This document shows, in pieces, positions 1-64,000 of a stretch of 64,000 bases of DNA. Within the stretch, counting starts at the first letter, position 1. The number at the start of each line of letters is the position of its first letter. The notes under the pieces are model-generated. The model was not told the origin of the DNA, did no database searches, and saw only the letters and a program-made list of their open reading frames with translations. The stretch is taken from positions 1,344,001 to 1,408,000 of the forward strand of contig OY759316.1 of the NCBI GenBank assembly GCA_963662275.1, given 5' to 3'. The stretch is from Candidatus Cloacimonadales bacterium (GTDB lineage Bacteria > Cloacimonadota > Cloacimonadia > Cloacimonadales > DAONDQ01). Position numbers and translations under genes: made by a program.

Positions 1-1114
1 TGCCTGTGTTAATCGTCGGATACACGGTATTACCAATATCGCAATAGGTAATTGTCTGGGGATATTCATTGCTGGAACCAAACGCGCCATTAGTTGCCAG
101 TTGTATGGGCAGGTCATTATGCATCGCATCCTGGTTATGATAAATAATGCAATTGCTTAAAACTGCCTGTCCGCCCAGATTGCCGGAAGCTCTCTCAAAA
201 TAAACGCCGACAGCATTGGTAGATGATATGTGATTATGAGCAACTGTGCAATAATCCATGATAAATCTCACCTTGTCGGGACCTAAAAAGTTGAATGCAT
301 CCGCTGCATAGATGGCACAGGAATGGGAGAAGTTATCGTATACCTGGCAACTGCCGAATAGTACATTGAAGGCATTTGACTGATTTGCTGCAGCATGATT
401 TACTTCAAATGCCCCGGCATATCCTGCAGGAGCAGAATTTGTATAAATCCCGCACGCCTGGATTGTATGCGTACCTTCTTCAATATACAAGCCCCCTCCG
501 GAACTGTCATACCCTCCGTCATCTGCAACTGAATTGCTGTATATTTTACAATTTGTAATGCTGCTGCTTCCCCGCATGAGGGCAATGCCTCCGCCATGAA
601 GAGCAGTATTATTCCTGATATCGCAATGATCAATATTTACATTTATGGCATTTTTACAGAATACTCCGCCGCCTCTGCGCTCATTATGCCCATTTGCCGA
701 AATTAATGTACCACCGCCATTTTTCAGTGTGAAACCTTTCAGATAAATGCTTACACCCGGAGTGACACAATTAATGATCTCACAGGCGGAATCAGTGAAT
801 TGAGTTCCCGTGTTTCCGTGGATCATGGTGGAGCCGATAAAATTGGTAATATACGCTTCACAGTAACGGCTCTCAATCGTCAGGTTAGATGTCCTTCCTG
901 AAATGATAATCGGTCCATAGTCACCGGGATAAACAATGATCCTGACAGCCTCGTTAGGATTCATACACGAAATTGCCGTATAAATTTGCTGGAATGGAGA
1001 GGCAAGCGTACCTATCCCGCCGGTTGAAGATGTGATGTTGACATAAAGTGTTTGAAGTGAGAATAAGATAGAAGTGAGCGTGAGCAGCGTTCCCAAGAAA
1101 ATGACTCGTTTCAT
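1..1114 (-). CDS. 5' part of a secreted parallel beta-helix protein, a near-identical paralog of 31451-33943; runs off the window edge
   Basis: ATG (cat at 1112-1114) with a GGAGG RBS; aligns colinearly with 32830-33943 (offset 32829), differences mostly synonymous; starts MKRVIFLGTLL. Confidence 0.9.
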   Translation of the reverse strand, partial: MKRVIFLGTLLTLTSILFSLQTLYVNITSSTGGIGTLASPFQQIYTAISCMNPNEAVRIIVYPGDYGPIIISGRTSNLTIESRYCEAYITNFIGSTMIHGNTGTQFTDSACEIINCVTPGVSIYLKGFTLKNGGGTLISANGHNERRGGGVFCKNAINVNIDHCDIRNNTALHGGGIALMRGSSSITNCKIYSNSVADDGGYDSSGGGLYIEEGTHTIQACGIYTNSAPAGYAGAFEVNHAAANQSNAFNVLFGSCQVYDNFSHSCAIYAADAFNFLGPDKVRFIMDYCTVAHNHISSTNAVGVYFERASGNLGGQAVLSNCIIYHNQDAMHNDLPIQLATNGAFGSSNEYPQTITYCDIGNTVYPTINTG

Positions 1115-1266
1115 TTTTTTCCTCCGTGGATTTTCCTAAAACGTGTATGCCTTAATAGTAATCATTATAATTATATGTCAAGAAAAAGATGAAAATAAAT
1201 TAATAATTAAATACAAATTGAATAAGATGTTTATTATCACAAGATGGATCATTTGCACCCTATAGC

Positions 1267-1515
1267 GGAACGCTGTTTTCAAAAGACTATACTTAACTTG
1301 GAACGCTGTTTTCAAACGGCTGTGCTTCTTGGAACGCTGTTTTCAAACGGCTATGCTTCTTGGAACACTGTTTTCAAACGGCTGTGCTTCTTGGAACGCT
1401 GTTTTCAAACGGCTATGCTTCTTGGAACACTGTTTTCAAACGGCAATGCTTCTTGGAACGCTGTTTTCAAACGGCTATGCTTCTTGGAACGCTGTTTTCA
1501 AACGGCAATGCTTCC
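1267..1515. repeat. 31-bp tandem array GGAACGCTGTTTTCAAACGGCTATGCTTCTT (7 full units plus 1 degenerate)
   Basis: Units start at 1300, 1331, 1362, 1393, 1424, 1455 and 1486, degenerate unit at 1267; internal imperfect palindrome GCTGTTT-TC-AAACGGC; no unique spacers. Confidence 0.95.
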
Positions 1516-1550
1516 AGATAAACTACTATCATTCCACTTAATTGATACCA

Positions 1551-1610
1551 AGTTCATACCTGTTTCATACCTGTTTCATACCTGTTTCAATCCTGTTTCA
1601 TTCCTGTTTC
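1551..1610. repeat. 11-bp tandem repeat CCTGTTTCATA-like (about 5 units)
   Basis: Visible directly; a shorter version lies at about 34160-34212. Confidence 0.8.
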
Positions 1611-1964
1611 GAGAAATTGGTATGAGATAGGATTAATATTTGTTTGAACTTGCTATATATCAAGTATACACTTTGAGGAAAGATGTCGGTGTATGGTGGA
1701 GATTAGGATGATTATATGGTTATATTATGGATGATCATATTATGGAATTGTCGAGGAACGAGTCCGAATGACGTTACTCTATCAGCCCAGGAAGTCCCTA
1801 CTGGGAAAAGTAGGGGTCCGCGTCAGCAGACACATTCTGGTTCGGAGTCCGGTAGGACGGAACAAGACGGTAGCGCTTACTTTAGGAGGTTTTTTCTTTG
1901 TGGTCACTGCTTCAGCATGCGGGTAATGTTCTTTAGGTCATTGTCTGCCGTCCTGTGAGCTACC

Positions 1965-2163
1965 GGAACGCCTGACCCCGTCAGGTGGCATAACGCACCC
2001 CGTGCGTTTCAATATTCCAACAGAAGCAGGATCGGCATCCTGCTCTACAACCGCGTGAATGCGGAGCTACGTAACAGCAGGATCGGCATCCTGCTCTACA
2101 AAGAAGGCAACCTGAAGGATGCCACTACCAAAGAAAGACAGTAAGAACGGCATCTTACTTTAC
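1965..2163 (-). repeat. REP/BIME-like cluster of short palindromes
   Basis: On the minus strand: GTAG-AGCAGGAT-GCCG-ATCCTGCT, GTAG-CT-CCGC-ATTCAC-GCGG and GTAG-T-GGCATCC-TTCA-GGTTGCC; on plus, a double hairpin CCTGAC-CCC-GTCAGG / AACGCAC-CCC-GTGCGTT. Confidence 0.85.
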
Positions 2164-3260
2164 TGAATAATCTCCATCGCCTTATCATACCATACTATCA
2201 CTTCGCAGATCTGAGCTAAAAGAGATTGCATTGTATAGATGCTTATGTTTGCAATATTAGCATTTGAAATATTTACGCCTTTACTGAGACTATGAACACC
2301 ACATTCACTTGTAATATCATATATTGAAGCAAGTGCATTGCGAATGATAGAATTATAACTGATATTCTTTTTTAGATTATAAGCAGGAAGTCCAGATCCT
2401 TCAACGACTTTACCTTGATAATATCTTCCATTGATAAATTGCATAATCTTCAGCAATTGTGTTTTCTCTGAATTCCAATAATCAGCATTATATTCCCCCA
2501 TTCCAAAAGCAAGGGAATGTAAAATGTTTTCACATAGATTACGCAATAGGAATAAAAATTCGCTTCTTTTATCAGATGAATGATATCTTATCATATCAAT
2601 GAATTTATCAACCATCTCTTCACCTAATTCAAATCTAAGTATTGAACATTGTAAAAGATATTGATTTTCTATATTCATTGATTCAGAATCATTAATAGCT
2701 TTTATGATTTTACCTTCAGCTTCTGAACCTTTTATAATTACCCGTTCTATGCTGAATTGCTTAGTATCTATAAAGTGATCCAGTTTATGAATTCCTTCCG
2801 GAATATATGGATGAGCTGTGAGAAAGAATATTTTACATAAATTATCATGGTTTTTAATAAATAATAAAAATGCAAGAATGTCACCTTCTCTTTCCATATG
2901 TCCATCGACTATACTCTGAGCATCTCCAATTCCACTTTCTTTGAGAATTTCTAGGATATTTGGAATTTCAGCATGATATTTCCTACTATAGAGATTTCGA
3001 TCAATAATGAAAAGCTCATATTTATGACTTTCGTTTGTGATTTTTTTTATTGCTTCAGGGAATGAATAGCAAATTTCTAACTTACTAATTTCCTTACAGG
3101 CATCTATTATGTTATCTGCATTATTAAGGGCATTATTTTCTTCGATTTCGGTTAAGCGCTTCAATACCTTTTCGTTGCCTTTCATTAGTGTTTTAAAAAA
3201 TGTCTTAATTGTTGCTATATTTTTCGTAATTTCATCTTCTATATAAAGAATTTTACTCAT
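2160..3260 (-). CDS. Response-regulator receiver protein with insertions and a C-terminal helical domain, possibly HEPN/Abi-like
   Basis: Likely start MSKILYIEDE at 3260 (GGAGG RBS), overlapping the upstream kinase stop; receiver motifs YIEDE, FIIDRNL (phospho-Asp), FLTAH, IIKG; C-terminal LRNLCENIL...ECGVHS...IVWY. Confidence 0.75.
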   Translation of the reverse strand: MSKILYIEDEITKNIATIKTFFKTLMKGNEKVLKRLTEIEENNALNNADNIIDACKEISKLEICYSFPEAIKKITNESHKYELFIIDRNLYSRKYHAEIPNILEILKESGIGDAQSIVDGHMEREGDILAFLLFIKNHDNLCKIFFLTAHPYIPEGIHKLDHFIDTKQFSIERVIIKGSEAEGKIIKAINDSESMNIENQYLLQCSILRFELGEEMVDKFIDMIRYHSSDKRSEFLFLLRNLCENILHSLAFGMGEYNADYWNSEKTQLLKIMQFINGRYYQGKVVEGSGLPAYNLKKNISYNSIIRNALASIYDITSECGVHSLSKGVNISNANIANISIYTMQSLLAQICEVIVWYDKAMEIIQ

Positions 3261-5844
3261 TTGACCTCCAATAATCTTGAAATGTAATCGTAAAAGAATA
3301 CAAATTATTATTTTCACTAATGATTGGTTTGCAGTCGAGAACCTTCGTAAAATTCTCAATGACGACTTGCCCAATTCCAGTAGTTTTTGCTTTAATTTCC
3401 GGATTGTAAGAATTTAGAATATTTAGAGTTAATAAACCATCATGTTCAATCAATTCAATATGCAGTTTTCTTTGTTTGAAAAGGACATATGAACAGTACT
3501 TAACAGCATTAAATATGATTTCTTGGAACAAGATTAACAATTTAATAGCAGAACTTTTTACATTCCCTATTTTGTAGCTATCAATTCCCACAAGTGTAAT
3601 TCGTAAATCAAAGAAAAATCGACGAATAAAAGTCGTTATTTTCTCTATATCATCTGTTTGCGACACAGCATGCCACTCATGAGCTATGCTTTGAGTTAGA
3701 TTTTCTTCTGGAAAATAATTCTCATTAAATTCTGAGAAGTACATTTTATCAAACATATTTCCAATCGAATAGATAAGACTATTGATAATCATGGATTTTA
3801 AGGATATAGCACTTTTCCCAGGATTATTAATGTCAAAGATCAAATCGTCAATTGCAATCGAAAAAGATGAATTAATTGAATTTACAATCTCATATATCAG
3901 ATTAGTTCCTCGCAAGGCATTTTCAATAATGTTAACCTTCCCAGGTACTTCTTCTTTCAAATTGCTCAAGGGACGGCTTACTGAGACTAATAAATTTTTA
4001 ATACTATGTGATAGATTTGACATAATACGGTTGCGTTCCTTTTCTTTAGCAGTGTGGATTTGCTGATTTAACTCATTAGTTAGTTGTTTTTGAATTTGAA
4101 ATACTAGCTTAAGAAAAAATACAAGCTCAACTTCAGATAATTTATGACTTAATCCAATACACCATTCCAACAATTCGCTTTTTATCGAGATTTCTTTATA
4201 GATCTTACCATATTCGGAGGTTTTCACGATCTTTGTTTTATCAGTATCCCATTTTTTCTGTATTTTTAAAAATTCCGGATAGATATTATCTTTGAAATTG
4301 TCATCACTAAGCAACTTTTGTGAATCGGTGGGTTGTTTAGTTTCGAAATCTGCATTGATAAAAAGCTTAGATAACAACATTATATATGGTTCTATCGTCA
4401 TTTTATCGTAAGGAATTTCGCACGAAAAAAAAGAATTTATGTCATACTTTCCCTCAGGAGGTAACGCACTTAAAATGTAGTCATCAAGAGTACGAATGTC
4501 AAGATGTGGTGATTTTTTGTTAGTTGATCTTTTTTTAAGAGAAAACATGACAGAATTGTACAACTTCTCAGACGAGAATGATTGTAAAATTCCTGTTGCT
4601 TCGGTCATTTTTCCTATATTAATACAAGCTCCCATATACAACCAATCGATATATGCGTTTGTAGTTTTGATGAACTCTTGGTAAAAGGAAATAATTGCTT
4701 CAAAGAATTTCTCACTATATAGTTCAATAAATAGTTGATCTATATCTTGATACTCTTCATCTATGATTTTTGTTAATTCTACCCTTGCTTGGGCAAAGTT
4801 TCCAGTTCTTAAAAAAAATAGCACTTTCTCCCAAACAGGTGTATGTCCATTTCGTTCATAAGATATATTCAAGGCTTCATAAGCTTCATCATTGCGTTTG
4901 AGCGACAAAAGAATATAATATTTATCTAAATAGACATCGCCGATATCTTCATATTCCTGGAATTTAGCAAGCAATGTATTCATTGCACTTAAAGCATCAT
5001 CAAATTCATTAAATCGTTCACATAATTTGTATTTATGCTCAAGCATTTTATAACTGTCAGGATTCAGCGATATTGCTATGTCACATGCATTGATGGCTTC
5101 TTGTATTCGATTCAAAACCTCCAGGATAGAGCTTTTTGTAAAATATAAGTCACCATTTTCCGATTGAATAGTGATGGCTTTTTCAATAGAAACCAAAGCA
5201 TTATCATATTTTCTGAGTCTTCGTAGGATTAGACACTGCTGTTTATATAATTCAATGTCGTTTGGGATTAAAGCAATCGCATCGTTGATAATATCAAGGG
5301 CTTCCTGCTCTTTATTTTCATATAAGAGGATATTAGAGTGTAAAATATAATAATTTGGTTTTGATTGATCTAATAAAATTGCCTGCTTAATTTCTGCTAA
5401 AGAATTTAGTAAGAATTGGTTTTTGTCGAGCATATAATCGGATTTTGTTTCACTTACCTGACCGGTCATTTCTTTAAAATCCAGTTCAAACTCGATTTTG
5501 CCGGAACTATCTTTTGCTAGTTCTAAACAAATCTCTGCTTTACAGGAGTGATAGATTGCAAGAGATTCGCAGTCCAATGCAATGTTGATATTTTCAAGAG
5601 CTTGATGCAGAAGATCATTCTTTGCCAATGATCTCATCTTCATTCCATACTTTTCATACTCTTTATAATTATGTTTGCCTAATAAAAACACAGCCTTGGC
5701 ATAATAACAACCAGATAGCGGGCAGAGTTTAATCGCTTCATCAATAGTATCCAAAGCTAAATCTATATCCCCTTTTCTATATATTTCAAAGGCTTTGAGA
5801 CTCAGATCAAAACTCTGTTTATGGGTATCTATTGTTTTTTTCAT
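3253..5844 (-). CDS. Cytoplasmic TPR-repeat histidine kinase-like protein
   Basis: Many TPR-like repeats in the N-terminal ~420 aa; H-box LSHSIKN, N-box QEIIFNAVKY, degenerate G1 (ILNSY), G2 TTGIG; no signal peptide or TM helix evident. Confidence 0.8.
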   Translation of the reverse strand: MKKTIDTHKQSFDLSLKAFEIYRKGDIDLALDTIDEAIKLCPLSGCYYAKAVFLLGKHNYKEYEKYGMKMRSLAKNDLLHQALENINIALDCESLAIYHSCKAEICLELAKDSSGKIEFELDFKEMTGQVSETKSDYMLDKNQFLLNSLAEIKQAILLDQSKPNYYILHSNILLYENKEQEALDIINDAIALIPNDIELYKQQCLILRRLRKYDNALVSIEKAITIQSENGDLYFTKSSILEVLNRIQEAINACDIAISLNPDSYKMLEHKYKLCERFNEFDDALSAMNTLLAKFQEYEDIGDVYLDKYYILLSLKRNDEAYEALNISYERNGHTPVWEKVLFFLRTGNFAQARVELTKIIDEEYQDIDQLFIELYSEKFFEAIISFYQEFIKTTNAYIDWLYMGACINIGKMTEATGILQSFSSEKLYNSVMFSLKKRSTNKKSPHLDIRTLDDYILSALPPEGKYDINSFFSCEIPYDKMTIEPYIMLLSKLFINADFETKQPTDSQKLLSDDNFKDNIYPEFLKIQKKWDTDKTKIVKTSEYGKIYKEISIKSELLEWCIGLSHKLSEVELVFFLKLVFQIQKQLTNELNQQIHTAKEKERNRIMSNLSHSIKNLLVSVSRPLSNLKEEVPGKVNIIENALRGTNLIYEIVNSINSSFSIAIDDLIFDINNPGKSAISLKSMIINSLIYSIGNMFDKMYFSEFNENYFPEENLTQSIAHEWHAVSQTDDIEKITTFIRRFFFDLRITLVGIDSYKIGNVKSSAIKLLILFQEIIFNAVKYCSYVLFKQRKLHIELIEHDGLLTLNILNSYNPEIKAKTTGIGQVVIENFTKVLDCKPIISENNNLYSFTITFQDYWRSNE

Positions 5845-6002
5845 AACAACCTCTTTATATTACTTTGTTAATTGCCATACAGACTGATAACAAGTAATTT
5901 ATGTTCCAGTGAAGTCATTAAAGCCTAAAACTTACATTATCAATGGAATAGCAAAGTAAACAGGTAATCCTAATTTATTATTACGTAAATATCTTTACCA
6001 TC

Positions 6003-7472
6003 CTACGTAACATCTTTTACTTTCTTCAGCCTTGCTCGGAATGTATGCGGTTCCAATCCAAGTAATTTGGCAGCTTGGGTGGCATTTCCATTAGCTTTCT
6101 TTAAGGCTGACTGGTAGATGGAGGGAAGTATGATATTTTCTAGGTCTATTCCTTCAATGGGTATTTCAATGTTGAATTTATCGGAATGAGTCTCTTGAAT
6201 CAGGATATCTTTCGCTTCGACGGTATCGTTCAGGCTGTTGATGTAGGAAAGACGCACAACGCTCTTCAATTCACGGATATTACCAGTCCAGCGGTGTTTG
6301 AGTATTTTCTTTTCAGCAGCGGAGGAGAAATGCTTCTGTTCATGATTCTGCTGGCTGTATTCGGAAAGGAAATGATTTGCCAGCAGGATGATATCAGTGG
6401 CTCTATCACGTAGCGGGGGAATATACAATTCAGCCTGCACAATACGGTAGTACAGATCTTCCCTGAATGTCTTTTCTTTTATCATTTCAGATAGATTCCT
6501 GTTGCTTGCTGAGATGAGACGCACATCGATCTTCTTCGATTTACCGCCGACAGGCTGGATGGTTTGCGTTTCCAGGACTCTCAGCAGTTTGGTCTGCATG
6601 GATAAAGGCAGATCACCAATTTCATCGAGGAAGAGTGTGCCTCCGTCTGCTACAGAGAAATGACCTTCATGATCTGCAATGGCACTGGTGAAAGAGCCTT
6701 TCTTATGTCCGAAGAATTCGCTTTCAAAGAGACTTTCACTGATTGATCCGCAGTTTACAGCCACAAACGGCTTTTCCTTGCGTGCTGAATTGTAATGCAG
6801 GCACCTGGCAGCAAGCTCTTTACCTGTTCCGCTTTCACCGCCAATGAAGACTGGAATATCATACCTGGCATAGCGTGATATCCTTTCCTTCAATTCAATG
6901 ATGGAAGGATGTTCGCCAATGATCTCGTCATATTCGAGAAGCAGTTTATTCTTGAGAATGACATTTTCACGAGATAGCCTGGTCATCTCAGTCTTGATAG
7001 ATTTATCGTCAGCTATTTTGGGGAAGTCATCCAAACTGAAGGCTATTTCCTTAATTCCGATCTCCCTGGAGCTTTGAATCAGCTTTGCCTTAATTACACC
7101 GCCCTGCACAATAAAAAGCCAACAGGCATGCATCGTTGGCGTTCCAGAGGTAACAGAAATCGTGTATTCGACTTCGTTCGTCCCTTCATTCTTCAATATG
7201 GATTTCACTGCCAGGACCATAGCCGGATAGACGGTATTATAATCTGTGGGATCGATGGAAAGAGCGGGTTCGTAATGTACTTTCAGAGCAGGATGGTTCT
7301 TTTTGCAGTACACCAGGATTTCGGAGGCATAAGGAAGGTATTTGTCGCTGTTATAGAGAATATACAGATCATCGTAAGACATACTCTCCAATATGCTGAG
7401 AATTGCGCCTTTCTTGTTATCGCTTAAGAAGCAGTCATTATTTCCGATGAAACTAAGGAGTATCTTTTTCAT
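6003..7472 (-). CDS. Sigma54-dependent enhancer-binding protein with N-terminal RtcR-type CARF domain and C-terminal Fis HTH
   Basis: N-term LSFIGNND...DPTDY...SVTSGTPTMH (CARF-like); Walker A GESGTGKE, ESEFFGHKKGSFTSA, Walker B FLDEIG, FREDLYYR, WTGNIREL; HTH GNATQAAKLLGL. Confidence 0.88.
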   Translation of the reverse strand: MKKILLSFIGNNDCFLSDNKKGAILSILESMSYDDLYILYNSDKYLPYASEILVYCKKNHPALKVHYEPALSIDPTDYNTVYPAMVLAVKSILKNEGTNEVEYTISVTSGTPTMHACWLFIVQGGVIKAKLIQSSREIGIKEIAFSLDDFPKIADDKSIKTEMTRLSRENVILKNKLLLEYDEIIGEHPSIIELKERISRYARYDIPVFIGGESGTGKELAARCLHYNSARKEKPFVAVNCGSISESLFESEFFGHKKGSFTSAIADHEGHFSVADGGTLFLDEIGDLPLSMQTKLLRVLETQTIQPVGGKSKKIDVRLISASNRNLSEMIKEKTFREDLYYRIVQAELYIPPLRDRATDIILLANHFLSEYSQQNHEQKHFSSAAEKKILKHRWTGNIRELKSVVRLSYINSLNDTVEAKDILIQETHSDKFNIEIPIEGIDLENIILPSIYQSALKKANGNATQAAKLLGLEPHTFRARLKKVKDVT

Positions 7473-7733
7473 TATCCTCCCAAAAACTAATTTCGAAGTG
7501 CGAAGTAAAAGAACAAACTCATCCGTCAGATGACCTCCCTACCCTCCTTCCCAAGGAGGGAAGTGCCACCACTTCGACTACGCTCATTGCAGCGCTTCCC
7601 TTTAACCAAAGGGAAGGACTAAATAGGTGTATGATGATAGCAGGGCGGGAAGGGCATTTGTTTGTCAAGAAGTTTGAGGAAGACACCAATACAACCCCCC
7701 TTTAATCCCCCCTCGGGGAGGGGGGTATTTAAC

Positions 7734-8175
7734 GGAACGCCTGACCCCGTCAGGTGGCAAAAAGCACCCCGTGCGTTTCTATCTCCAAGCTGAAGCAGGC
7801 TCAACAAAGAAGCAACCTGAAGGATGCCACTACCAAAGAAAGACAGTAGGATCGGCATCCTACTCAACAAAGAAGCAACCTGAAGGATGCCACTACCAAA
7901 GAAAGACAGTAGGATCGGCATCCTACTCAACAAAGAAGCAACCTGAAGGATGCCACTACCAAAGAAAGACAGTAGGATCGGCATCCTGCACACAACCGTC
8001 TAAAGGCGGAGCTACGAAGACCAACCGCGTGAATGCGGAGCTACGAATCAGCAAGAACGGCGTCTTGCTTTACAACCGCGTGAATGCGGAGCTACGAATC
8101 AGCAAGAACGGCGTCTTGCTTTACAACCGCGTGAATGCGGAGCTACTCTTCAGCAGGAACGGTGTCCTGCTCTAC
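7734..8175 (-). repeat. REP/BIME-like cluster with 3x63-bp and 3x51-bp tandem units
   Basis: 63-bp units at 7800, 7863, 7926; 51-bp units at 8022, 8073, 8124; built from the same hairpins as 1965-2163. Confidence 0.9.
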
Positions 8176-8206
8176 TCAAATTATCTCCAGAAGTAAGTGC
8201 TACAGA

Positions 8207-10067
8207 GAGACTGTTCAGGCAGTTATTCATAAGATACAACAATTTAGGAAGTATCAAGTTGAAAAAAGTGGTCGAAACGGTCATAATTTAACATACCTTC
8301 CAGAATTGACAGATAAGCTCTGCTAAGGACACCAAATCACAAGTTAAGCTTTTTGACTAAAAATATCAAACACGCGAGTATAAGTAATTTCTCGAAGTCG
8401 TTTCTGACTATAAGTGTATCTAAAATCATATAAAATAGTTCTTTACATGTTTATTGCTATAGCTTCAATGGCATTTGTTACCTGGTAACAAAAGGGAGGA
8501 TATTATGACAAAAAAACACTCCAATTCAAGAAGCTGTAAGTGTCAGTCATGAAAGTAACCAATACTATGTAAGTATTAACGTACCATGTTCATTTTGTTT
8601 GCCTGAAACGACATCCAACCACAAGTTCTTAATAGCGTTTCTACGCTTATTAGTAGGAATAGGCGGAGACAACCTCCTTACACTTCAGCAAATAGCTGAT
8701 CTGTTTAACTACGCAGACCGCAGGAATGTACATAATTTCTGGCAAGAGTTTGAGCAGCATGGTCATGATATCCTGGCATATTTAAGCCGGAAAGTTGACC
8801 TGCTGGAGTGTATTCCTCAGATCGAGAATTTTGTTATCAATAACCTGCTTTTACCTTTAAATGTCATGTATCAGGAGTTCATCAGCCATCATGATTTTAA
8901 AATGTCCTATACCACTTTCTGCAAATATGCTTCTCAGGTCAATTCTCTGTCTGTAGTTAAGCAAGCTCAGAAGCTTCTTCTGAAAAAGACAGTAGGCGGT
9001 GATGCTGTACATCTGCTGAAACTGCTTGCCGGTCAGCAGAATACACCTGTTATCTGTGACAGACTCCTGGAACAAATGAAGACTGCTAAAGGCAATACAT
9101 CCCATAGAACCGCCGATGCAAAGCCGTTCCATAGTCTGGAACGCAAGAACCTGTGTCTGCTGGTACATTACCTGGTTGGAAGCGGTATGAACTTCGAGAC
9201 GATAGCTTTGCTGCTCAACACCTGTAAAGCTACAGTCTCAAATCTCTGGCATGAAATCGCTGACCTGCAGAGCCTGATTCTGAACTCAATCGGTAAGTGG
9301 AGCGGAAAGATCAGCATTGATGAGAAATATGTGAAGATCAAAGGTATTCCGTACTATGTCATCAGTATTGTTGATTTTGTGACTCACATCCCTCTGTTTT
9401 GTGAGTTGTATCCTGACACAAAGAAAGAATCATTCGAAGCATGTTTCAGAACCTTCAGACAGCTCTACAGGAAAGATCCAACCCTGATTGTCAGTGATGG
9501 CAGTAAATCGTTAGCAGTTGCAAGAAAAACAGTGTTTCCAAAAGTCCATTACCAACTCTGTAAGTTCCATAAGATACGAAATCTCTTCAAAAGAATCAGT
9601 CAATGTCATCTCCCTGAAGACAGGGACAAGTTCTTTAAGAAGAGGATTATGAAAGCTTTCCGAAGAGAAACGGCGGGCGGAAGGAAAAAGGGTATCGCAA
9701 GCCTGACAGCTATTACTCCCCCAACCGCCGCCGAATACATCAAAAGCAATATCATTAGTGATTGGAGACACCTCAGCAAAGGTTTGACTTCCAATGTCTC
9801 TGAACGCTGGAACCGCAAAATCAAGAAGGTGACATCCGGTAGATTTGGACTAAAATCTGAAGAAACCACCCGCAACCTTGTGTTTTCGCTTTGGTTCAAA
9901 GAACTGGTCGATAAAGGTCAACCAATCATGCGTCAGGAATCACTTTTAGCCAGTTTAAATATCTCCCGCATATGTCAAGAAAATGTGGATTGGTCGCACT
10001 TAGACCACTTTTTCTCTGTCACTACCAATAAGGCTGCGTAAAATGGAGGTTAATTTTGAACAGTCTC
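8207..10067 (+). mobile_element. Insertion sequence of about 1.86 kb with a DDE transposase carrying a CxxH motif (IS256/Mutator-like or IS6-like; family uncertain)
   Basis: Perfect 11-bp TIR GAGACTGTTCA at 8207 and 10057-10067; 8-bp direct repeat GCTACAGA at 8199-8206 and 10068-10075. Confidence 0.93.
8505..10041 (+). CDS. DDE transposase with an apparent +1 frameshift in an A7 run just after the RBS-linked ATG (continuous ORF is 8599-10041)
   Basis: Motifs SIDEKYVK, IVSDG, CKFH, TSNVSERWN; GGGAGG-ATG at 8505 joins the long ORF if one A is removed. Confidence 0.85.
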
Positions 10068-10239
10068 GCTACAGATTAACAATTTGCCGGTCAAAAAAGT
10101 CATTGACAACTTCAATTCTCATTCTGATTTGTTACCCTTAAAATAATTATCTTGGAATGAGAAACATAAGTGTTTGGCTATAGTGCTTTTGTGAATGAGA
10201 ATTACTGACTCGACATAAATGAAAAGAAGGGAGTAATGT

Positions 10240-13074
10240 ATGAAGTGTAAAAGGAAGAGAAGCCTTTTCATTTTAGTGGCTTTGATCTCCTTACTGGGTT
10301 TTACCATCGCTGTCAAGGCAAGCAGCGATGATAGCAGTTACGTGGTAAAAAACTTTAAGGTAGTCGATGTTCCCTATGATGATGGCACGGGTCTCCAACT
10401 CAGTTGGAATCCATTACCAAAAGAGAAGCGAATCATTGAATACCGCGTTTATCGTGGTGTTACTCCAGACAGTCTTTTCTTGCTGGGTACAATACCAATT
10501 AATGTGAAAACAGGTGTTGCCGGTGATTCAGTATATTATACTGATAAAGATTTGAATGTCCTGGTGGATATCAGTGCTCCCGGAAGATTAAAGAAAGAGA
10601 AGCAGCAAGGAGCTAAAAGTCCTTTGTACGGAGATGTCCCACGTGATGTTAAAGTACTAAACTCTATCTTCTCTAAGTATAGCTTTTTAAGTATCATTCC
10701 CAAAAAAGACTTCTATTACCGTACGACAAAAACAAATGCACCTGATAAGGCAGATTCAACTACATACGCCGGTTTGAAGATGAGACAGGTAACTTTGCTT
10801 GCCAGTTTAAATCCAAATACGAAGTATTATTATACAGTTGTTGCTTTAGATGAACGACGTGCTTTTCATAAGCATGCCCCTGTTCAATCAGGTATCCCTG
10901 TAGAAAATGCACCGGAACCAGTTCCCAAATTTAGTTCAGTGTATGTGAAAGATACGAATAAGATGCAGTTTGAGTGGGAATTACCCTTGTTCAAGGGTGA
11001 TCTGGCACAATATCAGATTTATGCTGTTCCTGCTTCATCACAAGCAGCCTTCGATGATTTCCGCCTTCATCCCATTCCCCAAACTCAATCTCCAGGTTTG
11101 CCAATTGCTGCCGGACAGATCGACATTGCCAGTTCAGATTCCTATAATATGGCTATTGTTGATATGAATGGAAGATCCCTCAATCCAGATACAATAGATC
11201 AACTTCGATTTGCTATTGGAATCATGGATTATGCTGGGAATGAAGTATTATCTTCGCTGGTTGCCCCAAAAGTCATCCTTTCTTCCCAACTACCTCCCAG
11301 ACCAACTTTTCTAGTGAAAGATAAACCGAATGATAAAGGTGAAATTCTTACACTCACTTGGAATAAACCGGTTGTATATGTGAACCAGACAAATTTCATC
11401 AGTGCTGATCGCAAGAAACTGATGGTTAATTACATGGAAAATGTGAATTCTGAGTTTAAGATAAAAAAACTGGCTTTCGATTTCTATAAGATCAATGATA
11501 CGAAGCCATTTAAGACACATCACGAATATTACCAGGATAACAAGATCATTGTAACACTACCTAAAGATTATAATCCTGAACTCGGATTGAATGTCAGGAT
11601 TAGGATTACATCCGTGCCTGCAGTATCTGATAAGTATGTCTTCACACAAAATCTTGTTTTCAATAAACAGACAAAATCCATGATTCCAGATAAATTGATG
11701 TCGGACGGAAAAGACGTGAACGAATTTTCCTATGTGATTTATAAAAAATTACGCAATTCCCAATCCTACACTCTTTCTAAAAAGCTCAACGGTAATCAAA
11801 ACTCGTTTGATGATAATATCCGTTTTGAAAAGGATATTTACAAACCTGTGGCTTACATGGATAAGAAAACAAACCAGGTATTGGTGAATTCAGATATTGA
11901 CATCACTTATGATAAAAAGGCAAAAGCTGTTGTTCAAACCAGTATTTATGCAAATGAAGCAAAAAAGCTGATGGCTAAACAGAAGAAAAGCTTGGATGAT
12001 AAACTCATTCAATTACGTGCCCAGATTCCCCAGGTCAATGATCCACAGCAATTAGCACAACTACAGGACCAGATTAATAAAACAACCGCCAGGCTGGAAA
12101 TGTTTAATAATCCTATCCTGAAGCAATCACTTACATTTACAGGTGATAGAAGCCGTATGCATTTCGTTTCTGCTAACAGGGAAAGTAATAAGCGCCAGGC
12201 ATCTTATCGGATGATTGTCAGTAATGGTGAAGGCATTTTTACCGAGTCTGATATCACGAAGGACAAAGACGACGAGACAGTTTATTATACACCTGTCGGA
12301 AATTGGTTTGATAAATCGAAAATTCCGATGCTGATAGCTTCAATCGTGTTCGGTTTACTGGTTGCCTTCATGATTCGCAAGGCGAAATTGGGACACGATC
12401 TCTTCATTCGTCCTATTGCCGGTATCCAGGAAATTGATAATGCTATAGGTAGAGCCACGGAAATGGGTAAACCAATCCTGTATTGTCCAGGTCTCGGTGG
12501 TCTTTCTGATGTAGCTACCATAGCTTCATTAGGTATTCTGGGTCAGGTTGCGAAGAAGACTGCTGAATATGATACGAAATTGATCGTTCCATGTTATGAC
12601 TTTATCATGATGCCTGTTGCCCAGGAAATCGTGAGAGAAGCTCATTATGAAGCAGGTCGTCCTGATTCATATGATAAGAACAATGTGTTTTATCTAACGA
12701 ATGTGCAATTTGCGTATGTTGCAGGTGTAAATGGTATTATGATTCGTGAAAACTGTGCTACAAACTTCTATATGGGTATGTTCTATGCAGAGGCTTTGTT
12801 GATGACAGAAACTGGTAATACGATCGGTTCAATTCAAATTGCCGGAACAGATGCTGTTACCCAGATTCCTTTCTTCATAACAACATGCGATTATACACTT
12901 ATTGGAGAAGAATTATATGCTGCTTCAGCGTATTTAGTTAAAGAACCCATGATGTTGGGAACCCTGAAAGCTCAGGATTATTTTAAATTCCTGATTCTGT
13001 TCTTTGTGATTCTTGGAACAGTGCTGACAACTAGTCACATAACTTTTTTAATTAATGTATTTCCTGAGAAGTAG
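10240..13074 (+). CDS. Large membrane-anchored protein: signal peptide, FN3-like ectodomain, TM, conserved C-terminal DUF6754-like domain, TM
   Basis: Repeated DxPxDxG..LxLxW and YYYTVVA motifs; TM at ~aa 697-714; IRPIAG..IDNAIGRATEMG, QIPFFITTCDY..GEE.YAASAY; DUF name from recall. Confidence 0.75.
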   Translation: MKCKRKRSLFILVALISLLGFTIAVKASSDDSSYVVKNFKVVDVPYDDGTGLQLSWNPLPKEKRIIEYRVYRGVTPDSLFLLGTIPINVKTGVAGDSVYYTDKDLNVLVDISAPGRLKKEKQQGAKSPLYGDVPRDVKVLNSIFSKYSFLSIIPKKDFYYRTTKTNAPDKADSTTYAGLKMRQVTLLASLNPNTKYYYTVVALDERRAFHKHAPVQSGIPVENAPEPVPKFSSVYVKDTNKMQFEWELPLFKGDLAQYQIYAVPASSQAAFDDFRLHPIPQTQSPGLPIAAGQIDIASSDSYNMAIVDMNGRSLNPDTIDQLRFAIGIMDYAGNEVLSSLVAPKVILSSQLPPRPTFLVKDKPNDKGEILTLTWNKPVVYVNQTNFISADRKKLMVNYMENVNSEFKIKKLAFDFYKINDTKPFKTHHEYYQDNKIIVTLPKDYNPELGLNVRIRITSVPAVSDKYVFTQNLVFNKQTKSMIPDKLMSDGKDVNEFSYVIYKKLRNSQSYTLSKKLNGNQNSFDDNIRFEKDIYKPVAYMDKKTNQVLVNSDIDITYDKKAKAVVQTSIYANEAKKLMAKQKKSLDDKLIQLRAQIPQVNDPQQLAQLQDQINKTTARLEMFNNPILKQSLTFTGDRSRMHFVSANRESNKRQASYRMIVSNGEGIFTESDITKDKDDETVYYTPVGNWFDKSKIPMLIASIVFGLLVAFMIRKAKLGHDLFIRPIAGIQEIDNAIGRATEMGKPILYCPGLGGLSDVATIASLGILGQVAKKTAEYDTKLIVPCYDFIMMPVAQEIVREAHYEAGRPDSYDKNNVFYLTNVQFAYVAGVNGIMIRENCATNFYMGMFYAEALLMTETGNTIGSIQIAGTDAVTQIPFFITTCDYTLIGEELYAASAYLVKEPMMLGTLKAQDYFKFLILFFVILGTVLTTSHITFLINVFPEK

Positions 13075-13082
13075 GAGGATAG

Positions 13083-13709
13083 ATGAAAAGACAAATACCT
13101 CTAGCAATAGTCATCGTACTCGGTTTTATATTTGTGTTATATACCTTTATTCCACACAAGATACTGGCAGATGACTTTTTTAACTGGTATCAGAATTGGA
13201 GTTATGCAATGGCTCCTTTCGGTATGTTACTGGGCGTTATCAGTTTAGTCATGATGCACAGTGTCAAGATTTCCCGTAAGCTTCCGAAATGGCAATTTAG
13301 TTTTGTCACATTAGGCGGTTTGCTTATCACGACAATCGCGGGAATAGCATGGGGAATTCAAGATGGAACACCGTTCATGTGGATTTTCCAAAATATGCAA
13401 ATGCCTATGAGTTCAACGATGTTTTCTCTCTTAGCCTTTTATATCGCTTCTGCTGCCTATAAAGCATTCAGAGCAAGATCACCTGAAGCAACTGTTTTAC
13501 TGGGATCTGCAATCGTGGTGATGCTTGCCCAGGTACCGATCGGAATCATGATCAGCAAGCACTTACCCGATATATCAATGTGGATACTGAACGTTCCCAA
13601 CCTGGCTGCCAAACGCGGCATTCTCTTGGGAGTAGGTTTAGGTAGTGTGGCAACGTCGCTAAAGATACTGCTGGGGATTGAAAGATCCTACCTCGGCGGC
13701 GGGGATTAA
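13083..13709 (+). CDS. Uncharacterised polytopic membrane protein (about 6 TM), subunit of the DUF6754-like locus
   Basis: Very hydrophobic; 8 bp from the upstream stop with GGAGG RBS; FSLLAFYIASAAYKAFR and RGILLGVGLG motifs. Confidence 0.8.
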   Translation: MKRQIPLAIVIVLGFIFVLYTFIPHKILADDFFNWYQNWSYAMAPFGMLLGVISLVMMHSVKISRKLPKWQFSFVTLGGLLITTIAGIAWGIQDGTPFMWIFQNMQMPMSSTMFSLLAFYIASAAYKAFRARSPEATVLLGSAIVVMLAQVPIGIMISKHLPDISMWILNVPNLAAKRGILLGVGLGSVATSLKILLGIERSYLGGGD

Positions 13710-13717
13710 AGGGGGAT

Positions 13718-14866
13718 ATGATGAGCTTCTTTGAAAAATTACAGGCATTAGACAGACATTGGATCTATCTGATTGTTGCATTGGCAATCATCATTCCTCT
13801 GATGGTACCGTTTAACTCGAAAACCTACACAACTGAACCGACCGAGAAAATGTATCAGTTGATTGACTCCTATGCAGGTCGTTCAGATCGTGCCATACTA
13901 ATTTCCTTTGCCCATGACGCCTCCGTGATGCCTGAACTTTATCCGATGGAAATTGCCATTCTGCGTCATTGCTTTGAACGTAAAGTAAAGGTATTCACTC
14001 TGACATTTACTCCCTCCGGAGCACCGATTATTGATCTTGCAATCAACCGTGTGAAGGAAGAATATCCGGATATCAGATCCGGTGTGGATTATTGCAACTT
14101 TGGTTACAAACCATTAGCATTACCGGCTATTCTCGGTATGGGTGAAAATATTGCTACAGCCATCGATACCGATGCTGAAGGAAGAAAGATTGCTACCCTG
14201 CCGATTATGAAGGATATCACTAATTATAATGAAATGAATCTTGTCGTGGAAACTTCCGGCGCTTCCGCTGGTGGGGCATGGATTTTTTATGCTCGTGTTA
14301 AGTTCGGTGTAAATGTTGCCATTGGTGTGACTGCGGTTATGGCTGCTGATGAATTTCCTTATCTGCAGACTGGACAATTAACGGGTATGCTGACAGGCTT
14401 GAAGGGAGCTGCTGAATATGAGAAGCTGGTTGATGTTTTTGCAGCCTATAGAGATGAAACTCATCCGCATGGACGTCCATTCAGTACAGAAATCCTTCGC
14501 GAGAAGGAAACGGATAAACTTGTGAATATTACCACCCAGGAGAATGCAGTATTTTCTAAAGAGGAATATCAGAACTTCCTGAGACTATATCCTTCTGCAA
14601 TGTCCGTACTTGAGAATATCAAGAAAGAGGACGATAATAATGTTACAATTAAAGTCATCGATCTTGATGACAGTCAAAAAGAACAGATAGGTTTTGAAGC
14701 AATGGCTGCTTTAAAATACCAGACACATAATGTAATTTATAAATTCAAAACAGCCCGCATTGGAATGAATGCTCAATCTGTAGCACATGTAATGATTATC
14801 GTATTTATCATTATCGGGAACATTGGGTATTTTCTAACACGTAAAAAACAGAACGTGGCGAAGTAG
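13718..14866 (+). CDS. Two-TM membrane protein with central soluble domain, probably a distant paralog of the DUF6754-like domain
   Basis: N-terminal TM, GLKGAAEYE motif; C-terminal MNAQSVAHVMIIVFIIIGNI resembles LKAQDYFKFLILFFVILGT of 10240-13074. Confidence 0.75.
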   Translation: MMSFFEKLQALDRHWIYLIVALAIIIPLMVPFNSKTYTTEPTEKMYQLIDSYAGRSDRAILISFAHDASVMPELYPMEIAILRHCFERKVKVFTLTFTPSGAPIIDLAINRVKEEYPDIRSGVDYCNFGYKPLALPAILGMGENIATAIDTDAEGRKIATLPIMKDITNYNEMNLVVETSGASAGGAWIFYARVKFGVNVAIGVTAVMAADEFPYLQTGQLTGMLTGLKGAAEYEKLVDVFAAYRDETHPHGRPFSTEILREKETDKLVNITTQENAVFSKEEYQNFLRLYPSAMSVLENIKKEDDNNVTIKVIDLDDSQKEQIGFEAMAALKYQTHNVIYKFKTARIGMNAQSVAHVMIIVFIIIGNIGYFLTRKKQNVAK

Positions 14867-14875
14867 GGAGGATAC

Positions 14876-15481
14876 ATGATTAGTTTTGAAACTTTCAGTA
14901 ACTTAGTTGCAGCATTCTTTACACTATGCATCTTCTCATTCTTATACAAGGATAATCCTTTCTATCAGTTTGCTGAACAACTACTAGTTGGTGTTTCTGT
15001 TGGATATGGTGTTGTTTATACATACTTCCGTACTTTCATACCTTATGTATGGCAACCTATTGTGCTGAAGCATCAGTATATTTTAGTTTTCCCAGTGATT
15101 ATCGGTTTGCTCTATCTATTCCGTTTTAGTAAGAATCTTAGTTGGCTATCCCGTTATCCAATCGCCTGGTCTATGGTTATGGTTGGTATGGGAGTACCCT
15201 TAGGTATGCATGCTTCTGTTCTAGTACAGATGAGAAGTGCAATGCTTCCATTAGACAATATCAACACGATTCTCATCTTTATCGGAACGATTGCAGTTTT
15301 GACATATTTCTACTTTTCCAAAGCACATACTGGCTTATATGGCAAGTTCACTAAGATCGGTGTGTGGTATATGATGATAGGATTCGGTGCTTCATTCGGT
15401 CTTACCGTTATGGCGCGTATTTCTTTACTGATCGGGAGAATTCAGTTCCTGGTTGGTGATGTACTGCATCTTATCAAATAA
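14876..15481 (+). CDS. Uncharacterised polytopic membrane protein, subunit of the DUF6754-like locus
   Basis: Hydrophobic; SFLYKDNPFY..AE and MIGFGASFG..MARISLLIGR motifs; GGAGG RBS, tightly coupled. Confidence 0.8.
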   Translation: MISFETFSNLVAAFFTLCIFSFLYKDNPFYQFAEQLLVGVSVGYGVVYTYFRTFIPYVWQPIVLKHQYILVFPVIIGLLYLFRFSKNLSWLSRYPIAWSMVMVGMGVPLGMHASVLVQMRSAMLPLDNINTILIFIGTIAVLTYFYFSKAHTGLYGKFTKIGVWYMMIGFGASFGLTVMARISLLIGRIQFLVGDVLHLIK

Positions 15482-15492
15482 AACAAAAGATT

Positions 15493-15522
15493 TCGAAGCC
15501 CGGTAAAAGACCGGGCTTTCGA
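15493..15522 (+). terminator. Stem-loop between the fourth and fifth genes of the membrane locus
   Basis: AAGCCCGGT-AAAAG-ACCGGGCTT followed by a short T-rich tract. Confidence 0.55.
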
Positions 15523-15542
15523 TTTATGGAAAAGGTGGAAAT

Positions 15543-18428
15543 ATGAAAATCTTAAGTTTTAAAATAATTACACTCCTCTTATTATGCCTCATTGTACTTA
15601 CTTTATCAGCACAACAAACCGGTAGTAGAATGGTCAAAAATCTGAGTGTTTATGATAATCCTAATGATGACGGTTCAGGACTGGTTATAAAATGGACTCC
15701 TTTACCCAACTCAAATCGTACTTTGGAGTATCGTGTATATCGTGGTATTTCACCAGATACTCTTTTCCTCTTGGGAAGCATACCTGTTGATCCCGTAGCC
15801 GGATTTGCAGGTAAAGAAATGTTCTTTTATGATAAAGATTATCATGATTTTGTATCAATTCTATCTCCGGCAAAACTGAAAAAAGAAGAACAGCAAACAT
15901 CGAAAAGCCCTTTATACAAAGCCATACCCAAAGATCCCAAAATCTACGGTCCTTTGATTAATCACTATTCACTACTATCGATCATCCCTAAAAAATCGAT
16001 TTATAATCATACAAAATTGATCAGGATTGAAGATGATAAGGCATTGGGTGGTTTGGAATTGAGACGTTTTGAATCCATCCTGGCAAATGTGATCCCTGGT
16101 AAGAAATACTATTACACAGTCGTTGCTGTTGATGAGAAGAGAGTACTATCATCCTATGCACCCATTGTATCTGCCATTCCCTATGATAATCCCCCTGAAA
16201 CTGCGATAACATTAACGCCAAGATTCTTCCAAGAAAAAAGACAACTTAATTTCGAATGGACGCTGCCATTAAACAAATCTGATGTAGCAGAATATCGAAT
16301 TTATGCTTTAGAAAAGGCAAGAATACCCCAATTTCAAACATATTTAGAGGAACAGAATCACATTAATTCAATCCTGGAACAACAACAGGTTTATCCTGAA
16401 CAATATAAGACAGTTCCAGACCCTAAATTCACAAATCCCGCTTTCTTGATTGCTAGTAGTCCAAATCCACTTAATCCTATGGCAAATCTGATCATACAAT
16501 TTGACCAGGATGGTAAAATCATTGATGCAGCAAATAAATCCAATGCCTCATTGGATATGAATCGGATGCAGGATTATGTATTTATTTTGAGCTTGCCTGA
16601 TTATTATGGGTTTGAATCCTTTTCTCCATTGTTTCCAGCAAAAATAGGCATTGTTTCAGACCTTCCAACGCTTCCCACTTTTTCTGTAAGAGATAAACCA
16701 AATGATAAGGGTGACATGAATGAATTATCATTTGGAAGACCTATAGCCCTTATTTCCCAGGCTTTTTACAATGCAAAAAAAACAAAAATGACTTTTAATT
16801 ATGATTTTGCTACAAATGCTAATTATAAAATTATCAATGTATTCTTCAAAATATACGACAAAAAAGGCAATTTCCTAGGTTCAGTGAAAGAGTATTATCC
16901 TGATAATATCTTCAAATTCACACTTCCTAAAGGATCACCGGTATCTGATGAATATTTTCTGAAGATCGGGTTCAAATTAAAGGGACCTGAATTGAAGGAG
17001 AATTTCTATATTACGCAGAAGATAATGCTCGATTCTGCCACGAAGAGATTTGCCAATCGTGGATTGTACTTTGATAGAGAAAACCTGAACAGGTTCAATT
17101 ACCTGATTCTTAACAAATCAAAATCTGATCCTGGTTTTCAGCAGGTCAAAAAGCTTTCTACCATCTCACGTGGTTTTGATGACAATATTCCATTCGAAAC
17201 AATCGTGTATAAAGGAATTAACCGTTACGATCCAAAATCGAATACTCTCCTCTTTGATCCTACTTTGGATATTGGATATGATGTGAAACGGGAAATGCCT
17301 GTTTCTGTAAATTTATTTGCTGCTGAGATGAAGAAGTCTCTTCAGAAATGGAATAAACAGGTTGATACTCTCAAAGTAAAATATGCTAAAGCCACAACTG
17401 CTGAAAAGGCTTCCATACAAGATGAGATGGATTATTATCAGAAAATGATTGATTTGGTCACGAATGATCCTGATATCAAGAAATTGAATGCTATCACCGA
17501 CCCAAAAGAAAGGATGAAACTCTTAGCAATTATTCGTGAAACAAATCTTCGTACGTTTTCTTATAGATTGATCAAATCTGATGGAGATGGGAATTTCCTG
17601 ATTTCTGACATCTACAAGAATTCTGCCAGCAATGATTTTTTCTTTCCTATAGCCAACTGGTTTGATAAGACAAAAATTCCTATGATCATAGCTTCCCTGT
17701 TATTTACACTGTTGGTTGTCATCATGGGAATTCGCACGAAGCAGGGAAAGGATCTCTTTATCAGACCTATTGCCGGAATTGATGAAATTGATAATGCCGT
17801 AGGCAGAGCAACTGAAATGGGACGCCCAATCCTTTATGTGCCTGGTCTAAATACGATTGGTGAAATTGCCACGATCGCTTCTATGATCATTCTTGGTCGT
17901 ATTGCCAAAAAAACAGCAGAATACGATACCAGACTATTGGTGCCCAATTGCGACTACTATGTTTTACCTTTAGCGCAGGAAATCGTGAAGGAAGGTCATT
18001 ACGAAGCAGGTCGTCCGGATAGTTATGATCAGAATAATATCTTCTTCATATCAACAGATCAATTTCCTTATGTTGCCGGTGTGAATGGAACTATGATTCG
18101 TGAAAAGACAGCTACCAATTTCTACATGGGTACTTTTTATGCGGAAGCGTTGCTGATGACAGAAACTGGTAATGCAACAGGCGCTATTCAAATCGCAGGT
18201 ACAGATGCTGTAACCCAGATTCCTTTCTTCATTACTACTTGTGATTATACTCTCATTGGTGAAGAATTCTATGCTGCATCTGCTTATTTATCTAAAGATC
18301 CTGAGATTTTAGGTACTTTAAAAGCTCAAGATTATTTCAAATTCGTTATTGTTTTCTTCATTATCCTGGGAACGATACTAACTTCATTACATCTGAATAG
18401 CTTAATCTATTCGTTCCCAACGGAATAA
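15543..18428 (+). CDS. Second paralog of the large FN3-like + DUF6754-like membrane protein
   Basis: Colinear with 10240-13074; C-terminal ~250 aa highly similar, ectodomain diverged. Confidence 0.8.
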   Translation: MKILSFKIITLLLLCLIVLTLSAQQTGSRMVKNLSVYDNPNDDGSGLVIKWTPLPNSNRTLEYRVYRGISPDTLFLLGSIPVDPVAGFAGKEMFFYDKDYHDFVSILSPAKLKKEEQQTSKSPLYKAIPKDPKIYGPLINHYSLLSIIPKKSIYNHTKLIRIEDDKALGGLELRRFESILANVIPGKKYYYTVVAVDEKRVLSSYAPIVSAIPYDNPPETAITLTPRFFQEKRQLNFEWTLPLNKSDVAEYRIYALEKARIPQFQTYLEEQNHINSILEQQQVYPEQYKTVPDPKFTNPAFLIASSPNPLNPMANLIIQFDQDGKIIDAANKSNASLDMNRMQDYVFILSLPDYYGFESFSPLFPAKIGIVSDLPTLPTFSVRDKPNDKGDMNELSFGRPIALISQAFYNAKKTKMTFNYDFATNANYKIINVFFKIYDKKGNFLGSVKEYYPDNIFKFTLPKGSPVSDEYFLKIGFKLKGPELKENFYITQKIMLDSATKRFANRGLYFDRENLNRFNYLILNKSKSDPGFQQVKKLSTISRGFDDNIPFETIVYKGINRYDPKSNTLLFDPTLDIGYDVKREMPVSVNLFAAEMKKSLQKWNKQVDTLKVKYAKATTAEKASIQDEMDYYQKMIDLVTNDPDIKKLNAITDPKERMKLLAIIRETNLRTFSYRLIKSDGDGNFLISDIYKNSASNDFFFPIANWFDKTKIPMIIASLLFTLLVVIMGIRTKQGKDLFIRPIAGIDEIDNAVGRATEMGRPILYVPGLNTIGEIATIASMIILGRIAKKTAEYDTRLLVPNCDYYVLPLAQEIVKEGHYEAGRPDSYDQNNIFFISTDQFPYVAGVNGTMIREKTATNFYMGTFYAEALLMTETGNATGAIQIAGTDAVTQIPFFITTCDYTLIGEEFYAASAYLSKDPEILGTLKAQDYFKFVIVFFIILGTILTSLHLNSLIYSFPTE

Positions 18429-18448
18429 ATAACATACTTACATGCAAC

Positions 18449-18478
18449 AAAGGTCATCCGCAAGGATGACCTTTTGTT
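18449..18478 (+). terminator. Rho-independent terminator
   Basis: AAAGGTCATCC-GCAA-GGATGACCTTT(T), GNRA loop, 20 bp after the stop. Confidence 0.75.
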
Positions 18479-18480
18479 AT

Positions 18481-18629
18481 GTGGAGTAGGATTCCGATCC
18501 TACTGATTAGAGGTTGAAGTCCAAACTTCCCACAAGATCGCATGTAGATCAAGATTCGAAGGAAGTTTGAACTCCAACGCTCGAGGAATCTGTTTTAGTT
18601 ACTCAGCAAGAACGGCGTCTTGCTTTACG
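18481..18629. repeat. REP-like palindromes between convergent genes
   Basis: GTGG-AGTAGGAT-TCCG-ATCCTACT; imperfect IR GTTGAAGTCCAAACTTCC...GGAAGTTTGAACTCCAAC; AGCAAGA-ACGGCG-TCTTGCT-TTAC next to the uvrA stop. Confidence 0.7.
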
Positions 18630-21470
18630 CTACATCTTCAAGTGTTTCTTCAGATATTCTCCGGTGAATGACTTGGGATTCATAGCAACTTCTTCAGGTG
18701 TTCCTTCTGCACAAATTTGACCACCTTCATCTCCACCTTCAGGACCCAGGTCTATTACATAATCAGCACATTTTATCACATCCAGGTTATGTTCAATAAC
18801 GATTACTGTATTACCCATTGAAACAAGACGCTTCAAAACGAGCAGTAACTTCTGGATATCATCGAAATGCAGACCTGTCGTAGGTTCATCAAGAAGATAG
18901 AGAGTATTGCCTGTACTTGGTCTGCTTAATTCACGTGATAGCTTAATACGTTGCGCTTCACCACCGGATAGCGTTGTGGATGACTGTCCAAGTTTGATAT
19001 AATCCAAACCCACTTCTATTAGAGTTTTCAGCTTTGAGGCGATAGAAGGGATATTACTGAAATAATCCATCGCTTCCTGGACATCCATATCTAACACATC
19101 TGCTATGCTTTTGCTCTTAAATTTCACACCAAGAGTCTCACTATTATATCTCTTTCCCTTACATACTTCACAAGTCACGTAAATATCCGGCATGAAGTGC
19201 ATCTCGATCTGTTTCAAACCGGCACCCTCACATGCTTCGCACCGACCACCCTTGACATTGAAGGAAAAGCGTCCTGCCTTATAGCCCCGAATCTTGGATT
19301 GAGGCAGTTCTGCAAAGAGATTACGGATAGGATCGAATAGCTTGATATAGGTACAAGGATTGGAACGTGGTGTTCTTCCAATGGGTTGTTGATCGATAGC
19401 AATCACTTTATCGAAATGCTGGAAGCCTTTAATTTCTTTATATTCACCTATCTTGTTTAGTGATTTAAAGAAATGCTTAAACAGAGCCGGATAAAGAGTT
19501 TGGTTGATCAATGAGCTTTTCCCTGAACCGGATACTCCGGTAACGCAAACGAATAACCCGACAGGTATTCGTACATCTATGTTCTTCAGGTTATTATGCC
19601 TGGCACCGATAATTTCTATATAGCGCTTATCAGGCTGAATTCGACGTATTGGTGTTTCTATCTCAAGTTCACCGGATAGGTATTTACCAGTCAGGGATTT
19701 CTTGTTTTTAATGATATCTTTCATCGTTCCCTGGGCAACTACTTCACCGCCAAAGATACCGGCACGTGGACCGAAATCAAGGATCATATCAGCGGTGCGC
19801 ATCATCTCTTCATCATGTTCAACAACAATGACTGTGTTCCCCAAATCTCTCAGTTGCAGAAGCATCTGGGTAAGTTTGCTATTATCCCGCTGGTGCAGAC
19901 CGATACTGGGTTCATCGAGAATGTACATAACACCGACAAGAGAAGAGCCGATCTGGCTGGCGAGACGAATCCGCTGTGTTTCTCCTCCTGATAGGGAAGG
20001 AGATCTGCGGGCAAGGGTCAGGTAATGTAATCCGACACTAGTAAGAAAGCCCAGCCGATTGATGATTTCCTTCAATGATTCCTCTGCAATCTGGAATTGA
20101 TTCCCTTTTAGTTTTAATGTGGAAAAGAAATGATGTGCTTCCCGAATATTCATTGTCGTTACGTCATAGATATTCTTATTACCGATCTTCACGGAGAGAC
20201 TTGCCGGCTTGAGTTTCCTGCCTTCACATTCGGGACAGGGTTTATCACTGATGAATTGCAGATAATGACGTCGGCTATCTTCGGAAGTAGTGTCCTTCAA
20301 ACGGCGATTCAATTGATGAATGATGCCTTCCCACTTGGACATGAATTGCCCTTGTGAATTGGCATTCTTCCATTCGACTTTGAAACGTTTCCCTTTTGCA
20401 CCATAAAGTATGAGATGCTGTATTTCAGGTGTTAGTTCTTCCCAAGGTGTACTTAACGAAAAATCGAATTCCCGAGCCATATTTTTTAGCATGTGAAGTG
20501 TCCAGCTATGCTGTTTCTCTTCCAGGATACCCCAAGCTACAACAGCTCCTTCCATGATGGATAAAGATGTATCAGGAACCACAAGTTCTGTGTCAAATTC
20601 AAGCTTATAACCCAGTCCATTGCAGGTTGTGCAGGCACCGATAGGACTGTTGAATGAAAAAGATTGTGGACTTAATTCTTCATATCCGATACCGCAACTC
20701 GTACAGGAATTTCTTTGCGAGAGTATTTCTGATTGGTTTTCATCTGTGAAGTCTAGTTTCACAAAGCCTTCTGTCAGTCGTAAAGCAACTTCCAAGGAAT
20801 CAGACAAACGTGAACGTATGGAATCCTTAACAACAAGACGATCAACAACAACATCGATGTTATGCTTACTCTTTTTATCGAGTAGAATTTCCTCTTCCAG
20901 ATTGCGAAGCTGACCATTGATCATCACACGGACAAAGCCCTCTTTCCTGATTTCATCCAATTCTTCCTTATGTTCGCCTTTACGGTTTTGGACGATAGGA
21001 GCCAGTATTTGTACTTTTGTTCCACTAGGTACAGAAAGAATGTAATCTGCCATCTGATCAACAGTCTGCGAACCCACTTCAGCACCGCAGTTGTAGCAGT
21101 ATTGCTTTCCAATACGGGCATAGAGCACACGTAAATAATCATAGATTTCAGTCACAGTCCCAACAGTAGAACGCGGATTCTTGCTGGCAGCCTTTTGTTC
21201 AATGGAAATGGCGGGGGAGAGTCCTTCAATGAAATCAACTTTTGGCTTTTCCATCTGACCCAAGAATTGACGTGCATACGCTGATAGTGATTCCACATAA
21301 CGACGCTGCCCTTCTGCGTATAATGTATCAAAAGCAAGTGACGATTTTCCTGAACCGGATACACCGGTGAATACGACGAGTTTATTTCGGGGAATGGTCA
21401 CATTAATATTCTTCAGATTATGTTCTGATGCACCTTTTACAATGATTTGTGTCTTCAAAATTACTCCCAT
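18630..21470 (-). CDS. uvrA: Excinuclease ABC subunit A
   Basis: GASEHNLKN, two [11 protein letters not shown]alker A motifs, [10 protein letters not shown], zinc fingers, LSGGEAQR; likely start MGVILK at 21470. Confidence 0.98.
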
Positions 21471-21764
21471 ATAATCTCTTTCTAATTTGAAAAAAAAGGT
21501 AGGGGATAGGATGTCAATTAAATAATAACCTCTAAATAAGAAATATGACAGAAAGGAAACATGAGTTGCATATACAATACTACAGGTTGTATCTATGTAA
21601 TATCGCAAACCCAGGAAGAACTTACCGGGCAAACAGAGTTGCATCCTGCGTATTGCTTATCAGAAGGACAGCAGAGGGGAAGGCAGCGCTACATTATTAT
21701 AAGATCGGAATCTTATGCCACAATGGAGTCTTCTCAGCAACTTTAAGTTTTTAGTTATAAGCTT

Positions 21765-22790
21765 TTAGTTTTCTTCTTTAAGACTCCTCGTCATGAGTTG
21801 AATCATTGCCTCAAAGGGAGATTTATCCTGGAAAAGCACTTCATAGATTTGCTCAGTGATGGGCATATCAATATTGAATTTGGATTTTATTTCATATATG
21901 GATTTAGTTGTGGCAACACCTTCAGCAACTGCTTTCATGGAATCTAGTATTTCCTTAAGCTTTCTTCCTTTTCCAATTTCAAAACCAACATAACGATTAC
22001 GGCTATGCGGACTGATAGCAGTAGTAATCAAATCTCCCATACCGGATAATCCAAGGAATGTTTCAGCATGTGCGCCAAGGGCAACACCAAGCCTCTGTAT
22101 TTCAACAATACCCCTTGTTAATAGAGCACCTTTCGTGTTATCTCCATAACCGATACCATCGATGATACCGGCAGCGATTGAGATGATATTCTTCACGGCT
22201 CCACCAATTTCCACTCCAATCAAATCATGAGAACGATATACGCGAAAATAGGAATTACTGAACAACCGTTGAACTTCACTCAATAAAGGATCATTGCTGC
22301 CCGCAATTACCACAGCTGTTGGTATTTTTCGAGCTACTTCCTCAGCATGGGAAGGACCGGATAAAGTCATGATTTTTGCACTCAAAACAGAGGGAAGCTC
22401 TTCTGCCAGTACTTCTGACATTCTCTTCAAAGTATGTTCTTCCACACCTTTAGCCACATTGATAATCGCTTTGATTTCCTGGAGTGACGAGATAGAGCTT
22501 ATGGCATTTCGTAAGGAGGAACGTAAGAACTGGGATGGTATCGCAAAAATGATATATTCCGGATTGTTTGAGAGAGCTTCCTCAATCTGATTCGTTACGA
22601 TGATTGATCCTGGTATCTCAATGTCCTTTAGCAGATAGGGATTGCTATGGGTTGTTTTGATCAACTCAACATAAGCAGGATTGAATTCCCATAACGAAAC
22701 TTGGTTCCCATTTTCTGCAAGTAATTTACTGATGGCAAGTCCCCAGGCACCTCCACCCATGATAGTAATTTGTTTTCCAATCTGATTCAT
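21765..22790 (-). CDS. gpsA: NAD(P)H-dependent glycerol-3-phosphate dehydrogenase
   Basis: GGGAWG Rossmann motif, SGPSHAEEV, GGAVKNII, GMGDLITT, SRNR. Confidence 0.97.
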   Translation of the reverse strand: MNQIGKQITIMGGGAWGLAISKLLAENGNQVSLWEFNPAYVELIKTTHSNPYLLKDIEIPGSIIVTNQIEEALSNNPEYIIFAIPSQFLRSSLRNAISSISSLQEIKAIINVAKGVEEHTLKRMSEVLAEELPSVLSAKIMTLSGPSHAEEVARKIPTAVVIAGSNDPLLSEVQRLFSNSYFRVYRSHDLIGVEIGGAVKNIISIAAGIIDGIGYGDNTKGALLTRGIVEIQRLGVALGAHAETFLGLSGMGDLITTAISPHSRNRYVGFEIGKGRKLKEILDSMKAVAEGVATTKSIYEIKSKFNIDMPITEQIYEVLFQDKSPFEAMIQLMTRSLKEEN

Positions 22791-23041
22791 GTATTCCTTC
22801 TTTTTACAATCTGTTTGACAATAATAAACTAAATGGAAACGAAGTCAATCCCAATAGTAATGATGTGGATACATAAAATTAATTTTAGGCTTATGTCATT
22901 GAACCTATTTTATAATGAGTTGTTGATTTTTTGTAAAATTATCATCCTTAACAGCTTATATTATAGGTTGTATGAATGGAGCTTATAGGTTCGAGCTTAG
23001 AAAAAATAATTTTCCTTGACGTGATTTAACCTATCTTATTA

Positions 23042-23068
23042 TTAGCAATCATATAATGTGACTGCTAA
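23042..23068 (+). promoter_or_regulatory. CIRCE-like HrcA operator upstream of groEL
   Basis: TTAGCAATC-N9-GACTGCTAA versus consensus TTAGCACTC-N9-GAGTGCTAA; TTGACG -35-like hexamer at 23016. Confidence 0.85.
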
Positions 23069-23084
23069 TAATAAACAATAATAA

Positions 23085-24743
<1,659 letters not shown>

Positions 24744-24763
24744 TCAATAAGAAAATATCTTAG

Positions 24764-24794
24764 AAAATAGCTCCCGAAAATGGGAGCTATTTTA
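24764..24794 (+). terminator. Rho-independent terminator of groEL
   Basis: AAAATAGCTCCC-GAAAAT-GGGAGCTATTTT(T). Confidence 0.85.
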
Positions 24795-24929
24795 CTATAT
24801 ACCATTGTTTTTGAAAAATATCTGAATGAAACTCATATTTAATTTGACATGATTAATGCTCTACAGAATCTTCTTAAAAATAAGTGAATTGATATCGTAT
24901 TAAAATAAATCTCACAAAGGAGTGAAGAA

Positions 24930-27134
24930 ATGAAGAAGAGCATTATTGTCCTCATGGTTTTCATTTTTATGATGAGCTGTCTTATGGCAGCAAATGACAA
25001 ACCCATTATCAATCAATCCAAACCGCTCATCGAAACGAATTATGTTTCTGAATCTCTCAACTCAAAAACAACCATGCCAACCGGACCTAACAGACAGAGC
25101 TTCCTGGACCTGGATTTTACCGGTTTAAACTCCCTTCCTGCCGGCTGGACTGCTGAAGTTGATACAACCATAGCACATTGGTCAATCAGGCAAACAAATC
25201 TTGCAGGTGGTACGGCTCCAGAACTATGTTTTGCAGATCAGCCATATTTTACCGGAATCTCCCGTTATATTTCACCGGAGATTGATTTAACTGGTATTAG
25301 TTCGCTCAACCTGATGTTTTTACATTCTGTAGATCATTACACTTCACCCTATACTTTGGGAGTGGCTACACGATCAAATCATGGGGCGTGGACAAATGTA
25401 TGGACGCTAGATCCCACTGCAACCGTCATCAGCCAGGTCGTAGATCTTCTGGTTGGAACTGCTGACGTGGGAAGTTCAACTTTCCAGGTTTGTTTCTATT
25501 TCAGTGGATATTCATATAATATCAATAAATGGCTGATTGATGATATCAACCTCTTCATATGGCCTCATGATATCAAAACTTTATCCCTTACTACAGAACA
25601 GAATTATTCTGTAGGGGCAAGCTTTGTTCCATCTGTTGTTGTTGGTAATATCGGACAGAATTCTGAATCTTTCTCCGTGACCTGTGAAATTTCTCAATTC
25701 GAAACCGTTGTTTATTCACAGACCGTTGATATGACACTTGGACAGGGGCGTACAGGTTCTCCGCAATTTCCGTCTTTTACGATTCCGGCAGCCAACGAAA
25801 TCTACAAAATTACTGTCACTGCCAATCTTGCGAATGACCAGAATACAGCCAATAATTCCAAGACGAATTATTTCTATTCTTATGTCACTGAAAGACAGAA
25901 AATGATGCTGGAGATTGCCACTGGTACATGGTGTCAATTCTGTCCCGGCGCTGCTATGGGCGCTGAAGACCTGGTAGCCAATGGCAAGGATGTTGCTGTT
26001 GTCGAATATCATAACCAGGATCCTTATGTGAACGCAGCTTCTAATGCGCGTAATGAATATTATATGGTTCCCGGGTATCCCACTGCAACTTTTGATGGAC
26101 AGCGCCAGATAGATTATGGTAATCATTCAAATAGCCTGTATTCAACATATCTGCCCATCTACGAAGATGCCATCACTAAAATGAGTCCATTCTATATTTC
26201 TATGACTGGTGCCATATCGGATACAGATACCAGCATCCTCAATGTAAATGTAAATGTAATCAGGTTTGGTCGTATTTTACCGGATGAACCCCTGGTTCTC
26301 CATTTTGCGGTCACGGAATCGGATATTGCTTGTATATGGCAAGGACAAACGGAAGTGAGTTTTGTGGAACGTGCGATGACACCGGATGAAAATGGAACTG
26401 ACCTTAATATTGCTAATGTTGAGTCACAGTCTATTCCTTTGACCACTACGCTTGGAGCAGCCTGGAATGTCGGGAACCTGGAAGTTGTCGCCTTTATCCA
26501 GAATCCGATTACGAAAGTGATTTACCAGGGATATGTTAAACCTTTATTAGATCTGTCTGTCATGGATAGAGCTTATCCTCCCAGGACGCTAGCAGCAGTT
26601 CATAGCGGAGACGAAGTGACTCTAACGTGGTTAGCGCCTTCCAGTACAATGGGATTATCTGCTTATGTAATTTATCGGGATGGAGCAATTCTCTATACAA
26701 AGACACGTGATTTGGCGACAAGACAATTTGTTGATCCGGCAATTCCGGGTGATCATGTTTATCTTGTGAAAGCTCTCTTCGGAGGAGTTTATTCAACACC
26801 TTCAAACCAGGTGAATGTGAACATTGTAGCTAATGATGATGCCGTTGCCACCCCTGTTTTATCTCGAATGATCAGTAACTATCCCAGTCCATATAATCGA
26901 AGCACCCGTATTCGCTATGAAATGGTCAAGGATGCGAAAGTCTCCCTGGCTGTTTATAATGTGAGAGGTCAGCTTGTCAGGTCTCTCGTAAATGAAGTGA
27001 TACCTACCGGAATCCATGAAATTGTCTGGAACGGTAAAGATAACGATGGCAACTCAATAGCTTCAGGTGTTTACTTCTATCATTTCAGCACTGGAAGCGT
27101 GAAACAGGTTCGTAAAACAATCCTGCTGAAATAA
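24930..27134 (+). CDS. Secreted Omp28-related protein (thioredoxin-like CxxC) with C-terminal FlgD-Ig/T9SS-type sorting domain
   Basis: Signal peptide; EIATGTWCQFCP, GYPTATFDG; C-term NYPSPYN...YNVRGQLV...WNGKD...SGVYFY. Confidence 0.85.
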   Translation: MKKSIIVLMVFIFMMSCLMAANDKPIINQSKPLIETNYVSESLNSKTTMPTGPNRQSFLDLDFTGLNSLPAGWTAEVDTTIAHWSIRQTNLAGGTAPELCFADQPYFTGISRYISPEIDLTGISSLNLMFLHSVDHYTSPYTLGVATRSNHGAWTNVWTLDPTATVISQVVDLLVGTADVGSSTFQVCFYFSGYSYNINKWLIDDINLFIWPHDIKTLSLTTEQNYSVGASFVPSVVVGNIGQNSESFSVTCEISQFETVVYSQTVDMTLGQGRTGSPQFPSFTIPAANEIYKITVTANLANDQNTANNSKTNYFYSYVTERQKMMLEIATGTWCQFCPGAAMGAEDLVANGKDVAVVEYHNQDPYVNAASNARNEYYMVPGYPTATFDGQRQIDYGNHSNSLYSTYLPIYEDAITKMSPFYISMTGAISDTDTSILNVNVNVIRFGRILPDEPLVLHFAVTESDIACIWQGQTEVSFVERAMTPDENGTDLNIANVESQSIPLTTTLGAAWNVGNLEVVAFIQNPITKVIYQGYVKPLLDLSVMDRAYPPRTLAAVHSGDEVTLTWLAPSSTMGLSAYVIYRDGAILYTKTRDLATRQFVDPAIPGDHVYLVKALFGGVYSTPSNQVNVNIVANDDAVATPVLSRMISNYPSPYNRSTRIRYEMVKDAKVSLAVYNVRGQLVRSLVNEVIPTGIHEIVWNGKDNDGNSIASGVYFYHFSTGSVKQVRKTILLK

Positions 27135-27149
27135 CAATCCAAATCTTCT

Positions 27150-27278
27150 GTAGAGACGCCCAACTTGGGCGTCTCTACTTTATCCAACTTGGGCGTCTCT
27201 ACTTTATCCAAGTTGGGCGTCTCTACTTTATCCAAGTTGGGCGTCTCTACTTTATCCAAGTTGGGCGTCTCTACTTTA
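27150..27278. repeat. Perfect palindrome GTAGAGACGCCCAA-C-TTGGGCGTCTCTAC followed by 24-bp tandem copies of its right arm (5 arms in total)
   Basis: TTGGGCGTCTCTAC at 27165, 27189, 27213, 27237 and 27261. Confidence 0.92.
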
Positions 27279-27311
27279 ATACCCCGGACAAATACATATT
27301 CCAGGAATGCA

Positions 27312-28700
27312 ATGGATAAGAATCGAATCTACCTCCTCGAGTCAATGCCTATCCGGAAAGCTATTTACAAACTGGCACTTCCGACTGTCTTCAGCATGAT
27401 AGTCCAGATTTTCTATAATATCACGGATACTTTCTTTGTAGGTAAATTGAACGATCCCTATCAGTTGGCTGCTGTCAGCATTGCCATGCCTATCTTTATG
27501 ATGCAAATGGCAATTTCCGGTATCTTCGGCAATGGCGCTGCATCATACCTATCCCGCCAATTAGGCAGGAAAGACTACTCCGGAGCGAGAGAAACAGCCA
27601 CAATCTCAATTTTTTCCTGCCTGGTAACATCCTTTGCCGTAGCTGTTATTGGAATTTACTATATGCCTCAAATACTCAGCATGGCAGGGGCAAGTCCGCA
27701 CACCATCGGTTATGCTTCAGCATATCTGAAGATCATCTTTCTCGGCTCTGCAATTATGATGCTTGGTTTCACGATTTCCCAGTTATTGAGAGCGGAGGGA
27801 GCAGCGAAAGCTGTCATGATTGGCAATCTAATTGGCACGGGAGTCAATATTGTCCTGGATCCTTTATTCATTTTTGTCTTTCACCAGGGAGTTGCCGGTG
27901 CTGCCATAGCAACGGTAATTGGCAGCGGCTGCAGCTTACTTTATTTTCTTTCCTTCTATTGGCGGAAGAAAAGTCATGCTATGCCATCCTGGCAATATCT
28001 CAAATTCCGTTGGGAAACGTATAAAGAGATCTTCAAAATCGGTGTTCCCTCCTCCATCAGCCAGGTTATGATGAGTGTTGGCAATGCCATTTCCTACAGC
28101 GTTGCTTCCGGTTATGGAGATGCCTCTGTGGCTGCCTTAGGGATTGTCTGGCGCGTGATGACAATACCCATATTCATCATCATAGGGATCGCTATTTCCA
28201 TCCAGCCGCTGGTTGGTTACAACTATGGCGCAAATAATCCCCAAAGACTGAAGAGCACTGTTAAAACTGCCTTAGGAATATCCGGCGCTCTAGCTGCGTT
28301 CTTTACACTCTGTTTTTTCCTCTTTCCCAGGGCTTTTATCCTGGTCTTTATTGCAGATCCCCAAGTTGTAGAAATAGGGGAGATGGTGCTGAGAGCTTTT
28401 ACTTTTGCAATCCCCTTTGCTGCCATTCAAATGCCGCTTATGACCTCCCTGCAAGCTATGGGAAAAGGGATTCCCTCCTTAATCATCGCATTATCCAGGA
28501 ATGGACTGGTCTATATTCCTGCTGTCTATCTGCTGAATTATCTTTTTGGCTTCGAAGGCTTGGTCTATGCTCTGCCACTCTCTGATATGATCACTGCCGT
28601 CATGTCTTTCTTCTTTATCCTGAATATCGTACAAAAACTGAAGTACCATAAAGTTGAAATAGAACCCCAGGAAGTGCTGGTTAAAGAAGCAATTTATTAA
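27312..28700 (+). CDS. MATE family efflux transporter (MepA-like)
   Basis: Likely start MDKNR; LALPT, YNITDTFFVG, RAEG, NIVLDPLFIF, GVAGAAIAT, GYNYGA; about 12 TM. Confidence 0.93.
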   Translation: MDKNRIYLLESMPIRKAIYKLALPTVFSMIVQIFYNITDTFFVGKLNDPYQLAAVSIAMPIFMMQMAISGIFGNGAASYLSRQLGRKDYSGARETATISIFSCLVTSFAVAVIGIYYMPQILSMAGASPHTIGYASAYLKIIFLGSAIMMLGFTISQLLRAEGAAKAVMIGNLIGTGVNIVLDPLFIFVFHQGVAGAAIATVIGSGCSLLYFLSFYWRKKSHAMPSWQYLKFRWETYKEIFKIGVPSSISQVMMSVGNAISYSVASGYGDASVAALGIVWRVMTIPIFIIIGIAISIQPLVGYNYGANNPQRLKSTVKTALGISGALAAFFTLCFFLFPRAFILVFIADPQVVEIGEMVLRAFTFAIPFAAIQMPLMTSLQAMGKGIPSLIIALSRNGLVYIPAVYLLNYLFGFEGLVYALPLSDMITAVMSFFFILNIVQKLKYHKVEIEPQEVLVKEAIY

Positions 28701-28761
28701 ATGTATTCCGGATATGCAAAAAAAGCAGACTCCTTTGTGCTCCCCTGAATTGAACAGGCTG

Positions 28762-31104
28762 CTATTTCACTTTTATCATCTTCTTAGTATAGCTGTACCC
28801 CGGTTTATCCACTTTGCAGAAATAAACACCGGACGCTGTTGATTTGCCGTTATCATCCAAACCATTCCAGGTGAGTTGGATCGTACCCGCACACATCTTA
28901 CCCGCTGCCAGTGTTTTAACCTGCTGCCCGCGGATATTATAAATATTGATAACGATGTCATCAGGTGCAGGTAAATTGAATTCTATCTTTGTGCTTTCCC
29001 GAAAAGGGTTAGGGTAAATCCTGATATTCGACACATCTGCAATGGGTATCGTATCATCATGAACATCTACAGAACCGTATTCATAACAGCCCATGTCAAC
29101 ACTATTCCCATGAATACGGGGAGCGCCATTCAGATCATAGGGATACAACCCGCCCGGTACATCTGATGTACCAGTATCGATACAGGGAGAACCGGAGGCT
29201 AGTTCATATGGTTTTTCAGTATTATCTGAATTGAATAAAGGTAATTCATTTATATTCCCTTCCTGCCAATAAATGGTTCCCCACCAGTCTTCATTAAAAA
29301 CACCATCAATTCCATCTTTCACATTACAGTGATTAAAAGCCACGTGATTAACAGGGGGATTTGGTTCAAACGGATGAAGCAGAAATACCTGGTGGGATGT
29401 ATCATTAGCAAATATACAGTTCCAGAAGTTCACCGAGTCGGCACAAATTCCAACCGCTGCTCCAGGGCTTAGATTATCAGCAAATGTACAATTAATAATA
29501 TCATAAGGACCACGTCCTGTAAAGAGCATTGGTATTCCTTTATAAATTGCATTTGAAAATGTGCTTTGATTATCTGTGAAAAGACAGTTTTCGATACGGT
29601 ATGCAGGAAAATCAAACTGCATGCTTGTTAAAACAATAGAAGCCCCACCGCCTTCAGTGTTATCGAAATTGTTCTGAAAAATGCAATTTCGAATCTGCAC
29701 ATTGCTTGAAGCATCTATTCGCAAGGCGCCTCCCTGATCCCAATCGACCTGGAATGCATGGTTGTTCCTGAAAGTAGAGTTTTCAATATAGGCTTCAGCA
29801 ATTTCACTTAGCATCATGCCTGAAATTCCTTCCAAACCAGTATTATTGGAAACTGTTATATTTTTAAAATTACATACTTCCATATTTCCCAGTGAAATAG
29901 CAGGTACCATTTTTGATGTACAGCTTTCAACTTTTATGTTCTCAAGATAGATATCGGTCGAATATGCGCCACTAATTGCTGATCCATAGCTTTCGTGTTC
30001 AAAATCAGCGAAACTAAAGTTCTTGAAAGCAAAATTGACGGTTCCTCTTGGAACGCTAAGCATGGGATAATGATTATTACCATTGATAATTGTGTTTTCT
30101 AGCGACTGTCCAATCACTTTGACGTATGATTTTGCGCTCAAGGGCAATTTCTGACTATTAGTTTCCATTGAATATATACCATTTGCGATATGCACAGTTT
30201 TCGGATTCAAGCTATCACTGGCAATGTTATGCAATGCCCATGCAATCGTTTTGAATGGTGAAGCTGAAGAAAGACCATCGTTGTGATCATCTCCATTAAC
30301 CGCAACATATAGATCATGATTAACCTGTGTCAAAAAGGTATGATGGATGTCAAAGTTGTATAAATAGATGTCTTCGATGAAGTTAACTTGTGTTTCCGCA
30401 TAGTATCTATCCGGGTTTATTACTGTAAATGTATCTACTATCACATTAACTGTCATAGGTAAATCACAGCTTAAAATGTCAGTTCCCTGCCCGGAATAAT
30501 TATTATAGATACTGCATCGGTTATCTGCATCCATGGTAAAACTAATCTCATCACCTTGAAGACAAATACCACCGCCTCCTGCTGTTGCGAGATTATTAAA
30601 AAATGAAGTCCCTTTCAGACTTACACTTCCACGCCAAACAAATAATCCGCCTCCAAACTCTGTTTCATTAGCGAATATTCGACAATCTTCAATTGATAAC
30701 GTGCTATAATATCCAATAAGAATGCCTCCTCCGTCATCGAAGTAATAGCAATGTTCCCCTGACCCATTGGTAATGGAGAAGCCGATTATTCTCGCGGAAG
30801 TTTCTCCGCTCATCACACGTACACAACAGCCCATTCGTTGACCGTCAATAATTGTAGTCCCGATATAGACACGATCATTTGTCGTGAACTTCAGACTGGC
30901 AACTGTAATGTTTTTGCCGTTAAAATCAATGTTCTCCAAATACCTGCCCGGATGGACAAGTACCAAGTCACCATTATTAGAGGCATTGATGGCTGCCTGG
31001 ATGGTTGGATAATTCCCCAGCCCATCCTGTCTGACTGTGATCGTAATTGCACTTAGTGATACTATTGAGAGCGTAACAATGATCAGCAGCATGAATTTTA
31101 ACAT
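28762..31104 (-). CDS. Secreted right-handed beta-helix protein with FlgD-Ig/T9SS-type C-terminal domain
   Basis: YPTIQAAI, GGG..NN repeats, LYV...G.D.NDG..PFKTI (DUF1565-like), SPCIDTG...DMGCYE, IYPNPF...YNIRGQ. Confidence 0.85.
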   Translation of the reverse strand: MLKFMLLIIVTLSIVSLSAITITVRQDGLGNYPTIQAAINASNNGDLVLVHPGRYLENIDFNGKNITVASLKFTTNDRVYIGTTIIDGQRMGCCVRVMSGETSARIIGFSITNGSGEHCYYFDDGGGILIGYYSTLSIEDCRIFANETEFGGGLFVWRGSVSLKGTSFFNNLATAGGGGICLQGDEISFTMDADNRCSIYNNYSGQGTDILSCDLPMTVNVIVDTFTVINPDRYYAETQVNFIEDIYLYNFDIHHTFLTQVNHDLYVAVNGDDHNDGLSSASPFKTIAWALHNIASDSLNPKTVHIANGIYSMETNSQKLPLSAKSYVKVIGQSLENTIINGNNHYPMLSVPRGTVNFAFKNFSFADFEHESYGSAISGAYSTDIYLENIKVESCTSKMVPAISLGNMEVCNFKNITVSNNTGLEGISGMMLSEIAEAYIENSTFRNNHAFQVDWDQGGALRIDASSNVQIRNCIFQNNFDNTEGGGASIVLTSMQFDFPAYRIENCLFTDNQSTFSNAIYKGIPMLFTGRGPYDIINCTFADNLSPGAAVGICADSVNFWNCIFANDTSHQVFLLHPFEPNPPVNHVAFNHCNVKDGIDGVFNEDWWGTIYWQEGNINELPLFNSDNTEKPYELASGSPCIDTGTSDVPGGLYPYDLNGAPRIHGNSVDMGCYEYGSVDVHDDTIPIADVSNIRIYPNPFRESTKIEFNLPAPDDIVINIYNIRGQQVKTLAAGKMCAGTIQLTWNGLDDNGKSTASGVYFCKVDKPGYSYTKKMIKVK

Positions 31105-31120
31105 CTTTTCTCCAGGATTA

Positions 31121-31149
31121 TCAGGCAGAGAGACCGGCTCTCTGCCTGA
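31121..31149. other. 12-bp perfect stem-loop in the 5' leader of the 780-aa gene
   Basis: TCAGGCAGAGAG-ACCGG-CTCTCTGCCTGA. Confidence 0.6.
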
Positions 31150-31283
31150 ATCATGTTTTGTCTCTTTACTTCTGTTTATATTGATACACGTTTTAGGATA
31201 TTAAGTAACTTTTATCAGGTGTTAGAGATGAATCATCGCCTTCGCAAGGATGACAGTGCTGTTATTCTGATCTTCTGCCCCAG

Positions 31284-31442
31284 CACCTGGCACCTAGCAC
31301 CTAGCACCTAACACCTAACACCTAGCACCTAGCACCTAGCACCTAACACCTGGCACCTAACACCTAGCACCTAGCACCTAACACCTGGCACCTAACACCT
31401 GGCACCTAACACCTGGCACCTAACACCTAACACCTAGCACCT
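31284..31442. repeat. Heptamer tandem repeat CACCT(AG/AA/GG) x22
   Basis: Counted directly; ends in CACCTTCTGC, like the array at 54408-54460. Confidence 0.95.
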
Positions 31443-31450
31443 TCTGCAAT

Positions 31451-33943
31451 CTATTTCAGCAGCATCATTTTTTTCATGACCTGGTGTTCAGCAGTCTGCA
31501 AGCGGGCAAAATATATACCGCTGCTCACTGCTTCACCATTTTCATTATTGCCGTCCCATTTGATTTTGTGAGAACCTTCCGTTTGCCAGCCATCCCACAG
31601 AGTTTTTACCAGTTGTCCCTTCACATTATAAATCTGCAGGGAAGACGAACCGGCTTTAACCGTATTGTACTCAATGACAGTGCTGGGATTGAAAGGATTG
31701 GGATAACAGGTCATTCGTATCGGTACTTCTGCAGCAGGTGTCATATATGATAGCCTGGTACCTGCATAAAGGTAATCATCTCCCTTATGCAGTTTCAAAG
31801 GCGACTGTGTAATGACCCTGGTTTGAGGATCATAGACGTAGGCTGTGGAAATGTGCTGCAGACCGGCTTTCGATTCATAGTATTTGACGATTTCCAGTTC
31901 CGTGTCTTCCGGAAGATCAAGGACATAAGCATTGATTTCCATCAGCGTATCATCAACAACAGAAGCTCCTTTGCAGACACCGTCCGCATAAACAGCGACC
32001 TCTTTCAATCCGGTTTCTGCTCCGAGAGCGATAAAGACAGGCAGGTAATCCGCTTTCTCATTGAAGGTGAAATATTCCGGTATTTCCCTGACTACATGGG
32101 GTATTGGATTAATCCGATTCCAGATAAAACTCGGAACTTCATTATAGCATTTGATGATTGCCATATCACCATAATTGAACTGTCTTTTTCCGCTGGAAAT
32201 CATCCAGCCGTCTTTAGTTCTTGCCATAAACCAGGTTTGGGTTTGAATCGAATACACATTTGCCCAGATGGAAGCCAGGGCTTTTTCCGGAGACTGGGAT
32301 TCCGGTAGAAAATATCCAACCCAGTTTTCAATGCGGCTGCCATACAGGTGAAGCGGTGTATCCGGTGAACATCTCGGTGCTGTGATCGAAAGCTCAGAAT
32401 AATCTGCGGGTGTAGTAATCAGAGCTTTGTAGCCTTGGGGTGAAGTGAGTAAATGTGATGGATTTGTCCATTCATGAAAATCACATAAATAATATAAATG
32501 TGAAAAACCACTCACCCATTCTTCATGATCCAGAACACCTGTGTTGGCAAGATGTTCCATAACATTCCCAATCTGAGGATTCGTGTCATAGACATCCAGG
32601 ACGGGATAACAGAGCCAGGTCCAGCCATGATGGCTGGAATCAGTACCGTAGAACTTGTAGTTGCGTGTTTCCTGGGAAACAGGTAATGCTCCCATATCAC
32701 TACGGGTATTATCAGCATCAGGAAGTTCAGGATCACCGGCATCAATACACGGGCTTTTACAGTTTGATTCCCAGGCTAGCGAGAAGTCATCAGACTCCAG
32801 GTTCTTAAACCCGGGATCAAGATTAATAGTGCCTGTATTAACCGTCGGATATACGGTATTACCAATATCGCAATAGGTAATTGTCTGGGGATATTCATTG
32901 CTGGAACCAAACGCGCCATTAGTTGCCAGTTGTATTGGCAGGTCATTATGCATCGCATCCTGGTTATGATAAATAATGCAATTGCTTAAAACTGCCTGAC
33001 CGCCCAGATTGCCGGAAGCTCTCTCAAAATAAACGCCGACAGCATTGGTAGATGATATGTGATTATGAGCAACTGTGCAATAATCCATGATAAATCTCAC
33101 CTTGTCCGGACCCAAAAAGTTGAATGCATCCGCTGCATAGATGGCACAGGAATGTGAGAAGTTATCGTATACCTGGCAACTGCCGAATAGGACATTGTAG
33201 GCATTTGACTGATTTTCTGCAGCATGATTTACTTCAAATGCTCCGGCATATCCCGTTGGAGCAGAATTCGTATAAATCCCGCATGCCTGGACTGTATGCG
33301 TACCTTCTTCAATATACAAGCCTCCTCCGGAACTTTCATACCCTCCGTCATCTGCGACTGAATTACTGTATATTTTACAATTTGTAATGCTGCTGCTTCC
33401 CCGCATGAGGGCAATGCCCCCGCCATGAAGAGCAGTATTGTTCCTGATATCGCAATGATCAATATTTACATTTATGGCATTTTTACAGAATACTCCGCCG
33501 CCTCTGCGCTCATTATGCCCATTTGCCGAAATTAATGTACCACCGCCATTTTTCAGTGTGAAACCTTTCAGATAAATGCTTACACCCGGAGTGACACAAT
33601 TAATGATCTCACAGGCGGAATCCGTTAATTGAGTTCCCGTGTTTCCGTGGATCATGGTGGAGCCGATAAAATTGGAATTATTCGCTTCACAGTAACGGCT
33701 CTCAATCGTCAGGTTAGACGTCCTTCCTGAAATGATAATCGGTCCATAGTCACCGGGATAAACAATGATCCTGACAGCTTCGTTAGGATTCATACACGAA
33801 ATTGCAGTGTAAATTTGCTGGAATGGAGAGGCAAGCGTACCTATCCCGCCGGTTGAAGATGTGATGTTGACATAAAGCGTTTGAAGTGAGAATAAGATAG
33901 AAGTGAGCGTGAGCAGCGTTCCCAAGAAAATGACTCGTTTCAT
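31451..33943 (-). CDS. Secreted beta-helix protein with FlgD-Ig/T9SS-type C-terminal domain
   Basis: Signal peptide, GGG/NN beta-helix repeats, SPCIDAGDP..DMGA, CYPNPFNPST...YNVKGQLV...SSGIYF...KMMLLK. Confidence 0.88.
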   Translation of the reverse strand: MKRVIFLGTLLTLTSILFSLQTLYVNITSSTGGIGTLASPFQQIYTAISCMNPNEAVRIIVYPGDYGPIIISGRTSNLTIESRYCEANNSNFIGSTMIHGNTGTQLTDSACEIINCVTPGVSIYLKGFTLKNGGGTLISANGHNERRGGGVFCKNAINVNIDHCDIRNNTALHGGGIALMRGSSSITNCKIYSNSVADDGGYESSGGGLYIEEGTHTVQACGIYTNSAPTGYAGAFEVNHAAENQSNAYNVLFGSCQVYDNFSHSCAIYAADAFNFLGPDKVRFIMDYCTVAHNHISSTNAVGVYFERASGNLGGQAVLSNCIIYHNQDAMHNDLPIQLATNGAFGSSNEYPQTITYCDIGNTVYPTVNTGTINLDPGFKNLESDDFSLAWESNCKSPCIDAGDPELPDADNTRSDMGALPVSQETRNYKFYGTDSSHHGWTWLCYPVLDVYDTNPQIGNVMEHLANTGVLDHEEWVSGFSHLYYLCDFHEWTNPSHLLTSPQGYKALITTPADYSELSITAPRCSPDTPLHLYGSRIENWVGYFLPESQSPEKALASIWANVYSIQTQTWFMARTKDGWMISSGKRQFNYGDMAIIKCYNEVPSFIWNRINPIPHVVREIPEYFTFNEKADYLPVFIALGAETGLKEVAVYADGVCKGASVVDDTLMEINAYVLDLPEDTELEIVKYYESKAGLQHISTAYVYDPQTRVITQSPLKLHKGDDYLYAGTRLSYMTPAAEVPIRMTCYPNPFNPSTVIEYNTVKAGSSSLQIYNVKGQLVKTLWDGWQTEGSHKIKWDGNNENGEAVSSGIYFARLQTAEHQVMKKMMLLK

Positions 33944-34565
33944 TTTTTCCTCCGTGGGTTTTCCTAAAACGTGTATGCCTTAATAGTAATCATTATAATT
34001 ATATGTCAAGAAAAAGATGAAAATAAATTAATAATTAAAAACAAATTGAATATGATGATATTTCTAACTATATATGGGATCATTTGCAGTCGAGACATGG
34101 AACGCTGTTTTCAAACGGCTATGCTTCCGGATAAACTACTATCATTCCACTTAATTGATACCAGTTTCATTCCTGTTTCAATCCTGTTTCATTCCTGTTT
34201 AATTCCTGTTTCGAGAAATTGGTATGAGATAGGATTAATATTTGTTTGATCTTGCTATATATCAAGTATGCACTTTGAGGAAAGATGTCGGTGTATGGTG
34301 GAGATTAGGATGATTATATGGTTATATTATGGATGATCATATTATGGAATTGTCGAGGAACGAGTCCGAATGACGTTACTCTATTAGCTCAGGAAGTCCT
34401 TCCTGGGAAAAGTAGGGGTCCGCGTCAGCAGACCCATTCTGGTTCAGAGTCCGGTAGGACGGAACAAGACTGTAGCGCTTACTTAAGGAGGTTTTTTTTT
34501 GTGGTCACTGCTTCAGCTTGTGAGTAATGATCTTTAGGTCATAGTCTTCCATCCTGTGAGCTACC

Positions 34566-34792
34566 GGAACGCCTGACCCCGTCAGGTGGCATAACGCACC
34601 CCGTGCGTTTCTATCTCCAAGCTGAAGCAGGATCGGCATCCTTCTCTACAAAGAAGGCAACCTGAAGGATGCCACTACCAAAGAAAGACAGCAAGATCGG
34701 CGTCTTGCTTTACAACCGCGTAAATGCGGAGCTACGAAGACCAACCGCGTGAATGCGGAGCTACGAAACAGCAGGATCGGAATCTTATGCCA
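34566..34792 (-). repeat. REP/BIME-like cluster (same hairpin families as 1965-2163)
   Basis: Double hairpin plus GTAG/GTAA-footed palindromes. Confidence 0.85.
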
Positions 34793-34888
34793 TGTATTCC
34801 ATGAACTTCATTGACAATCATTTCCAACTTGCCAGAACTTGTCATGATGTTATATTAATTAATAAATACAAGACTCGTGGGCAGCCAT

Positions 34889-36598
34889 ATGAATATAATT
34901 ACAGAACATAATCTCCTTATTTTCCTGGTGCAATTTGCTTTGATCCTGGGTCTGAGCAAACTCCTCGGTCTTATTTTTATCAAATGGAAACAATCGACAC
35001 TCACCGCTGAAATTCTTGTAGGTTTAATTCTAAGTGTAACGATACTAGGCAGATTAGCCCCATCGTTACGTGCTGTAATATTTCCGGCTGATAAAATCCA
35101 GGATTCCATGCTGCAGACGATTGCCTGGTTGGGTAACTTGTATCTGCTTATGGAAACCGGTCTTGAGATAAATTTCTCCCAGGTATGGAAGCAGAGAGGA
35201 CAGGCATTGATCATTGCCTTGTCGGATATCGTTATTCCTGTGCTTCTATTAACAGTGCCCATGATGCTTATCACAAATCATTATATGCCTAATGCCGGAA
35301 ATCCATGGATTCTTTCAGCTTTTCTGGCTATGATTCTTTCCATCAGCGCTTTACCTGTCACAGCTCGTGTTTTGTATGATTTACATATCCTGAAATCGGA
35401 CTTCGGTTTCCTGATTGTGTCAACTCTTGCCATCAACGACGTTATCGGATGGGTTGCGATTAGTCTTGTCTTAAAACTCCTGGAGCAGTCTGTATTTGAT
35501 TTTATGCTGATCTTCAAATTCATCTCTCTAATAGTGCTTTTTATTGTAATCAGCATGACTGTGCTTAGAAAATCAATTGATAAAATAATGTCATTGATTC
35601 ATGATAAATATGGTTCTGATAGCGGAATTAAGACATCCCTGGTCTTTTTAATTGGAATGCTATTTGGTGCAATGACATTAGCCTTGGGAATTCATTCAAT
35701 GTTGGGATTCTTTATTGCCGGCATTACGGTGGGGGCTGCTAAGCACTTTTCCGATAATGACAGGCATGTGATGAATCGAATGGTACATTCCATTTTCATC
35801 CCTGTATTCTTTGCCAATATCGGATTACATCTGAATTTCATCTCCAGTTTTGACGTTCGGTTAGTTTTAGTTTTTACGATATTTGGGATGCTTATCCGAT
35901 ATTCAGGTGCCTATTGTGGAGCAATCTTTGCCAAGTTGGAAAAATTCAGTTGGAATCCAATTGCTATCTGCCATACAGCGGGTGGAGAAATGCATATCGT
36001 AGTGGCAGGTTTAGCCTATTCAGCCAATTTGATATCTGAACCAATATTCCTGGCGATCGTAATTTCATCTATCCTTTCTACAGTTTCTTTGGGTCCGCTT
36101 TTATCACGAGCAATCAAAAAACAACGCGAAAGCATACTTGATGTTGTATTTGCTCAAGATTCCATCAATACCGGATTGAATTTTCAAGATAAAGAGGAAG
36201 CCCTTGTATATCTGGCGAAATCTGTTTCTAATCGTACCGGTATAGCCTTTGAACCTGTATATAATGAAATTATGAAAAGAGAGGAAAGAATGACGACAGC
36301 TATCGGGCACGGCGTGGCTATTCCTCATGCCAGGCTGGAAGGTATCAATTATCCACTGATTCTATTGGTTAGAAATAATACGGGGCTGGAATGGGATAGC
36401 CCTGATGATAAACTGGTACGTTTGATATTTCTTTTAATCACACCTGCTCATAACGAAAAAATTCAATTACAGATATTGCAGGCTTTAGCAAAAGCTCTAT
36501 CCCAACCTGATTTGATGGATAAACTTAAAAATGCAGCGAATCCTAAGCAATTATGGGAAGATTTAAGAGACCAATTCAGTGAATTGAAATTGAGCTAG
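34889..36598 (+). CDS. CPA2-type cation/H+ antiporter fused to a C-terminal PTS EIIA (Fru/Ntr-like) domain
   Basis: AEILVG, GLEI, SISALPV, INDVIGW, about 12 TM; C-term KREERMTTAIGHGVAIPHAR. Confidence 0.88.
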   Translation: MNIITEHNLLIFLVQFALILGLSKLLGLIFIKWKQSTLTAEILVGLILSVTILGRLAPSLRAVIFPADKIQDSMLQTIAWLGNLYLLMETGLEINFSQVWKQRGQALIIALSDIVIPVLLLTVPMMLITNHYMPNAGNPWILSAFLAMILSISALPVTARVLYDLHILKSDFGFLIVSTLAINDVIGWVAISLVLKLLEQSVFDFMLIFKFISLIVLFIVISMTVLRKSIDKIMSLIHDKYGSDSGIKTSLVFLIGMLFGAMTLALGIHSMLGFFIAGITVGAAKHFSDNDRHVMNRMVHSIFIPVFFANIGLHLNFISSFDVRLVLVFTIFGMLIRYSGAYCGAIFAKLEKFSWNPIAICHTAGGEMHIVVAGLAYSANLISEPIFLAIVISSILSTVSLGPLLSRAIKKQRESILDVVFAQDSINTGLNFQDKEEALVYLAKSVSNRTGIAFEPVYNEIMKREERMTTAIGHGVAIPHARLEGINYPLILLVRNNTGLEWDSPDDKLVRLIFLLITPAHNEKIQLQILQALAKALSQPDLMDKLKNAANPKQLWEDLRDQFSELKLS

Positions 36599-36747
36599 TA
36601 TGACACTGAATGATAGTGTACTTTCGTCACCCCGATAATAACAGATGCATTTCGAGTTCGCTCAATAACCATCTATTTACTCGGAGAACTCAGCTTTCAG
36701 CCCCGGCAGCGAAAACCTGTTTTCTGGGAAGTTCAAAATCGAGTAGG

Positions 36748-38898
36748 TTATTCCCCCCGATACACATTGATTGCATCCAGTATTTCGTTACGGATCAGTG
36801 TTTCATCATTCATGGCTATGATCTCTGCTATCTTCTTTGGTTGCCTTGTGAGCCTGCTGATACTTGCCAGGATTCGAATATGGATATTGGCATCCTTTTC
36901 CGGAGTCAGGATTAGAAATACAAGATATGTTGGTTTTTTATCGATAGAACCAAAATCAAAGCCTTCTTTTTTTATGCCGAATGCCACTAAAGGCTCTGAA
37001 ACCTCATTAATGTGTGCATGTGGAATGGCTAATCCATATGCCAAGCCTGCACTAAGATATTTTTCACGTTCCATCACAGAATAATAGATAGATTTGGTTT
37101 GTTTAACCTTACCTGCAATTCGTAATTTTTCAATCAGTTCCCAGACAATACCTTCCTTACTCTCTGCTTTAAGTTCGGGAATAATGTGTGATATGGGTAA
37201 AAAGAAATCAATCTCCTTTTCATTTTCTTTTTCATTTTCCACAGTAAGAGCAAATACATCATCCATGCTAAGAATACTCGTTACTGACTGTTTTAAGAAA
37301 AAGGCTGCTTCATGTACCATTCTGCGCGTAAAGATAACATTATCAACATCTGTTTGCAGTATTATTCTTTTTGGCTCATGAATCAATGATATATTTGTGT
37401 TATGCCTTCGAAGATTGTAGTAGAGGGAATCCGGATTGACCTGGTTCACAAAGAAACCCATGGATTGGAACTGCAGGATAATTTTGTGTGTCATCAATTC
37501 CGTCAAATCCTCATCATCCAAGTTATACTCCAAGGTTTCTTTCTCAATCATTAAAAGATCATGTCGCATACCTTTCTTTGCGCTTTTGAGAGCATTGCTC
37601 AACAATGGAGGTGAAATCAATGTAGTCACCATAGTCATGAAGATGGCAATACCAAAAATATTGTATGTCGGATCTGAAAGAAAACCGTATGACAAGCCGA
37701 TACCGGCAATGATCAAAGCCACTTCACCTCGAGGAATCATACCCAATCCAATACGATTTGCACCTCGAAAGTTGAAATTCATTAATAGCGGTGGTAACCC
37801 GCATCCAATATACTTGGCTAGGATTGCTCCAACTGTGTAAACCATACCAAATATTAAAGTCGTAGGACTGAATAATTCCCGAATATTCACAAGCATTCCC
37901 ATGACGGTGAAAAATACTGGAATAAAGAATACCCGCAACGGATGCATTGCTTCCTGGATAGCAAAGCTGATATCTGTCTTAGATAATGTCAGACCCACGA
38001 CATAAGCACCGATTATCATCGCCAAACCAGCACGTTCGAACAAGCCAGCGATAATTAAAGCGATACTGAATGCCATTATGGAGAAGATAAAGCGGTCTTT
38101 GAATATCTTCAGGAAGTTTCCGATTTTACGGGCAAAATACAAACCAATAAGGGTCACACTCAGCCAGATACCAATTTCCTTGAAGGCAATTAAGCCGATC
38201 TTATCCCAACTCAATGTACTTCCATTTCCAGCTTTTATATGTAATGACATACCCAAAACAACTGCTAATAGGACAATACCTAGGACATCATCAATAACTG
38301 CACCTGAAATAATAGTTACTCCTTCCGGAGTATCCATTTTCTTTTGATCTGAGAGTATTCGAGCCGTTATTCCTACAGATGTTGCAGTACTCATGATACC
38401 CATAAACATACATTTTGGGTCTAATAAGGGTAGATGTAAAAACAATTGTGCTGTATATGCACCTATGAAAAACGAAAAAATGATACCGCTAATGCCAACG
38501 ATCGTCCCTGCTAGGGAAAAGCGGATAAAGAGAGTCAAGTCAGTTTCCAGGCCTGACATAAAGAGTAAGATAATGGAAGCGATAATCGCAATGCCATATA
38601 ATTCAGGTTGGATAGGGAAATCAGCATTAGTACTGGCAAAGAGTCCATGTTCGAAACCAGGAATAGGTATTGATCCTAATAAGTATGGACCTATAATCAC
38701 ACCTACCAGTAATTCACCGATTACGCCAGGAATGCCAATTTTCTCGACCAGCATAGCTCCAAATCTTGCGGCAATAATGATAATTCCAAGCTGCATGACC
38801 AGGTTTGGCATTCTTTCTATAATGTCTGTTTGAATTATTCCATTACCGAATAGTGCAGTAACTCCAAACGTGAATAGAATCATCCACCAGTATTTCAT
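36748..38898 (-). CDS. CPA2 (NapA/GerN-like) cation/H+ antiporter fused to a C-terminal PTS EIIA domain
   Basis: Likely start MKYWW; GELLVG, GLETD, ATSVGITAR, AVIDDV, MIPRGEV; C-term ERE...GLAIPHAH. Confidence 0.9.
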   Translation of the reverse strand: MKYWWMILFTFGVTALFGNGIIQTDIIERMPNLVMQLGIIIIAARFGAMLVEKIGIPGVIGELLVGVIIGPYLLGSIPIPGFEHGLFASTNADFPIQPELYGIAIIASIILLFMSGLETDLTLFIRFSLAGTIVGISGIIFSFFIGAYTAQLFLHLPLLDPKCMFMGIMSTATSVGITARILSDQKKMDTPEGVTIISGAVIDDVLGIVLLAVVLGMSLHIKAGNGSTLSWDKIGLIAFKEIGIWLSVTLIGLYFARKIGNFLKIFKDRFIFSIMAFSIALIIAGLFERAGLAMIIGAYVVGLTLSKTDISFAIQEAMHPLRVFFIPVFFTVMGMLVNIRELFSPTTLIFGMVYTVGAILAKYIGCGLPPLLMNFNFRGANRIGLGMIPRGEVALIIAGIGLSYGFLSDPTYNIFGIAIFMTMVTTLISPPLLSNALKSAKKGMRHDLLMIEKETLEYNLDDEDLTELMTHKIILQFQSMGFFVNQVNPDSLYYNLRRHNTNISLIHEPKRIILQTDVDNVIFTRRMVHEAAFFLKQSVTSILSMDDVFALTVENEKENEKEIDFFLPISHIIPELKAESKEGIVWELIEKLRIAGKVKQTKSIYYSVMEREKYLSAGLAYGLAIPHAHINEVSEPLVAFGIKKEGFDFGSIDKKPTYLVFLILTPEKDANIHIRILASISRLTRQPKKIAEIIAMNDETLIRNEILDAINVYRGE

Positions 38899-39001
38899 AT
38901 GGACTCCAATGTAGTTGATTACAATTGAAAAGACAGTTATATCTTTTTTATGAGAACATTTCTGCTTCACTTCCAGGATATAACTGCCTTAAGAAAACTG
39001 A

Positions 39002-40330
39002 TTATTCTATTCCAGTATAAGCTAATTCCCCGTGTTGGGTTTCATCCAGTCCGATTGTCTCATCCACTTCGGTTACTTTGACGGGAACGATAAAGTTAAT
39101 AATATGCAGCATGATTAGAGTAAAGATAAAGGCATATAATGATGCAAATGCAACAGCAATTAACTGAACCAAAAAGAAGTGGGGATTACCAGTAAGTAAA
39201 CCACCACCCTTAGCAACAGGATTTACTGCTTCATATGCAAAGACACCAAGAAGAATGGTTCCTGTGACACCACCGACACCATGAACACCCCAGACATCAA
39301 GAGCATCATCCCATTTCATCTTATTTTTGAAATTAACAGCGATATAGCAGACAAGACCAGCAATCATACCAATGATCGGAGCAGCCCATAAAGGAACAAA
39401 ACCGGCACATGGAGTGATTGTTGCCAAGCCAGCAACAGCACCTGTCATTAATCCGACAAATTTGGGTTTTCCTTCTGCTAACCAAGAAACGAGTAACCAG
39501 GTTACACCTGCAAAGGATGCAGCTACGTCGGTATTCAAAAAAGCTGTAGCAGTGATGGAATCTACCTGTAACTCACTTCCTGCATTAAAACCATACCAAC
39601 CGAACCAAAGAAGTCCAGTTCCGATCGCTACTAAAGGAATGTTATGATTTCCCTTGTCTATGACTTTTCGTTTCCCAACATAAATCACAGAAGCTAATGC
39701 AGCAAAACCAGCGGTTGCATGAACAACAATACCACCGGCAAAATCAAGTACACCATAGGCTGACATGATTCCACCGCCCCAAATCATATGAGTGAAAGGG
39801 AAGTAGACTAAAAACAACCAGGCAACGAGGAATATCAGGTAGGATTTAAAAGATACTCGATTAGCAAAAGCACCTGTAATAAGGGCTGGTGTAATGATTG
39901 CAAACATCATTTGGTAAGCGATGAATACGATTTCAGGGATTTGACTGTTACCCATATAAATGCTATTCAAATTAACACCATGCAGGAACGCTTTATCCAA
40001 ATTACCCATAATTCCCATCCAGTCATTTCCTTGCGCCAAGGTGCCACTAAAACATAGTGAATATCCAGCGATATACCAGATAACAGTTGTTAAACATAAG
40101 GATACAAAACTCTGCATCATGATTGTGATGACATTTTTCCTGCCTACTAATCCTCCATAGAAAAATGCCAGTCCAGGTGTCATTAGCATTACAAGACTGC
40201 AGCATAGCAGCATAAACCCTGTACTACCAGTATCGAATAAGGGCTTTGTTCCAACTTGAGTTGCGAGTGCTTGAACAGTTGTTTTCAAACTATCCAAAGC
40301 GATTGTGGGATCAACATTGACCAATGGCAT
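39002..40330 (-). CDS. amt: Ammonium transporter, Amt family
   Basis: MTPGLAFFYGG, QMMFAIIT, DFAGGIVVH, LWFGWYGFNAGS, DDALDVWGVHG; likely start MPLVNV. Confidence 0.96.
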   Translation of the reverse strand: MPLVNVDPTIALDSLKTTVQALATQVGTKPLFDTGSTGFMLLCCSLVMLMTPGLAFFYGGLVGRKNVITIMMQSFVSLCLTTVIWYIAGYSLCFSGTLAQGNDWMGIMGNLDKAFLHGVNLNSIYMGNSQIPEIVFIAYQMMFAIITPALITGAFANRVSFKSYLIFLVAWLFLVYFPFTHMIWGGGIMSAYGVLDFAGGIVVHATAGFAALASVIYVGKRKVIDKGNHNIPLVAIGTGLLWFGWYGFNAGSELQVDSITATAFLNTDVAASFAGVTWLLVSWLAEGKPKFVGLMTGAVAGLATITPCAGFVPLWAAPIIGMIAGLVCYIAVNFKNKMKWDDALDVWGVHGVGGVTGTILLGVFAYEAVNPVAKGGGLLTGNPHFFLVQLIAVAFASLYAFIFTLIMLHIINFIVPVKVTEVDETIGLDETQHGELAYTGIE

Positions 40331-40591
40331 AAGATACTCCTTTTTTGATATAATGATCTCATAGAGCACTACCCAGGACAATCATGTTGAGTTTATTAAT
40401 GGCATATCGAAGAACGTATATGTATCTACCATAACTGGCAATGACAAATAGCACTGATCGTTTCGTGATAGATACAGATAATATTTCGCTTATCGATTCA
40501 ACCATTCGATAAATACTGAATAGTGTTTATCTCCAATTCAAAGAATGTTTTTGGTAAATCGAGATTATTGTGTCAAGTAAAGATTCTGTCA

Positions 40592-41833
40592 TTACTTCAT
40601 TTTTGCTCTTGCTAAGATTCCTTCTGCAATGCCTCCTTTCTGTCCTTCTGCCCTTTCCTCCTTCGGAGCTTCCGGAATGTCTAACAGCAATTCATTTACA
40701 TCTGCATACACGAGCTTGGGCTTACCAGTAAGAAAGATGATCTTTCCTGTAATCAAACCTGCGATAAGAGCAATGACAATCGTGATAAAGATACCTTTTA
40801 ACTGATTGCCCCGATTAATTCCAGCTACGACAAACAGGGCTGCCAAACCGCCCATTAAACCAGGTAAACCATGTAGATTCATAACACCACAAGTATCAAT
40901 TTTCTTCAAAGAATTTTGCCATTTATTTTGTAAAACAGCAAACCCCAATGTAGATATCCCACCAGCCAATAGACCGATCGTAAAAGCTATTCCCGGTGTT
41001 GTGAGATTGCATGTACTCCCAATGGCTACCCCGCCAGCTAATGTGGCATTGGCAATATCAGCAGTTGCTACTTTTCCTCTTAAGAGCAGCGAAACAAAAT
41101 AGGTTATCAGGGTTGAACCACATAACGCTAAAATTACATTTACAATTGTGATTGGCACTTGGGCAGGTGGAACTAAAGCGGAACAGAAACTGGGCCAAAA
41201 TACCCATAATACCATACTGCCCAATAGGGAAAAGCGTTCACTTGTTGCATTTACTTCAATAGGCGTCTCGTAATCTTTAATAGTTGTCAGTGACATGATT
41301 GCACCTAAACCAAATAAAGCACCAAACGCATGTATAACGATTGATCCACCTGTATCCATAACCGTTCCTGCAGGAATCAAACCTAATCCACCACCAAGTA
41401 AGATCCATTCATTAAGTGCATATGTTGGTACGAAACATAATCCAAGTAATAGGTATTGCCAGAATTTGATTCTTCCTAGTACAGCTCCGGCACAGATGAG
41501 TAAACTGGCTGCTGCAAATTCTGAGAGAATGATCTTATCAACCATTCCATTTTCTTCACCCATAATACCATAAGAAGCTTTCAGGAAATATAATGGAATA
41601 GCAATACTCACTAACAAATAGGTCGCTGTGAGGGCAGATCTCCCATATTTTTTTACAAAGACCATCAGGAAACCAAAGCCAACGAGAAGCATAACCATGA
41701 TGTGAATGGCGCGGAAGTATTTTAAAACATTCACTACATCATTGATATTGTTATCAGCAGGTACTGCAATTGAATAACCTAGGGTGGTTAAGCCTAACAA
41801 GATGAATAAAACAGCTAATTTTAAACGATTCAT
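40592..41833 (-). CDS. Rh50-type (Rhesus family) ammonium/gas channel
   Basis: Rh signatures HIMVMLLVGFGFLM..KKYG, GAVLGR, DTGGSIVIHAFG, LWVFWPSF, NATLAGGVAIG, DTCGVMNLHGLPG. Confidence 0.9.
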   Translation of the reverse strand: MNRLKLAVLFILLGLTTLGYSIAVPADNNINDVVNVLKYFRAIHIMVMLLVGFGFLMVFVKKYGRSALTATYLLVSIAIPLYFLKASYGIMGEENGMVDKIILSEFAAASLLICAGAVLGRIKFWQYLLLGLCFVPTYALNEWILLGGGLGLIPAGTVMDTGGSIVIHAFGALFGLGAIMSLTTIKDYETPIEVNATSERFSLLGSMVLWVFWPSFCSALVPPAQVPITIVNVILALCGSTLITYFVSLLLRGKVATADIANATLAGGVAIGSTCNLTTPGIAFTIGLLAGGISTLGFAVLQNKWQNSLKKIDTCGVMNLHGLPGLMGGLAALFVVAGINRGNQLKGIFITIVIALIAGLITGKIIFLTGKPKLVYADVNELLLDIPEAPKEERAEGQKGGIAEGILARAKMK

Positions 41834-42149
41834 TTGTTTCTCCTATATATTTTGAATTTTGCAAATATTACTCGAATTTCGGAATCACAACTAAAATAAA
41901 ACATGTCTTTCCCCAAAGGAATGGACATACTAGGCGAGAACTAGGGCATTTGATATAAATAGTAATTAGCGTCAAGAAATTATCGGAGGAACAAGTGAAA
42001 GTGAATTTCGAGATATTTTAATTGCTTCAAGAAAAGTAGTTAAGCTCAAGGATTCATTCATTTCTCCTGGGCGATCGTATCTGTACGAGTCGAATTAGTG
42101 AGCTGCACTTTAGTCGATTCGTCATATTTACTCTCTTACTAATGTTCAT

Positions 42150-42926
42150 TCAGAATTTGTACTCTAAACTTACCCCACTTAAATCATCTGAGGGTGCAAT
42201 TGCCAGTTTTGGCGTAGTTCTGATAACAAGTTCTGCGATAAAAAACCCAAGTACAGTACCTGTAAATACATCAGAACTCCAATGCTTCTGATCATGAACC
42301 CGTGCAAAACAGGTTAAAGTCGCGCCTGAATAAGCCAGGGGAGGTGCCCACCAAGTGTTTTTATATTGTTCTGCCACGATGGTTGCCATTGAAAAAGCAA
42401 TGATTGCATGACCGGAAGGAAATGAGTCATGCTGGAGGGAAAAACCTGACTTAAACCAGAATTGCTTTCCTTTATCAGCTTGGGGTCTATTTCGTTGAGA
42501 GCTATATTTCAAGACAGAAACAGTGCCTCCTCCAATAAGCATTGTCTTAAACATCAAGGCACCTGTATCTTGTGTTTTAGCAGATCGGACAAGATAACCG
42601 CTCATCCAGACAACACTTACCCCGGGGAACATATATTTTCCATCGCCGAAGAAGTTCCCTACTTGAGCAGCATTGTGAGTAAAATTACTCCTGTGATCAT
42701 GTACCCAAGTATTTATATCTTCATCATATAGATATAATCCTGTGCCTAATGCAACAGCGCTTCCGGCGGTCAGCCAGTCAGTTGTTTTCCATCGTATGGG
42801 AGCAGTAATTTCCTTTTGAATAGTTATTGGGTATGAAAGAAGATACTGCTTTATATAGCTTCTATCTTCAGCATGAAGCATGAATATACATGATAAAATA
42901 GCCATAATGATAAACAGTCTAGGCAT
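42150..42926 (-). CDS. PAP2-family phosphatase
   Basis: K..QRNRP, SFPSGH, ARVHDQKHWSSDV. Confidence 0.9.
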   Translation of the reverse strand: MPRLFIIMAILSCIFMLHAEDRSYIKQYLLSYPITIQKEITAPIRWKTTDWLTAGSAVALGTGLYLYDEDINTWVHDHRSNFTHNAAQVGNFFGDGKYMFPGVSVVWMSGYLVRSAKTQDTGALMFKTMLIGGGTVSVLKYSSQRNRPQADKGKQFWFKSGFSLQHDSFPSGHAIIAFSMATIVAEQYKNTWWAPPLAYSGATLTCFARVHDQKHWSSDVFTGTVLGFFIAELVIRTTPKLAIAPSDDLSGVSLEYKF

Positions 42927-43068
42927 AAATTAAAGTAAACCTCTTTAACGATGATAAAATGTAAACACTTCTATTTTCTCTATGAAGTCAACATTTAAGT
43001 AAAGACGATCAACTTATCTATATTGATTCATCATCATTTGAAAGATATCTTAGAAGTAATACCTACTT

Positions 43069-43575
43069 TTAAAAGGGTTCAAATCGATTAATTCTCCAAA
43101 AAATAACTTCTGCATCATGCTGAATCTTAAGTACATCATTATAGTGCATAGTTTCCCATTCTACGAGCATTCCGAAGAATTTCTGCAGGATAGCGTTACT
43201 TGATTCAATTTGGCATTTTTGATAAAAGTCAATAGCATTTTTTTCTAATAAAACGGCAGTTGAAATAGCTGAAAAAAGGATCTGGCTTTCTCCAATTCGG
43301 GAAATAAATTCTTCTGAAATCGAAGGACTGATCATTTCATGAGTTATTGGTTCTACAGACCATATCTCACTTGGTTCCTTGTCTGCATTAAATTGATGAA
43401 AGTATGTAAGAAGATAATTATAATGCATTTGCTCTTCTTTTACTCTATCTGTAAAGAAAGCTTGTACTTGGGGATCATTAGAGTTGCTAGCTGCAGACTG
43501 ATAAAGCGTGATGCTATTCATTTCAGCTTTCATACCATCTTTTAGAGAAGCTATAAGAGATTCTTTAACCAACAT
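43069..43575 (-). CDS. Ferritin-like/rubrerythrin family protein
   Basis: Paired E..Y and ExxH motifs (EEQMH, WETMH). Confidence 0.85.
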   Translation of the reverse strand: MLVKESLIASLKDGMKAEMNSITLYQSAASNSNDPQVQAFFTDRVKEEQMHYNYLLTYFHQFNADKEPSEIWSVEPITHEMISPSISEEFISRIGESQILFSAISTAVLLEKNAIDFYQKCQIESSNAILQKFFGMLVEWETMHYNDVLKIQHDAEVIFWRINRFEPF

Positions 43576-43654
43576 TTTTCCTCCATTTATTAAATATAAT
43601 GCAGTGATATCCTGGAAAAAGCAAAGTAATTTTATTTACGGGTCAATTGATTGA

Positions 43655-44431
43655 TCAAGAATGTAGAATCAAATCATAGATAATTTTACTTAACAACAGG
43701 ATTAATGCAGCTATGAAGATAGGTCTGATGATCTTCGATCCTTTTCTGACTACCATTTTCGAACCTGCCAGATTACCCGCAATTCCACATAATCCAGCGG
43801 GAATAGCTAATAGAAAGATAACCTTATGTGCTATCAGAAATGCTAACGTTGCAGCAATATTGGATGCAAGGTTCACAACCTTTGTATTACCATTTGCTAC
43901 GACAAAATCATACTTTAAAAGCAAAGTGAAAAAAAGGATGAGGAAAGTCCCAGTCCCCGGTCCGAAGAACCCATCATAGAATCCAATCACTAATCCAGCC
44001 AAACCGCCAAGCCATAATTTCTTCTGCAGTGATAAAGATGCGGACGTATTATGAATTCCCATGTTCTTATTCAACAGTGTGAATATGGTGATGGCAGGTA
44101 TCAGAATTACTAATAGATAATGCAGGAAATGCGGATCAAGCAACAGTACTGTCCGTGTTCCAAGATATGAACCGATCAACGCTAAAACTGCACTTGTAAT
44201 TGCTACTGGAACATCAATCATGCCATGCCTGAAGTATCTGCCAGTGGCAAAGATTGTACCGGAACAAGAGGAGAATTTGTTATTTGCTAAGGCAAAATGA
44301 GGAGGTAATCCCGCAGCTAAATATGCTGGAACTGTGATTAATCCACCTCCTCCTGCGATGGCATCAATCAAGCCACCTAGGAATATAAACGGTAATATGA
44401 TAAGGTACATTTCCAATGTCAAATGAATCAT
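43655..44431 (-). CDS. TSUP/TauE-SafE family transporter
   Basis: IDAIAGGGGLI, GFYDGFFGPGTGTF, NTKVVN. Confidence 0.92.
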   Translation of the reverse strand: MIHLTLEMYLIILPFIFLGGLIDAIAGGGGLITVPAYLAAGLPPHFALANNKFSSCSGTIFATGRYFRHGMIDVPVAITSAVLALIGSYLGTRTVLLLDPHFLHYLLVILIPAITIFTLLNKNMGIHNTSASLSLQKKLWLGGLAGLVIGFYDGFFGPGTGTFLILFFTLLLKYDFVVANGNTKVVNLASNIAATLAFLIAHKVIFLLAIPAGLCGIAGNLAGSKMVVRKGSKIIRPIFIAALILLLSKIIYDLILHS

Positions 44432-44686
44432 CAATTTCTCCTCTCGTTTGTACTTTGATTTGTACTAAACTTCGGTCAAGAGTTTTGTAGCATGAATAGG
44501 GAATAATAACGCAAACCCTGATAAGAAGATTTGACAAAGTCAAATACAAATAATATAATACATTTGATAAGAAGAATATTCTTGACGATTATCAAATACC
44601 TATATATATGAATGTCGTTCATTGATAATAAGTATAAAATTAGGGAGATTGTCGCCTGATTTTTATAATTTGTACAGGAGATATAT

Positions 44687-47600
44687 ATGAAATTAGCAGT
44701 TTTTGTTTTTATGATTTCCATAATCATTAGCGGATTAAGTGCACAGGTTCTTTCCAACTATACATATTCTAATACGAACAGTCCGTATATAGAAATTGTT
44801 GGTGGTACGGTATTGGGAAGTGATACAACAACGAATCAGTATTTCACGGATCCTGCAGTACCTCTGGGTAATACAGGAACAACCACCGGAACCGGCTTTC
44901 CCATCGGGTTTAATTTTGTCTTCAATGGGCATACATTCGATCGGGTGGGTGTATGCGCAGATGGCTGGATTAGTCTCGGCTCTTCCAGCTATGCACCTTC
45001 TGTCAATTTGAATAGCACCAACCGTATTCTTCCCTTAAGCAGCCTCTATAGTATCAACCCTGCTCACTTAGTAACAAGAGTTTCTGCCATGGGTATCGAT
45101 CTATCTGCACAGACAGGGGCATCGATACTGATTTCCACAATCGGTGTAGCTCCCAATCGTGAATTCGTTGTTCAGTGGAAAGGATATAAAAAGACTGCAG
45201 GAACGGGTGATAATTTCAACTTCCAGATACGTCTTACTGAAACTTCGAATATCATCAGCATCACTTATGGCAGCATTACAAACAATGCCACAGCAGCCTC
45301 GCCTCAGGTCGGGATTCGCGTAGAGCCCGCTGCAACAGCTACGAATTATCGCAATCGCAGCACTACCACGAGCTGGATGAGTACTATCGAAGGAGCTGCT
45401 GCAACAGCAACCTGCACGCTTTCCAACGCTGTCTATCCTGCCAGTGGAACTATGTTCACTTGGACACCACCTGCTTCGATCTCCGGTAATTTCGTCATCG
45501 GTGCCGGAGGTGATTTTGCCAGTTTTACAACAGCTATTAATTATCTGAATGGAATTGTAACGAATAGTGGTATTGGACCAGGAGGTATCACCTTTTATGT
45601 ACCTGCCGGTTCTGTATTTATAGAAAATCCTCCGGCTATAACACTGAGCGCGCTCTCAGATCGCCCCATCCGTTTCCTGAAAAGCGGGAGTGGTCTGAAT
45701 CCTGTCATAAAAGCAACAGGTACAGCAGTTGCAACGGATGCCATCATTACGTTGAGTGGTGCAGACTGGTATACCTTCGATGGTATTGATTTGGCAAATG
45801 CAGATGGAACCACTGCCATGGAATATGGCTATTTTCTGAATGCCCTCAGCTATAACGGTTGTGAAAATAACACGATCAGCAACGGTAAAGTAACTCTTTC
45901 CTATGCAACTACCGCTTCAAAAGGAATCTATTCCTACGGTTTTGCATACTCGCCCAATAAAGCGAATCGATTTGAAAACATGACTTTAGAGAATATGATC
46001 AATGGCGTTTATTTGCTCGGAAGTGCCGGTTCTCCTATGGAAACCAATTATAACCAATCAGAGGTTGTGACTGGGTGTACATTCAGTGAGATTACTGCCT
46101 ACGGCATTTATGTTTACTATGAAACAGCTTGTGAACTATCCAATAATACGATCAGCATGCATACTGGAAACGCGCTTGCCTTTTATGGAATCTGTTTTTA
46201 TTCAAACAATGGCAGTGCCCAGATCAACGGCAATATCATTACCGGTGGAAGTAATACGAATGCTTCTTATGGTATTTACTATTTAGGTGCTAATGGTTCG
46301 ATCTATGACAATTCAGTCAGCGGTTTTACTTCCCCAAACACATCTGTAACAGGTATCTTTGTTGGTGATGGGATCGCCAACGTGTATCAAAACACGGTTC
46401 ATTCTATCAGTTGCTATGGCAATGCTACTGGAATCCAGGTAGTTGCAGCTGTTGACCAGGCAAATGTATATCGGAATGAAATCTACAATTTGACATGTAA
46501 TTATACGTCATCCGGGTATATAGCAACCGGGCTCAGTGTTGGCGGAACTTTATCCACGGTCTCTAATAATCTGATCTATAAAATATCCTGTCCAGGCAGT
46601 GCTCTACCAAAAGTAATTGGTATCACAGTAATCAGCGGAACCACTATCCGTCTTCTGAATAATACGGTATTACTGAAGTCTGATGCTGTATCCAACGGTG
46701 GTTCAGCTGCCTTGTTCATCAATAGTGAAATTCCAGCGCTTGAGCTTCAGAATAACATATTCGTCAACCTATATATGCCGGGAACAAGAGCTGTAGCAAT
46801 GTGGAAGTATTCTGCCGGATTTTCGAGGATAACCGCCAACAGCGACCGTAATATCTATTATGCAGGAACTCCAAGCGCAACGCACTTGATCTGCTATGCC
46901 GGAACAAATTCTTATCAGACTTTGACAGATTATAAAACAGCTAACACTGATAAAGACCAGGGTTCATTCACTGAAAACGTACCATTCATTAGTAGTGTCG
47001 ACCCAATGAATGTGCATATCAGCAGCAGTACACCTACGCGGGTGGAGGGAAATGCCATTCCCATCGTGGATGTGACAAACGATTTTGACGAAGATGTGAG
47101 GAATGCAACTACTCCTGATATCGGAGCTGATGAAGGAGCATTTACATCCCTGGGACAAGTGCCTAATATAGTCAACATGCCCCTACCCGCTAATGGCTCC
47201 ATCGCCCAATCACCTGCTTCTTCCTTATCCTGGACAGCAGGCTTGGAAGGTGGTGTTCCTACTGGTTACAAAATATTTCTTGGTACTGACGGCGGTGGTG
47301 CTGTTACTCCAACCAATGTTTGTAATGGATTAGATTTGGGCGATGTACTGAGCTATACACCCAGTCCTGTACTGCAATACTTGACCACCTACTATTGGAA
47401 AGTGGTTCCATACAATGAGATCGGAGATGCTGAAAACTGCCCTATTTGGGGTTTTGGTACTCATGATTTGCCACTGACAGGTATCAAGACAATCGGCAGT
47501 ACAGGCTACTACCATAGCTTTGATGAAGCGATCCGTCATTTGAATGCAGCAGGTGTGGGAGTTGGTGGGGTCACGTTTTCAGTAGCAGCGGGCGAAACAT

Positions 47601-50600
47601 TTCTTGAAAACCCCGTACCTATCACTGCTACAGGAACAGCAGTTGATTCTATACTTTTCACGACGGATGGCAGTTCCATTACTCACCCCATCCTGAGAGC
47701 AAATGGAACAACAGGCAATTATGGAATCAAAATCGAAGGCGGAGATCACATTACATTTGACGGTATCGATATTGCAAACCGAGTCGGATCTACAAATCTT
47801 GTTAATGGTTATTGGATACTTGGATTAACAGGCAATGGAGCTTCCAATATTGAGATCAGGAACTGCAACATCACTTTATCCCGTTCTGTCACTTCTTATG
47901 GTATCAGTGCTACAACAGTGACAGGGGCAACGAATAATGATCTCAATATTCATTCCAATACGATTGATAATGCCACATATTCTGTTAATCTTGTTGGTGT
48001 TACAGGCACTCAAAACATCATGGTCACTAATAATACGATCACGAATACCAGCACCGGCGTTTACGTGAATTACGGTTCTGCCACATCTATTTCACTGAAC
48101 CACATTTCCTTCCCAAGCAACTCTACAGTGCCCTTAACAGGTATAAATGCCTCCTATCTCACCAATGGTCTGATTTTTAGCAATGTCATCAGCAGCGGTC
48201 ATACTACAAGTACCATTACTGCCTTGTACGCCTATTACGGCACAACTTCCTGGTTCGGGAATAGCGTTAATAACTTAAGCTGCAGTTCATCTCTGTATGG
48301 CTGGGCTTGCTTCACAGGTACTCATTCTGTTTATAATAACGAGATATCAGGCTTAAGCACCGTCTCTTCCGTGTATGGAATCAATCTATCTCCAGGTTCA
48401 TCCTATACTGCTAATGTAAGAGCTTACGGTAACAAAATTCACGATCTCACAAGCACGACTGCCGGTAATTACATGTGTTGTGGCATCTACAGTTACGGTT
48501 TAGGAACAAATGTCATATACAACAACTACATCTTTGATTTGAAAAATAACAGTGGTTCAACAGCTCCGCAAGTGCGGGGAGTTTGCTTTGAATCTTCAAG
48601 TACAGCCGAAGAATTATATTTCAATACGATATACCTGAATGCAACCGGAACAAACGCTAACTACTCCACTGCTGCTCTTTACTCCTCAATAACAGGCTCT
48701 CTGCGTATGAATAATAATATCTTCGTAAATCAAAGTACGCATGGCACAACAGGTAAAACAGTGTCTTTCTGGAAGAATAATACCGGTTTTGATAATCTGC
48801 ATGCAGATACAGACAAGAACATCTATTACGCAGGAACTCCAGATGCAACACGTTTGATCTGCTACAATGGCACAACGTCCTACCAGTTGTTGGATGATTA
48901 CAAAGCGGCAAACCCCGGTAAAGACCAAGGTTCTTTCTCAGAAAATACGCCTTTCGTGAGTAGTAGTGCTCCCTTCGATATGCACATCAATCCTGCTCTT
49001 CCCACGAGAGTGGAAAGCAACGGCATTTCGATTTCCGGTATCACTACAGACTATGATAATGATCTGCGAAACGTAACCACTCCCGATATCGGGGCAGATG
49101 AAGGTAACTTTTCACCTGTTGTTGAATTACCTGTGCCTGCGATTGCCTATTATCCTACGAATACAGAGATCGTTGTTCCCTTAAGAGCTACCCTGAGCTG
49201 GTTTCCCGGTTCAGGTGGCGGTAATGTAGCTGGTTACAGGATATATTTGGGAACTGATAATCCTCCAACCAATGTCCTTAATGGAACTGACATTGGAGAT
49301 GTATTCACTTATACTCTCGGTGCGGATTTGAATTATCTAACCCTCTACAATTGGCAGATCGTTCCCTACAATAGCCAGGGATCTGCACTGAACTGTCCTG
49401 TGTGGACTTTTGAAACACTCGATGTTCCAATGACTGGTGCAAAGACAATCGGACAGTTCGGTACTTATCCCAACTTTACAATTGCTATCAGACATTTGAA
49501 TGCAGATGGAGTTGGTACGAATGGCGTTACTTTCAACGTTGCAGCAGGGGAAATATTTACTGAAAATCCACCTGCCATTATCACTAGCGGTACTTCCACT
49601 AAACCCATTCTTTTCCAAAGTTCCGATTCCCTTCTTACCAATCCGGTGTTGAAAGCCACTGGTGGAACGAATACCTTCGGAATCAAGATCAGTGGGGGAG
49701 ACTACTTTACTTTTGACCGGATCGATATAACCAATGTTGGCGTTGCAACTAACCTTACATATGGATTTTGGTTGGATGGACTCAACAGTAACGGTGCTCT
49801 ATATAATACGATCAAAAACTGCCATATTACACTATCCAAAACCAATACTTCTTCCTGTAGTATATACTCCAATGGTATTTCGAATGGGACAAATAACAAT
49901 CTCAATCTGAGCGGTAACACGATAGATAATGTCTATACCGGCATTTACCTGGGTAATAACGGAATAACGAATAACATAATGATTCAGGATAACCATCTTA
50001 CAAATGTCAGTTCATATGGTATCAGGCAAATGAATAGTACAAATACAACGATCCAGGGAAATCAAATTGAAATGGCAGCCGGTAATACTACAGCATTCTA
50101 TGGACTAAGGTCAGAATCCGGGAATAACACCGGTACCTATAGTTCAAATGTAATAATAGGTGCTACTACGAATTCATCCTTTGGTGGAATCTATACCTGG
50201 TATGGTACTATGCTAATCACTGGAAATGAAGTTAAGTCTTTTATCAGTACCGGTACGGCACAGTCCTATGGTATTTACACACAATATGGTACTCCAACAG
50301 TGACGAATAATCATGTTCATTCACTCAGCGGTAATTGTTCAATCATAGGGATTGACCGTTATGGAACTGGCAGTAGCAAGACAACCGGTAATCACATCCA
50401 TGATATTTCCTATACAGGAAGCTCAAGCTACTTTGTGACAGGTATGCTATTGAGTGGTTCTACCGGAGCAGCTTCCAATAATATGATCTACGATCTTCGG
50501 AATGCAGGTGGAAATACCGCTCCCCAGGTTCGCGGAATGCATATCAGCACTTGTAATTCAAATCCAATATCTTACAATAGCATCCTATTGAATACTTCGG

Positions 50601-52918
50601 GAACGAATGCCAACTTCTCTACGGCAGCGCTGTACCTGGAAAGCGGAACAACAATCAAATTTAAAAACAATATCTTTATGAATCTAAGTTCACCAGGGTC
50701 AGCCGGATTAGCCGTCGCTATCTGGAATACACTTTCAGGCTTTTCGAATATATCTACAGATTCGAACAATAACATCTATTATGCAGGCTCACCTTGGACA
50801 AAGAACCTGATCAGCTATAATGCAACGATTCCTCATGTTACGATGAGCGATTATCTCACAGCTATAGCAGATCGAGACCAGGGCTCTTTTACGGAATCGG
50901 TTCCTTTCATAAGTATCATTGACCCTGTTGATTTACATATTCGTAGCGATCTACCAACTCGAGTGGAAGGGAATGCTATACCTGTAACAGGTATGACAGA
51001 TGATTACGATGGCAATATTCGAAATGCCTATACTCCTGATATCGGTGCTGATGAAGGGGATTTCGAACCGATTCCCGGTCCACCATTATCCCCAATTGTC
51101 ATTTCTCCAGCTCACTTGGCGGAGAATATTGCTCTGAATGCCCAATTATCCTGGGTTCCAGGAGCTGGCGGTTTACCCACAAGTTATGATGTATACCTGG
51201 GTACGGTGAATCCGCCACCTTATGTTGCAACTGTGGAAGCAGCCTCCTACATGCCGACTCTCTTGCCTCAAACAACATACTACTGGAAAATAAAAGCCGT
51301 CAATAGTTACGGTGAAGCAATGAGTTTAGTGTGGAACTTTGTTACAAGAGATGACTTCACGATTTATGACATTACTTTTGCTGAAGGTTTTGAAGCCGGC
51401 AATACCAATGGAAGTACTTCAATAAACCGTTGGACTCAACAACTGCAATCCAATTCTTCATACTGGACTGCGAATAGCGTGAACACTACTTATAATCGGA
51501 CTCCACGAACAGGTGCCTTCAACGTCACTCTCGCTAATACTGGGAATTGCTGGCTGTTCCGTCCTATGGTTATGGATAGCACGATCACTTATGAAATGAG
51601 TGTATGGGTAAGACAGAATACGAATACTTTATCACAAGCTTCTCTCAAAATAGCCTACGGTACTTCACCTTCTTCTGTTTACATGACACATAATATCCTA
51701 ACAACTACGAACTTTACCTATGGCGATTATCAGAATCTGGTTGGTACTTTTAAACCCGATACACCTGGTCTGTATTATATCGGAATCCAGGGCATTGTTT
51801 CAGGAGCTTACAACTACATCAGTATGGACGATATATCCATCTATGAACACGTGCCTATTCCCATTTTTTCAGTCACGCCTGAATTGTGGTATTTCGGTAG
51901 AGTGGATGTCGGTTCTTCCAGTGTGGCAAAGGACTTCATCATCACCAATACAGGGGATGCTGACCTGATTATAAATCGAGAAAATGTGAATATCATTGGT
52001 TTGGGTGCTGCAAGTTATCAACTGACACCTATCCCGGATATCATAACACTACATGCTGGTCAGACGTATACGATGTATGTCACATTTGCGCCGATAGCCA
52101 TCGATATCCAGGAAGCTGAACTTCAAATCATTGATAACACTTCCCAAAGAGGAACTCATTCTATACCGCTTACCGGAAGAGGTATCGGACCACTGCCCGT
52201 TCCGATGATGATGGATTTCGAAACCGGTTGGGATGACTGGGTCGTTGTGAATGGAACCCAGGCAAACAAATGGCAGACGAGTGCCCTGGACTTCTACGGT
52301 GGTTTAAGGGCAGCTTACATCAGTAATGATGATGGAAGCACAATCGGTTATGATACAGGTACTGCATCAGTTACCCATTTCTATCATGATATCCAGTTCC
52401 CTGCGGATATGAGTAATATACACCTGATCTTCAACTGGAAAGACAGGGGCGAAGCGGATTGCGATTACCTGTCAGTTCATCTGGTGGATCTCTCCGTAGT
52501 GCCCGTGGCTGGAGAAGAACTCAACACCGGTTTGCTGGGTACAAACTACCAGGATGAAATTGATTGGCAGAGTACGAGAATTAACCTGAATCCCACCCTT
52601 GCCGGACAAGCAAAACGCTTGGTCTTTACTTGGACAAATAATGGCAGTGGAGGAGTACAACTTCCTGCCTGTGTCGATAAAATACGCATCCTCGGCAATG
52701 TCCCACCCCTTGATATGCCACTGAATCTGCAAATGAGTGCCGATGGCTCGAATATCACCATCATCTTTGATCCTGTGACGAACGCCAATGAATATGAACT
52801 CGAAGATGCCGATATGTACGACAGTACCTTCAATTTTATTCTACGCAGCGGAAATCCCCAGTTCACCATGCCTGGTGTATATTCCCGTAGATTCTTCAGG
52901 ATAAGGGCAGGAGAATAG
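44687..52918 (+). CDS. Giant (2743 aa) secreted surface protein with three ~650-aa beta-helix+FN3 modules and Ig-like C-terminal domains
   Basis: Signal peptide; three copies of IG..G...F..AI..LN...ENP, of NIYYAG.P...DQGSF.E..PF and of TPDIGADEG.F; ends RRFFRIRAGE. Confidence 0.85.
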   Translation: MKLAVFVFMISIIISGLSAQVLSNYTYSNTNSPYIEIVGGTVLGSDTTTNQYFTDPAVPLGNTGTTTGTGFPIGFNFVFNGHTFDRVGVCADGWISLGSSSYAPSVNLNSTNRILPLSSLYSINPAHLVTRVSAMGIDLSAQTGASILISTIGVAPNREFVVQWKGYKKTAGTGDNFNFQIRLTETSNIISITYGSITNNATAASPQVGIRVEPAATATNYRNRSTTTSWMSTIEGAAATATCTLSNAVYPASGTMFTWTPPASISGNFVIGAGGDFASFTTAINYLNGIVTNSGIGPGGITFYVPAGSVFIENPPAITLSALSDRPIRFLKSGSGLNPVIKATGTAVATDAIITLSGADWYTFDGIDLANADGTTAMEYGYFLNALSYNGCENNTISNGKVTLSYATTASKGIYSYGFAYSPNKANRFENMTLENMINGVYLLGSAGSPMETNYNQSEVVTGCTFSEITAYGIYVYYETACELSNNTISMHTGNALAFYGICFYSNNGSAQINGNIITGGSNTNASYGIYYLGANGSIYDNSVSGFTSPNTSVTGIFVGDGIANVYQNTVHSISCYGNATGIQVVAAVDQANVYRNEIYNLTCNYTSSGYIATGLSVGGTLSTVSNNLIYKISCPGSALPKVIGITVISGTTIRLLNNTVLLKSDAVSNGGSAALFINSEIPALELQNNIFVNLYMPGTRAVAMWKYSAGFSRITANSDRNIYYAGTPSATHLICYAGTNSYQTLTDYKTANTDKDQGSFTENVPFISSVDPMNVHISSSTPTRVEGNAIPIVDVTNDFDEDVRNATTPDIGADEGAFTSLGQVPNIVNMPLPANGSIAQSPASSLSWTAGLEGGVPTGYKIFLGTDGGGAVTPTNVCNGLDLGDVLSYTPSPVLQYLTTYYWKVVPYNEIGDAENCPIWGFGTHDLPLTGIKTIGSTGYYHSFDEAIRHLNAAGVGVGGVTFSVAAGETFLENPVPITATGTAVDSILFTTDGSSITHPILRANGTTGNYGIKIEGGDHITFDGIDIANRVGSTNLVNGYWILGLTGNGASNIEIRNCNITLSRSVTSYGISATTVTGATNNDLNIHSNTIDNATYSVNLVGVTGTQNIMVTNNTITNTSTGVYVNYGSATSISLNHISFPSNSTVPLTGINASYLTNGLIFSNVISSGHTTSTITALYAYYGTTSWFGNSVNNLSCSSSLYGWACFTGTHSVYNNEISGLSTVSSVYGINLSPGSSYTANVRAYGNKIHDLTSTTAGNYMCCGIYSYGLGTNVIYNNYIFDLKNNSGSTAPQVRGVCFESSSTAEELYFNTIYLNATGTNANYSTAALYSSITGSLRMNNNIFVNQSTHGTTGKTVSFWKNNTGFDNLHADTDKNIYYAGTPDATRLICYNGTTSYQLLDDYKAANPGKDQGSFSENTPFVSSSAPFDMHINPALPTRVESNGISISGITTDYDNDLRNVTTPDIGADEGNFSPVVELPVPAIAYYPTNTEIVVPLRATLSWFPGSGGGNVAGYRIYLGTDNPPTNVLNGTDIGDVFTYTLGADLNYLTLYNWQIVPYNSQGSALNCPVWTFETLDVPMTGAKTIGQFGTYPNFTIAIRHLNADGVGTNGVTFNVAAGEIFTENPPAIITSGTSTKPILFQSSDSLLTNPVLKATGGTNTFGIKISGGDYFTFDRIDITNVGVATNLTYGFWLDGLNSNGALYNTIKNCHITLSKTNTSSCSIYSNGISNGTNNNLNLSGNTIDNVYTGIYLGNNGITNNIMIQDNHLTNVSSYGIRQMNSTNTTIQGNQIEMAAGNTTAFYGLRSESGNNTGTYSSNVIIGATTNSSFGGIYTWYGTMLITGNEVKSFISTGTAQSYGIYTQYGTPTVTNNHVHSLSGNCSIIGIDRYGTGSSKTTGNHIHDISYTGSSSYFVTGMLLSGSTGAASNNMIYDLRNAGGNTAPQVRGMHISTCNSNPISYNSILLNTSGTNANFSTAALYLESGTTIKFKNNIFMNLSSPGSAGLAVAIWNTLSGFSNISTDSNNNIYYAGSPWTKNLISYNATIPHVTMSDYLTAIADRDQGSFTESVPFISIIDPVDLHIRSDLPTRVEGNAIPVTGMTDDYDGNIRNAYTPDIGADEGDFEPIPGPPLSPIVISPAHLAENIALNAQLSWVPGAGGLPTSYDVYLGTVNPPPYVATVEAASYMPTLLPQTTYYWKIKAVNSYGEAMSLVWNFVTRDDFTIYDITFAEGFEAGNTNGSTSINRWTQQLQSNSSYWTANSVNTTYNRTPRTGAFNVTLANTGNCWLFRPMVMDSTITYEMSVWVRQNTNTLSQASLKIAYGTSPSSVYMTHNILTTTNFTYGDYQNLVGTFKPDTPGLYYIGIQGIVSGAYNYISMDDISIYEHVPIPIFSVTPELWYFGRVDVGSSSVAKDFIITNTGDADLIINRENVNIIGLGAASYQLTPIPDIITLHAGQTYTMYVTFAPIAIDIQEAELQIIDNTSQRGTHSIPLTGRGIGPLPVPMMMDFETGWDDWVVVNGTQANKWQTSALDFYGGLRAAYISNDDGSTIGYDTGTASVTHFYHDIQFPADMSNIHLIFNWKDRGEADCDYLSVHLVDLSVVPVAGEELNTGLLGTNYQDEIDWQSTRINLNPTLAGQAKRLVFTWTNNGSGGVQLPACVDKIRILGNVPPLDMPLNLQMSADGSNITIIFDPVTNANEYELEDADMYDSTFNFILRSGNPQFTMPGVYSRRFFRIRAGE

Positions 52919-53310
52919 AATTAAAAATTAAAAATTAAAAATTGCAGAGCAGACCAATCTGGTTCCCCTCCCATTTACACCCCTAACCGAGGGGGGATGA
53001 AGGAGTGTTGTTTCATTTAGGGGAGAGCTAGTTCTTCTCTTCTCACTTTTATTTTTAACTTTTGAGAGCGTTCATTATATTGGGTCTTAAAAGAGGCTCA
53101 AAGGTGCTTGACAAAAAGGTTTGGACGAAATTAAGCTCGTGTCATGATTTAATGAAATAAAAAGATGTCCCCAATGTGGTAGTCTTCACACAAAGATCTG
53201 ATGCATTTTGACTTCGCTCAATAACCATCAAATCAACCAACGACTTAAGTAGTTGCTACCATTCTACAAATAATCCTTGACCAAAGTTCAAACTTGGATA
53301 TGATATATTT

Positions 53311-53706
53311 ATGAATAAAGATGAATTAACCCGATATTGGCTAGAATCAGCTAAAATGGATTATAGTACGATGGATAAACTTCTCCAAATGAAAGAATAT
53401 CCATGGTCTTTATTTATTGGGCAATTAGTCATCGAAAAGGTATTGAAAGCAATATATACTAAAAAATTTGGAAAGGATGTTCCTCGATTACATGATTTAT
53501 CACGCTTGGCTGTGTTGTCTAAGATAGAAATATCCCAATCACAATTAGATATTTTGGATGTTATTTCTTCTTTTAATATGAATGCTCGTTATCCAGATGT
53601 GAAAATGACATTTTACAAAACATGTACAGAAGAATACACAACAAAACAATTAGCTATCATAAAGGACGTGTACCAATGGCTGCTTTCATTGATCAAAATG
53701 AATTAA
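53311..53706 (+). CDS. HEPN-domain protein of a HEPN-MNT pair
   Basis: EKVLKA, HDLSRL, ARYPD. Confidence 0.88.
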   Translation: MNKDELTRYWLESAKMDYSTMDKLLQMKEYPWSLFIGQLVIEKVLKAIYTKKFGKDVPRLHDLSRLAVLSKIEISQSQLDILDVISSFNMNARYPDVKMTFYKTCTEEYTTKQLAIIKDVYQWLLSLIKMN

Positions 53707-53993
53707 TATTACTTATTAATAAATATGCCGAAGTTCTGAAGAAAGAAATAAGGATAGATGCTATTTATCTTTTTGGCTCATATTCTACCGGGAAAGCAGA
53801 TAAAGATAGCGATATAGACCTTTTAATTGTTTCACCGGACTTTACAGATGACATCGATTCTAATCACTTAACCCTTATGAGAGCACGAAGAGAAATTGAT
53901 TACAGAATTGAACCGCATCCTGTTAAATCAGATGAAATTAATTCTAATTACCTCTATGAAGTTTGTAAACAAACCTTGAAAAAGGTAATTTAG
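53676..53993 (+). CDS. Minimal nucleotidyltransferase (MNT) of a HEPN-MNT pair
   Basis: LFGSYSTG...DSDIDLLIVS; likely start MAAFID overlapping the HEPN gene. Confidence 0.9.
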   Translation: MAAFIDQNELILLINKYAEVLKKEIRIDAIYLFGSYSTGKADKDSDIDLLIVSPDFTDDIDSNHLTLMRARREIDYRIEPHPVKSDEINSNYLYEVCKQTLKKVI

Positions 53994-54407
53994 CATAGGT
54001 CTGATCTATACATTTTCAATCTTCTATTCTGTTTCCTGTTCTCTATAAGCTGTCACCTTCTACATCATTCTTAATTTTTAATTCTTAATTTGCCCCTAAG
54101 TACCCCTCGAATTACCAACATACTTGAAACTAAAAATCAGCTAGTCAGAAGATAACCAGGAACTAAAATACTTTAGGAGCTGGTTAGTACCTGGCTAGTA
54201 TCTGTTTATTATCTCATTTGAGTGCCACTTGTGTGCCATAAGTATTTCTCTTTTGATACAAAAAAAGATGAAAAATGATATGAACAAAGCATCTTCCTAA
54301 GAAAAACTAAGAAAGTCTAGATGATCCCTAGATAAAGCCTAGATGATTCCTAGATGAAACTTACTTCATTGTATAACTGACTTCTTTATTGATTTATTGT
54401 CTCTTCT

Positions 54408-54460
54408 GCACCTAACACCTAGAACCTAGCACCTAACACCTAACACCTAGCACCTTCTGC
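54408..54460. repeat. Short CACCTA(A/G) heptamer array overlapping the 3' end and stop codon of the C26 peptidase gene
   Basis: About 6 units, with the same CACCTTCTGC end as 31284-31442. Confidence 0.85.
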
Positions 54461-55138
54461 CAATTGCATCAAGTACTGAAAGATCGGTCTGCTGACATAC
54501 GGGTCTAAGATCCTCTCAGGATGCCATTGAATGCCTAGAACCATTTGTTCTGATTCGTACTCGATCGCCTCGATGGTTCCGTCTTCTGATTTCGCAACGA
54601 CCTGTAAGCCTTTGCCGATGTGCAGCGGATCGATCGCCTGGTGATGATTGGAATTTACTGTAATGGTTTCCTTATTGAAGATTTCAGGTAGCCAGCGTTC
54701 GCCTAGAATATGAATCGGGTGATACGTTTCACCTTCATGCACATCACGATTATCGATGTATTGTATCAGTTTCCCTCCGAAGTAGATGTTCATCAACTGC
54801 ATACCGGCGCAGATACCGAGGACGGGTATCTTCTTTTCTAAAGCGATTGTAAGCAGGAGATAGTCAGCATCCACACGTCGGGAATGAGCCAATTCAATAG
54901 CAGGATGCGGTTCCTGTCCATACAGGTGCGGAGGATAATCATTCCCGCCGATGATGATCAGCGCTCCGGCCATATCGAGGTATTGTTCCAGGTAGGAACG
55001 GTCAGCCAGGCAGGGGATCAGGATGGGCAGCGCTCCATTACTATAAAGCGCATCGACGTATTTTCCCCGGATATGATTCTGGTGATGCTTCCCTAATTTC
55101 ATATAATTCATACTGATACCAATGACGGGTAGTTTCAT
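54440..55138 (-). CDS. Class I glutamine amidotransferase / peptidase C26 (PuuD-like gamma-glutamyl hydrolase)
   Basis: PVIGI, GGND, LGICAGMQ, NSNHHQAI, GIQWHPE; likely start MKLPVI. Confidence 0.92.
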   Translation of the reverse strand: MKLPVIGISMNYMKLGKHHQNHIRGKYVDALYSNGALPILIPCLADRSYLEQYLDMAGALIIIGGNDYPPHLYGQEPHPAIELAHSRRVDADYLLLTIALEKKIPVLGICAGMQLMNIYFGGKLIQYIDNRDVHEGETYHPIHILGERWLPEIFNKETITVNSNHHQAIDPLHIGKGLQVVAKSEDGTIEAIEYESEQMVLGIQWHPERILDPYVSRPIFQYLMQLAEGARC

Positions 55139-55229
55139 GATCGCCTCTTTTATGCTATTGATGCAGGCATACAGCCCATGAGAGGGGTGGGATGTCAAGG
55201 ATTTGCTGTACCATAGCTTTGTAAGCTGT

Positions 55230-55590
55230 TATGTTGTCGGGTTTGAAACCCGATAACGATGGAAGAAGCAGACTCCGAGGTTACAAACCATCGGGGAAAA
55301 CAAGATACAATCTTATGTTACAATTGACATAGCACCCACTTCAGCGGGTATCTGAATCATGCAACGCTGTAACATACATTGGCAATGTGTTGTAACTGAC
55401 AATGGTATTGTCAGATTCTTATTCGTGGATTACCAATCCACACATCACAAAGTGCGTTGGATGAAGTTCGAAAGAAGAAAGGAATCGGGGATTACCAATC
55501 CCCTCATAAAACAGAATACCATTCTATGTTACGAAACAAACCAATCCGGTAGGATGAAAGATGATAGACCATGGTGTGAACCACTGGAAT
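55230..55590. repeat. Mosaic of short palindromes, several with a GTAA foot
   Basis: GTAA-CTGACAAT-GGT-ATTGTCAG; GTAA-CATACATT-GGC-AATGTGT; minus-strand GTAA-CATAGAAT-GGT-ATTCTGT; GGATT-ACC-AATCC x2; GTTGTCGGGTTT-G-AAACCCGATAAC. Confidence 0.65.
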
Positions 55591-55725
55591 GTATTGATTA
55601 GCATGAAGATAGGTAAATAACTACGTATTTTGAAAATTCTCTTGACGTAAACCAAGAATAATTATTTTCTTAAAAAGGATTGACTAATACTAGTGGGAAC
55701 ATAATAAGTTAAGTCGGAGGTTCAG

Positions 55726-57306
55726 ATGGAACTTTTATCATTAAAAGAAGCAAGTGAATGGGCTTCTTCATATCTACATAAGAATGTAACTACTTCCAAT
55801 ATTGGCTATCTGATTCAATATGGCAAAATAAAGCGCATCAATGAAAATGGCTCCACTTTAGTTAATAAAGATGAACTTCTTAGTTATTATACATCATATT
55901 ATGGCAAAAGAGAATTGAACTGGAAAGACAAGCTTGGAGATGATCTTGATTGGCATCTTTCCTTTGACTATTTGAAAGAAGCTGATACTACAAAGCATGT
56001 TCATCGGTTACATCCATATAAAGGGAAATATATCCCACAATTAGTTGAGTATTTCTTAGATGATCATACTGATGAATTTAAAAAGGACGTCTATTTCCAT
56101 AGTGGTGATATCATTCTTGATCCGTTTTGCGGAAGTGGCACTACTCTTGTACAAGCAAGTGAATTAGGAATGCATGCAATTGGAATTGATATTTCAGCAT
56201 TTAATACTTACATATCCAATGTTAAAATAGGAACTTATGACCCAAAGCTCTTGTATCAAACTCTAAGAAGCATAACCGAAAAACTACAATTATTTGTGTT
56301 GAATTCGAAAACTGTAGAATTTGAGAATCGACTTTTAGCGGAACTTTCTTCATTTAATAAGATATACTTCCCATCTCCTGAATATAAACATCAGTTGCGA
56401 AATAAGGAGATTATTGAAGATGAATATGGAACAGAAAAGGAAAAAGAATTTTTACCAATTTATCAAGATTTGATTGATGAATATCACATAGAATTAAATT
56501 TAGAGAATCCATCTAACTTTTTAGAGAAATGGTATTCGAAACATGTGCTTTCCGAAATCAATTTTGTATTTGATTTGATTAAAAAGATTGAAGATAAGCA
56601 AGTAAAATACATTGCTGGCTTAATATTGAGTCGGACAATAAGATCATGTAGAGCCACTACTCATTCTGATCTTGCTACTTTAGTAGAACCTGTGACATCA
56701 ACATATTATTGCTCCAAGCATGGGAAGATATGTAAACCGCTATTTTCTATTGTAAGTTGGTGGGATAGATATAGTAAGGACACTTTTTATCGTCTTGAGC
56801 AATTTTCGCATTTACGTACTCATACATTCCAAAAGTGTCTCTGTGATGATTCTCGAACTGTTGATATTCAATCTTTATTGTTAACTAAATATCCTGCTTT
56901 TGGTGAATTGGTAAAAACACAGAAGATTGCAGGTATCTTTTCAAGTCCCCCGTACGTTGGGTTGATTGATTATCATGAACAACATGCTTATGCTTATGAC
57001 CTTTTTAGATTTGAGCGTAAGGATAATCTTGAGATTGGTCCGCAATTCAGAGGGCAAGGTAAAGATGCCAAAGAGGCTTATCTCAATGGTATTTCGGAAG
57101 TATTGCTGAATTGCCGTAAATTCATGAAAGATAACTTCGATGTATTCCTGGTTGCTAATGATAAATACAATCTATATCCAAGAATCGCTGAAAACGCTAA
57201 TATGAAAATTGTGAATCAATTTAAACGACCTGTATTAAATCGGACTGAAAGAGATAAAAATGCATATTCAGAAGTGATATTCCATATGAAGGATTTATTA
57301 TTTTAA
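55726..57306 (+). CDS. Amino-type (probably N4-C) DNA methyltransferase with N-terminal HTH-like extension
   Basis: HPYKGK, DPFCGSGTT (motif I) before SSPPY (motif IV); adjacent to a REase. Confidence 0.9.
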   Translation: MELLSLKEASEWASSYLHKNVTTSNIGYLIQYGKIKRINENGSTLVNKDELLSYYTSYYGKRELNWKDKLGDDLDWHLSFDYLKEADTTKHVHRLHPYKGKYIPQLVEYFLDDHTDEFKKDVYFHSGDIILDPFCGSGTTLVQASELGMHAIGIDISAFNTYISNVKIGTYDPKLLYQTLRSITEKLQLFVLNSKTVEFENRLLAELSSFNKIYFPSPEYKHQLRNKEIIEDEYGTEKEKEFLPIYQDLIDEYHIELNLENPSNFLEKWYSKHVLSEINFVFDLIKKIEDKQVKYIAGLILSRTIRSCRATTHSDLATLVEPVTSTYYCSKHGKICKPLFSIVSWWDRYSKDTFYRLEQFSHLRTHTFQKCLCDDSRTVDIQSLLLTKYPAFGELVKTQKIAGIFSSPPYVGLIDYHEQHAYAYDLFRFERKDNLEIGPQFRGQGKDAKEAYLNGISEVLLNCRKFMKDNFDVFLVANDKYNLYPRIAENANMKIVNQFKRPVLNRTERDKNAYSEVIFHMKDLLF

Positions 57307-57348
57307 TAAGTAGTATTTGAAAAAACAAAATTTGAAAGGGAAGGAAAG

Positions 57349-58131
57349 ATGTTAACAACTATTCAGGTCATGAATATTGAAGATGTTTTAAGAAGAAGCT
57401 TGAGAAACAAATTTCAAAACTACAATCCTGAACCAGCAGTAATGCCTTTCCATACAAGATTACTTGGTAAGGATAGGCTTGCATTGTATTCCTTTATTCA
57501 TTCTTTGAATACTAATTTTGGAACAAGTATTTTCGAACCTGTCGCTAAGGCATTGGCTCTAAATAATTTCGTATCAGCTACTTCACAGCAGATCTCAGGG
57601 AATCAGATTTCATCTGAAGCTCATAATATAATTCAAGATATAATGGATGGGTTAGATATTTCAAAAAAAATCTTACCCAATAAGATAAATGAAATAGATG
57701 CTATTCGACAAGTTTGTACAAAAGGAGTTATGAAAGCTGTAAAGCCAACGAGAGTTGATTTGAAGTTAGTCTCCGAAGATGGTACAATCTATCTCATAGA
57801 TATTAAAACCGCTAAACCTAACGCTGGTGGCTTTAAAGAGTTCAAAAGGACACTTCTAGAATGGGTTGCAACAACTCTGGCTTCAAATCCTGAAGCAGAT
57901 ATTCATTCTTTTATTGCGATACCATACAATCCATATGAACCAAAACCATACAGTAGATGGACAATGAAAGGAATGCTTGATCTTGATTATGAACTAAAAG
58001 TAGCAGATGAATTCTGGGATTTTCTTGGTGGTGAAGGTTCTTATAATGAATTACTGAATATATTTGAAAGAGTTGGTATTGAATTAAGACCAGAAATTGA
58101 TGCTTATTTTAGTAGGTTTCAATTAAGATAG
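57349..58131 (+). CDS. Type II restriction endonuclease, TdeIII/MjaII-like family
   Basis: MPFH, SLNTNFGTSIFE, VDL...IDIKTAKPN (PD-D/ExK), IPYNPY, EFWDFLGG. Confidence 0.85.
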   Translation: MLTTIQVMNIEDVLRRSLRNKFQNYNPEPAVMPFHTRLLGKDRLALYSFIHSLNTNFGTSIFEPVAKALALNNFVSATSQQISGNQISSEAHNIIQDIMDGLDISKKILPNKINEIDAIRQVCTKGVMKAVKPTRVDLKLVSEDGTIYLIDIKTAKPNAGGFKEFKRTLLEWVATTLASNPEADIHSFIAIPYNPYEPKPYSRWTMKGMLDLDYELKVADEFWDFLGGEGSYNELLNIFERVGIELRPEIDAYFSRFQLR

Positions 58132-58878
58132 TTAACTTTGGGGTTGTTTTCCAGAGTTAAATTCAACAATTTTGTTCCAATTAATTGAGTAATCAGAATT
58201 GCAGAATGATTTAACAAATTCTACGGTTAGTTTATTTTGCATTTTCGCAAAGTCTTGCAGGTAGAAATCATCCTTATTGTTAAACAGATTATGAATTGGT
58301 CCTAAAATATCTGTATATAGTGATGGACTTCCAGAAATAAACTCCCAAAATTCTTTACCACAATACTTATTATAAGCATCTTTACTCATTCGGTCATTCT
58401 TTCCGTAGAAACAACCAATGATTGCAACTACATCAAGTGCTGGATTGTTTGTTTTCCATGTTAGAATTGCTGTTTTAAAATCATCACTTTGCTTTTTTTG
58501 ACTTTGAATGCTACTTTCCCGATCCAATCCAGCAACTATTGAAACAAGATAGTGAATGCCATTTGTATCAAATTCAAAATCGATATTCGGGATATTTGAT
58601 TTTTTACCATCATAAACCATTTCACTAATTAAGATAGCTAGTCCTTTTAACCAATTATCCAAGTATGTTTCTTCAATTATTGACATGTGAGAATCAAGCA
58701 TAAATGTAATCACATCATAAACCATGTTTATATTTTTGGCTGTAAACCAATAAGGATTCTGTTCTTGTAAAATATCAAACAATGTTATTGTATTAAGCTC
58801 TGATATGCGTCTGTCGTTGAAGGTAGTTATGTTCTCTTCAGCACATTGATAAATCATTTTCAAATCAATTGTTTTCAT
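58132..58878 (-). CDS. EcoO109I/PmeII-like restriction endonuclease homolog, apparently catalytically degenerate
   Basis: NPYWF.AK, EET, IDFEF, GCFYG, CGKEFWEFISG, INWNKIVEFNSG; the expected SIKSGPNWGN segment reads SIVAGLDRESS. Confidence 0.65.
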   Translation of the reverse strand: MKTIDLKMIYQCAEENITTFNDRRISELNTITLFDILQEQNPYWFTAKNINMVYDVITFMLDSHMSIIEETYLDNWLKGLAILISEMVYDGKKSNIPNIDFEFDTNGIHYLVSIVAGLDRESSIQSQKKQSDDFKTAILTWKTNNPALDVVAIIGCFYGKNDRMSKDAYNKYCGKEFWEFISGSPSLYTDILGPIHNLFNNKDDFYLQDFAKMQNKLTVEFVKSFCNSDYSINWNKIVEFNSGKQPQS

Positions 58879-59051
58879 GTTTACTATCTCCAAGATATAA
58901 GTATATTTTACGTCCGGTATCATAACCATCTTTGTAATAAAGCATATTGAATCCCCTTAATTAGGTATAGTGAAATTATATGAATCAAACGTGTCAAACA
59001 TAATTTTAGTATATCTCAAACGATTCAATATGAAATAAATAAAACAAGAAA

Positions 59052-59764
59052 CTAATTAATTATCCCTTTCATCTCCTCCATCCTCAACCAAGGTCTTCTT
59101 CTATGCAGCATACGATGGCAATTGGAGCAAACGAGAGCAATGTCTTTGATAGCAGTTGTTGTTATTGATTTGTAATCGGAGAGTGGTAGAGTATGGTGGC
59201 ATTCAATATATCCTTTGCCTAATTCTCCATAGGTTTTGGGAAACTGAAGCCACAGATCTCACAGTAGAATTTATCAGAGAGCAGGGCTTTGTTTTTAGCT
59301 TGGGTGATGAGCTTGCTGTTTCTTTCCCAGTAACGATGGATGCGATAGAGCACATTGCCTTCTGGGAAGTCATCTTCTTCAGGGTCTGCTACTCGTATTT
59401 TGTCATCTTTGATCTGTTGTGAGATGGTTGCGATGATACTCTCTGAAATATCCTTCAAGTATTGAACGTCTCCTGCAAACTGATTCCATATTTCTTCTTC
59501 CATTTGATTGCCAGCTTTTAAGCCAATACCTTCATAAGTAGGGTCCAAGCGTTTCAGGTTTTGGAGCTTCAAATAAATGGAATTGATACTCCTGAATGTA
59601 TCATCGTGGGGAAGAGCCAGGAATTCAGCTCTTTTCCTGAGAAGTTGGCTTAATTCAGCGATTGCAGGTTCTGTTTTGATATTCCGTGCTCTTTCATTCT
59701 GCATATACAGGTACAACGCGAGGATCAGTTCATCACGTTGCCAGGGTATTTGACGCATATTCAT
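59052..59764 (-). pseudogene. McrA-like HNH endonuclease split by a frameshift near 59235-59242
   Basis: ORF ends at CEICGFSF; another frame continues KTYGELGKGYIECHH...VCSNCHRMLHR to a stop at 59052. Confidence 0.85.
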
Positions 59765-59875
59765 CTCCAATGTAAGGATTCATAAATGGGGTCATACCGG
59801 TATGGAAGTCAAGATTTTTTGGGTAGAAGCTCAATATTGAAGATCAGCGGAAGGTTTGTGGCAATTAACCTTTCT

Positions 59876-60002
59876 TTCATCCCATAGGGGTGGTCTTTCC
59901 ATAACGCTCGGGTGTAAACCCTGCGAAGTAGTCAAGATGTGTCGCCCCAACGGGCTTTTCTTGTCTGGCTCATAACGCCGGGTTTACACCCGAGCGTTAT
60001 AG
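59876..60002. repeat. REP-like inverted repeat element next to the IS1182 end
   Basis: ATAACGCTCGGGTGTAAACCC at ~59901 and its inverse GGGTTTACACCCGAGCGTTAT at ~59980. Confidence 0.7.
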
Positions 60003-60008
60003 ACAGAA

Positions 60009-61903
60009 TGGAGATGTCCCGAAACTAGCATGATTTTATTTTCTTCTGTTGTAAAATATGTGATTGTTTTTACAGGCAAACTAAATTACTCAATAGTTTC
60101 CGAAAAGCGATGCAAAGACAAGGAAAAACGGAGTAATATTTACCTAATTCATGTTTGAATTCTGGTAGGAAGAGTCTTCATCAGGCTTTTCCTTCAGTAT
60201 TTTGTAAGTGCAGAAACATTTTCCCTATATTATGTCCTAAAAAGAGGAGGGATAACTGTTCCTTGCATTTTCTCAATGAACGGACAGTAAATCTCTCAAA
60301 CTTCCTGTTCCACTTCATGAAAGCAAATACAGCCTCCGGTTCGATGCCTCTTTGCTTTCTCAGCTTGTCGCCTTTTTCAGAAAGCAGATTATTGACTGTC
60401 TGACGTTTTAGTGGAGCTATATGAGGATCGTAGGTCAGTGATTTATGAGTTTTATCCTTGTAGGGAATACACTTTTTATTGTGAGGACATTCTCTGCAGT
60501 CATTACATATATAGGTTTTCACGATTCGTTTCGGACCGTTCTTCTCTGTCTCTTCTTCCTTGATTTTGACCAGTCTCCGATTAAATTGACAGACCCACTC
60601 ATCATGCTCCTCATCATAGCTGAAGCCTGTCAGAAGAGAGTCCCGATAATCTCTCTTATAATCCTGGGTCTTGAGATAGCTTGTTATCTCTTTTTCAGCA
60701 GCATAATTCAAATTCAGCGCAGTGCCATAGGCAGCATCTCCAACAACGTCGGTAGGATATTGTCCCAATTCATCATGCATTTGCTCCATGAGATTGGGAA
60801 ATTCAACGGTTTCTTTAGGGATATTGAATAAGTGAATGCCTGTGACAAATTGCTCTGAAGTTCCGATACTGGCAACATAACCCGGTGCCAGCTGTCCATT
60901 TTTCAATCGCATAAATGTGGCATCATTATCAGTCTTGGATGTGCTGCTGCGTCCTTCTCCAATTATCTCAAGCTGTTGCTCATATTTCTCCAGCTTAGTT
61001 ATATCATTGCTCTTTGATTTGGAGATTTCGCGCAAAAGAGATTTGATTTTCTTGATAGCCCGAGTATCTGACGGATGATTTTTCTGTAGTCGGGACATTG
61101 CTTCTTTCAGCTTGTTTTCTGCTGAGACCAGTCTATCTCTGATCTGTTCAGATGCGACTGTAGCAGTTTTCTCTGATTCAACCGCATGCAATTGCTCACC
61201 AAGCTCAAGAAGATCAGCGGTTCCATATTGCTGTTGCTCTTCCTGATTATATTCCTCGATCTTTTTAAACAATCCCTCAACTCGTGTCTTGACCAGTTCC
61301 TGATAACGAAGCGCATTGCTTTTCCAGATGTAGGAATTCTTGCCGGCATTTGCGTGAATCGTCGTCCCGTCAACAAAACAGGTGTCGAGATCAAGATATC
61401 CTAATGATGATGCTTTCAGTACTACCTGATAAAATACATCAATAAGAATATCAGAACACTTAGTCCAGGCAAAGGTGTTGATCGTTCTGAAATCAGGTTC
61501 CTGTTCTCCTGCCAGCCAGATAAAATTGATGTTCTCCCGAACAGCCTTAGCTATCTTCCGACAGGTATAAATACCATTGATATAGGCATACACAATGATC
61601 TTCAACATCATCTTGGGATGATAAGCAGGTGTACCTTCATCAGAGTATCTTGTGTATAGCTCAGATAAGTCCAGTTGCTCAACGACATCGTTAACATAAC
61701 GAACCATGTGCTGGGGAGGTATTCTCTCTTCAATATTAAGTCCATAGAGTGTCCCCTGATTCGGATTGTGCTCTCTGAAATTCATAATTCTCTCTATGCT
61801 TAGTTTTTAAAGGCAACAATACACCCTATAACAATATGTCAAGTAATATGATTAATATTTAATAGTTGCTATTTTTCTATCATTTAGTTTCGGGACATCT
61901 CCA
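60009..61903 (-). mobile_element. IS1182-family insertion sequence
   Basis: 19-bp perfect inverted repeat TGGAGATGTCCCGAAACTA at 60009-60027 and 61885-61903; exact end uncertain by ~2 bp; no target duplication seen. Confidence 0.9.
60181..61785 (-). CDS. IS1182-family transposase
   Basis: YHPKMMLK, PDFRTI, VDGTTIHANA, SKTDNDATFM, GDAAYG, C-x-C zinc motif, RGIEPEAVF. Confidence 0.93.
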   Translation of the reverse strand: MNFREHNPNQGTLYGLNIEERIPPQHMVRYVNDVVEQLDLSELYTRYSDEGTPAYHPKMMLKIIVYAYINGIYTCRKIAKAVRENINFIWLAGEQEPDFRTINTFAWTKCSDILIDVFYQVVLKASSLGYLDLDTCFVDGTTIHANAGKNSYIWKSNALRYQELVKTRVEGLFKKIEEYNQEEQQQYGTADLLELGEQLHAVESEKTATVASEQIRDRLVSAENKLKEAMSRLQKNHPSDTRAIKKIKSLLREISKSKSNDITKLEKYEQQLEIIGEGRSSTSKTDNDATFMRLKNGQLAPGYVASIGTSEQFVTGIHLFNIPKETVEFPNLMEQMHDELGQYPTDVVGDAAYGTALNLNYAAEKEITSYLKTQDYKRDYRDSLLTGFSYDEEHDEWVCQFNRRLVKIKEEETEKNGPKRIVKTYICNDCRECPHNKKCIPYKDKTHKSLTYDPHIAPLKRQTVNNLLSEKGDKLRKQRGIEPEAVFAFMKWNRKFERFTVRSLRKCKEQLSLLFLGHNIGKMFLHLQNTEGKA

Positions 61904-62170
61904 GTGGACGTGCGAAGAATGAGCAGATTGGTCTGCGGGTGCGTACCTACATATTATTCCAGGAAGGACTTCATGGGCTAAAGGGGTAGCGTCCTGCGGA
62001 CTGCTAGTACAATTACGAATTAGAATTATGATCCCCGATCAGGTCGAGGATGACATGATTACGAATTGCAGAGCAGAGGTTCATTATTGAGAGTTAAGAT
62101 AGGCATTGACAAAATCATTTGTTACTTAAAACATTAGTCATAAATTAGAGTACGGGAAATAGGAGTGGCG

Positions 62171-62638
62171 ATGAAAAAAACAGTGTATTTGGATTCTACA
62201 ATTCCAAGTTTCTATTTTGAAGAAAGAACAGAATTCCAATATCAGAGAGAAATAACAAAGAAATGGTTTATGGAAGAATCACAGTTCTTTGATATCTATA
62301 TTTCTGAGGAAACGATTGCTGAGCTTTCACAAGGGAATTATCCTAACAAGAGAATGATACTCGACTTTATTCAAGAATTCACTGTTTTGGAACATGTTTC
62401 TGATATAGATAATGTCGCAAGCATATATATACAGAATTTTTTAATGCCAAATGATGTTTTTGGTGATGCTATCCACCTTGCATATGCTTCTTTCTATCAA
62501 ATAGATTTTTTATTGACATGGAATTGTAATCACTTAGCTAATGCAAATAAGAAAAAACACATTAATATTATTAATACAAGAATGGAATTAAGTATTCCTG
62601 AATTGATAACACCATTAGAATTATTTACCGAGAAGTGA
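62171..62638 (+). CDS. PIN-domain (VapC-like) protein
   Basis: VYLDSTIPS, ISEETIAEL, DAIHLA, LLTWNCNHLAN. Confidence 0.88.
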   Translation: MKKTVYLDSTIPSFYFEERTEFQYQREITKKWFMEESQFFDIYISEETIAELSQGNYPNKRMILDFIQEFTVLEHVSDIDNVASIYIQNFLMPNDVFGDAIHLAYASFYQIDFLLTWNCNHLANANKKKHINIINTRMELSIPELITPLELFTEK

Positions 62639-62647
62639 GACGGAAAT

Positions 62648-62836
62648 ATGAGTAAGAGATTAGATCCAGTATCAGAGAAAACCAAGATACAAAAAAAGAT
62701 ATCTCAAAAAGCAAATTCAGATGTTAAAAAATTCTCTGAGATTATACATGATGAAGTAAAGGATGTTCAAGCAAAGTATCATATTGTCTTCAAATACGGT
62801 AAACCAGGATCATCGGGGAAAGAGAAGAAGAACTAA
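62648..62836 (+). CDS. Small basic protein, putative partner/antitoxin downstream of the PIN gene
   Basis: 9 bp after the PIN stop; DPV.E....KI N-terminus typical of such partners (recall). Confidence 0.55.
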   Translation: MSKRLDPVSEKTKIQKKISQKANSDVKKFSEIIHDEVKDVQAKYHIVFKYGKPGSSGKEKKN

Positions 62837-63259
62837 GAACGAAGAGTGAAGAACTTACATAAATTAAGATTTAAAAATTACAGAAACTGACTTTTACAAC
62901 CTGAAAGAAATTATGCATCTGCCCTGGCGTAGAAGCCAGTTCCATTGCCAACTTAAAGCCTCCTTTGACAATTTGCAACTATAATTTGCAATCTGTCAGG
63001 AATTGAAAGTATCGTGCTGACGAAACGGATTTCCGGTCATAAATCCCTACAACAGAACAGAGCATCAAACTCTCTCGAAAAGATGGGCGTACTTCCGCAC
63101 GCCCCTACTGCCACCCTCTCTTCATCTGAAGCGAGGGATAGAGCAGACAAATAGGTATTTATCATTTAAATGCATTTTTGGAAGCTTTTTTGCAGTATAC
63201 TTATTCGTCCTTTGAGCATCAATAGATTTATGAATACTTTATAAAAGGGGTAATGTAAT

Positions 63260-63718
63260 ATGAAAGATACGATTACTCTCCAATCCCAATGGCTTATCAA
63301 AGCTCCCCTAGCTGATGTGTTTAGCATCATGACTGACTTTGAAAAATGGCCTGAGTATTTTCCGAAAGTTGCAGAATCTATACAAGTCATAAGGCGTGAA
63401 GAGAATAATTTAGAGTTAAGCGCAACCGTCAGATCGTTCGGGCAAGAGTTTCCAGTGAAAATGAAAATCCGTATCCTCCCTGGCATAGGGTTTATTTCGG
63501 ATAATGAAAGTCCGAAATTTGGAACTTCTGGTCACGAAGAACTTCTACTCTCTGCATGTCCGGAAGGAACCAATATCGATTACACTTATCAGGTTACTAT
63601 CCATAAACGCTGGCTCCGTATCGTTGCACAACCACTGATTGGCTGGTTTTCCATGAAATATTGGAATAAGGCTGTCATATGTGAGCTAAGAAAAAGGGTG
63701 GAAACAAGTCCAAATTAA
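63260..63718 (+). CDS. SRPBCC/START-fold protein
   Basis: IKAPLADVFSIMTDFEKWPEYFP N-terminal signature. Confidence 0.8.
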   Translation: MKDTITLQSQWLIKAPLADVFSIMTDFEKWPEYFPKVAESIQVIRREENNLELSATVRSFGQEFPVKMKIRILPGIGFISDNESPKFGTSGHEELLLSACPEGTNIDYTYQVTIHKRWLRIVAQPLIGWFSMKYWNKAVICELRKRVETSPN

Positions 63719-63754
63719 AAATTAAAAATAAAAGATTAAAAAATTGGCAGGAAT

Positions 63755-64000
63755 GGAACACTTCACCCCGTGAGGTGGCATAACGCACCCCGTGCGTTTT
63801 GGAATCAAGACAGATGAAACAAATGGAGTATTAAACCACAAAACATTCGAACAACACGAAAGCAGAAGGTGCCAGGTACCAGTTTCAGAGAAGAGCAGAC
63901 AGCAGGAACGGAATCCTACTCCACAACCGCGTGAATGCAGAGCCACGATTCAGCAGGAACAGCGTCCTACTTTACATATCATAAGATCGGAATCTTATGC
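63755..64000 (-). repeat. REP/BIME-like cluster (diverged copies of the same families)
   Basis: CTTCAC-CCC-GTGAGG / AACGCAC-CCC-GTGCGTT, CCGCGTGAATGC, CATAAGAT-CGGA-ATCTTATG. Confidence 0.75.

What the first reader, a model, noticed from the sequence alone, without database searches (positions are those of the whole stretch)
2160..7472. Candidate signalling/defence module: CARF-sigma54 activator, cytoplasmic TPR histidine kinase, receiver-effector
Seen: three co-oriented genes. The kinase and receiver genes overlap by 8 bp and are visibly AT-richer than their neighbours. The kinase has no TM segment and uses a long TPR array as its only plausible input; the receiver has no recognisable DNA-binding output. 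Established: RtcR-type CARF domains sense damaged RNA or nucleotide signals and occur near conflict systems, and TPR arrays act as phage-protein sensors in Avs-type systems. No rtcA or rtcB is adjacent. Inference: an inducible two-component immune switch in which TPR sensing phosphorylates a receiver that controls a toxic effector.
Basis: partly seen in the sequence, partly recalled or inferred. Interest (0 to 1): 0.82.

Follow-up and report, generated by a model that had tools for sequence, protein, structure and literature searches.

The report
CARF-gated kinase and receiver-HEPN-like cassette
A regulator with a nucleotide- or RNA-sensing domain appears to switch on a small two-protein phosphorelay whose output looks like an RNA-cutting domain rather than a DNA-binding one, an arrangement that resembles a known anti-phage "two-component" defence but uses parts not described before.

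Summary
Three co-oriented minus-strand genes are present. They encode an RtcR-like CARF–AAA+–HTH sigma-54 activator (6003-7472), a cytoplasmic TPR protein with a divergent but structurally clear histidine-kinase core (3253-5844), and a receiver protein (2160-3260) that overlaps the kinase gene by 8 bp. The receiver's C-terminal domain is not DNA-binding. Its predicted fold is HEPN-like, and it lacks the canonical Rx4-6H motif.

The trio recurs in at least 16 loci from Cloacimonadota, Desulfobacterota and Bacteroidota. A conserved operator (GTAA-N6-TTAC, two copies 22 bp apart) sits at the activator's stop codon, with a sigma-54 promoter downstream. Some relatives carry a regulator without the AAA+ domain; they keep the operator and have a sigma-70-like promoter instead.

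The module is patchy (7 of 60 same-order genomes). It is AT-richer than its regulator gene in 10 of 10 loci. Its kinase sensor regions are unalignable between loci. Five of 15 loci lie beside PADLOC defence genes, and in one relative the same regulator subfamily heads a type III-D CRISPR-Cas operon.

Best reading: a CARF-gated, Detocs-like conflict module. The anti-phage role and any RNase activity are inferred, not shown. I rate it a new variant of a known kind.

The parts
6003..7472 (-). RtcR-like CARF-AAA+-HTH sigma-54 activator (bEBP), 489 aa
   Evidence: PADLOC RtcR_PspF2--CARF_AAA_HTH 4.6e-131, residues 2-485. Pfam Sigma54_activat 4.5e-65, AAA_lid_14, HTH_8, RtcR 1.2e-5. It is the only one of 19 sigma-54 activator homologues in the genome whose match includes the N-terminal CARF part.
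6978..7472 (-). CARF domain (residues 1-165)
   Evidence: Pfam RtcR residues 30-137; PADLOC CARF models covering residues 1-135. 46-65% identical homologues occur in 34 of 231 other genomes of the phylum.
6204..6923 (-). Sigma-54 interaction AAA+ domain and lid (residues 184-423)
   Evidence: Pfam PF00158 residues 184-348 and PF25601 residues 355-423.
6021..6107 (-). Fis-type HTH (residues 456-484)
   Evidence: Pfam HTH_8 8.1e-7. This segment is retained at 56-67% identity in the AAA+-less regulators of L016-L018.
6007..6020 (-). Operator/UAS copy 1, GTAAAAGATGTTAC, overlapping the last codons of the activator gene
   Evidence: GTAA-N6-TTAC occurs 3 times in the 64-kb window (1.8 expected), and 2 of the 3 are here, 22 bp apart. 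The same tandem pair lies at the regulator stop in L001, L006, L008, L015 and L019.
5985..5998 (-). Operator/UAS copy 2, GTAAAGATATTTAC
5894..5908 (-). Sigma-54-like promoter TGGAAC-N5-TTAC (GG-N10-AC), about 50 nt upstream of the kinase ATG
   Evidence: It deviates from consensus at -13 (A instead of G). Proper GG-N10-GC elements stand at the equivalent place in L001, L002 (perfect TGGCAC-N5-TTGC), L006, L015 and L019. rpoN is present in the genome.
3253..5844 (-). Cytoplasmic TPR sensor histidine kinase, 863 aa
   Evidence: TPR Pfam hits; no TM segment; kinase core shown by fold.
4855..5397 (-). TPR-repeat part of the sensor region (residues ~150-330)
   Evidence: Pfam TPR_14, TPR_2, TPR_1, TPR_8 and TPR_19; PDB TPR matches over residues 150-297.
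3253..4164 (-). DHp + catalytic ATPase core (residues 561-863). His613 codon at 4006-4008; N-box Asn779; G2 box from residue 822
   Evidence: AlphaFold model from a 9-sequence alignment, pLDDT 78. The listed Foldseek matches are almost all histidine-kinase DHp+CA structures or kinase-derived modules; best is ZraS at 3.7e-8, and 301 matches have E<=1e-3. His, Asn and Gly residues are invariant in 9 of 9 sequences. Weak Pfam hits: HATPase_c_5 in 7 of 9 members, HisKA in 5 of 9.
2160..3260 (-). Receiver + HEPN-like effector protein, 366 aa
   Evidence: AlphaFold model from a 17-sequence alignment, pLDDT 85.1; fold searches.
2691..3260 (-). Divergent REC domain with insertions (residues 1-190). 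Asp87 codon at 3000-3002; also E8-D9-E10, Thr148, Lys177
   Evidence: VIA-align Z up to 11.1 to receiver domains, with 319 chains at Z>=8. Foldseek top hits are receiver domains at probability 0.95-1.0. Asp87 is kept in 114 of 115 and Lys177 in 110 of 115 family representatives.
2160..2672 (-). HEPN-like helical domain (residues 197-366, plus stop). Conserved R240, E244, S318-x4-H323, T343, W357
   Evidence: VIA-align wide search: Roquin HEPN region 4txa Z 10.6; AF_0298 HEPN 2hsb Z 10.3 (119 of 126 residues, rmsd 2.9); sacsin HEPN 3o10 Z 9.2; TT1696 1ufb Z 8.8. R240 and W357 are kept in 115 of 115 and H323 in 110 of 115 representatives. No Pfam, PDB-sequence or Atlas link.
3253..3260 (-). 8-bp overlap of the kinase stop with the receiver start (translational coupling)
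1961..2161 (.). Composite dispersed repeat at the downstream edge of the cassette
   Evidence: 72 matches genome-wide. Related copies at 7730-8177 flank the other side. This is a genome-wide repeat family, not a cassette-specific boundary.
7730..8177 (.). Same dispersed repeat family upstream of the activator gene

Best explanation
This is a self-contained, horizontally mobile signalling-effector cassette with two control layers. Layer 1 is transcriptional. The RtcR-like CARF-AAA+-HTH protein binds two GTAA-N6-TTAC sites at the end of its own gene. When its CARF domain is occupied, it activates a sigma-54 promoter in front of the kinase-receiver operon. The ligand is unknown; candidates are RNA ends with 2',3'-cyclic phosphate, as for RtcR, or a cyclic oligonucleotide. 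Layer 2 is post-translational. The cytoplasmic kinase has a conserved core (His613) and a sensor region that differs completely between loci. It autophosphorylates on an unknown cue and passes the phosphate to Asp87 of the translationally coupled receiver protein. Phosphorylation then switches on the C-terminal HEPN-like domain, probably by receiver-driven dimerisation. I think the most likely output is RNA cleavage or RNA binding that arrests the cell, which would make this a Detocs-like conflict (abortive-infection type) module with a new effector and an added CARF gate. Shown here: gene order and coupling, the folds, the conserved phosphorelay residues, the conserved operator and promoter, and the patchy and mobile distribution. 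Inferred: the ligand, the kinase cue, the effector chemistry and the anti-phage role.
For: Linkage. The kinase core abuts the receiver gene in 14 of 15 unique loci found through the receiver protein. A CARF regulator lies upstream on the same strand in 10 of those 15. For two contig-limited cases, the genomes carry the regulator at the edge of another contig.

Starting instead from the CARF domain, I fetched 20 of 37 matches. Of these, 17 had at least 4 kb of downstream sequence. Eleven of the 17 carry a protein with the HEPN-like domain and 9 carry the kinase core.

Regulation. A tandem GTAA-N6-TTAC pair, 22 bp apart, sits at the regulator stop in the window and in L001, L006, L008, L015 and L019. 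GG-N10-GC promoters follow in L001, L002, L006, L015 and L019. In L016-L018 the regulator lacks the AAA+ domain, and these loci keep a single GTAAC-N4-GTTAC site followed by TGGACA-N16-TAnnnT instead. rpoN is present.

Phosphorelay. Kinase fold. Receiver fold. His613, Asn779 and the G2 box are invariant. Asp87 is kept in 114 of 115 and Lys177 in 110 of 115 representatives.

Effector. HEPN-domain structures are the top non-receiver matches. A strictly conserved polar set (R240 in 115 of 115, H323 in 110 of 115, W357 in 115 of 115) suggests a functional site.

Conflict-system signs. The module is found in 7 of 60 same-order genomes and not in the same-genus genome. The kinase and receiver genes are AT-richer than the regulator gene in 10 of 10 loci. 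Kinase sensor regions do not align between loci, or even between two paralogues in one operon, while the cores are 36-80% identical. Strong PADLOC hits lie beside or inside 5 of 15 loci: L001 (SNF2 HmaA/DrmD-like, and NERD-UvrD inside the operon), L002 (type I REase), L003, L006 and L015. Transposases or a plasmid Rep gene lie beside the window, L001, L006 and L015. The same regulator subfamily (56% identical) heads a type III-D CRISPR-Cas operon in L039.

Literature. Detocs, a TPR kinase plus a REC-effector, is a validated anti-phage system (bioRxiv 10.1101/2023.01.24.525353, passages read). RtcR-like CARF activators are reported with R-M systems (PMC4012209) and at the head of defence superoperons (PMC11090510).
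Against: No experiment or expression data bear on this locus.

The window's own promoter is GG-N10-AC, not GC, and L008's is poor.

PADLOC finds no defence gene among the 5 window neighbours scanned, and no model matches the kinase or the receiver protein.

L004 and L016-L019 sit among housekeeping genes.

The HEPN-like assignment rests on VIA-align Z scores of 8.8-10.6. The tool's own note says such values can be a common arrangement for helical bundles. There is no sequence-level link to any HEPN family. The canonical Rx4-6H motif is absent: the aligned position reads S-x4-H, and the Arg of 'IIRN' is not conserved.

The kinase and receiver fail Pfam's curated thresholds. hhalign against one canonical kinase aligned only the G2 box.

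No copy was found in viral contigs.

Seven of the 17 CARF-first loci lack the kinase-receiver pair in its usual form.
Confidence: 0.5

Rival explanations
1. A non-immune RNA-stress or general stress signalling cassette. The RtcR-like activator senses damaged RNA, as RtcR does. It induces a kinase-receiver pair whose HEPN-like domain binds or processes specific RNAs as a housekeeping-type adaptive response. This could stand in for the missing RtcAB system, without killing the cell or targeting invaders.
For: The activator is closest to RtcR-type regulators. RtcB and RtcA are absent from the genome. The best structural matches for the output domain include non-catalytic HEPN domains (Roquin, sacsin). 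The canonical RNase motif is absent. Several loci lie among metabolic or envelope genes (L004, L016-L019). The window's neighbours have no PADLOC hits.
Against: The distribution is patchy: 7 of 60 same-order genomes, and the same-genus genome lacks it. The genes are AT-rich in 10 of 10 loci. Sensor regions differ completely between loci. Transposases or plasmid genes flank several loci, and defence genes lie beside 5 of 15. A type III-D CRISPR operon stands under the same regulator subfamily. These are unusual traits for a housekeeping stress system.
Confidence: 0.28
2. The receiver protein is a non-enzymatic adaptor. Its phosphorylated HEPN-like domain binds a partner rather than acting on RNA. 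The partner could be the CARF activator itself, sigma-54 polymerase, or another effector such as the small HNH or NERD-helicase proteins seen in some loci. The cassette would then be a feedback regulator or a trigger for a separate effector.
For: The output domain has no canonical catalytic motif. Extra nuclease or helicase genes sit inside the operon in some loci: small HNH_3 genes in L006, L015 and L019, and a NERD-UvrD gene in L001. RtcR's CARF domain is reported to be controlled by binding its own operon products (PMC9650030, abstract seen in the search listing only).
Against: The window and most other loci have no extra effector gene, so the two-gene pair must suffice. The invariant R240, H323 and W357 together with conserved S318/T343 look more like a catalytic or ligand-binding site than a protein interface. 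One family member fuses TPR repeats directly to this domain without kinase or receiver, which fits an output domain (P0193).
Confidence: 0.15
3. The receiver domain is not phosphorylated but binds a nucleotide second messenger, as has been proposed for some REC domains in conflict systems. The neighbouring protein's kinase-like core would then serve another role.
For: REC domains acting as predicted nucleotide sensors have been proposed for Cam2 (PMC11229360, passages read) and by Aravind's group (PMC8195603, passage read). In L037 the receiver protein follows the regulator with no kinase. In L034 it follows a methyltransferase-like protein, and in L031 a TPR protein lacking the kinase core.
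Against: The phosphoacceptor Asp (114 of 115), Lys (110 of 115), the Thr of the 'LTA' motif and the acidic pocket are conserved. A kinase core with an invariant His abuts the gene in 14 of 15 loci, with overlapping or touching reading frames.
Confidence: 0.05

Closest known systems
Detocs (defensive two-component system: DtcA TPR sensor kinase, DtcB buffer receiver, DtcC receiver-effector; Rousset et al., bioRxiv 10.1101/2023.01.24.525353, passages read)
   Same: Both have a cytoplasmic histidine kinase with an N-terminal TPR sensor, next to a response regulator in which an effector domain replaces the DNA-binding domain. Both have swappable effectors and occur in diverse phyla. The proposed logic is the same: His to Asp phosphotransfer unleashes an effector.
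   Different: There is no standalone buffer receiver (DtcB) here. The effector is an HEPN-like domain, whereas the paper lists PNP (80%), REase, TOPRIM or transmembrane domains. An RtcR-like CARF activator with its own operator and sigma-54 promoter is added upstream. No PADLOC model matched either protein, and I could not verify whether that library holds Detocs models. Sequence homology to DtcA and DtcC was not tested, and no phenotype is known.
RtcR / rtcBA RNA-repair regulon (PMC7790460 and PMC9650030, abstracts seen in the search listing; PMC4012209, passages read)
   Same: The regulator has the same CARF-AAA+-HTH architecture and depends on sigma-54. It sits directly upstream of the operon it is predicted to control.
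   Different: The cargo is a kinase and a receiver-effector, not RtcB/RtcA, which are absent from the genome. The NCBIfam RtcR equivalog scores 288 bits against a cut-off of 650. PADLOC places the protein in the separate 'RtcR_PspF2' group.
RtcR-like CARF activators heading defence superoperons (CoCoNuT type II/III-A loci, PMC11090510, passages read) and R-M-linked CARF-NtrC-HTH proteins (PMC4012209)
   Same: A CARF-bEBP gene stands at the 5' end of a co-directional block of conflict genes. [quoted passage not shown] The same regulator subfamily heads a type III-D CRISPR-Cas operon in L039.
   Different: The cargo here is a two-component phosphorelay. The passages I read in those papers do not mention such a cargo. 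The operator motif, and the AAA+-less regulator variant that keeps the same operator, come from my own comparison.
Csm6/Csx1 (CARF-HEPN ancillary RNases of type III CRISPR-Cas)
   Same: An alpha/beta sensor domain is followed by a helical HEPN-type domain in one polypeptide. Foldseek gave full-length but low-probability alignments to Csm6 (ranks 14, 17 and 22; probability 0.25-0.28). By analogy, activation would work through sensor-domain dimers.
   Different: The sensor is a phospho-accepting receiver, not CARF. The Rx4-6H motif is absent. There is no sequence similarity. The resemblance is a lead, not evidence of membership.

Membership tests
Detocs | Sensor histidine kinase with N-terminal TPR repeats (DtcA) | tested here: met
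   TPR Pfam hits and histidine-kinase DHp+CA fold. This is met at the level of architecture only; homology to DtcA itself was not tested.
Detocs | Standalone receiver 'buffer' protein (DtcB); all three genes are required by the authors' detection rule | tested here: not met
   No further ORF of at least 80 aa lies between or beside the three genes in 2160-7472. In the related loci the kinase gene directly abuts the receiver-effector gene.
Detocs | Response regulator with a receiver domain plus a cell-killing effector domain (DtcC: PNP, REase, TOPRIM or TM) | tested here: inconclusive
   Receiver plus a non-DNA-binding output domain is present. The output is HEPN-like, which is none of the listed effector types, and its toxicity is untested.
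Detocs | Anti-phage protection dependent on the kinase His and the receiver Asp | not testable with these tools
   Needs heterologous expression and phage challenge.
RtcR (RNA-repair activator) | CARF-AAA+(sigma-54)-HTH architecture | tested here: met
RtcR (RNA-repair activator) | Equivalog-level similarity (NCBIfam NF038308, cut-off 650 bits) | tested here: not met
   288.3 bits.
RtcR (RNA-repair activator) | Controls an adjacent rtcBA operon | tested here: not met
   RtcB (PF01139) and RtcA (PF01137) are not found in the 99.97%-complete genome.
Histidine kinase (DHp + GHKL catalytic domain) | DHp helical hairpin with phospho-accepting His, followed by an alpha/beta ATPase domain | tested here: met
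   Model with pLDDT 78. The listed Foldseek matches are almost all histidine kinases or kinase-derived modules, with 301 matches at E<=1e-3. His613 is invariant.
Histidine kinase (DHp + GHKL catalytic domain) | Pfam HisKA/HATPase_c family thresholds | tested here: not met
   Window protein: HATPase_c_5 scores 14.9 bits against a cut-off of 22, and there is no HisKA hit. Relatives give weak hits in 7 of 9 and 5 of 9 members.
Histidine kinase (DHp + GHKL catalytic domain) | ATP-lid boxes N, G1 and G2 | tested here: inconclusive
   The N box (E-x3-NAVKY) and G2 box (TG-x-G) are invariant. A DxGxG G1 box is not evident in the alignment. The box names and consensus are recalled, not taken from a call.
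Response-regulator receiver (REC) | Flavodoxin-like fold with an acidic pocket, phospho-accepting Asp, Thr/Ser and Lys | tested here: met
   Z up to 11.1. E8-D9-E10, D87, T148 and K177 are conserved. Pfam Response_reg is not matched by the window protein.
HEPN superfamily | Four-helix up-down bundle of the HEPN type | tested here: inconclusive
   Seven rows of the top 50 align to the C-terminal domain (197/206/209-366). Five of them are HEPN-domain structures (2hsb, 3o10, 1ufb and two Roquin entries), with Z 8.8-10.6. This is below the Z of about 13 that the tool advises for helical bundles. The domain was not folded alone.
HEPN superfamily | Catalytic Rx4-6H motif (motif as recalled from Anantharaman et al. 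2013; that paper was searched only for receiver-related terms) | tested here: not met
   No conserved R-x4-6-H. The family has S318-x4-H323 plus an invariant R240 on another helix.
Sigma-54 promoter | GG-N10-GC (TGGCAC-N5-TTGC) upstream of the regulated operon | tested here: inconclusive
   The exact consensus is absent from the window. The best site is TGGAAC-N5-TTAC at 5894-5908. GG-N10-GC is present at the equivalent place in L001, L002, L006, L015 and L019.

The most novel reading that the evidence does not exclude
This would be a three-tier, self-amplifying immune circuit. An RtcR-like CARF activator detects RNA ends with 2',3'-cyclic phosphate, or a cyclic oligonucleotide, and transcribes a kinase whose hypervariable TPR sensor recognises an invader component. 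The kinase then phospho-activates a previously undescribed receiver-HEPN-like RNase with a rearranged active site: R240 supplied from one helix plus S-x4-H. The cleavage products feed back onto the CARF domain. The same CARF-HTH sensor module can be rewired between sigma-54 and sigma-70 promoters by loss of its AAA+ domain. It also serves as a portable inducible switch for different cargos, including type III-D CRISPR-Cas.
Probability: 0.25. Interest if true: 0.82.

Novelty: new variant of a known kind. Interest (0 to 1): 0.7.

Why it matters
If the reading is right, it extends the only known defensive two-component system (Detocs) in three ways. It adds a new effector class: a receiver-fused HEPN-like family with no Pfam model and 343 clusters at 50% identity. 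It adds a transcriptional gate, a CARF sigma-54 activator. It also adds a natural experiment, because some relatives have a regulator that has lost its AAA+ domain yet keeps the same operator.

The cassette also offers a compact system for a long-standing question: what non-CRISPR, non-Rtc CARF domains sense. The regulator, its operator, its promoter and its cargo are all defined within about 5.3 kb and can be tested in vitro.

Even if the module is not immune, a phospho-controlled HEPN-type output would be a new kind of response-regulator output domain.

Tried and rejected
Insertion boundary. I considered the repeats flanking the cassette (1961-2161 and 7730-8177) as insertion boundaries. I rejected this because they belong to a repeat family with 72 matches across the genome.

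Exact sigma-54 consensus. TGGCAC-N5-TTGC has 0 matches in the window.

Sequence links for the kinase core:
- phmmer and a profile search against PDB sequences returned only TPR proteins or noise.
- hhalign against one canonical kinase from L008 aligned only 27 columns, at probability 1.7.

Sequence links for the receiver protein and its C-terminal domain:
- PDB sequence searches gave noise.
- Pfam on all 17 family members gave nothing consistent.
- Pfam on 45 further representatives gave only two weak Response_reg hits and one TPR fusion.
- The ESM Atlas returned unnamed clusters below 0.9.

Viral contigs. 59 pattern matches, none confirmed.

Type III CRISPR as a ligand source in this genome. 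Cas10 models gave only sub-threshold hits of 27-36 bits to one 480-aa ORF.

Expression.

Complex prediction. Nothing was folded.

Earlier findings of this scan. Three look-ups returned nothing.

Literature:
- Searches for HEPN with receiver domain and histidine kinase, Detocs with HEPN, and CARF with histidine kinase and response regulator found no description of this architecture.
- The Makarova 2020 CARF census (doi 10.1093/nar/gkaa635) is not held under that DOI. I did not try its PMC id, which appears in a reference list. It or its supplements may already list this neighbourhood.
- A DefensePredictor figure legend names TPR, HATPase and REC among predicted, unvalidated systems (PMC13092281). 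The figure itself is not held, so I cannot tell whether it shows this module.

Full report
**1. What is in the window**

Three minus-strand genes occupy 2160-7472:
- 6003-7472, 489 aa;
- 3253-5844, 863 aa;
- 2160-3260, 366 aa, counted from the ATG at 3260. The longer TTG-started frame listed is not needed.

The second gene's stop and the third gene's start overlap by 8 bp.

GC is 0.434, 0.316 and 0.300 for the three genes, against 0.397 for the window. None of the three proteins has a hydrophobic stretch that reaches a TM-like score.

The cassette is flanked by composite repeats at 1961-2161 and 7730-8177. These belong to a family with 72 matches across the 4.38-Mb genome, so they do not mark a cassette-specific boundary. 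A Mutator-type transposase gene lies at 8599-10041.

**2. The activator**

The 489-aa protein matches PADLOC's RtcR_PspF2--CARF_AAA_HTH model over its full length at 4.6e-131. Pfam gives Sigma54_activat (4.5e-65), the AAA lid, HTH_8 and RtcR (25.3 bits, cut-off 23.1).

It is not an RtcR equivalog: it scores 288 bits against a cut-off of 650. RtcB and RtcA are absent from this 99.97%-complete genome.

The genome has rpoN and 18 other sigma-54 activator homologues. None of those aligns before residue 158, so none shares the CARF part.

No Cas10 passes its cut-off. A resident type III CRISPR system is therefore not an evident ligand source.

**3. The kinase**

Pfam sees only TPR repeats, at residues ~150-330.

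I aligned the C-terminal ~300 residues with eight relatives. His613 (in LSHSIKN), an E-x3-NAVKY box and a TG-x-G box are invariant. Single members give weak HATPase_c_5 (7 of 9), HisKA (5 of 9) and HATPase_c (5 of 9) hits.

An AlphaFold model of this part (pLDDT 78) was searched with Foldseek. The listed matches are almost all DHp+CA histidine kinases or kinase-derived modules. The best is ZraS at 3.7e-8, AgrC is among them, and 301 matches have E<=1e-3.

So it is a real but divergent histidine kinase.

Its sensor region is the variable part. In blastp and tblastn comparisons only the last ~270-300 residues align between loci. Two paralogues in one operon (L001) are 79.5% identical in the core and unalignable before it.

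**4. The receiver protein**

The family is rare. A word-indexed search of 5.8 billion proteins found 17 clusters.

The model (pLDDT 85.1) has two domains.

*Residues 1-190* form a receiver fold with insertions:
- Foldseek's top hits are receiver domains at probability 0.95-1.0.
- VIA-align gives Z up to 11.1, with 319 chains at Z>=8.
- The acidic pocket (E8-D9-E10), Asp87, Thr148 and Lys177 are conserved.
- Across 115 representatives, Asp87 is kept in 114 and Lys177 in 110.

*Residues 197-366* are helical. In the Foldseek-independent search, seven rows of the top 50 align to this domain, and five of them are HEPN-domain structures:
- Roquin 4txa, Z 10.6, and 4qik, Z 9.7;
- AF_0298 2hsb, Z 10.3, with 119 of 126 residues aligned;
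- sacsin 3o10, Z 9.2;
- TT1696 1ufb, Z 8.8.

The other two rows are proteins of unstated function (2jpu, 3mfn).

These Z values are below the level the tool advises for helical bundles. No sequence method links the domain to HEPN. I therefore call it HEPN-like, at roughly two-in-three odds.

The Rx4-6H motif is missing. The family instead has an invariant R240 (115 of 115), E244, S318-x4-H323 (H in 110 of 115), T343 and W357 (115 of 115). That is a conserved polar site of unknown chemistry.

A profile search of 1.84 billion representatives found 343 clusters with this domain. None of the 45 that I scanned has a Pfam assignment for it. One, P0193, fuses TPR repeats directly to it.

**5. Are the genes linked elsewhere?**

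*Starting from the receiver protein.* I collected 8 loci from named genomes and 7 from same-order relatives. One of the latter duplicates an earlier locus (L020 = L007). With the window this makes 15 unique loci.
- The kinase core abuts the receiver gene in 14 of 15; L004 is the exception.
- A CARF regulator lies upstream on the same strand in 10 of 15.
- Of the five without it, three are cut by contig ends. Two of those genomes hold the regulator at the edge of another contig, pointing outward (G006, G051).
- L003 and L004 truly lack it within 10 kb.

*Starting from the CARF domain.* 34 of 231 other genomes of the phylum have a homologue. I fetched 20 of the 37 matches. Two duplicate earlier loci and three are shorter than 2.1 kb. 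Of the 17 with at least 4 kb downstream:
- 9 have the kinase core;
- 11 have a protein with the HEPN-like domain.

The remaining CARF-first loci are instructive:
- L039 has a type III-D CRISPR-Cas effector operon directly downstream (Cas10 at 1.2e-56, plus Cas5/Cas7 of type III-D).
- L032 has a receiver-like protein with a different C-terminus.
- L031 and L034 pair a divergent receiver-HEPN-like protein with a TPR protein or a methyltransferase-like protein instead of the kinase.
- L033, L035 and L038 have no such cargo.
- Near uvrC (L029, L031, L034), related genomes carry different cargo behind the regulator.
- Near an RND efflux operon (L033, L037, L038), related genomes carry different or no cargo behind it.

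**6. Regulatory DNA**

The motif GTAA-N6-TTAC occurs three times in the 64-kb window (1.8 expected). Two copies lie 22 bp apart across the activator's stop codon, at 6007-6020 and 5985-5998.

The same tandem pair, with at most one mismatch and the same 22-bp spacing, stands at the regulator's stop in L001, L006, L008, L015 and L019.

Downstream of the pair, GG-N10-GC promoters are found in:
- L001;
- L002, a perfect TGGCAC-N5-TTGC within a 62-bp gap;
- L006;
- L015;
- L019.

The window has TGGAAC-N5-TTAC at 5894-5908, which deviates at -13. L008's candidate is poor.

In L016-L018 the regulator has lost the AAA+ domain. The CARF part joins almost directly to the HTH, giving proteins of 244-284 aa. 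These loci keep one perfect GTAAC-N4-GTTAC palindrome and have TGGACA-N16-TAnnnT instead of a sigma-54 promoter. L040 and L041 show the same shortened regulator.

This co-variation of regulator type and promoter type around a constant operator is my strongest evidence that the CARF protein controls the downstream operon.

In L006, L015 and L019 a small HNH_3 gene is the first gene after the promoter.

**7. Signs of a conflict system, and signs against**

*For:*
- The module is found in 7 of 60 same-order genomes and not in the same-genus genome.
- The kinase and receiver genes are AT-richer than the regulator gene and the locus average in 10 of 10 loci. The largest gap is in L002: 0.533 against 0.347 and 0.335.
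- The sensor regions are hypervariable.
- Transposase, Tn7/Mu-like or plasmid Rep genes lie beside the window, L001, L006 and L015.
- Strong PADLOC hits lie beside or inside 5 of 15 loci: L001 (an HmaA/DrmD-like SNF2 helicase at 1.7e-68, and a NERD-UvrD protein between two kinase paralogues), L002 (type I REase, 1e-95), L003 (PDC-M51A, and a GajA/NsnB-like ATPase), L006 (PD-Lambda-2_B, PDC-S11) and L015 (DpdF-like helicase).

*Against:*
- None of the 5 window neighbours scanned has a PADLOC hit.
- L004 and L016-L019 sit among metabolic, envelope or biosynthetic genes.
- No PADLOC model matches the kinase or the receiver protein.
- No viral copy was found.
- I could not run a formal enrichment test.

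**8. Comparison with what is known**

Detocs is the closest system by logic: a TPR kinase, a buffer receiver and a receiver-effector. It is validated against phages, and its His, Asp and effector mutants lose defence (bioRxiv 10.1101/2023.01.24.525353, passages read). The present module lacks the buffer receiver, has a different effector, and adds a CARF gate.

RtcR-like CARF-NtrC-HTH proteins unlinked to rtc and 'often associated with R-M systems' were noted in 2014 (PMC4012209). RtcR homologues heading defence superoperons were described for CoCoNuTs, together with a proposed feedback from HEPN cleavage products to CARF (PMC11090510).

My full-text searches found no description of a receiver-HEPN fusion or of a CARF-controlled two-component cassette. 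The 2013 HEPN census mentions receivers only in another context.

Two sources I could not see may bear on novelty:
- The 2020 CARF census is not held under its DOI.
- The DefensePredictor figure whose legend lists TPR, HATPase and REC is not held.

**9. Verdict**

The architecture and regulatory wiring are well supported. The immune role is plausible, at about even odds. The effector chemistry is open.

I rate it a new variant of a known kind, defensive two-component systems and CARF-gated defence operons, with an undescribed output domain family.

Noticed in passing
window 1266-1607: A tandem array of a 31-nt unit (at least 7 registered copies, CTTGGAACGCTGTTTTCAAACGGCTATGCTT-like), followed by an 11-nt tandem repeat (TTCATACCTGT). 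It lies inside a 128-aa ORF with no Pfam hit. Each 31-nt unit contains TGGAAC-N5-TTTTC, which resembles the -24 element of the cassette's promoter. Its function is unknown.
   Followed up: no
window 1961-2161 and 7730-8177: Composite hairpin-rich dispersed repeats with 72 matches across the genome. Three 63-nt and three 51-nt units are stacked at 7800-8177. They create spurious ORFs at 7619-7993 and 7771-8196.
   Followed up: partly
window 10240-13074 and 15543-18428: Two paralogous proteins of about 950 aa, each with a C-terminal DUF6754 domain (1e-117). Three small genes without Pfam hits separate them.
   Followed up: no
L039:301-9681: In a same-order genome, a CARF sigma-54 activator 56% identical to the window's stands directly upstream of a type III-D CRISPR-Cas effector operon (Cas10, Cas5/Cas7 of type III-D, Csm3-like). 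This suggests the regulator subfamily is a portable switch for defence cargo, and perhaps that its CARF domain reads cyclic oligoadenylate.
   Followed up: partly
L016:3066-3920, L017:3510-4247, L018:5371-6105 (also L040, L041): Natural regulator variants in which the AAA+ sigma-54 domain is deleted and the CARF domain joins almost directly to the HTH. The operator is retained, and the downstream promoter looks sigma-70-like.
   Followed up: yes
L006:~7780-8000, L015:4514-4735, L019:11549-11863: A small HNH_3 endonuclease gene (73-104 aa) is the first gene after the sigma-54 promoter in three loci, ahead of the kinase. The window has no such gene.
   Followed up: partly
L035:8080-11768: An ORF of at least 1229 aa, running to the end of the fetched stretch, combines an N-terminal protein-kinase-like region (PD-T4-6/mad6 models), TPR repeats and a sigma-54 AAA+ domain.
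   Followed up: no
P0193 (614 aa, metagenomic representative): TPR repeats are fused directly to the HEPN-like C-terminal domain, with no kinase or receiver in between.
   Followed up: partly
L001:3115-10023: One operon carries two kinase paralogues, 79.5% identical in the core with unrelated sensor regions. A NERD-UvrD helicase gene separates them (PADLOC C3a187, 1.7e-54). One metagenomic contig of 28.6 kb appears to hold three kinase clusters, judged from the contig lengths listed.
   Followed up: partly
L029, L031, L034 (beside uvrC); L033, L037, L038 (beside an RND efflux operon): At two syntenic sites in related genomes, the gene content between the CARF regulator and the conserved neighbour differs from genome to genome or is missing. 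This looks like cargo turnover at a hot spot.
   Followed up: partly
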